Source: Elusimicrobiota bacterium (lineage in GTDB: Bacteria > Elusimicrobiota > Elusimicrobia > UBA1565). From it: 30,689 nt of DNA. The notes beneath the pieces were generated by a model. The model saw nothing but the letters and a program-made list of their open reading frames with translations, searched no databases and was not told the DNA's origin. How positions within the stretch are numbered: the first letter of the stretch is position 1; each line of letters starts with the position of its first letter. The stretch covers positions 1 to 30,689 of the forward strand of contig JBDREN010000022.1 in the NCBI GenBank assembly GCA_043819795.1. The letters run 5' to 3'. Shown here piece after piece: positions 1 through 30,689 of this stretch. Both the position numbers and the translations under genes were made by a program.

Positions 1-92
1 GGTGCTTATGCCGCGCGGATTCACGACGGGAGGTGGGTCGATTTGGTCAAAAAACCGGACAGGTTTTCCGGGACACTTTGGGGGTATGTCCC

Positions 93-117
93 CCGGGGTC
101 TCCGACGGAGCCCCCGG
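93..117. terminator. GC-rich hairpin downstream of the DUF2087 gene (possible terminator)
   Basis: ccggggtctcc-gac-ggagcccccgg, 10/11 bp stem; no clear U-tract. Confidence 0.3.
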
Positions 118-163
118 CCCTATGTCAGTAGGTCTGGAATCCGGCCTTAAGACCCGGCGGCCG

Positions 164-463
164 TCAGGAGGCTTCGGAGCGGGGAGTCGAAGAGCAGCGC
201 CGGTAGCGGCCCCGCTCGCGCACCATCAGCTTGTTGATGATAAACTCGCGCCTGAGGGTGCAGAAGTCGTCGTGGAAGCGTCGGAGGACGGCGTTGACCT
301 CCTTTTCCTCGTAGACCCGTCCCGGTTCGAACTCCGAGACGAGTCGCTCCAGGATGTAGGCGCGCTTCTTGCGCTTGGCGGGGATGCTCTTGAGGCGGCC
401 GTCCGCGCCGAAGAAGTCGCGCAGGGCGCGGCCCCGTTCGTCGAGCTTGATGTCGTCCGTCAT
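164..463 (-). CDS. DUF2087 domain-containing protein
   Basis: 99 aa; GRLKSIPAKRKKR...FEPGRVYEEKEVNAVLRRFHDDFCTLRREFI...MVRERGRY matches the DUF2087 pattern. Confidence 0.85.
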   Translation of the reverse strand: MTDDIKLDERGRALRDFFGADGRLKSIPAKRKKRAYILERLVSEFEPGRVYEEKEVNAVLRRFHDDFCTLRREFIINKLMVRERGRYRRCSSTPRSEAS

Positions 464-493
464 GAAAATGGCGTCGGGCCGGAACCCTTTCGG

Positions 494-1726
494 CTAGAAG
501 AGGATCATGGCTCGGATGTTCCCGCCGTCCCAGATATGGCGGCCCACGTCGTCGAGGTCGAAGTTGGAATAGAGACCGATGCGGCCCGCGGCGCCGAACA
601 GGAAGTCGATGCCCAGGCCCAGCTTGGCCTCGACGGGCCTCTGCCTGACGTCGGGGCCGGGTCCCGAGGAGAAAATCTGGCGGAGCTCGCCCGAGCTGAG
701 GAAGAAGGCCGTCTCCGAGATAGCCCACGGCTTTAGCTGCCTGCGCCAGCGCGCGTAGGGCGCGGCCTCCCAGCGCTTGTGCCGCTTGTCCGCGGCCGCG
801 TCGTTGGCGAAGTCCGTCCTCGCTCCCCGCGCCATCACCTGTCCTCCGGCCTCGATGCGGTCGCGGGGGCCGAGCGCGCCTTCGACGGCCGCGAGCGCCG
901 TGTGGACCTTGCGGTGGAAGTCCTCGGATAGGGAGGCCGGGTCGGGGGAGTAGACGTCCTTTTCCCGCTTGAACTCGTAGCGGTAGCGCGCCATCCAGCC
1001 CCACGCGTCCTCCGTGGAGGGCCGCTGCCAGTCCGCCTCGAGGCGCGTGCGCCGGTAGTGGTAGACGCGGCCGGAGTCCGGGATCCGGCGGATGAGCGGC
1101 GTGTCGAGCTCGACGCGCAGGCCGATCCGGCCGCGCTCGCTCGTGAGCCGCGCTCCGAGGTCGTAGGTGATCGGCTTGCGGGCGTACGCCTCGTTGAGCT
1201 TGCCGCGGTCGTTGAAGTTGAAGTCCACGGCGTTCGCGGAGCCGTAGAACATCCATCGCGGGTCTTGCCAGCGCAGGAGCAGGCCGATATCGGCGTCTTC
1301 CTTATCGAAGGTGGGCTCGCCGAAGACCGCGCTTGAGAAGCCGGCCCAAGGGCCGGCCTCGAGCCAGATCCACTGGTGCAGGTCCACGACGTCCTTGTCC
1401 CCGCGGTGCTCCAGGCTGTAGAGGAAGGCGAACCGGTCGCCCAGCCGTTTGGGGAGGCGCGCTTCCTGCTCGATGAAAAGGTCGGTGCGGTCGAGGCTGG
1501 CGGCGTTGACCCGGTAGCCGGGGCGGGAAGGCCGCCATAGCCAGAGCCACTCCGCCGGGTAGGAGAATCCCACGAGGTCAAGGAAGTACTCGGAGTCGAA
1601 GAGAGCCTCGGTGTCCAGGTCGTCGAGCTCGTCCTTGATGAACAAGGCTTGAGCCCGCGGCGTGAGGCCCAAGAGAATCAGGCCCGAGAGCAGGGCCGCG
1701 AAGAGGCGCCGGGCCATGTTCTTCAA
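494..1726 (-). CDS. Secreted protein, probable outer-membrane beta-barrel
   Basis: Signal peptide (RRLFAALLSGLILLGLTPRAQA), amphipathic aromatic-rich strands, C-terminal Phe (GGNIRAMILF). TTG start overlaps the sixA stop; alternative ATG at 1717. Confidence 0.7.
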   Translation of the reverse strand: MKNMARRLFAALLSGLILLGLTPRAQALFIKDELDDLDTEALFDSEYFLDLVGFSYPAEWLWLWRPSRPGYRVNAASLDRTDLFIEQEARLPKRLGDRFAFLYSLEHRGDKDVVDLHQWIWLEAGPWAGFSSAVFGEPTFDKEDADIGLLLRWQDPRWMFYGSANAVDFNFNDRGKLNEAYARKPITYDLGARLTSERGRIGLRVELDTPLIRRIPDSGRVYHYRRTRLEADWQRPSTEDAWGWMARYRYEFKREKDVYSPDPASLSEDFHRKVHTALAAVEGALGPRDRIEAGGQVMARGARTDFANDAAADKRHKRWEAAPYARWRRQLKPWAISETAFFLSSGELRQIFSSGPGPDVRQRPVEAKLGLGIDFLFGAAGRIGLYSNFDLDDVGRHIWDGGNIRAMILF

Positions 1727-2199
1727 GAGGGGATATCCGCGGGGTTTGCCGACCAGAGCACGCGCGCCTTGCCGTGATCGTCTGTCTGGACCGCGATGAT
1801 GCCCCCGGGCTTGAGGTCGAAAAACGCGCCGGTCAGGTAGGTGGCCAGCTCGCCGAGCTGGGGCTGGTGGCCCACCACCAAAGTCTCCTCCTGGCCGGCG
1901 TCGTCTTCCACGATGTGCCGATAGAGGTCCATCCCGATCATCTTATTGGAAAGAGGCTCGTAGGTGCGGAGCTCCGGGGCCGGCTTCAATACCTCGCGTA
2001 CTTCCTGGGCGGTTTGCTGAGCCCGGATGAAGGGGCTCGCCAGGATCAGCGTGGGCCGGCCCGAGAGCCGGCCGAGGTGGGCCGCGGTCTTCCGCACGTC
2101 CTCGCGCCCCTGCTTCGAGAGCGGCCGATCGAAATCCCTGGAGACGCCCGCATCGATGGCCGAGGGGGACCTTCCATGGCGAAGGATGAAGAGCTTCAT
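1723..2199 (-). CDS. sixA: Phosphohistidine phosphatase SixA (histidine phosphatase superfamily)
   Basis: LFILRHG, DFDRPLSKQG, SPFIRAQQTA and VGHQPQL motifs; 158 aa. Confidence 0.85.
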   Translation of the reverse strand: MKLFILRHGRSPSAIDAGVSRDFDRPLSKQGREDVRKTAAHLGRLSGRPTLILASPFIRAQQTAQEVREVLKPAPELRTYEPLSNKMIGMDLYRHIVEDDAGQEETLVVGHQPQLGELATYLTGAFFDLKPGGIIAVQTDDHGKARVLWSANPADIPS

Positions 2200-2214
2200 T
2201 TGAACGCGGGAAGG

Positions 2215-2236
2215 ATTCTAGCAAATTGGCTAAAAT
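2215..2236. promoter_or_regulatory. Back-to-back -10 boxes in the 46-bp divergent sixA/helicase gap
   Basis: TAGAAT on minus (2215-2220) and TAAAAT on plus (2231-2236), 15 and 9 nt from their ATGs; no SD visible, suggesting near-leaderless transcripts. Confidence 0.45.
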
Positions 2237-2245
2237 AGTGCCCCA

Positions 2246-4189
2246 ATGGCCGGAGCCTCGTCGCGTGTGGTCAGCGAGCATTTTCAGCGCCTGTCGCGCC
2301 TGTTGGATGTCGAACGCGAGGCAGAGAAGGAGGAGACCCGGCGCCAGCTCGAGCGCCTGCCCCTTTCGACCCGCGAGGCCATAGGCAAGACCGTCACCCG
2401 CCTCACGATCGACGGAGTGGACGCCGGCGTCGGCGGCTACCCGAGGCTGATCCTTTCTCGCGCACGTCGCGGAGAGGACTTGGTCCCCTTCCACGGAATG
2501 AACCAGGGCGACAACGTCCGGGTCGCCTTTCCCGCCCGGACGGACCCGGCCAGCGTGGACGGCACGCTCGACCGGGTCGACGAGTACCGCGCGGCGGTGG
2601 CGGTGGCCGGGCGTTTGCCCGAGCGCCTGCCCGAGGGGCGCTGCACTCTGGACCTCCTGGGCTCGGACGCGACCTACCGGCGCATGAAGAAGGCCCTGGC
2701 CACGATCGCGAGCCCGGCGCCGCCGGCGGCCCATCTGCGGGACGTGTTCCTGGGCCTGCGGGAGGCCCGCACTGGGGAGCCTTGCCCCGTCGACTTCTTC
2801 GACCCCGATCTCAACCGGTGGCAGAAGCAGGCCGTCCGCCGCGCCTTGTGCGCCGAAGAGGCGTCGCTCGTGCACGGCCCGCCGGGCACGGGCAAGACGA
2901 CCGTGCTCGTCGAGATCATCCGCCAGGCCGTGGCGCGCGGCGAGCGGGTGCTGGCCTCGGCGCCGTCCAACATCGCGGTGGACAACATCCTGGAGAAGCT
3001 GCTGCCCGACGACGAGGACGAGAGGACGAGCGTCCTTCGTTCCATGCGCGTGGTGCGCCTCGGCCATCCGGCCCGCACCATCGAGTCCCTGCGCCACGGT
3101 ACGCTCCTGGCCCAGGTGGCCGACGACGAGCAGTTCGAACAGATCCAGGAGATGAACGCCTGGCGCGAGCGGCTCTCCAAGAAGCTGGCCCGCACCGGCG
3201 GCCGCAGCCTGACCGGCGCCGCCCGCGAGGCGGCCCGCCAGGAGATCCGGCGCCTGTGGCACGACGCGCGCAAGCTGGAGTCGGCCATCAGCCGCCGGCT
3301 GGTGCTCTCGGCTCAGGTGGTGGTGTCCACTCACGGGGGGATCTCCAACTATCTGCTGCGCGGCAAGTTCGACTGGATCGCCATGGACGAGGCATCCCAG
3401 GCCACCGAGCCGCTATCCTGGGTGCCGCTTCTGCGCGGCGGGAAGGTCGTGTTTACCGGGGACGCCGACCAGCTGCCGCCCACGATCTACTCGCGGGACG
3501 CGGCCCGCGACGGCCTGGCGCTCACCCTCTTCGAGAGGCTCAAGGGGGTCCTGCCGCGTGAGCTGCAGACGCTTCTGCGCGTGCAGTATCGGATGCACGA
3601 GACGATCATGGGCTTCTCCTCGAAGCAGTTCTACGACGACGAGCTGGTCGCCGACGACTCGGTGCGCTCCCACCGGGCCTGCGACCTGCCGGGGGTGCGG
3701 GCCACGCCCCTGACCGAAGCGCCCCTGGTGTTCGTCGATACCGCGGGCACCGGCTACGAGGAGACGTTCAACGAGCTCCTGCAGAGCCGCGAGAACCGGG
3801 GCGAGGCGGAGCTGGCCGTGCGCCTCGTCAAGGAGGTCCTGGGGGCCGGGGTCCGGCCCCGGGACGTAGCTCTCCTGACGCCGTACATGGCGCAGGTGAA
3901 GCTTCTTAAGTCGCTCGTGCGCGTGCCGAGGCTCGAGATCGGGACGGTGGACGGGTTCCAGGGCCGGGAGAAGGAGGTCACCGTCCTGTCTTTGGTGCGC
4001 TCCAATGATAAGGGGATCGTCGGCTTCCTCTCGGACACCCGGCGCATGAACGTGGCCGTGACGCGAGCCCGGCGCCTGTCGATCGTCGTGGGCGACAGCG
4101 CCACGATCGCGTCCCATCCCTTCTATCGGGATTTCCTGGACTACGTCCAGGAGCGCGGCGAATACCGCAGCGCTTACGAGTGGATGTAG
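2246..4189 (+). CDS. SF1 helicase, IGHMBP2/Upf1/Dna2-like (AAA_11 + AAA_12)
   Basis: HGPPGTGKTT, SAPSNIAVDN, MDEASQ, GDADQLPPT, LRVQYRMH, TPYMAQV, TVDGFQGREKE, RRMNVAVTRAR. Confidence 0.93.
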   Translation: MAGASSRVVSEHFQRLSRLLDVEREAEKEETRRQLERLPLSTREAIGKTVTRLTIDGVDAGVGGYPRLILSRARRGEDLVPFHGMNQGDNVRVAFPARTDPASVDGTLDRVDEYRAAVAVAGRLPERLPEGRCTLDLLGSDATYRRMKKALATIASPAPPAAHLRDVFLGLREARTGEPCPVDFFDPDLNRWQKQAVRRALCAEEASLVHGPPGTGKTTVLVEIIRQAVARGERVLASAPSNIAVDNILEKLLPDDEDERTSVLRSMRVVRLGHPARTIESLRHGTLLAQVADDEQFEQIQEMNAWRERLSKKLARTGGRSLTGAAREAARQEIRRLWHDARKLESAISRRLVLSAQVVVSTHGGISNYLLRGKFDWIAMDEASQATEPLSWVPLLRGGKVVFTGDADQLPPTIYSRDAARDGLALTLFERLKGVLPRELQTLLRVQYRMHETIMGFSSKQFYDDELVADDSVRSHRACDLPGVRATPLTEAPLVFVDTAGTGYEETFNELLQSRENRGEAELAVRLVKEVLGAGVRPRDVALLTPYMAQVKLLKSLVRVPRLEIGTVDGFQGREKEVTVLSLVRSNDKGIVGFLSDTRRMNVAVTRARRLSIVVGDSATIASHPFYRDFLDYVQERGEYRSAYEWM

Positions 4190-4210
4190 AGCGGGCGTCG
4201 GGCGCCCGCT
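4190..4210. terminator. Hairpin between convergent helicase and exonuclease genes
   Basis: agcgggcg-tcggg-cgcccgct, perfect 8-bp stem filling the whole 21-bp gap. Confidence 0.55.
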
Positions 4211-4834
4211 TCAGGAAAGGTCCAGCTCGAGCTCTTCTTGGACGGGATTGACCTTCTTCTTCGTCGAGGCGGGGGGGCGGATGTTTTCCGCCAGGCGGTG
4301 CCAGACCCGGCGGGTCACTTGGACGTCGGCCAGGGCGTCGTGGGCCTCGAAGGCAATCCCGAACTCGGCGGCCAAAGACCCCAGCTTGAAGTTGGGCGGA
4401 TTGAACACCCCGCGGGTCTTCGAGGCCACGGCCAGGCTGATGAGATCGGCCGGCCGCGGGTCCCACCAGCTCCCGAAGTAGTTGTCTCCCATATCCGAGA
4501 ACAGCGCCCGCACGAAACGGATGTCGAAATCGGGGTTCTGGCCGATCCAGATCATCTTATCGGTCTTGTCGTAGCGGCCGACCCATTTGCCGAGCGTCGC
4601 GATCAGTTCCCGGAATCCTTTCTTGCGCGGGGGGTAGGAGAGGAGCTCCTCCTTCGTCTTGCGGGTGATCTCGAGGGCTTCGCTGCTGATGTTCTCGGGC
4701 CGCTCGGGCCGGAACCGGATGTTCCTCTCGTCGACCACTTTGCCGTCGATCTCGATCAGGAAGGCGAGCTGGAAGAGCTCGTTTTTGGCGGGGTCGAGCC
4801 CCGTGGTCTCGGTGTCGGCGAAGAATAGCTTCAT
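4211..4834 (-). CDS. DEDDh 3'-5' exonuclease (DnaQ-like)
   Basis: ExoI ADTETTGLD, ExoII GQNPDFD, ExoIII AHDALADV. Confidence 0.9.
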   Translation of the reverse strand: MKLFFADTETTGLDPAKNELFQLAFLIEIDGKVVDERNIRFRPERPENISSEALEITRKTKEELLSYPPRKKGFRELIATLGKWVGRYDKTDKMIWIGQNPDFDIRFVRALFSDMGDNYFGSWWDPRPADLISLAVASKTRGVFNPPNFKLGSLAAEFGIAFEAHDALADVQVTRRVWHRLAENIRPPASTKKKVNPVQEELELDLS

Positions 4835-4985
4835 GCCCGGCGCATACTGCCCGGGTCATTGTACCGCATCGGGGCGCGGAGGGAAAGCCCGCGGTCGGGG
4901 CATGTGATGAAAAAGGCTTGAAAACTCCGCGCAAAAGAGGTTGAATGGCTGTGCCGGCCGTCAACCAGCATCCGGAGGTGGACCG

Positions 4986-5972
4986 ATGAGAGCTACCCGT
5001 CTCGGAGCAGTCGCCCTTGGCGCGTTTTTGCTGGGCTATTTCCATATGCCGAAAGCGCTCTTCGCGGAGAAGTCGCCGCGTCCCGACGTGATCTACGGCG
5101 ACGACGACCGTCTCGATATCTACGAGGTCCAGGCCGGGCGCCTCCGGGAGCTGGCCGACTCGACGGTGGGTCTTTTCAGCGCCTCGGACGTCGAGCTCGA
5201 CGAATCCGGGACGCGGGCGACGCTCAATACGTCCTCCTACGGAGACAGCTACAGCCTCTGCTCGGACGAGCCGTTCCGCGACCAGCGCACCGGCGCCTTC
5301 TGCTCCGGTTCCCTGGTGGGGCCCGATCTGATCATGACGGCCGGCCACTGCGTCCGGTCGCAGTCGTCCTGCGAGGGGACGAAGTTCGTTTTCGGCTTCG
5401 CCATCCATGAGAAGGGCGTCCTGCCCGAGAGCGTCCCCGCGGGGGACGTCTACGGTTGCGTCGAGCTCATGGCCCGGGAGGAGCAGTCCTCCGGGCCCGA
5501 CTGGGCGCTTATTAGGATCGACCGCCCGGTCACGGACCACGCTCTGCTCAAGGTCAACCGGAGCGAAGTCCTCGCGAAGGGGGCGCCGTTGTTCGTCATC
5601 GGCCATCCGGCCGGCCTGCCCACGAAGGTCGCTGGGGGGGCGTCGGTGAGGGATTTTGAGCGCAACGGCTACTTCATCGCCAACCTGGATACCTACGGGG
5701 GCAACTCGGGCAGCGCGGTCTTCAACGCGGTCACGGGGAACGTCGAGGGGATTCTCGTCCGGGGAGAGCAGGACTTCGTATGGGCGGACGGCTGCCGCCG
5801 TTCCAGGGTCTGCTCGGACGACGGCTGCAGGGGGGAGGACGTCACGAAGGTCGGCGCTCTCGCCTCGCGGATACCCGACATCGGACCGTCCTCGGCTTTC
5901 GTCAAGCCCGGGCCGGCGTACTCGGCGCTGCGCAAGATCGGCGGCGCGGCGATCGAGCCGGTCGTCCCGTAA
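4986..5972 (+). CDS. Secreted trypsin-like (S1) serine protease
   Basis: GGAGG SD before ATG 4986; signal peptide; VIYGDDDR mature-like start; triad TAGHC, GPDWALI, DTYGGNSGS. Confidence 0.9.
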   Translation: MRATRLGAVALGAFLLGYFHMPKALFAEKSPRPDVIYGDDDRLDIYEVQAGRLRELADSTVGLFSASDVELDESGTRATLNTSSYGDSYSLCSDEPFRDQRTGAFCSGSLVGPDLIMTAGHCVRSQSSCEGTKFVFGFAIHEKGVLPESVPAGDVYGCVELMAREEQSSGPDWALIRIDRPVTDHALLKVNRSEVLAKGAPLFVIGHPAGLPTKVAGGASVRDFERNGYFIANLDTYGGNSGSAVFNAVTGNVEGILVRGEQDFVWADGCRRSRVCSDDGCRGEDVTKVGALASRIPDIGPSSAFVKPGPAYSALRKIGGAAIEPVVP

Positions 5973-6002
5973 CGCCCGGCGCCTCAGAGAACTCTCAGAA
6001 AG

Positions 6003-6042
6003 CGAGCGGCGGGAAATCCCCGTGGGGATTTCCCGCCGCTCG
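6003..6042. terminator. Perfect 19-bp inverted repeat between convergent genes
   Basis: cgagcggcgggaaatcccc-gt-ggggatttcccgccgctcg. Confidence 0.7.
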
Positions 6043-6059
6043 TATTCCGGCGCGCTAAT

Positions 6060-8510
6060 CTACGAATCCGCCCTGAGCGGGCCGCTTGTCTTCGGCATGT
6101 GCCCGTGTCCGTCGGGCCCTCGGCCCGTATCCGGGGGGCGATGCTCCTGCCCGCGACGGCGGAGGGAAGGCGGCTTGCGGCCCGCGCCTTTGCGCTCCTC
6201 CTTGGTGAAATACATCCACGGGGAAGCGATCTGCAGCACGCCGAGCACGGTCATCGCGACCCCGGCGATCATGAGGCTGGTGGCGATGGGGATGCCCTTG
6301 AGCACGAAGCCGTAGATATAGGTCGCCGCGATCGCCGCCAGTATGCCGAGGAAGGAGTTGGCCGCGAGGACCCGGTTCATCTGCTTGGAGCTGTACTTGC
6401 TGATGTTCTTCTGGTAGATGCCGGTCATGACGAGCCCGACGAAGCCGGCCGAAAGGCTCTGGAGGGCGTAGAGGAACAGGACCCCCCAGAAGGACGGCGA
6501 ATGGATCATGGCCCAGAACGCCAGGACCTGGACGAAGGAAACGGCGTAGAAAGGGATGGTCAGGGATTCCTCGGTCCTGAATCCCAGCTTCTTGAAGACG
6601 GCGCGCAGCGGGTTGACGAGGATGGTGGCGAGCACGCTGCCGATGCTCCCGAACATGACGAGCATCCCGAAGAAGCCCATGGGCGTGCTGATGAGCCCGT
6701 CCATGAACCAGCCGAGCACCGGCACCCCGAGTATCCCGTCCATGGCGCCCGGGCTCGCCTTGAGCACGGCGCCCACGAATTCGGGCAGGACGTTGAAGAT
6801 GAGGGGGTCCGAGAAGAGGGACATGATGAGGTTGAGCAGAAGCAGCGTCCTCAGGAACCGGCTCTTCATGACCAGCTTGAGCCCCTCCCGCATCGAGACC
6901 CAGACGCCTTTGAGCACGCTGCCGAGGCCCTTGATCGCCGGCGTGTCGTCGAGAGAGGCGGCGTCCTCCATGCCCGGGGCCGCCGGCCGCTTCTCCGCGA
7001 GGATGCGGATCGTCGCGAATACCAGCCCCGCCAGGCCTACGGCCGCGGCGTAGATGCCGTAAATGACCGCGCTGCCCGCGCCCATCTTGCCGAAGAGATC
7101 TTTGATGCCCGCGATCTTGCCGGCGATGGCCGGCGCGAGGATGGAGATGAGCGCCGAGCCCAAAGAGCGGATCGAGTTGGCCCGGAGCCGCTCCGAGGGC
7201 TTCACGCTCTTGTCGCCCAGGATGCGCGCGATGGAGCCGCCCATCATGGTGACGTAGAGTCCTTGGAAGAAGGACTGGGCTCCGATGAGGCCGAGCAGGA
7301 CGAAAAGCGCGGTCCGCGCCGAGAACACCCCGGAGAAGAAGAAGATCGCCGGGATGCCGGCCAGCACCGCCATCCGTATCAGCGCCGAGCGCACCAGCCA
7401 CTTGCGCGGTCCCTCCTGCCCCTTCGCGAAGAGCGGGATGGCCACGTAGCTGACCGCTTGCGAGACCCAATGCGCGATGCGGGCGAGGCTGCGGTTCTGG
7501 CGGACCAGCTCGGTGAGGGCCTCCGGGGTCGTGCCGGCGAGCCGGCCGTTCTCCTTGAGAGTGTTGCGGGTGAATGACTGGATCAGGTAGGGCAGCGCGA
7601 CCACGTACATCTGGAATCCGACCATATAGATCTGTTCGCCGAGGAAGATCCGCCAGAAAGCCTTGTTGCGGGCGGGGTCGCGGAAGACCGTGGTCCGCGC
7701 CCTGAAGAAGTCCCCGATCCGGCCCAGGAAGCCTTTGCGTCCCGCCTTCTCGAGGGCCGCGGGCTTCGCGGGGGCGGCGTCCTTCGTTCCGGCGCGGCTG
7801 AGGCCGGGGGAATCGGCCGCGGCTTGGGGTCTGGCGAGGCCGTGGCGCGGGGTCGCGGCGGCGATCGGGCGCGCGGCCGGGACCGGGGTCGACCCGGCTC
7901 GGGAAATGACGCTTCTCCCCGTCAGCCGGGCGATCTGCGCTTCGGCCGCGCCCCGCGCGGCCTCGGCCGGGAGGTTGTCCAACCCCGCGCGGCCGCGCGC
8001 GATCTCGCCGGCGACGCGTCCGAGCCGGAGGGAGATCCGAGAGCGGCTCTGGGCTTGGTCAAGAGGCGCCGTCCCGCCGGAAGCGGGACGAGAACGGGCC
8101 GTCGCGGGCCTTGAGGCGGGGTCCGCCGCGGGCTTGGCCGCCGTGGCGGGCGCCGGCAGGGCTGCCGAGGCCTGGGCGGCGGGCCGGATGGCTCTCGGCA
8201 GGGAGTTATCTAAGGTGAGCGGAACCGGCGCGGAGACGGCCGGCAGCGCTGGGATGAGCGTCGTCCCGGAGAGGGGTGTCCGCAGGGCCGCACGGGTCGC
8301 CCTGAGCGGGATCGCCGCGCCGGCCGCGGCCGCGGCGGAGCCGGAGACGCCTGAGACGGGGGCGACCTGAACGATGACGCTCGCCCGGGCGAGCGTGGAC
8401 TGAAGGGCCAGGCAGGCCGCCAGCAGAACGGCCAAGGTCCGCGACCATGCGCATGATCCGGCTTGTCCCCCGGCCTCGGCCGGGGCCGATTCATTTTTGG
8501 AAAAATGCAT
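6060..8510 (-). CDS. MFS transporter with long N-terminal Ala/Pro-rich extension
   Basis: C-terminal ~500 aa has many hydrophobic helices and DHA3-like segments (ERLRANS, SMREGLKLVMKSRFLRTLLLL, QMNRVLAA). Start chosen at ATG 8510; the ORF is open to 8645. Confidence 0.75.
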   Translation of the reverse strand: MHFSKNESAPAEAGGQAGSCAWSRTLAVLLAACLALQSTLARASVIVQVAPVSGVSGSAAAAAGAAIPLRATRAALRTPLSGTTLIPALPAVSAPVPLTLDNSLPRAIRPAAQASAALPAPATAAKPAADPASRPATARSRPASGGTAPLDQAQSRSRISLRLGRVAGEIARGRAGLDNLPAEAARGAAEAQIARLTGRSVISRAGSTPVPAARPIAAATPRHGLARPQAAADSPGLSRAGTKDAAPAKPAALEKAGRKGFLGRIGDFFRARTTVFRDPARNKAFWRIFLGEQIYMVGFQMYVVALPYLIQSFTRNTLKENGRLAGTTPEALTELVRQNRSLARIAHWVSQAVSYVAIPLFAKGQEGPRKWLVRSALIRMAVLAGIPAIFFFSGVFSARTALFVLLGLIGAQSFFQGLYVTMMGGSIARILGDKSVKPSERLRANSIRSLGSALISILAPAIAGKIAGIKDLFGKMGAGSAVIYGIYAAAVGLAGLVFATIRILAEKRPAAPGMEDAASLDDTPAIKGLGSVLKGVWVSMREGLKLVMKSRFLRTLLLLNLIMSLFSDPLIFNVLPEFVGAVLKASPGAMDGILGVPVLGWFMDGLISTPMGFFGMLVMFGSIGSVLATILVNPLRAVFKKLGFRTEESLTIPFYAVSFVQVLAFWAMIHSPSFWGVLFLYALQSLSAGFVGLVMTGIYQKNISKYSSKQMNRVLAANSFLGILAAIAATYIYGFVLKGIPIATSLMIAGVAMTVLGVLQIASPWMYFTKEERKGAGRKPPSLRRRGQEHRPPDTGRGPDGHGHMPKTSGPLRADS

Positions 8511-8643
8511 GGGGACATTAAACAAGAAGAGGCCCCGGGATAGAACGGTCCATCGGTCCCCAATAAGGCGTTTTTTGGGCCTACGCCTAAATGGGACTTT
8601 GGATCGGATGGAGCTTGCCGGTCGATTTAGATAGAATAAAATC

Positions 8644-10734
8644 ATGCCCTCCTCCCGGACCGAGCGTCCCCTGCGGGAACTCTCGGCGAACGAGACGCCG
8701 CGCTATATCGTGCCGTCCCACGTCCAGTACCCGCACCAGTGGCTGTGGGACAGCTGCTTCCACGCGATCGTGCTCGCTCATCTGCGCCCCGCGTCGGCCG
8801 CCCGGGAGATCGAGTCTTTGCTCGAAGGCCAGTGGGATGACGGCCGCGTGCCCCATCTCTGCTTCAGCCCGGCGATCCCCCCGGGCAAATACCGTCCGAA
8901 CGCCGAGGACTGGAATACCGGCCGCGCCAGCTCCGGCATCATCCAGCCGCCGATCATCGCCACGGCGGCGAAGGCCGTCTTCCAAAGGACCGGGGACGAC
9001 GATTTCCTGCGGAGGGTCTATCCGAAGATCGCGGCGTTCCACCGGTGGATCAAGGACACGCGCGACCCGCACGAGACGGGGCTCGTGGGCATCGTGCATC
9101 CATGGGAGTCGGGCATGGACAACAGCCCCGTGTGGGACGGTCCGCGCGCGGACTTCTTGAGGGGGTACGCCTCGCGGTCCTCCGTCCCGCCCCGCGCCGA
9201 CACGCGCGCCGTCCCGAGCTCGCAGCGTCCTACCGACGAGGACTACCGTTTCTACTGGGGGCTCGTCGAAGCCTTGCAGCGGGAGGATTGGGACGGCAGG
9301 CGCATGGCCGAGCGCTCCCCCATGTTCGTCGCCGACGTGCTCTTCAACAGCCTCTGGGCGAAGGCCAACGAGGACCTCTCGCAGATCGCCTGGCGGCTCG
9401 GCAGGAAGGGGGATTCCTCCGACTACCGCTTCTCCACCACGAAGACGCGCCGCGCGATCCGGGAGATCCTCTGGAGCCCCGGCGACGGCTTCTTCTATCC
9501 TTTCGACCTGCGCAAGGGCGAGCCGATCCGCGTCAAGACGGCCGGCGGGTTCATGCCGCTCTTCGCCCAGGCGGCCACGACGTCGATGGCGGCCGAGCTC
9601 ATCGAGCACCTCTCGGACCGGCGCGAGTTCTACTCCGCGGCCGGCGTGCCGAGCGTCTCGCTGGCGGAGGAGTCCTTCGAGCCCGAACGCTATTGGCGCG
9701 GGCCGGTCTGGGTGAACATCCAATGGCTTCTCGTGCAGGGGCTTGTCCGCTACGGGTGCTTCGAGCTCGCCCACTCGCTGGGCGAACGGATCCGGCGGGT
9801 CGTGGCCGACCAGGGATACTGGGAGTACTACGACCCGTTCAGCGGCAAGGGGCTCGGCGCGCCGCATTTCTCATGGAGCACCCTGGCCGACGTCATCGAG
9901 CCGCTCGATCCCCCGCCGGAGCTGCGGGCGAACGTGCAGGTCCTGCCCTCGGAGACGGCCGAGCGCGATGAGGAGCTGGCGACGCTCTACCTGCATCCCG
10001 AGGCGATCGAGCGCCCTATCGAGCCCGAGCAAGTGCTCTCCACTCCGCGCTATATCACGCGCCGGGTATTGGACCAGGTCCATCACGAGGCGCGCCAAGC
10101 CGGTCTGGAGCGCGGGGGGGAACCTTCCCCCGAGCGTCTCCGGCACGCCGCGTCGGCCCTCAAGGGCCTCATCCAGAGCCAGCGGGGGCTCTCGAAAGAG
10201 TATCCGCGCATCAGCGACCTCGCCTGCGTGGCGGGCGAGCTCTACTTAAAGGACCTCGGCTTCGATGTCCGCACCGTCTCGAACAAGTACCTGCATCATT
10301 ATCTCGTCGTGGAGGGGATTGATGGCCGGCGCTGGATCGTGGACCTGACGGGCAGCCAGTTCGCCTCCTATCCCGCGGCGCGCGTGCCGCTGCTCTTCGA
10401 GCGGCTCACGCTGCGCGTCGAGCGCGAGATAGGGCTCGAGTCGCCTTCCTGGATGCGGCTCGAGGACCAGCTTCTGCTGACCCAGTACGCGGTGGAGGGA
10501 TGCTTGCGGCGGCTGGGGGCCGACCGCCTGGACCGGGTCGAGCGACAAACGCTGTTGATCGTGCTGCGCCGCCACGAGGGATGCATCGATCGGCTGATCC
10601 GGCTGGCCCTGCCCTCCTCTTCGCCGTATCTGAAGAGCTACCAGCAATGGCTCTCCGCCATCATCGCCCCCCTGACTACCCGCGCCAACGATCCTATGGG
10701 CCGCCGCGTCAAGCGCGCCCCCCGCATGGCTTAG
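8644..10734 (+). CDS. Glycoside hydrolase family 63 (glucosyl/mannosylglycerate hydrolase-like) with extra C-terminal domain
   Basis: YPHQWLWDSCF, IQPPI, HPWESGMDNSPVWD, YWRGPVWVN, EYYDPFSGKGLGAPHFSWS; TAGAAT lies 6 nt before the ATG. Confidence 0.88.
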   Translation: MPSSRTERPLRELSANETPRYIVPSHVQYPHQWLWDSCFHAIVLAHLRPASAAREIESLLEGQWDDGRVPHLCFSPAIPPGKYRPNAEDWNTGRASSGIIQPPIIATAAKAVFQRTGDDDFLRRVYPKIAAFHRWIKDTRDPHETGLVGIVHPWESGMDNSPVWDGPRADFLRGYASRSSVPPRADTRAVPSSQRPTDEDYRFYWGLVEALQREDWDGRRMAERSPMFVADVLFNSLWAKANEDLSQIAWRLGRKGDSSDYRFSTTKTRRAIREILWSPGDGFFYPFDLRKGEPIRVKTAGGFMPLFAQAATTSMAAELIEHLSDRREFYSAAGVPSVSLAEESFEPERYWRGPVWVNIQWLLVQGLVRYGCFELAHSLGERIRRVVADQGYWEYYDPFSGKGLGAPHFSWSTLADVIEPLDPPPELRANVQVLPSETAERDEELATLYLHPEAIERPIEPEQVLSTPRYITRRVLDQVHHEARQAGLERGGEPSPERLRHAASALKGLIQSQRGLSKEYPRISDLACVAGELYLKDLGFDVRTVSNKYLHHYLVVEGIDGRRWIVDLTGSQFASYPAARVPLLFERLTLRVEREIGLESPSWMRLEDQLLLTQYAVEGCLRRLGADRLDRVERQTLLIVLRRHEGCIDRLIRLALPSSSPYLKSYQQWLSAIIAPLTTRANDPMGRRVKRAPRMA

Positions 10735-10736
10735 GG

Positions 10737-11549
10737 ATGCGCTACGAACACCTGCTCATCGACATCGCCGGCCCCGTGGCCACCGTGACGCTCAACCGTC
10801 CGCGGGTGCGCAACGCCATCGACGCCGAGACCGTGGCCGAGCTCGCCGACTGCTTCGCGCAGCTCTGGAAGTTCCCGAGGCGCCCGAAGGCGGCCCGTTC
10901 ACTGCGCGTCCTCGTCCTGCGAGGGGCCGGGGAGGACTTCTGCGCCGGGGCCGATATCCGCTGGATGCGCGGCGTGGCCGACTCGGGATCGGCCGAGAAA
11001 CGCAGGCACGTCGGTCGCCTGGTGAGGATGATCGACACGCTGAACGCTTCCCCGCTGGCCGTCGTGGGGCGCGTCCACGGGGCCGCCTACGGCTGCGGGC
11101 TGGGCCTGGTCGCCGCGTGCGACGTGGCCGTCGCCGGGGCGGGCGCGCGCATGTGCTTTTCGGAGTGCCGCCTCGGCATCCTGCCGGCGGTGGTATGCTC
11201 GTTCGTGCTGCCGAAGATCGGCCTCAGCCACACGCGGCGGCTCTACCTCACCAGCGAGGTCTTCGACGCGGAGACGGCGCGGCGCGTCGGGCTCGTGCAC
11301 GAGGCCGTCCCCGAGGCAGAGCTCGACGCCAGGGTGGACGCGGTCGTCGGGAGCATCCTGCGCAACGGGCCGCGCGCCGTGCGCGAATCGAAGGCCTACC
11401 TCGCCCGGATGGCGGCGCTTTCCCGCGCGGCCCGCCTGCGGCTCTCGGCGGACGCGCTCGTCAGATCCCTCGCCTCCGACGAGGCCAAGGAGGGGCTCGG
11501 CGCTTTCCTAGGCAAGCGTCCGGCCGCCTGGCGCGCGGACGGGCGCTGA
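10737..11549 (+). CDS. Enoyl-CoA hydratase/isomerase (methylglutaconyl-CoA hydratase-like)
   Basis: VATVTLNRPRVRNA, FCAGADI, VHGAAYGCGLGLVAACD, FSECRLGILPA, EAKEGLGAFLGKR; ATG 2 nt after the GH63 stop. Confidence 0.88.
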   Translation: MRYEHLLIDIAGPVATVTLNRPRVRNAIDAETVAELADCFAQLWKFPRRPKAARSLRVLVLRGAGEDFCAGADIRWMRGVADSGSAEKRRHVGRLVRMIDTLNASPLAVVGRVHGAAYGCGLGLVAACDVAVAGAGARMCFSECRLGILPAVVCSFVLPKIGLSHTRRLYLTSEVFDAETARRVGLVHEAVPEAELDARVDAVVGSILRNGPRAVRESKAYLARMAALSRAARLRLSADALVRSLASDEAKEGLGAFLGKRPAAWRADGR

Positions 11550-12419
11550 TCAGAAGATCCCGCCCGGAGCGGAGGCTCCGCGGGAGGGAAGCGGCGGCCG
11601 GCAGAACTCCAGCAGGTGGCGGGCGACGGTCGTGGGGGCGTCGAGCGTGACGTGGTGGTGGGCGCCCGGGACTTCCACGCCGACGCAGTCTCCCAGGACG
11701 TCCACGACGCGGTCGAAAGCGGCGCGCGGCATCACTTCGCTCTTCTCTCCGCGCAAGACGAGGCACGGGGCGCCGATCTCCGCGGCCTCCTCCCAGACCG
11801 GCGGGCAGTCCGGATGGTAGGCCCTCCAGTCGAACTTCCAGCTCCAGCGGCTGTTCTTGAGCCTGCGCACGCTGGCCCGGGCGATCCGCTCGATGAGGTC
11901 GCGGGGGGCCCGGGTCGCGGACGGCATAAGGTGGAAGCGCCGGATCGTGGCGTCGCGGTCGATGTAGCTGGGCTGGCGGTGGCGCGTCTCGCTTCGGGCC
12001 TTGGGGGCTCGGCCTTTTCGGGCCTCCGGCAGGAAGTCGAGAAGGGCGAGGCTCTCGACGCGGTCCCTTTGGCTCGCGGCGTACCTGAGGGCGACGCGGG
12101 CCCCGAGGGAGTGCCCGGCCAGGATGAAGCGGTCCCATCCCATCGCGCGCCGCGCGTGCTCGACGTCCCAGCCGTAGTCGGCGATCGAGTAGCGCGGCGG
12201 TTCGGTCCAATCGCTCTCGCCGTGGCCGCGCAGGTCCATGGCGATGACCCGCAGCCAGCGCGCGAGCATCGGGGCCACCGGGTCCCACCAGTGCGTATTG
12301 CCGCCCATGCCGTGCAGCAGAAGGACGGGGGGGCCGCTGCCGCCCCAGTCCACGAGGTGGATGCGGTGCCCGGTGTCCCCCGTCGCGAAGCGGCTCGTGG
12401 GTCCGGCCATAGGATTCAT
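11550..12419 (-). CDS. Alpha/beta fold hydrolase
   Basis: LLLHGMGG, MDLRGHGES, nucleophile GHSLG, LRGEKS, GAHHHV; start at ATG 12419 or 12410. Confidence 0.88.
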   Translation of the reverse strand: MNPMAGPTSRFATGDTGHRIHLVDWGGSGPPVLLLHGMGGNTHWWDPVAPMLARWLRVIAMDLRGHGESDWTEPPRYSIADYGWDVEHARRAMGWDRFILAGHSLGARVALRYAASQRDRVESLALLDFLPEARKGRAPKARSETRHRQPSYIDRDATIRRFHLMPSATRAPRDLIERIARASVRRLKNSRWSWKFDWRAYHPDCPPVWEEAAEIGAPCLVLRGEKSEVMPRAAFDRVVDVLGDCVGVEVPGAHHHVTLDAPTTVARHLLEFCRPPLPSRGASAPGGIF

Positions 12420-12662
12420 TAGAGACGTTTTCGGAGGGCCGGTCAAGAAGGCCGCGCAGTCGGCAGCCCCCCACGGGGGCTGCCTGTGTCGGGGGGCGAT
12501 GCTTCCGTCCTGCTGACAAAAAATAAAAGGCGTTGTCTTTCCATGCTCTATTCCGCATTGATTGTCAGCGCTCTGTCCGTGACAAGTCAGCGTCTTTGCG
12601 CTACCCTGTGAGGGAGAGTCTCGCCGGGGGACAGAGCGAACGTCGCACGAGAGAGGTGCATC

Positions 12663-13130
12663 ATGATGAACATGACGCCAAGAAGGATGCGAGCGGGGTG
12701 CGTAGGTGTCTTCATCCTGGCTTTGGGCATCCTGGCGTTGGCGCAGAAGGCTATCGCGGAGATCCAACATGTGGGCTTTACATTCAGATTCCACGGGTCC
12801 GTGTTGGTCGTGAGCGGGAAAGTCGAATTGCCGCCGGAAGGCATCGGAGCCGGGAGTTATCCCGTGGACGTCCAGGTGGTCAGGACCACGGCCTTCAAGG
12901 GCGGCTTAGAGGTCGTGCCGGGAACACCCATGTACACGAAGAGCGCGGGCGGCTCGAGCCTGACGCTGCAGGCGAAGAGGAAGACAAATGGCGCCGTTTT
13001 CATCCTGGAGGGGCGGAAGTCCGAAGACGGCGCAAGCTACGCAGCGATCTACGAGCGGGACGGCGTGTGGAGGCAGGAGGGCAGCACGACGGAAGGCACC
13101 CTTCGAGGACATTTCGTGACCGCGAGGTAG
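12663..13130 (+). CDS. Hypothetical secreted protein
   Basis: GAGGTG SD; signal peptide (GVFILALGILALAQKAIA); beta-rich mature region. Confidence 0.6.
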   Translation: MMNMTPRRMRAGCVGVFILALGILALAQKAIAEIQHVGFTFRFHGSVLVVSGKVELPPEGIGAGSYPVDVQVVRTTAFKGGLEVVPGTPMYTKSAGGSSLTLQAKRKTNGAVFILEGRKSEDGASYAAIYERDGVWRQEGSTTEGTLRGHFVTAR

Positions 13131-13181
13131 TGATCCCGACCGGCACCGGACCGCAAAAGAAACATAAGTCCGCGCCGTAAA

Positions 13182-13215
13182 CAAGAGCGGCCGCCCTTCC
13201 GGGCGGCCGCTCTTG
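13182..13215. terminator. Terminator-like hairpin between convergent genes
   Basis: caagagcggccgccc-ttcc-gggcggccgctcttg, perfect 15-bp stem. Confidence 0.75.
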
Positions 13216-13237
13216 ATGTACCGGCGGAAGGACTGGG

Positions 13238-14032
13238 TCAGTACGCGAGCATCATCTGCGTGTGGAACCCGTCGCCTCCGTACTCCTCGTTGACCTGCCA
13301 CTGGATCACGTTGGCCCCGTCCGTGAAGTTGGCCAGGTCCCCCGCGTCCAAGTAGAACGGGGTCTGGTTCGCGACGACCCTGTAGCAGTTGGCGTGGGTG
13401 TCGCCGCACTGCGAGCAGCACGGCGCGGCCGTGCACCAAAGAGACTGCGACCAGTAGTACTCCCCGAAGACGACCGTGCCGTTGACGAACATGCGCGCCT
13501 GGTTGTCGGAGGCGAACTTGAGGGCGAGCGCGGACGGCTTGCCCATGATGGTCGTCCGGTAGAGCCGCTGGCAGTTGCTGCAGCCCCAGCCGGTGTCGGG
13601 CAAAGTGACGGGGCTCCAGGTCCGGCCCCCGTTCTTGCTCATCTCCCACTGGAAGAAGCCCGGGCTGAAGGGCGCGTGGTGGCAATCGCCGTACTCACAG
13701 TAGTCCATCGTGTTCGGGTTTCCATCGTCGCAGTTCACGCCGACGCAGCTGCAGAGCTGGGCGGCCTCCCCGCAGCCTGCGCTCTCGTAGGCGTTCTCCT
13801 GGCCCTTGCAGGCGTTGTGCGGGTTCTCCTTACAGCAGGCGAACTTGTTCTTGATGTGGTCCTTGAGCACGTCGCAGGCGGCGCCCTGGGCGCCCTTGGC
13901 GGCGCCCTTGGCGACGGCGGGACGCGGAAGCGCGGCGGCGGCCGCCAGGACGGCGAAGGCGACCAGCGCGGCGAACGGAAGCGTCAGTTTGCGGCTGAAC
14001 AATGAATCTCCTCGGCTCATAATTCCTCCCAT
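13238..14032 (-). CDS. Secreted cysteine-rich protein with CDDGNxxTxDxC repeat unit and C-terminal beta-sandwich
   Basis: Signal peptide ending PAVA; 17 Cys; CDDGNPNTMDYCEYGDCHH; ASDNQARMFVNG...GANVIQWQV. True start may be the second Met, preceded by GGAGGA. Confidence 0.7.
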   Translation of the reverse strand: MGGIMSRGDSLFSRKLTLPFAALVAFAVLAAAAALPRPAVAKGAAKGAQGAACDVLKDHIKNKFACCKENPHNACKGQENAYESAGCGEAAQLCSCVGVNCDDGNPNTMDYCEYGDCHHAPFSPGFFQWEMSKNGGRTWSPVTLPDTGWGCSNCQRLYRTTIMGKPSALALKFASDNQARMFVNGTVVFGEYYWSQSLWCTAAPCCSQCGDTHANCYRVVANQTPFYLDAGDLANFTDGANVIQWQVNEEYGGDGFHTQMMLAY

Positions 14033-14309
14033 GGGGAATGGCGTATGGTTGACGGACCAGCCAATTTCATATTAGCAGATAGACCGGGCCGTGTACAATC
14101 CAGTTTCCAAGAACTTCGAGCAAACGCATCGCAAATACAAATACAATCAATAAAATAACATAGCGTTCCAGACGCAGAGGGATTTACGGGCTCAATCCGG
14201 CGGTTATATAAAACGAATTCAGGAGCCAGCGAAGGCGCACCTTCTCGGGAGGCTGTGGAGCTATTAATGACGCTCTAACGTATGTGCGGCCGAGTTATGG
14301 CCTAAAAAT

Positions 14310-14343
14310 ATGAGTAAAGTCTGCTTGGGATGACTTTACTAAT
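14310..14343. repeat. 34-bp imperfect palindrome (13-8-13), copy 1
   Basis: atgagtaaagtct-gcttggga-tgactttactaat; 11/13 arm pairs. Confidence 0.8.
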
Positions 14344-14364
14344 GTGTCTGGAATAGGGTACACT
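14335..14364 (+). promoter_or_regulatory. Putative sigma70 promoter of the ATPase, with -35 inside palindrome copy 1
   Basis: TTTACT (14335-14340), 18 nt, TACACT (14359-14364); ATG 13 nt downstream. Confidence 0.45.
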
Positions 14365-14377
14365 CACGCCAACGATC

Positions 14378-15544
14378 ATGGCAAGCGTCAAAGGCAGGAA
14401 GCTCATCGCGCGCTATCTGACCAGGCACATCGTCGCCGATCTTCCGGGGAGGATGGCCTTTGTCGGCGGGCCGCGGCGGGTCGGGAAGACCGTCCTGGCG
14501 CTCGACCTGCTCAAGCCGGGAAAGCCCGACGAGTCTCACCCGGCCTACCTGAACTGGGACGACATCCAGGACCGGAAGACCCTGCTCCGGGGAGGGCTTC
14601 CCCCGAGGCAACGGCGGATCGTCCTTGACGAGGTCCACAAGTTCAAAGGCTGGCGGAACCTCGTCAAGGGCTTCTACGACAAGAACAGGTCCCGGATATC
14701 CTTCATCATCACGGGCTCCGCCCGGCTCGACTACTACCGCAGGGGCGGGGACTCTCTCGTCGGCCGCTACCATTACTACAGGCTGCATCCTTTCTCGCTC
14801 AATGAGTTGTCCGCGCGGCCGGCCAGGTCCGACCTGGACGCCCTCCTCCGGTTCGGCGGCTTCCCCGAGCCCCTGCTGGCCGCCAGCGAAAGGACTTGGC
14901 GCAGATGGCAGATGGAGAGGCTCGCCCGGGTGGTCACCCAGGACCTGCGCGATCTGGAGAATGTGAAGGAGGTCAGCCTCATCGAGCTCCTGCTGGAGCA
15001 TCTTCCGGACTGCGTCGGCTCTCCCCTCTCGGTCAAGAGCCTCAAGGACCTGCTGCAGGTCTCGCACCAGTCGGTCGAGCGCTGGATACGGATATTGGAG
15101 CGGCTATACGTATGCTTCAGGATCCCGCCCTTCGGGTCCTCGAGGATACGGGCCGTGAAGAAGGAGCAGAAGCTCTACTTCTGGGACTGGTCGCAGGTCG
15201 CGGGCGCCGGGGCGAGATTCGAGAACCTGGTCGCGTCCCAGCTTCTCAAGTACTGCCACTTCATCGAGGACACTGAGGGGCGCAACATGGAGCTCCGCTA
15301 CGTCCGCGACACGGACAAACGGGAGATCGATTTCGTCGTCATGCAGCAAAAGCGTCCCCTCTTTGCGGTCGAGTGCAAGACCGGGGAGCGCCGTCCCGCG
15401 CCCGCCACCCAGTACTTCCGCAAGCGCACCGCCATACCCCGCTTCTACCAGGTGCACCTGGGCTCTAAGGATTACGGAGACGCCGCCTCGGGGGTCAGGG
15501 TCCTTCCATTCCTCCGGTTCTGCAAAGAATTGGACCTGCCTTGA
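14378..15544 (+). CDS. AAA+ ATPase (AAA_14) with DUF4143 / PD-(D/E)xK-like C-terminus
   Basis: Walker A GPRRVGKT, Walker B IVLDEVHK, ITGSA, DSLVGR, GGFPEP, KLYFWD, FENLV, YVRDTDKREIDFVV...AVECK. Confidence 0.92.
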   Translation: MASVKGRKLIARYLTRHIVADLPGRMAFVGGPRRVGKTVLALDLLKPGKPDESHPAYLNWDDIQDRKTLLRGGLPPRQRRIVLDEVHKFKGWRNLVKGFYDKNRSRISFIITGSARLDYYRRGGDSLVGRYHYYRLHPFSLNELSARPARSDLDALLRFGGFPEPLLAASERTWRRWQMERLARVVTQDLRDLENVKEVSLIELLLEHLPDCVGSPLSVKSLKDLLQVSHQSVERWIRILERLYVCFRIPPFGSSRIRAVKKEQKLYFWDWSQVAGAGARFENLVASQLLKYCHFIEDTEGRNMELRYVRDTDKREIDFVVMQQKRPLFAVECKTGERRPAPATQYFRKRTAIPRFYQVHLGSKDYGDAASGVRVLPFLRFCKELDLP

Positions 15545-15589
15545 ACGTTCGCGCTCCATGTTTCGGCCCCGCACCCTGCCTGGCCTGAT

Positions 15590-15623
15590 ATGAGTAAAAT
15601 CATCCATATGTGATTTTACTCAT
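15590..15623. repeat. 34-bp perfect palindrome (13-8-13), copy 2
   Basis: atgagtaaaatca-tccatatg-tgattttactcat; 13/13 arm pairs. Confidence 0.85.
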
Positions 15624-15960
15624 GGTCGGGACGCGCATGGTGGTGCCCTACATGGTGCCCTCCGAGCGTCCGATTCCGTCAATAACCAGCAACCGGTGGA
15701 AGGTCGGGCGTGGCGTTTCTCGTCGGGGAACAACGACCGTCAACTCCGGTCCAACAGGCGGGGGCAGATTAAAAGGCGCGTGCTCTTCACCGGTTCGGTC
15801 ACGTCGGACTCTACCTGCCGGCTCTCCGAGAGGGGCTTGTACGCATCGATCAGGATCGACGTGCCGCTCCTAAGCCCTGGTGTCGAGCCCCCGACCGGCG
15901 CGCAAGACCGGCCGTGTTGGACAGCCCTGAATGAAAAGAAGTATCATCGCTTCCGCTTCT

Positions 15961-17766
15961 ATGAGCGGGATTTGCGGCGAGATAAGGTTCGACCGGCGCC
16001 GGGCTTCGGTGGAGGCCGTGCGCGCGATGTGCGGCCGCATGGCGGGCCGGGGGCCGGACGGCGAGGGCGTCTTCGCGCAGGGCCCGATCGCCGTGGGGCA
16101 CCGGCGCCTGAGGATCAAGGACCTCTCGGAGCGTTCCCAGCAGCCGATGATCGACAGCGGGCTGGGCCTCGGGATCGTCTACGACGGCGCGATCTACAAC
16201 TATCCGGAGCTGCGGCGGGACCTGGAGGGAAAGGGCTGCCGATTCTTCTCTACGAGCGACGCGGAGGTCCTGCTCAAAGCCTATCACGAATGGGGCGAGG
16301 CCTTCGTCGAGAGGCTCTCGGGGATGTTCGCCTTCGCCCTTTGGGAACGCGACACGGGCCGGATCGTCTGCGCCCGGGACCGCCTGGGCATCAAGCCGTT
16401 CTACTGGGCCAGGTCCCCCAGCGTCTTCCGCTTCGCTTCCTCTCTGCCCGCCCTGTTAGCCGCCGGCGGGATCGACACGGAGATAGACCCGGTCGCTCTG
16501 CATCACTACTTGAGCTTCTATTCCGTCGTGCCGGCTCCCCGGACGGTGCTCAAGGGGGTGCGCAAGCTGCCCCCGGCGAGCGTGCTCATCGCGGAGCCGG
16601 ACGGGCGCCTGCGGCATCATCGGTATTGGGACCCGGTATTCGACCCCGTTCAGGGCGGCGCGCACGCGGGGCAGGCGCGCCCCGAGCAGGGGGCGGGCGC
16701 GAAGTCCTTCGAGGAGTGCCAGCAGGTGGTGCAGGACACCCTGCGGGCCGCGGTCCGCCGCCAGCTGGTCGCCGACGTCCCCGTCGGGGTCCTGCTCTCC
16801 GGCGGGCTGACCTCCAGCCTCCTCGTCTGCCTGCTCACCGAGGCCGGGCAGCACGGCATATCGACTTTCTCCATCGGGTTCGAGGACGAGGGCGAGGAGG
16901 GCGACAAGTTCCGGTGCGCGGACCTCGTGGCCGAGCGCTTCGCGACCGATCACCACAAGATCCAGGTCAAGCCCCGGCGCCTGCTCGCCTCCCTCAAGAA
17001 CTGCGTGAGGGCCATGTCCGAGCCCATGGCCGGCCATGACTGCATAGGCTTCTTCCTGCTCTCCGAGGAGGTGTCCAAGCAGGTCAAGGTAGCGCAGAGC
17101 GGCCAGGGCGCCAACGAGATCTTCGCCGGCGGGCATTGGTACCCGGCGCTGCTCGAGAGCGCCGACCCGGTCGCGGACTGCGTCCGGGTGTTCTTCGACC
17201 GCGGGCACGCGGAATTCGCCCGCGCGGTCCACCCCCGCTTCGTGGACCGCGACCACAGCCGGGAGTTCGTGGCCGCGCATTTCGAGCGGCCCGGAGCGAG
17301 GCGGAGCATCGACAAGGCGCTGCGCCTCGACGCCACGGCGATCCTCCCCGAGGGGGCGGCTCGGCGCGTCGACAATATGTCGATGGCGTGGGGGCTCGAG
17401 GCCCGGCTGCCGCTCTTGGACCACACGATCGTCGAGACCGCGAGCCGCATCCCGGCCGAGTTCAAAGCGGGCGAGGCCGGCAAGGACGTTCTGAAGGAGG
17501 CCGCGCGCAAGCTGCTTCCCCCCGAGGTAATCGACCGCCCGGGCGCCCACTTCCCCGTCGCCGCCATGACCCGGATGCGGGGCGAGCACCTGGATTTCGT
17601 AAGGGAGATCCTGCAGGATCCCGCCGCGCAGCGGCGCGAGCTCTTCCACCGGGAGTACATCGAGGAGCTTCTCAAGGAGCCGGAGGCCCACCTGACCCCC
17701 CTTGGGGGATCGAAGCTCTGGCAGGTCGCCCTCCTGCATTACTGGCTATCCTGTCAAGGACTCTGA
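15961..17766 (+). CDS. AsnB-family protein of the NAGGN amidotransferase (AsnO) type, with degenerate catalytic motifs
   Basis: xGICGEIRFD, RGPD, GHRRL, ARDRLGIKP, IDPVALHHYL, MSEPM-HDC, QSGQGA, RVDNM-MAWGLEAR, HLTPL-GSKLWQ. Confidence 0.88.
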   Translation: MSGICGEIRFDRRRASVEAVRAMCGRMAGRGPDGEGVFAQGPIAVGHRRLRIKDLSERSQQPMIDSGLGLGIVYDGAIYNYPELRRDLEGKGCRFFSTSDAEVLLKAYHEWGEAFVERLSGMFAFALWERDTGRIVCARDRLGIKPFYWARSPSVFRFASSLPALLAAGGIDTEIDPVALHHYLSFYSVVPAPRTVLKGVRKLPPASVLIAEPDGRLRHHRYWDPVFDPVQGGAHAGQARPEQGAGAKSFEECQQVVQDTLRAAVRRQLVADVPVGVLLSGGLTSSLLVCLLTEAGQHGISTFSIGFEDEGEEGDKFRCADLVAERFATDHHKIQVKPRRLLASLKNCVRAMSEPMAGHDCIGFFLLSEEVSKQVKVAQSGQGANEIFAGGHWYPALLESADPVADCVRVFFDRGHAEFARAVHPRFVDRDHSREFVAAHFERPGARRSIDKALRLDATAILPEGAARRVDNMSMAWGLEARLPLLDHTIVETASRIPAEFKAGEAGKDVLKEAARKLLPPEVIDRPGAHFPVAAMTRMRGEHLDFVREILQDPAAQRRELFHREYIEELLKEPEAHLTPLGGSKLWQVALLHYWLSCQGL

Positions 17767-17803
17767 CCGTTATGTCCGCGGCCGGAGGTAAGACGAGACG
17801 AGC

Positions 17804-19201
17804 ATGATCGAGCTCGGCGAAGGCAATCTCAGGGTCCCCGCGTGGACGCGTCCGGTGTTCATGGTGTCCATGGGGACGACGGATTATCGCAGGCGCTACC
17901 CCGAGAAGCGGCTCGAAGAGCTCTGCATGACGGCCTTCCGGATGCTCCTCGAGGACAACGACCTGAAGATGGACCCCTTGGAGGTGAAGAGGCTCCTCAA
18001 CTTCGCGTGCTACGGGTCGTTCGCCGACCATTTTCAGGACCAGCTCCTCTGCGAGGCCAAGGTCCACGACTACCTGGGGCTCGACCCCCTGCCGAACGTC
18101 GGCGTGAAGACCGGCGGGGCCACCGGCGGCTCGACGCTGCTGATGGGCGCCAGCACGATCGCCAGCGGCATGTCGGACTGCACCTTGGTGATGGGCTGGG
18201 AGCGGATGGACGAGGTCAAGACCTGGACCGGCAACTATTACATCGCCTCCGCGGCCTGCAAGGATTTCGAGACCCGGCTGTCCCGGAACTACGCCAGCTA
18301 CTACGCGCCGATGGCCCGCCGTTTTCAGCAGATGAACAAGGTGGACGACCGTGTCCGCGCGGAGATCGCCGTCAAGAACCGGGGCTACGCATGCAGCTCC
18401 CCGTTCGCCCAGCAGCCCGGGAGGCATACGGTGGAGGAGGTGCTGGCCGACAAGATCGTGTCGGACCCGCTCCGGCAGCTCGAGTGCTGCGCCATGAGCG
18501 TGGGCTCCGCCGCCGTCCTGCTATGCTCGGAGGACCTGGCCCACAAGCTGACGGACAGCCCCGTCCGCCTCCACGTCGCGGGCGGTTCGGGCACCCTGCG
18601 CGCCGGGGACCGCCGCCATACGCGGATACCGCTGCTTGCGCACGAGCGCGAGGAGGACCACCGGGAGCTCTATGAGCGGCTGCGCGAGGCCGACGGCCGC
18701 TGGCCCGGTTTCGAGAGCTTCGGGGCGGCCCGTTTCGCCGCCAGCATGGTCTACCGCATGGCCGGGATCGGCGTACCTGTCGAGGACCTGGACCTCGTCG
18801 AGACCCATGACGCCTTCACGATATCCGACCTCCAGACCTACGGGGACGTCGGGCTGACCCGCTACGGCGCGGAGCAGGAGTACGTCACCTCCGGGGAGTG
18901 CTACCTCAAGAACCCGCGCACGGGCAAGCCGGGGAAATGCCCCGCCAACCTGTCCGGGGGGCTGTTGGGAACCATGCACGCGGTAGGCGCGACCGGCATC
19001 TTCCAGGCGGGCGAGATCCTTTGGCAGCTTCAAGGCAAGTACGACAAGTTCCACGGCGATCCGAAGATGTGGAGCCGCTGGGGCAAGAGGAAGCCGGAGG
19101 ACTGGGAAAGCCTCCAGGCGAGCGATCCCCGCCGGGGCCTGGCCATCTCCCACGCCGGGGTCGGCAGCCACGTGACCTGCGCGGTACTGGAGAAGGCGTG
19201 A
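17804..19201 (+). CDS. Thiolase-domain protein (SCP2/archaeal-type) lacking the nucleophilic Cys
   Basis: KTGGATGG, GWERM, IAVKNR, DPLRQLECC, DLVETHDAFTI, NLSGGLLGTMHAVGATG. Confidence 0.85.
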   Translation: MIELGEGNLRVPAWTRPVFMVSMGTTDYRRRYPEKRLEELCMTAFRMLLEDNDLKMDPLEVKRLLNFACYGSFADHFQDQLLCEAKVHDYLGLDPLPNVGVKTGGATGGSTLLMGASTIASGMSDCTLVMGWERMDEVKTWTGNYYIASAACKDFETRLSRNYASYYAPMARRFQQMNKVDDRVRAEIAVKNRGYACSSPFAQQPGRHTVEEVLADKIVSDPLRQLECCAMSVGSAAVLLCSEDLAHKLTDSPVRLHVAGGSGTLRAGDRRHTRIPLLAHEREEDHRELYERLREADGRWPGFESFGAARFAASMVYRMAGIGVPVEDLDLVETHDAFTISDLQTYGDVGLTRYGAEQEYVTSGECYLKNPRTGKPGKCPANLSGGLLGTMHAVGATGIFQAGEILWQLQGKYDKFHGDPKMWSRWGKRKPEDWESLQASDPRRGLAISHAGVGSHVTCAVLEKA

Positions 19202-19713
19202 TGGGCGAGCGCGTGGAGCTGAGGGCGACTCCTCTGAGGATGTCCGAGAAGGGCGGCGCCTGGGTGCTGCGCGTTCCCAGGCTTGGCAACGTGGGCGGCC
19301 ACCAGCACACGCTCGGCCTGCTGACCCCCTACTTCAGGGGACTCAAGGAAGGGAGGCTGCTGGGCACGAGGTGCGTCGATCCGAAATGCCCCGTCCGCGA
19401 TGGCAAAGGCGAGCTGTGGATCCCGCCTCGCGCCGATTGCCCCGACTGCCACCGGCCGATGCTCTGGGACGAGGTGAAGGAGCCGCGGGGCGCCGTCTAC
19501 ACCTACACCTACGTGGAGCAGGGGGGGACGGGCCTCGAGATCGAGTGCCCCTACTATCAGATCGACGTCAGGATCCAAGGGGTCTGCACGATCGTCAAGA
19601 GCTACCTGATCGACCGCAAGCCGATAAAGATCGGGGACGCCGTGAGGGCGCGCTTCCGCACCGGGGTTCGGGCGACCCACACGTGCCTCGATCTCTACTG
19701 GGAGCTGGTCTGA
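19201..19713 (+). CDS. DUF35-type Zn-ribbon/OB-fold protein (thiolase partner)
   Basis: TGATG coupling with the thiolase; YFRGLKEGRLLGTRC-x4-C...PPRADCPDC, GAVYTYT, IKIGDAVRARF. Confidence 0.88.
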   Translation: MGERVELRATPLRMSEKGGAWVLRVPRLGNVGGHQHTLGLLTPYFRGLKEGRLLGTRCVDPKCPVRDGKGELWIPPRADCPDCHRPMLWDEVKEPRGAVYTYTYVEQGGTGLEIECPYYQIDVRIQGVCTIVKSYLIDRKPIKIGDAVRARFRTGVRATHTCLDLYWELV

Positions 19714-19714
19714 T

Positions 19715-20998
19715 ATGGCCGATCATCCCCGATCCGAGGGTGACGCGCCCCTTCCCGCCCTGAGGAGCGATCTGGACGCCTTCCCCGTCGAGCACGAGGG
19801 CAAGCCCGTGTTCGTCCTCGATGACAGGGAGGGCCTGAGCGGGCGGGTCATGGCGCTTTCGCCCGGCGGCATGCTCGTCGCCTCGCTGCTCGACGGCCGC
19901 CATACGGCCGACGAGCTGTGCGCCATCGTGGCTGAGCATGCGGGAGCTCCGGTGGACGCGGCCGATATCCGCAAGATCGTGGAGGAACTGGAGGGGGCGG
20001 ATCTCCTGGAGACCGAGCGGGTCCGGGCCAAGCGCCGGAAGATCCTCGAGGATTTTAAGACGAGTCCCGTGCGCAAAGCCGTGATGAGCGGCGCCGGATA
20101 TCCCGAGAGCGCCCTGGAGCTGGCGGGTCTCTTCGGCGGCTTCATGCGCGATCCCAAGGGCCCCGGCAAGGCCTTGCCGGAGCGTCCCGCGTCCGCCCCG
20201 CCACCGCTCGGGCTCGTGAGCCCCCATATCGATTTTCAGCGCGGCGGACCGGCGTACGCCTGGGCCTATCAGGCTCTGGCCGAGTCGCCGCCTCCGGACC
20301 TTATCGTGGCTCTCGGCGTCGCTCATGCCGGGCCCAAATCCCCCTGGATAATGACTCCGAAAGCCTATGAGACCCCCCATGGGCCGATGGCCGTGGACTC
20401 CGGGCTTTACGACGAGATCGCGGGCTGCCTGTGGTACGACCCGCGCGACGACGAGTGGGCCCACCGGCGGGAGCATTCGCTGGAGGCCCAGGCCGTGTGG
20501 CTGCGGTTCCTTTGGCGCGAGAAGACCCCGCCGTGGGTCCCGATCCTATGCTCGTCGTTCGAGCGCTTCTCTCCCGACCGTCCGCCTTCGTCCGTCTCCA
20601 CTATCGAGGGCGCCATCGAGAAGATAGGCGACAAGCTGGCCGCGCGGGCGAAGGGCGGCCAGAGGATCATGGTCCTGGCGGGCGTGGACCTCGCTCACGT
20701 GGGCCCTCGGTTCGGCGACGATATCGCATTGGACGCCGGGCTGGAGAAGCGGATCGAGACCGAGGACCGGGGCTCGCTGGAGCACGCCCTGCGGCTGGAC
20801 GCCGACGAGTTCTATCGTTCCACGATCGCCGGCGGCCACTGGAGGAAGGTGTGCGGGCTGTCGGCCCTCTATACCTCCCTTCGCTGGATCAAGGCCTTGA
20901 GCCCGGACGGGCGGCCTCCGGGAGAGCTTCTGACCTACGCGCAGTCCTACGATCCCCTGGGCGGGATCGTCTCCTACGTCAGCGCGATCTTCCGCTGA
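19715..20998 (+). CDS. amrB: MEMO1-family protein (AmmeMemoRadiSam protein B) with N-terminal PqqD-like domain
   Basis: LVSPHIDFQRGG, GVAH, YETPHG, HRREHSLE, VDLAHVGPRFGD, VCG; N-terminal LLDGRHTADEL...IVEELEGADLLE. Confidence 0.85.
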   Translation: MADHPRSEGDAPLPALRSDLDAFPVEHEGKPVFVLDDREGLSGRVMALSPGGMLVASLLDGRHTADELCAIVAEHAGAPVDAADIRKIVEELEGADLLETERVRAKRRKILEDFKTSPVRKAVMSGAGYPESALELAGLFGGFMRDPKGPGKALPERPASAPPPLGLVSPHIDFQRGGPAYAWAYQALAESPPPDLIVALGVAHAGPKSPWIMTPKAYETPHGPMAVDSGLYDEIAGCLWYDPRDDEWAHRREHSLEAQAVWLRFLWREKTPPWVPILCSSFERFSPDRPPSSVSTIEGAIEKIGDKLAARAKGGQRIMVLAGVDLAHVGPRFGDDIALDAGLEKRIETEDRGSLEHALRLDADEFYRSTIAGGHWRKVCGLSALYTSLRWIKALSPDGRPPGELLTYAQSYDPLGGIVSYVSAIFR

Positions 20999-21080
20999 GA
21001 TCGAGAGTCAGGCTGGAGTCTCAATAAGTTTCATAAGTTGCAGCCTGACGCCGATTTCTCGCTCGCGGCGCTGTCTTGAC

Positions 21081-21110
21081 TTGACGGTGGTGCTTGATCG
21101 CTTATAACAT
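21081..21110 (+). promoter_or_regulatory. Sigma70-type promoter
   Basis: TTGACG (21081-21086) with TATAAC (21103, 16-nt spacer) or TAACAT (21105, 18-nt spacer); GGAG SD before ATG 21153. Confidence 0.55.
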
Positions 21111-21152
21111 CCCCAGTGCGGCTGCCGGACGGCGGCCGCCGGAGCGGATATC

Positions 21153-22592
21153 ATGATGGACGTTGACGAGTTCTTCGGCGCGCGGGCGGGCTTCTGGGAC
21201 CGGAGCCTCGCCCGGCTCAGCCTGGGGCTCATCCTGCGCGGCGCGCGGATCGATCCGGCCTCGGAGATCCCGCTCGCCGGCGTTCCCTCGCCGCTGGTCC
21301 CGGGCTTGAACCTCCTGGAGCGGGCCAAGGACGGCTCGCGCGGGACGGACCTGGCCGGCGACGGGCCGGGCGCGCCGGTCATCGTGGGAACGGTGCGGAT
21401 GGGGTTCGGGCACCATCGCATCGCGTACTCCGCCCACAGCTGGGCGATCGAGAAGGGGATGCGCCCCTACCTCCACGACCTCATTGGGATCGAATCGCAG
21501 GAGTCGGACGTCATTCGGCGCATGGACGCCAACTACTGCCGCCTTTCCCGGCTCGCCGCGGACTTAGGCGGCCCCTTCGATTGGGTGTGGGGCAGGCTGA
21601 TGCAGCAGGGGGACCTCAAGACCCTGAGGCTCTTCTGCCGCCTGGCGGAGGCCGTCGCGCCGCTGATGCGATCGCTTCCCAAGGATGTCCCCGTGATCGG
21701 CTCGCACCCATTGAACTCCCAGATCGCGGTGGCGTGCGGGTTCCGCCACGTCATCAACCTGGTCATCGACAACTATCCCCAGTACTTCGTCATGGCCCCG
21801 GGGGCGATCCATCTCGTGCAGAGCCCCGCCCACGGGATGCAGCTGGTCAAAATGGGCTTGCCCCAGGAATCGGTCCGGTACGGGGGGCACTGGGTATCTC
21901 AAGACGTTTGCGCCAACGCGGCCGAGGATTGCGCCCGGCGCATCGAACGCGCCGATCGCGGCGCGCCCCGAAGGTTGCTGGCTCCGGTGGGCGGCGCCGG
22001 GGCCCAGGGGGGCTTTCTCACGGACCTCGTCAAGCGCCTGGGGCCGCGGCTGGCCGAGGGCAAGGTCCGGCTGCTGCTCAACGCCGGCCATCACCGGCAC
22101 ATGCGGCCCGCGCTCGAGAGGACCCTCAATGAGGCGGGGATCGAGTTCGACACGGTGCGGACCTGGAGCGAGCTCGAGGAGTTCTGCCGGGTCCACACCC
22201 TGAGCGGAAGCGAGCCCGCCGGCGCCAAGCCCGCGGTGCTAGCCTCGTTCGAGGACTACTTCGAGGCCTTCTCGGCCACGGACCGCCTCATCCGGGTGTC
22301 GGACGTGCTCGTGACCAAGCCTTCCGAGCTCGCCTTCTACCCCATCCCCAAGCTGCATATCCGCCGTGTGGGCGGGCATGAAGAGCCCTCGGCCATCCGG
22401 TCGAGCGAGCTGGGCGACGGCTCCCCCGAGTGCCGCGAGCCGGCGGACGCGGAGCGGATGGCGGGGCTTCTCGTGGACGACAGGCACATGTTCATCCGCA
22501 TGAACGAGAGCATCATCCGCAACTCGGCCGCCGGGGTCTACTCGGGCGGCAAGACGGCCGTCGAGCTGGCGGCGGAGCTTTCCAAAGTTTAG
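21153..22592 (+). CDS. Conserved hypothetical protein, probable GT-B glycosyltransferase-like fold
   Basis: MGFGHHRIA, SHPL, VGGAGAQ and SDVLVTKPSE resemble MGDG-synthase/GT28-like motifs. Confidence 0.6.
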   Translation: MMDVDEFFGARAGFWDRSLARLSLGLILRGARIDPASEIPLAGVPSPLVPGLNLLERAKDGSRGTDLAGDGPGAPVIVGTVRMGFGHHRIAYSAHSWAIEKGMRPYLHDLIGIESQESDVIRRMDANYCRLSRLAADLGGPFDWVWGRLMQQGDLKTLRLFCRLAEAVAPLMRSLPKDVPVIGSHPLNSQIAVACGFRHVINLVIDNYPQYFVMAPGAIHLVQSPAHGMQLVKMGLPQESVRYGGHWVSQDVCANAAEDCARRIERADRGAPRRLLAPVGGAGAQGGFLTDLVKRLGPRLAEGKVRLLLNAGHHRHMRPALERTLNEAGIEFDTVRTWSELEEFCRVHTLSGSEPAGAKPAVLASFEDYFEAFSATDRLIRVSDVLVTKPSELAFYPIPKLHIRRVGGHEEPSAIRSSELGDGSPECREPADAERMAGLLVDDRHMFIRMNESIIRNSAAGVYSGGKTAVELAAELSKV

Positions 22593-22647
22593 GAGCTGCC
22601 CGCGCGTAGCGGGGAGTGTCCGCGTTTTCCGGGCGAGGAGAGAGACT

Positions 22648-23727
22648 ATGATGACTGTCATTTATGCGGCTTTGATCTGCCTTATGCCGGCGTTGATTTT
22701 CGCGGCGGACTGCGGCGACGCCGGATGCGGGGAAGACCCTCCCGCCGTGCTGCTGCTCCCGGAGCCGGACGTCTCCGCCGGGGAGGCGGGCCCCAGGATC
22801 GTGTTCCCGTCTCCGGAGCATGACTTCGGAGAGATCCCGCAGGGCGAAACGGTCACCCATGACTTCGTGTTCAAGAACGAAGGGCCCGGGACGTTGGAGA
22901 TCGGGGAGGTGAGGAGCTCATGCGGCTGCACCGCGGCGCTCGTCTCCAAGAAGGAGATCGGGCCCGGCGAGGAAGGTCGGATCAAGGTCACGTTCCGCTC
23001 CCGCGGATTCCGGGGGAACGTGACGAAGACCGTGAGCGTCCCCTCCAATGACCTCGCTTCCGGGACCGCCACGCTGAAGATCAAGGCGACCGTGAAGGTC
23101 GAGATCGACGCTATGCCTTCCAGCGTCTCCTTCGGGGACGTGAGGAGGGGCGCGAGCGCGTCAAAGACCGTCACTCTGGAGCAGGCCGCGGGCAGGAAGT
23201 TCAACATCAAGGGCATAGAGCACAAGGGCGAGGGCCTGGCGGTGACGTCGGAGCCCGAGGGTCCGGCTTCGAGTCACAAGCTCCACGTGGCGCTGAACGC
23301 TCCCGACAAGCCCGGCACATTCGCCGACGTCGTCCTCGTCAGGACGGATGACGAGAAGCAGCCGGAGGTCCGGATCCCGGTCAGCGCGCGCATCGTGGGC
23401 GATGTGATCGCGAGCCCCGCGAGTCTGTTCCTGGGACGCGTGGACCAGGGGACGGAGCGTACGGGTTCCGTCGCCGTGCGGATCGGCGAGGGCTCCTCCG
23501 CCGAGGTCCTGTCGGCGGAGATCGCGACCGCGGGGCTTTCGGCCGAGCTGAAGACGGTCCAGCCGGGAAAGGAGTACCGCGTGACTGTGACGCTGTCCGG
23601 GGAAGCGCCCGCGGGCGCTCTGCGCGGGACGCTCAAGATCAAGACCAGCAACGAGGACCAGCCCTGGATCTTCGTGCCGGTGAACGCGGTCGTGCCGGCC
23701 GCCCCGGCGTTTCCGGGCGGCAAGTAG
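22648..23727 (+). CDS. DUF1573 domain secreted protein with tandem Ig-like domains
   Basis: Signal peptide; HDFGEI...FVFKNEG...LEIGEVRSSCGCTA...IGPGEEG; two further beta-sandwich repeats (xPxSxxxG...TxD). Confidence 0.85.
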   Translation: MMTVIYAALICLMPALIFAADCGDAGCGEDPPAVLLLPEPDVSAGEAGPRIVFPSPEHDFGEIPQGETVTHDFVFKNEGPGTLEIGEVRSSCGCTAALVSKKEIGPGEEGRIKVTFRSRGFRGNVTKTVSVPSNDLASGTATLKIKATVKVEIDAMPSSVSFGDVRRGASASKTVTLEQAAGRKFNIKGIEHKGEGLAVTSEPEGPASSHKLHVALNAPDKPGTFADVVLVRTDDEKQPEVRIPVSARIVGDVIASPASLFLGRVDQGTERTGSVAVRIGEGSSAEVLSAEIATAGLSAELKTVQPGKEYRVTVTLSGEAPAGALRGTLKIKTSNEDQPWIFVPVNAVVPAAPAFPGGK

Positions 23728-23973
23728 GGCCGGCGGGCGCCGTTTTCGCTGGCATAAAAAAGTCCCTCATTTTTAATCGATGTTATTCTTGCTCGCATGT
23801 CAGGGAGTATGGGCCCTGGCAATTTCGCTCCAATTTCTGTTTACTGGTATGCGAGTCGGACCTCCAAGCCCTGTCGTCGCGATAGGCTTCAAGGACGGCG
23901 GACTGAAGGGCGATGCGGCCGCTTCCGGCGGCTCCGCGCCGTTTTCTCGACTCATCAGAGGAGGGACACTGCC

Positions 23974-26280
23974 ATGACCATCCGCAAGCAAGACGCTCTT
24001 GACTATCACTGCCTGCCCACCTACGGCAAGATCGAGGTTCGCCCGACCAAGCCCTGCAGGACGCAGCGGGACCTCAGCCTCGCCTACACGCCGGGGGTGG
24101 CGTATCCCTGCCTGGACATCAAGGACGATCCCAGCCAGGCCTACCGGTATACGTCGAAGGGGAACCTCGTCGCGGTCATCTCGAACGGGACCGCGGTCCT
24201 GGGGCTCGGGAACATCGGGGCCCTGGCCGGCAAGCCGGTCATGGAAGGCAAGGGCGTCCTGTTCAAGCGCTTCGCGGATATCGACGTTTTCGATATCGAG
24301 ATCGATTCCGAGGATCCGGAGGACGTGATCCGCACATGCCGGCTTCTCGAGCCGACCTTCGGAGGCATCAATCTCGAGGACATCAAGGCCCCGGAATGCT
24401 TCCGCATCGAGGAGGCCCTGAGGGCGACCATGAAGATCCCGGTGTTCCACGACGATCAGCACGGCACGGCGATCATCTCCGGGGCGGGCCTCCTGAACGC
24501 CCTGGAGATCGCCGGAAAGGACATCGGCAAGGTCAAGGTCGTGGTCAGCGGGGCCGGCGCCGCCGGGATCGCGTGCGCCGAGCATTACGTGCAGCTGGGA
24601 GCGAAGAGGGAGAACATCATCCTCTGCGATACCAAGGGAGTCATCTACAAGGGCCGGACCTCGGGCATGAATCCCTACAAGGAGCGGTTCGCGGTGAAGA
24701 CGGACCGCCGGTCCCTGGCCGAGGCCATGGAGGGCGCGGATGTGTTCCTGGGATTGTCCGTGGCGGATGCGGTCAAGCCGGAGATGCTCCTCGGCATGGC
24801 CAAGAACCCGATCATCTTCGCCATGGCTAACCCCGATCCGGAGATCCGCTACGACGTGGCCGTCAAGACCCGCAAGGACGTGATCATGGCCACGGGCAGG
24901 TCGGATTTCCCAAACCAGGTCAACAACGTCCTGGGCTTCCCCTTCATCTTCCGCGGGGCCCTGGATGTCAAGGCCAGCTGCATCAATGAGCAGATGAAGG
25001 TCGCCGCCACGCACGCCCTCGCCAAGCTGGCGAAGGAGGACGTGCCGGACTCCGTGCGCAACGCCTACGGCGGCGCGCCGCTGCGCTTCGGCAGGGAGTA
25101 CATCATCCCCAAGCCTTTCGATCCCCGCGTGCTCGTGTGGGAAGCCGCGGCCGTGGCCCAGGCCGCCATGGAGACGGGCGTCGCCAGGGAGCCGGTCGAT
25201 ATCGAGGAGTACAAGGAGCAGCTTCTCAGGCGGCTCGGGCGGTCCCAGGAGGTCATGCGGGAAGTGGTACTGAAGGCCAGATGCCACAAGAAGCGGGTGG
25301 TGTTCACCGAGGGGGAGGAGGAGCGGATCCTCCGCGCGGTCAACATCATCATCGAGGAGGACATCGCCTCGCCCATCCTGATCGGCGACGAGGAGAACAT
25401 CCGGCGTCTCGCCGCGGACCTCGACGTGGACCTCGGCGGGGTCGAGATCGTGGACCCCGCGCGGGCGCCGCGGCTCGAAGAGTATATCGACGCCCATTTC
25501 CAGCTGCGCCAGCGCAAGGGAGCGACCCGGATGGTCTCCACGGAGCTCATGCGCGTCCCGAACGTGTTCGGCGCCATGATGGTACATATGGGGCACGCCG
25601 ACGCCCTGCTTTCGGGGCTGACGCAGAGCTATCCGGCGACCATCAAGCCCGCGCTCCAGATCATCGGGACCCGGAAGGGGATCCGCAAGGTCGCCGGGAC
25701 CTATGTGGTGCTCACCAAAAAGGACATCTACTTCATCGCCGACGCCACCGTGAACATCGACCCCACGGCCGAAGATCTCGCGGACATCGCGATCCTGACC
25801 GCCGATCTGGCGAGACGGTTCGACGTGGAGCCGCGCGTGGCGATGCTCTCCTTCTCGAACTTCGGCAGCACCGAGCATCCTCTGACCCGGAAGGTGGTGG
25901 AAGCTTTGGCGATCGTCAAGAAACGCCAGCCCGAGCTGGTCATAGACGGCGAGATGCGCGGGGATACGGCGGTCATGCCGGAGATCCTCGACAGGTCCTA
26001 CCCCTTCAGCGCGCTCAAGGACCGCCCCGCGAACGTCCTGATCTGCCCGGACCTGGAATCCGCCAATATCTCCCAGAAACTGCTCCGCGGCGTGGCCGGG
26101 CTCGAATGCATCGGTCCGATCCTCATGGGGATGAGCAAGCCCGTGCATGTGCTCGATCGCGCGAGCGAGGTGGCGGACATCGTCAACATGGCGGCCATGG
26201 CGGTCGTGGAGGCCCAGGGCCCCGAGCGGGTCCTTGGGAAGATCCAGCGGAAGACCGTCGGCGGGAAGGTCGCGGCGTAG
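23974..26280 (+). CDS. maeB: NADP-dependent malic enzyme with PTA-like C-terminal domain
   Basis: [77 protein letters not shown] domain [18 protein letters not shown]. Confidence 0.96.
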
Positions 26281-26349
26281 CGGGCGCCGGGCGCGCTTGC
26301 GCACGGCCGGACGCCCCCGCGGGACCGGCCGGATCCTACGAGTTCTCCG

Positions 26350-28347
26350 TCACTCGGACCGGGGGGGAAGGGGACGGATCAGCTCGAAGTTGCACAGGAC
26401 GGTCTCGATCCTCCCGTCCTGGTCGGTCTTGAACTTGCCGTTGGGGCTCATGGATAGCAGCAGATGGCGGCCGTTGGGATCGAGCATCTCGCAGCCGCTC
26501 TCTTCCAGCTTCGCCCGCAGCCGGCTCATGCTCTCCCGGTAGGCGCTCTCGCTCAGCAGCCCGAACTCGTGCGCGGTGAAGGCGTCGACGGACAGCGTCA
26601 CGGCGACCTCGCCGCCTTCATCGCGGCGGACCTTCCCATCCTCGCCGCAGGAGACGACCATCTGGTGGTTCTCGATCCCCTGGTTGACGAAACCGGCGGC
26701 GCGTAGGCGGCTCTTCGTCCTACTTAGGACGCCATCGAACTCTTCGTCGCCGATGCGGCCCTCTTCGCGCGCCTGCTCCACATCGAGCACCCGGAAGTCT
26801 TTGCCCCCGCGGCCTTCCCTGTGCGGGTCGATGCCGCGGTAGTAGCCCCAGATGCTGTAATAGTCATGATGTGGGCTGAGAAGCGGTCCCGGCGCGGGCT
26901 CCGGCGTCATGAGGGACTCGTGGCTGGCGAACCGGCTGTTGTCCCAATGGAGGATGGGCCGGGTGGACGGATGCCCCGTGCGGTACACGGCGCGCGGATA
27001 GGCCGTGAGTATCCCCGACCGGCGCAGCCGCTCCGCGAGCGCTACCTCCTCGAAGGGGCTGTTGTAGCCGTGCTTCCGGATGCGCTTGCCCCGGTCGAAG
27101 AGGGGCTCGACGCGCGGCCGCATGCCCACCCGCGACCGGCGGTAGACGAAGTAGACGGCGTCGCGCGTGCGGGTGAGGTAGGCCTCGCTGGTCGAGGCCA
27201 GGTTGATCCGGGGGGTCCGGCGCCACCGGTCCGGCAGGAAATAGTCGCGCAGGTCCGGATCATGGCCCACGACCCATAGCTTCCCGCCATCGGGCGTCGC
27301 CCCGAAGACGTAGTCGACCCCGAAGACGGTGGTGGGCTTCAGGTCCGACGGGAGGGCCGCGGGCGTCGAGGCCCTGGGGTGGCTCTGCAGCCGCCAGTAC
27401 CGTTCCCGCCGCTCGGTCTTGAACCGGCGCTTGTGCTCCTGGGTGCGCTGCAGCAGCTCGAAGTCCACCAGGCCATAGACGAGGCGCCTCGCTCCGCGCC
27501 GCATGATCTCTTGATCGCGCCGGCGATTCCTGAGGATGAAATGCACCGGCTTGTTGTCCAGCACCTCGAAGCCCTTCGCCGAGAGCTCCTCTATGACGCG
27601 CGGCGTCAGGTCCGAGAAATCCTGTTCGCTGATGTCTCCGTCCTTCAGCGCCTGCTCGGCGTCCTTCCCCTTCAGCCAATCGTAGAGCAGTACGTAGATC
27701 CGCTTGATATCGAGCTCGATGGCCTTTGGGGCGTTCTCCTGGTCCTTCGCGAGCCGGAAGCGATGCGCGTGGAAGGTGTCCCTGCTCCGGCCGAGCTGCC
27801 AGCTCTTGTGCTCTTCGGGCGGGGCGTAGATGGCGAGAGGGCGGTGGGTCAGCATCCGAGGCGCCCTCGGCCCGAAATCGCCCCGCCGCAGCTCCATGAG
27901 AAGGCCGAACTCCTCCATGGGTCCGTTGAATCGCGCGTTGGCGATCACCTCCGGGGGGATGTCCTCGGGGAAAGTGGTCGCCACCACGAGCGGGACGTCC
28001 TGCGCGACTCGCGAGAACTTGACGACGAGGTCCAGGGATCTGTCGCGCACCGGCTTGGTGCGCACATGGTAGACGTGGCCCGAGCCGCGGAGCCGGAGGC
28101 CCTTCTTCGCGTACCAGTTATCCGCGTGCCAATTATCCGGCGTCAAGAGCGGGGCGTGCGGCCAGCCGTAGCGCGTGACGTAGAGGTCGCCGCCTTCGCG
28201 AAGATGCACGTGGCCGTAATCGACCCCGAAGGCTCTGACGACCATCTCCGGAGGCAGCTCGTCGAACGGGGTCGCGAGTAGCGAAAGAGGGTCTGCCGGG
28301 GCTGCGGGGCCGTCCCCTATATCAACCATGGTGAGCGCCGGTCCCAT
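26350..28347 (-). CDS. Hypothetical protein with two tandem protein-kinase-like domains
   Basis: LVVKF, PMEEF, VLDNKPVHFIL, VDFEL; second copy VYRRSRV, PFEEV, LDPNGRHLLL, CNFEL. Confidence 0.65.
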   Translation of the reverse strand: MGPALTMVDIGDGPAAPADPLSLLATPFDELPPEMVVRAFGVDYGHVHLREGGDLYVTRYGWPHAPLLTPDNWHADNWYAKKGLRLRGSGHVYHVRTKPVRDRSLDLVVKFSRVAQDVPLVVATTFPEDIPPEVIANARFNGPMEEFGLLMELRRGDFGPRAPRMLTHRPLAIYAPPEEHKSWQLGRSRDTFHAHRFRLAKDQENAPKAIELDIKRIYVLLYDWLKGKDAEQALKDGDISEQDFSDLTPRVIEELSAKGFEVLDNKPVHFILRNRRRDQEIMRRGARRLVYGLVDFELLQRTQEHKRRFKTERRERYWRLQSHPRASTPAALPSDLKPTTVFGVDYVFGATPDGGKLWVVGHDPDLRDYFLPDRWRRTPRINLASTSEAYLTRTRDAVYFVYRRSRVGMRPRVEPLFDRGKRIRKHGYNSPFEEVALAERLRRSGILTAYPRAVYRTGHPSTRPILHWDNSRFASHESLMTPEPAPGPLLSPHHDYYSIWGYYRGIDPHREGRGGKDFRVLDVEQAREEGRIGDEEFDGVLSRTKSRLRAAGFVNQGIENHQMVVSCGEDGKVRRDEGGEVAVTLSVDAFTAHEFGLLSESAYRESMSRLRAKLEESGCEMLDPNGRHLLLSMSPNGKFKTDQDGRIETVLCNFELIRPLPPRSE

Positions 28348-28542
28348 ACGACAGGCGGCGGCGGATTCCTTGATTGTACAACATTGAACTCTGTTGTTCT
28401 TCTTGGTCCCGACCTTGCGTGTGCGATGCGGGCGGCCGCTAGCTCGAGAAGGCCGCGATGTTGACTATTGTGACACGATCGTTGTCAGGATTTGTCGCAT
28501 GGCTGGGAACGGAGCAGTGATCAGATCGTCTGCCCCAGATGA

Positions 28543-28697
28543 TCACGTCACGAACTGACTTTTCGGCATTCCGAGCCTGGCCATCGTGTTGAGGATCTGC
28601 GGCCGATACGCCTCTCCACTCTCTGGCCAGCTAAGGTCCGGGCCCGCATCTCCCTTCCGATGATCGTCTTGTACCGGTGAATGGCGTTCTTGACCAT
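28543..28697 (-). pseudogene. IS5-family (IS903-group) transposase C-terminal remnant, frameshifted
   Basis: Minus strand reads MVKNAIHRYKTIIGREMRARTLAGQRVERRIG, then a frameshift, then ILNTMARLGMPKSQFVT*. Confidence 0.8.
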
Positions 28698-28796
28698 CCA
28701 AAACGCATAGCGGTCGTCCGCGGGCGGGGCCTTACGGCGCGAATATCAGGACGATCGCGACCTGAGCCGCCGTGATGAGGAAGTCTGCCAACAAGG

Positions 28797-30347
28797 CTAT
28801 TTCTTCCGGCCGCCGCCCTGGCCCTGGTCGTGCGGGACGTTCACGTCCACGGTCCCGGTCGCGCTGTTGCCCGCGGCGTCGCTGCATTCTACCGTGGTCG
28901 TGTAGACCCGCCCGTCGCCCTTGCCGGAGCGCTCCGCTCTGAGATCGAGCGTCAGGCCCCCGGTGTTCTCCCAGTCCGGCGATGTGTTCCCGTCGCCGGG
29001 TCCGTTGACCGGTTCGTCGCTGCTCGTCGAGACGACGGAGCAGGCGACCGCCGCGTCGCCGCAATAGTCCGTGGCGGCTACGGACACCCGCACCGGCGTC
29101 ATCTTGTGGTTCGGCGGCCAGAGGGTGCCCGGGTCGGTCGTCACGCTATCGATCGACGGCGGCGTGGTGTCTTCAACGATGACGGTCACTGTGTCGGTGT
29201 CCGTCTCGCCGGATGGATCCGCGACGATCAACGTGATCGAGTGCTCGCCCAGGGGCAGCTGCAGCGTGAACGCCGGATCGGGGCCGCTCTGGGCGCCGAA
29301 AAAGCTTTCCCATGTGTAGGAGAGCGCGTCGCCATCGGGATCGGAGGAGCCGCTCGCGTCCAAGGTCGCATCCGCGACGCAGCCAGCGGCGGCCTCCAGC
29401 GTCTGGTCCTCGCCGGCGTCGGCCGTGGGGGGCTGGTTGATGGGCGTCATCCCAGAATTAAGGAACGCTATTCCTTTGACGCGGGCTACCGATGTCGTTA
29501 CGACCTCCGCTCCCGTTCCGTCTAACTCCGCGCGACCTATCTCAAAGTCCCTGGCCCAATACAGTTTTTGGTTAACTCGATCTATCGCAACGCCACCGGC
29601 TCGCCCCGGCCGAAACTCAACAAGTTTCTCAGGATTTGCCCCGTCCAAATTGGCACGCCAAATAGAGGAACGCACAAAGGCACTATCGAAGACCCAATAA
29701 ATCTTCCCGTTCTCGTGATCTATCGTCATATCTTGGACGCCGCCGTTGTCAAATACACCGCTGGCAGAAACCACCAGGTCTTCGATGTCGGATCCGTCAA
29801 GATTAGCTCTTCGTATCGTGATTGGGGTGAAAGCTGTCGCCCAGTAAAGCTTTTGAGCCGCCACATCCAGGGCGAGGCACATCGCGTTGACGGTGGGAAG
29901 CACATCCTCTCGATCCGAGCCATCAAGATTACTGCGCTGAATCTTGCTTACATTAATGCTGAAGTACAGCTTCCCAGCCGTGTGGTCTATGGCGATTCTG
30001 CGGATCTGGGGAACCCCGGAACCTCCCTCAATAGCGACTTCAGCTGAAGATCCATCAAGGTTGCTTCTCATAAGGCCGACCGTGGGTATGAGATCAGCCC
30101 AGTACATCTTGCCAGCGACAGGATCTAGTTCAATATCCCAAGGGAGCTTTCCTGTAGCGAGAAGCTCTATCTCAGTTCCGTCCTGGTTTGCGCGTTGGAT
30201 TTTCCCGGAGGTCTCTGTAAAGTAGATTTTTTGGGCAGAGGCGATCCCGACAAACAAGTGGACGAATAGGATGCAGGCGAAGATTCTCGTTAGAGGAAGT
30301 CGACTGCTAAGGATCCTGAACACTTTCACGGCGATTGACTCTTTCAT
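28797..30347 (-). CDS. Secreted protein: LDLR class B (YWTD-type) propeller + PKD/Ig-like + LWPPNHKM Ig-like domain
   Basis: GAGGAG SD; signal peptide; repeats KIYFTE/KMYWAD/KLYWAT/KIYWV with RANLDGS; NQPPTADAGEDQT...LDASGSSDPDGDALSYTW; DTTPPSI...LWPPNHKM...LRAERSG. Confidence 0.88.
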   Translation of the reverse strand: MKESIAVKVFRILSSRLPLTRIFACILFVHLFVGIASAQKIYFTETSGKIQRANQDGTEIELLATGKLPWDIELDPVAGKMYWADLIPTVGLMRSNLDGSSAEVAIEGGSGVPQIRRIAIDHTAGKLYFSINVSKIQRSNLDGSDREDVLPTVNAMCLALDVAAQKLYWATAFTPITIRRANLDGSDIEDLVVSASGVFDNGGVQDMTIDHENGKIYWVFDSAFVRSSIWRANLDGANPEKLVEFRPGRAGGVAIDRVNQKLYWARDFEIGRAELDGTGAEVVTTSVARVKGIAFLNSGMTPINQPPTADAGEDQTLEAAAGCVADATLDASGSSDPDGDALSYTWESFFGAQSGPDPAFTLQLPLGEHSITLIVADPSGETDTDTVTVIVEDTTPPSIDSVTTDPGTLWPPNHKMTPVRVSVAATDYCGDAAVACSVVSTSSDEPVNGPGDGNTSPDWENTGGLTLDLRAERSGKGDGRVYTTTVECSDAAGNSATGTVDVNVPHDQGQGGGRKK

Positions 30348-30439
30348 CGCTCTCTCCTCGTTGGGCTTCTTCCTGATGCTCGTTACGCGCGTGGGATTCT
30401 TCGGGGTCGTACAGCATCACAGCAAATGGCCCGAAAGGT

Positions 30440-30689
30440 TCAATCGCGCTCGCCGGTCAGAAAGGCGCGCATCGGCAGGGCCATGATCCTCTCGCCCATT
30501 GGGATCACGTGGGTCCCCGGGTAGAGAAGAAGCCCGAAGGGCGCTTCCCTCTTGAACAACTTCAGGAATACGCCGAGGCCGCTGTTGTCCCGGTTCATGG
30601 GAGTCTGCGTGGCTTTGATCTCGATGGGGATCAGCCTGGAGCCGGCTTCCAGCACCAAGTCGCATTCATCCCCCGACACGGAGCGGAAG
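30440..30689 (-). CDS. 3' end of a second DUF4143-type ATPase (runs off the window edge)
   Basis: FRSVSGDECDLVLEAGSRLIPIEIKAT, the typical DUF4143 E-x-D...(I)EIK C-terminus. Confidence 0.75.
   Translation of the reverse strand, partial: FRSVSGDECDLVLEAGSRLIPIEIKATQTPMNRDNSGLGVFLKLFKREAPFGLLLYPGTHVIPMGERIMALPMRAFLTGERD

Follow-up and report, generated by a model that had tools for sequence, protein, structure and literature searches.

An AsnO-type amidotransferase homolog with both catalytic sites substituted: a candidate pseudoenzyme in an Elusimicrobiota bacterium

Together, our results indicate that an intact AsnO-type protein (P0001), encoded in a 30,689-nucleotide stretch of Elusimicrobiota DNA (the window), has very probably lost catalysis in both of its active sites, as judged from its alignment to intact homologs. 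We put at about even the chance that P0001 is a folded pseudoenzyme that descends from an acquired AsnO and is likely kept for a non-catalytic binding role.

Active-site substitutions in an intact frame

P0001 scored 833.8 bits against the full-length AsnO model TIGR03104 (curated cut-off 570.1) and contains Ntn (PF13537/PF13522) and PP-loop synthetase (PF00733) domains. Since the cut-off is passed by a wide margin, databases name it an amidotransferase. P0001 is 58-66% identical to intact AsnO members and retains family-specific segments; its nearest homolog, P0002 (66% identical), has intact motifs, and trees place the two as sisters. All 601 codons are open without a stop, as the initial annotation had noted, and the two indels relative to P0002 are each in frame, leaving no disabling stop, frameshift, or truncation. 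P0001 is predicted to adopt the two-domain AsnB-type fold (Ntn plus PP-loop synthetase), resembling E. coli AsnB (1CT9), human ASNS (6GQ3), and the hydroxyamidotransferase TsnB9 (7YLZ) in sequence matches and predicted fold. The AlphaFold model (pTM 0.81, a prediction leaning on 6 homolog rows) had TsnB9 as its top Foldseek match (TM 0.75, E 2.7e-32), with 1CT9 at TM 0.64.

Compared with the 119 best homologs out of 8000 scored candidates, P0001 departs at 24 of 150 invariant columns (homologs: median 0, maximum 4) and at 35 of 241 columns conserved at 95% or more (median 2, maximum 13). We mapped 20 literature-listed active-site positions by hand onto P0001. Eight differ from the family consensus, and the 12 that are kept include R49, G76, D100, S380, G381, Q382, E386, R469, D471, and E480. 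The motif replacements reported in the initial annotation (MSG, YDGAIYN, DAEV for consensus DTEV, SGGLTSS, GDKF, GANE, GGHW, PEGAARR, and RPGAHF) were all found in place, and the consensus it gave agrees with our 119-homolog alignment. Its description of nearly all catalytic motifs as substituted is right for motifs but too strong for residues, given the 12 kept positions. Likewise, changes are concentrated in the active sites as it proposed (8/20 listed positions versus 28/223 other conserved columns, Fisher p 0.004), but the latter 28 columns are changed as well.

Table 1. Features of the AsnO-type gene and its neighborhood, in window positions
Feature	Position	Strand	Basis or remark
Sigma-70-like promoter match TGGACA-18-TATCAT	15918..15947	+	10/12 consensus; predicted
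AsnO-type amidotransferase ORF, catalytic residues lost (P0001, 601 aa)	15961..17766	+	TIGR03104, alignment, structure model
C2S, N-terminal nucleophile Cys to Ser (MSG, AGC)	15964..15966	+	alignment
N75D, oxyanion Asn (human Asn-74) to Asp (YDGAIYN, GAC)	16183..16185	+	alignment
Residues 106-230, Ntn second half and linker, best kept (44/45 conserved columns)	16276..16650	+	alignment
D284T, PP-loop SGGxD Asp (human Asp-261) lost (SGGLTSS, ACC)	16810..16812	+	alignment
E316K, Y319C, S320A in GDEFxYS segment (GDKF, AAG at 16906)	16906..16920	+	hand-mapped to human Asp-294
D385N (human Asp-367), Y391G, P396A in SGQGADE/GYHWYP segment (GANE, AAC; GGHW)	17113..17148	+	alignment
Residues 461-468, MLVDDPVK to ILPEGAAR; acceptor-pocket segment, human Asp-400 region	17341..17364	+	alignment
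Residues 528-538, catalytic-Lys loop KGYFPVPALKY to GAHFPVAAMTR (human Lys-466; GGC at 17542)	17542..17574	+	alignment
Thiolase-like gene	17804..19201	+	PF00108 and PF22691; best NCBIfam PRK06365, below cut-off
DUF35/ChsH2-type OB-fold gene, overlaps thiolase stop (GTGATG)	19201..19713	+	
PqqD-Memo (AmmeMemoRadiSam B) gene	19715..20998	+	native to lineage, 21/31 genomes (own included)
Next promoter-like site	21081-21110		consensus match

Relative to human ASNS, the equivalents of Cys-1, Asn-74, Asp-261, Asp-294, Asp-367, the Asp-400 segment, and Lys-466 are all replaced; Cys-1 is the nucleophile in AS-B-type enzymes, according to the accessible part of PMC6748925. In the glutaminase site, Asn75 is Asp while Gly76, Arg49, and Asp100 stay, and I53K falls on a glutamine-contact position (human Val-52). 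The synthetase part is more eroded, with 29/162 conserved columns changed versus 6/79 in residues 1-200; D284T requires two base changes, and the catalytic Lys of the RxKxxF loop is Gly528. Loosening is broad and extends beyond catalytic residues: 60 residues of P0001 are absent from all 119 homologs (homologs: median 5, maximum 19), radical changes outside the sites include W253C, L258Q, V310E, S338P, and L493T, and the excess change is alike in most conservation bins (0.16, 0.10, 0.15, 0.16, 0.00, and 0.15). Most base substitutions are A>G and T>C, toward the high GC of the host.

Contigs of sequencing run X1 match the window at 16043-16233, 16415-16565, and 16618-16768 with no differences and at 17591-17920 with two, spanning N75D, I53K, H187Y, W253C, and E593H and leaving out C2S, D284T, E316K, D385N, Y391G, and K528G. 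As to strain variation, X1 gave a single listed difference, which lies outside the AsnO ORF. As X1 may be the source sample, this agreement counts as non-independent. Run X2 contained nothing matching the AsnO-type gene.

Mutational decay and selection

Uniform neutral decay of P0001 is rejected, as the initial annotation had expected. In uniform-neutral simulations under three mutation spectra, pairs of changes at most 5 residues apart numbered 31 versus 13 expected (p<=0.0007), and codons needing at least two changes numbered 5 versus 1.1-1.2 (p 0.003-0.006). Conversely, no conserved hydrophobic residue had become polar (2.9-4.3 expected, p 0.01-0.04), and the N-terminal domain carried 6 changes rather than 11.3 (p 0.02-0.03). 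In a two-class fit, the free class took up about one quarter to two fifths of the conserved columns and had accumulated 0.19-0.31 substitutions per site; this level predicts 4-14 stops, and none was observed (P about 0.02 or less). Under uniform drift with the fitted GC-ward spectrum, the chance of zero stops was 0.21. Since indels occur at roughly one tenth of the substitution rate, as given in the accessible part of PMC6054270, the 114-138 simulated substitutions imply roughly ten or more indels under uniform decay.

The clustering, the multi-hit excess, and the lack of hydrophobic-to-polar changes, stops, and frameshifts make it likely that fold and frame were selected while catalysis was not. 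We conclude that the frame and fold of P0001 are probably under selection, on the basis of simulation rather than dN/dS. The nearest DNA homologs are 55-60% identical, with GC3 of 0.52-0.72 versus 0.91 for the gene here.

Genomic setting and other Cys-less forms

The AsnO-type gene likely heads an operon with the thiolase-like and DUF35 genes, and the PqqD-Memo gene is the probable last gene of the transcript (Table 1). The upstream promoter match ends 13 bases 5′ of the ATG, which implies a very short leader, and no ribosome-binding site was evident there. Promoter-like sites, scored by consensus match only, numbered 2 in 15500-21200 versus 0.4 +- 0.9 in shuffles. The thiolase-like gene starts 37 bases 3′ of the AsnO-type gene, with no terminator-like site between them bar one weak intra-ORF match at chance level. 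Its product is changed at 2/154 invariant columns, near-normal conservation; set against 24/150 in P0001, this indicates that the change is not genome-wide noise. The native Memo gene downstream and X1 pieces of similar depth on both sides argue against contig chimerism. A tblastx search of the window against loci for Memo neighbors gave only noise.

DUF35 adjoins thiolase in 23/23 related loci. AsnO was next to the thiolase in none of these 23 loci (±1.5 kb, one clipped at the gene start), and a thiolase link occurred at none of 80 AsnO loci. At E<=1e-80, the source genome is the only one of 201 phylum genomes with a match to the thiolase-like gene. HMG-CoA synthase, the usual third partner of thiolase-DUF35 pairs, which holds a place in known DUF35 complexes, had no matches in the incomplete source genome.

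The AsnO gene was likely acquired horizontally. Its GC3 equals that of native genes, and the family was detected in 1/401 phylum genomes. AsnO completes the salt-protective dipeptide NAGGN in the AsnO/Ngg pathway, as described in the part of PMC8070244 available to us. The partner genes Ngg and M42 peptidase are absent from the window, as first reported, and the 90.3% complete genome contains no match over cut-off to Ngg (TIGR03103) and none to M42 (TIGR03106). A partial Ngg-like match is an 885-aa protein that we take to be a cyanophycin synthetase. As a control, Ngg lay near 79/80 intact AsnO loci.

The checks proposed in the initial annotation gave two negatives. No orthologue with the changes of P0001 occurred in the 119 top-scoring of 8000 candidates or the 150 best 50%-representatives, and no orthologue was present in 40 relatives (best identity 36-46%) or 400 other phylum genomes. 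The changes were likewise missing from 59 metagenome loci (best identity 60%) and from 80 genome loci, a biased sample made up mostly of Geodermatophilaceae. Nor did the genome yield an active AsnO paralogue as a heteromer partner, its three AsnB-like paralogues being 29-33% identical to P0001.

Cys-less AsnO forms have at least three independent origins, as their tree has 4 changes of which at least 3 are forced. A single origin of all dead AsnO forms is ruled out, with monophyly rejected at p-AU 2e-7. End branches of these forms reach 2.0. At least two of six key residues are changed in 7 of 150 representatives, with P0159 and P0162 left out as apparently frameshifted or partial and P0137 and P0152 counted as glutaminase-dead only. 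A Tessaracoccus/Arachnia Cys-less clade comprises 5 clusters at 48-81% identity (e.g., WP_182782545.1, WP_068751900.1). Loss of Cys2 is joined by Asn75 to Asp in 7/7 aligned forms from this clade and P0161/P0214, in each of which residues 106-230 are the best-kept region; across all aligned Cys-less forms other than P0001, the Asp is lacking only in P0137/P0152. P0161 and P0214 each come from one metagenome record.

Since 4/5 Tessaracoccus clusters retain the PP-loop Asp and catalytic Lys, these forms may still be enzymes and offer only a partial parallel. About 60 residues are deleted in them, and one clade member is broken into two pieces (392 + 126 aa). Among 401 sampled Actinomycetes genomes (including the unpublished G747), 46 matched at 45-50% identity and none as closely as clade members would, as was also true of a further sample (0/15). 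An ESM Atlas search with P0179 yielded no clusters other than ordinary asparagine-synthase ones, and our literature search found no study of the Tessaracoccus/Arachnia proteins.

Possible roles of P0001

A model that accommodates these data begins with AsnO ancestry, followed by loss of Cys2, Asn75, Asp284, Glu316, Asp385, Tyr391, the Asp465 segment, and Lys528. From homolog biochemistry, P0001 would be unable to hydrolyze glutamine or to adenylate a carboxylate. The gene presumably came by transfer, with Ngg lost or never brought; without Ngg there would be no NAGG substrate, which would free the catalytic residues. The simulations show that freed positions drifted far while frame and core were held. 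In the weakest step, selection may keep binding: P0001 could bind a protein partner or, without turning it over, either glutamine or an adenine nucleotide. It could thereby serve as a sensor or scaffold, and the thiolase-DUF35 pair, whose co-transcription with P0001 is predicted, is one possible target. As the glutamine-anchoring residues (R49, G76, D100, E480) and the adenosine-side motifs (LLSGG, TFSIGF, SGQG) are kept and those for Mg/pyrophosphate and the acceptor have been lost, binding of one of these kinds would be the most likely job.

The repurposing proposed in the initial annotation fares less well than selection on frame and fold, since no orthologue shares the changes, no partner co-occurs at the 23 and 80 loci, and an expressed relic without a job would give a similar pattern. 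Such a relic is possible, if somewhat unlikely: polar stops and frameshifts and costly misfolding would hold frame and core passively while the active sites drift, use having been lost along with Ngg in a gene that sits between the promoter and the useful thiolase-like, DUF35, and Memo genes. The singleton status of P0001 in the phylum, the upstream promoter-like site followed by near-absence of terminators, the breadth of the loosening, the GC-ward base changes, and the lack of a conserved partner all fit. However, a clean ORF deletion would spare the promoter and end the cost, and 0.2-0.3 substitutions per free site represent a long opportunity when, in the accessible part of PMC2916853, non-functional bacterial genes are generally removed fast. 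Cys-less AsnO forms also persist in other lineages over far longer branches.

A rewired enzyme is improbable. Its pockets would have been reshaped for other chemistry, such as that of an Ntn hydrolase with Ser as nucleophile or of an enzyme that forms adenylates and uses another acceptor; it might then work together with the thiolase on a CoA-linked substrate. Ser-type Ntn hydrolases exist, and Ser2 becomes N-terminal once Met is removed; the pockets are where the changes cluster, and several of them require at least two base changes, as positive selection would also give; and R49, G76, D100, E386, R469, and D471 are kept. Replacements are mostly small (Gly, Ala), removing rather than adding function, and our searches found no relatives with the new residues. 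Beta-lactam synthetase, CarA, and lasso-peptide cyclases have lost the glutaminase site, keep the synthetase residues, and retain the dead N-terminal Ntn domain as structure. P0001 matches this group in structure (1MBZ, 1Q15) and, below cut-off, in sequence (NF033535), but it has lost the PP-loop Asp, Asp385, and Lys528, leaving a more eroded ATP/acceptor site. The accessible part of PMC6748925 reports reduced but retained activity for human D367N, yet describes the PP-loop Asp, second acidic residue, and Lys, lost together here, as essential in AS-B.

A young, unexpressed pseudogene in uniform decay with no stop yet, or an assembly artefact, is very improbable and largely refuted: although P0002 has intact motifs as the initial annotation foresaw for this case, excess change is alike across conservation bins, the zero-stop chance reaches 0.21 under the fitted spectrum, and most catalytic codons lie outside the X1 contigs, neutral evolution is rejected separately by clustering, multi-hit excess, and hydrophobic-core sparing, no frameshift accompanies the indels expected from PMC6054270 (as far as its accessible part goes), X1 contigs agree where present, and errors of assembly would not have left the core and the neighboring thiolase untouched.

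P0001 resembles AsnO of the asnO-ngg-M42 cassette (TIGR03104; S. meliloti asnO, P. aeruginosa PA3459) in sequence, above cut-off, but has both catalytic sites substituted and lies 5′ of a thiolase-DUF35 pair. Herpesvirus pseudo-glutamine-amidotransferases, which are of FGAM synthetase type, are likewise enzyme-deficient amidotransferase homologs with a non-catalytic job. They belong to another amidotransferase family in a eukaryotic virus and, in the accessible part of PMC7605207, cooperate with a cellular amidotransferase, whereas the P0001 genome yielded no active AsnO partner. By title and abstract, and outside subscription papers and supplements, we found no described dead AsnO or AsnB in bacteria. 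A doubtful extension of the pseudoenzyme model is a repeated AsnO pseudoenzyme class with a shared non-catalytic job, in which P0001 would be a glutamine/adenylate sensor in the place of HMG-CoA synthase in a thiolase-DUF35 complex, coupling nitrogen/energy status to acyl-CoA metabolism.

For P0001, both the database name of glutamine-hydrolysing amidotransferase and the NAGGN synthesis inferred from it are very probably wrong. The protein would represent an early stage of the transition from enzyme to pseudoenzyme, in which 66% identity to an intact relative lets each lost residue be traced. This transition appears to have occurred several times in the AsnO family, with Cys to Ser/Thr and Asn to Asp as the shared first changes, and cultured Tessaracoccus strains render the parallel case testable. 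If P0001 has no job, it would illustrate clearly for how long bacteria can retain a protein that is expressed but useless; if its non-catalytic job is real, it would be a new moonlighting role for the widespread AsnB fold.

Residues lost and kept in the AsnO-type gene

The AsnO-type gene, P0001, forms a 601-residue reading frame without a stop, the length of the database protein, and matches PF13537/PF13522 and PF00733. An alternative upstream ATG lies at 15931, with the promoter-like -10 box 3′ of it. Alignment to TIGR03104, the profile of the N-acetylglutaminylglutamine amide (NAGGN) amidotransferase AsnO, was the check proposed in the initial annotation and placed the protein far above the cut-off (833.8 versus 570.1 bits). 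P0001 descends from AsnO.

We compared P0001 with the 119 homologues that, with P0001 itself, make up the best 120 of 8000 scored. Of 150 invariant columns, 24 are changed in P0001, against a median of 0 and at most 4 in the homologues; of 241 columns conserved in at least 95%, it has 35 changed (median 2, maximum 13). In the neighbouring thiolase, treated likewise, 2/154 invariant and 9/249 conserved columns were changed (medians 0 and 1, maximum 6, for the 59 of its 119 homologues scored). Since the thiolase is near normal, the excess change is specific to the AsnO-type gene. All nine motif changes listed in the initial annotation are present. Four stretches of the window are matched by contigs of sequencing run X1, possibly the source sample. 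These stretches take in N75D, I53K, H187Y, W253C, and E593H but none of the other catalytic codons.

Site positions described in two papers (PMC6748925; PMC11615228) were mapped by hand through pairwise alignments. P0001 is changed at the equivalents of human ASNS Cys-1, Val-52, Asn-74, Asp-261, Asp-294, Asp-367, the Asp-400 segment, and Lys-466, but retains those of Arg-48, Gly-75, Asp-96, Glu-414, Ser-362, Gly-363, Glu-368, Arg-403, and Asp-405 (the assignments of Asp-294, Asp-400, and Ile-287 may be off by one residue). Changes affect 8/20 listed positions versus 28/223 other conserved columns (Fisher p = 0.004). Thus, the earlier description of nearly all motifs as substituted holds for motifs but not for residues, over half of those listed being retained. 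The first of these papers describes Lys-466 as essential in AS-B, D367A as inactive, and D367N as reduced (PMC6748925). With the nucleophile, oxyanion Asn, PP-loop Asp, and catalytic Lys all gone, both half-reactions are very unlikely.

Change in P0001 relative to simulated drift

The P0001 changes were absent from every orthologue candidate among the 119 best homologues, the 150 best 50%-representatives, 80 genome loci, and 59 metagenome loci. The closest of the best 119 of 8000 scored is P0002, which shares 66% identity and has its motifs intact; the best representative reached 56% over full length, and the genome and metagenome loci at most 60%. Because no orthologue shares the changes, we used simulations in place of dN/dS. 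In these, an ancestor-like sequence drifted neutrally and uniformly under each of three mutation spectra, with the amount of drift set to give 35 changed columns.

P0001 contains 31 pairs of changes at most 5 residues apart versus 13 simulated (p at most 0.0007), 5 codons needing at least two changes versus 1.1–1.2 (p 0.003–0.006), and changes at 7/18 literature positions versus about 3 (p 0.012–0.017). No conserved hydrophobic residue became polar (2.9–4.3 simulated, p 0.01–0.04), and residues 1–200 hold 6 changes versus 11.3 (p 0.02–0.03); glycine sparing was non-significant (p 0.06–0.33). This clustering, multi-hit excess, and hydrophobic-core sparing bear out, as regards uniform drift, the earlier claim that the pattern is not the one expected of random decay.

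The probability that simulated drift leaves no stop was 0.21 with the fitted GC-ward spectrum and 0.02–0.03 with the other two. When the share of multi-hit codons was fitted with two classes of column, the fit favoured a free class making up between a quarter and two fifths of conserved columns, with 0.19–0.31 substitutions per site. This fit is based on five codons and presumes consensus ancestors and zero positive selection; at these rates 4–14 stops are expected, and none is present. P0001 and P0002 differ by two indels, both in frame, while our arithmetic from an indel rate about a tenth of the substitution rate, as given in PMC6054270, would predict roughly 10 or more under neutrality. 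At 0.91, its GC3 equals that of native genes, and the AlphaFold model (pTM 0.81) matches TsnB9 (7YLZ), AsnB, and ASNS. In pocket segments picked post hoc, 21/34 conserved columns are changed, versus 1/45 in residues 106–230.

Two observations count against selection: the excess change is of similar size in most conservation bins, and P0001 has 60 residues that none of the 119 homologues shows (the homologues have a median of 5 and maximum of 19 such residues), some of them radical replacements away from the sites. Catalysis is released from constraint, which is looser overall than normal, and the frame and core are likely still under selection.

Likely acquisition by transfer and genomic setting

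Of 401 phylum genomes, only the one that contains the window has a TIGR03104 match above the cut-off, and 40 relatives carry other AsnB-like genes but no AsnO orthologue, which makes acquisition by transfer likely. As first noted from the sequence, NAGGN partners are missing from the window, and none of its 30 scanned ORFs encodes a replacement ligase; profile searches also found neither Ngg above cut-off nor any M42 match in the genome (90.3% complete). A partial Ngg-like match is explained by the cyanophycin synthetase-like gene (table). Ngg lies near AsnO in 79/80 intact loci, mostly from Geodermatophilaceae, while the M42 query matched only 2/80. Since AsnO amidates NAGG, the product of Ngg (PMC8070244), an enzyme here would have no substrate and would appear orphaned. 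P0001 fails both the catalytic and the gene-linkage tests of the active family and should therefore not be filed as a working AsnO member.

P0001 and the thiolase-like, DUF35, and Memo genes likely form a four-gene transcript. The thiolase-like gene, which reads GGATGG at the place of the Cys nucleophile of classical thiolases, is also foreign (1/201 phylum genomes), with relatives 77–83% identical in other phyla. DUF35 lies beside the thiolase in 23/23 thiolase loci, none of which has an AsnO neighbour within ±1.5 kb, and none of the 80 AsnO loci contains thiolase, DUF35, or Memo; the AsnO-thiolase pairing is not conserved. Known complexes join DUF35 with thiolase and HMG-CoA synthase (PMC12960953); a search of this genome, 90.3% complete, gave no match to HMG-CoA synthase.

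Features of the window and of its genome (G000; C, contig)
Feature	Position	Strand	Observation
AsnO-type gene P0001	15961-17766	+	
Sigma-70-like site	ends 13 bases 5′ of P0001 ATG	+	sequence match
Thiolase-like gene	starts 37 bases 3′ of P0001 stop; within 17804-19713	+	Pfam/NCBIfam
DUF35 gene	overlaps thiolase-like gene; within 17804-19713	+	Pfam
Memo gene	3′ of DUF35 gene	+	native to lineage
410-aa ORF	494-1726	-	signal-like start, C-terminal Phe, no family match; after SixA-type phosphatase; possibly an outer-membrane barrel
861-aa ORF	6060-8645	-	long Ala/Pro-rich N-terminal part, many-helix membrane part
GH63/MGH1-like hydrolase	8644-10734	+	glucosylglycerate hydrolase family below cut-off; ~280 extra C-terminal residues without family match; another compatible-solute-related gene
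665-aa ORF	26350-28347	-	no Pfam/NCBIfam match; by eye, two similar halves, each with putative kinase-like motifs
Secreted-looking repeat/PKD protein	28797-30347	-	GC3 0.70 versus 0.85-0.92 in other genes measured; possibly a recent acquisition
AsnB-like gene, one of three others	G000:C142:8419-10335		starts MGG, FIGD at oxyanion site, predicted glutaminase-dead; synthetase motifs match intact paralogue (G000:C103:10380-12299)
Three genes	G000:C140:4533-8866		taken to be isoaspartyl peptidase, cyanophycinase, cyanophycin synthetase

Cys-less AsnO forms and the possible role of P0001

Seven of the 150 representatives carry changes at two or more of six key residues, and two of these seven were set aside for apparent frameshifts. 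P0137 and P0152, a separate pair, have lost only the glutaminase site (MSG start, Asn75 to Thr or Met) and, with synthetase motifs intact, are possibly ammonia- or amine-dependent enzymes. P0161, P0179, and P0214 resemble P0001. P0161 and P0214 are single metagenome records. P0179 falls in a Tessaracoccus/Arachnia clade that comprises five clusters (P0179, P0394, P0395, P0396, P0409) with 49 member sequences, 48–81% identical, one of them split, and a ~60-residue deletion over the GYHWY region. Four of the five clusters have both the PP-loop Asp and the catalytic Lys in place and may still be capable of adenylation. Cultured Tessaracoccus strains exist, and our literature search returned no publication on these forms.

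The Tessaracoccus/Arachnia forms, P0161, and P0214, seven proteins aligned in all, lack Cys2 and have Asp75. Residues 106–230 are best kept in each of the seven and in 1/8 intact controls, which may reflect the structural core alone, as this region contains no catalytic residue. Cys-less forms are not monophyletic: on a quickly built 23-row tree, in which branches are long, there are 4 changes, at least 3 of them forced, and a single origin for all dead forms is rejected (p-AU 2e-7).

The favoured reading, with about an even chance, is that P0001 is a pseudoenzyme kept for a binding role. It retains the glutamine anchors R49, G76, D100, and E480 and, in the nucleotide pocket, the residues on the adenosine side, with the acidic Mg/pyrophosphate and acceptor residues neutralised or reversed. 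Ligand binding without turnover, as a sensor or scaffold, would thus be the simplest guess, although both I53K and the absence of a conserved partner speak against it. The analysis shows the ancestry, the loss of residues, and the non-uniform pattern of change; from these we infer loss of both activities, transfer, orphaning, and selection on fold and frame. The weakest step would be the job itself. The main alternative, less probable, is that P0001 is a relic which is still expressed and whose frame is preserved because it stands first in an operon; fast purging of useless genes, reported for another lineage, Salmonella (PMC2916853), argues against long persistence. An enzyme rewired to other chemistry is improbable. 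Least probable is uniform decay or an artefact: the initial annotation's alternative of a neutral gene with intact close orthologues stands as to P0002, but the simulations reject uniform drift.

Pseudoenzymes in general are a known kind. Among amidotransferases they are described in herpesviruses (PMC7605207), and titles and abstracts in the open literature gave no description of a dead bacterial AsnO. The case is limited in that P0001 is a singleton for which no partner or ligand emerged. The oddity itself is genuine and well supported; its pattern recurs within the family, and a parallel exists in culture.
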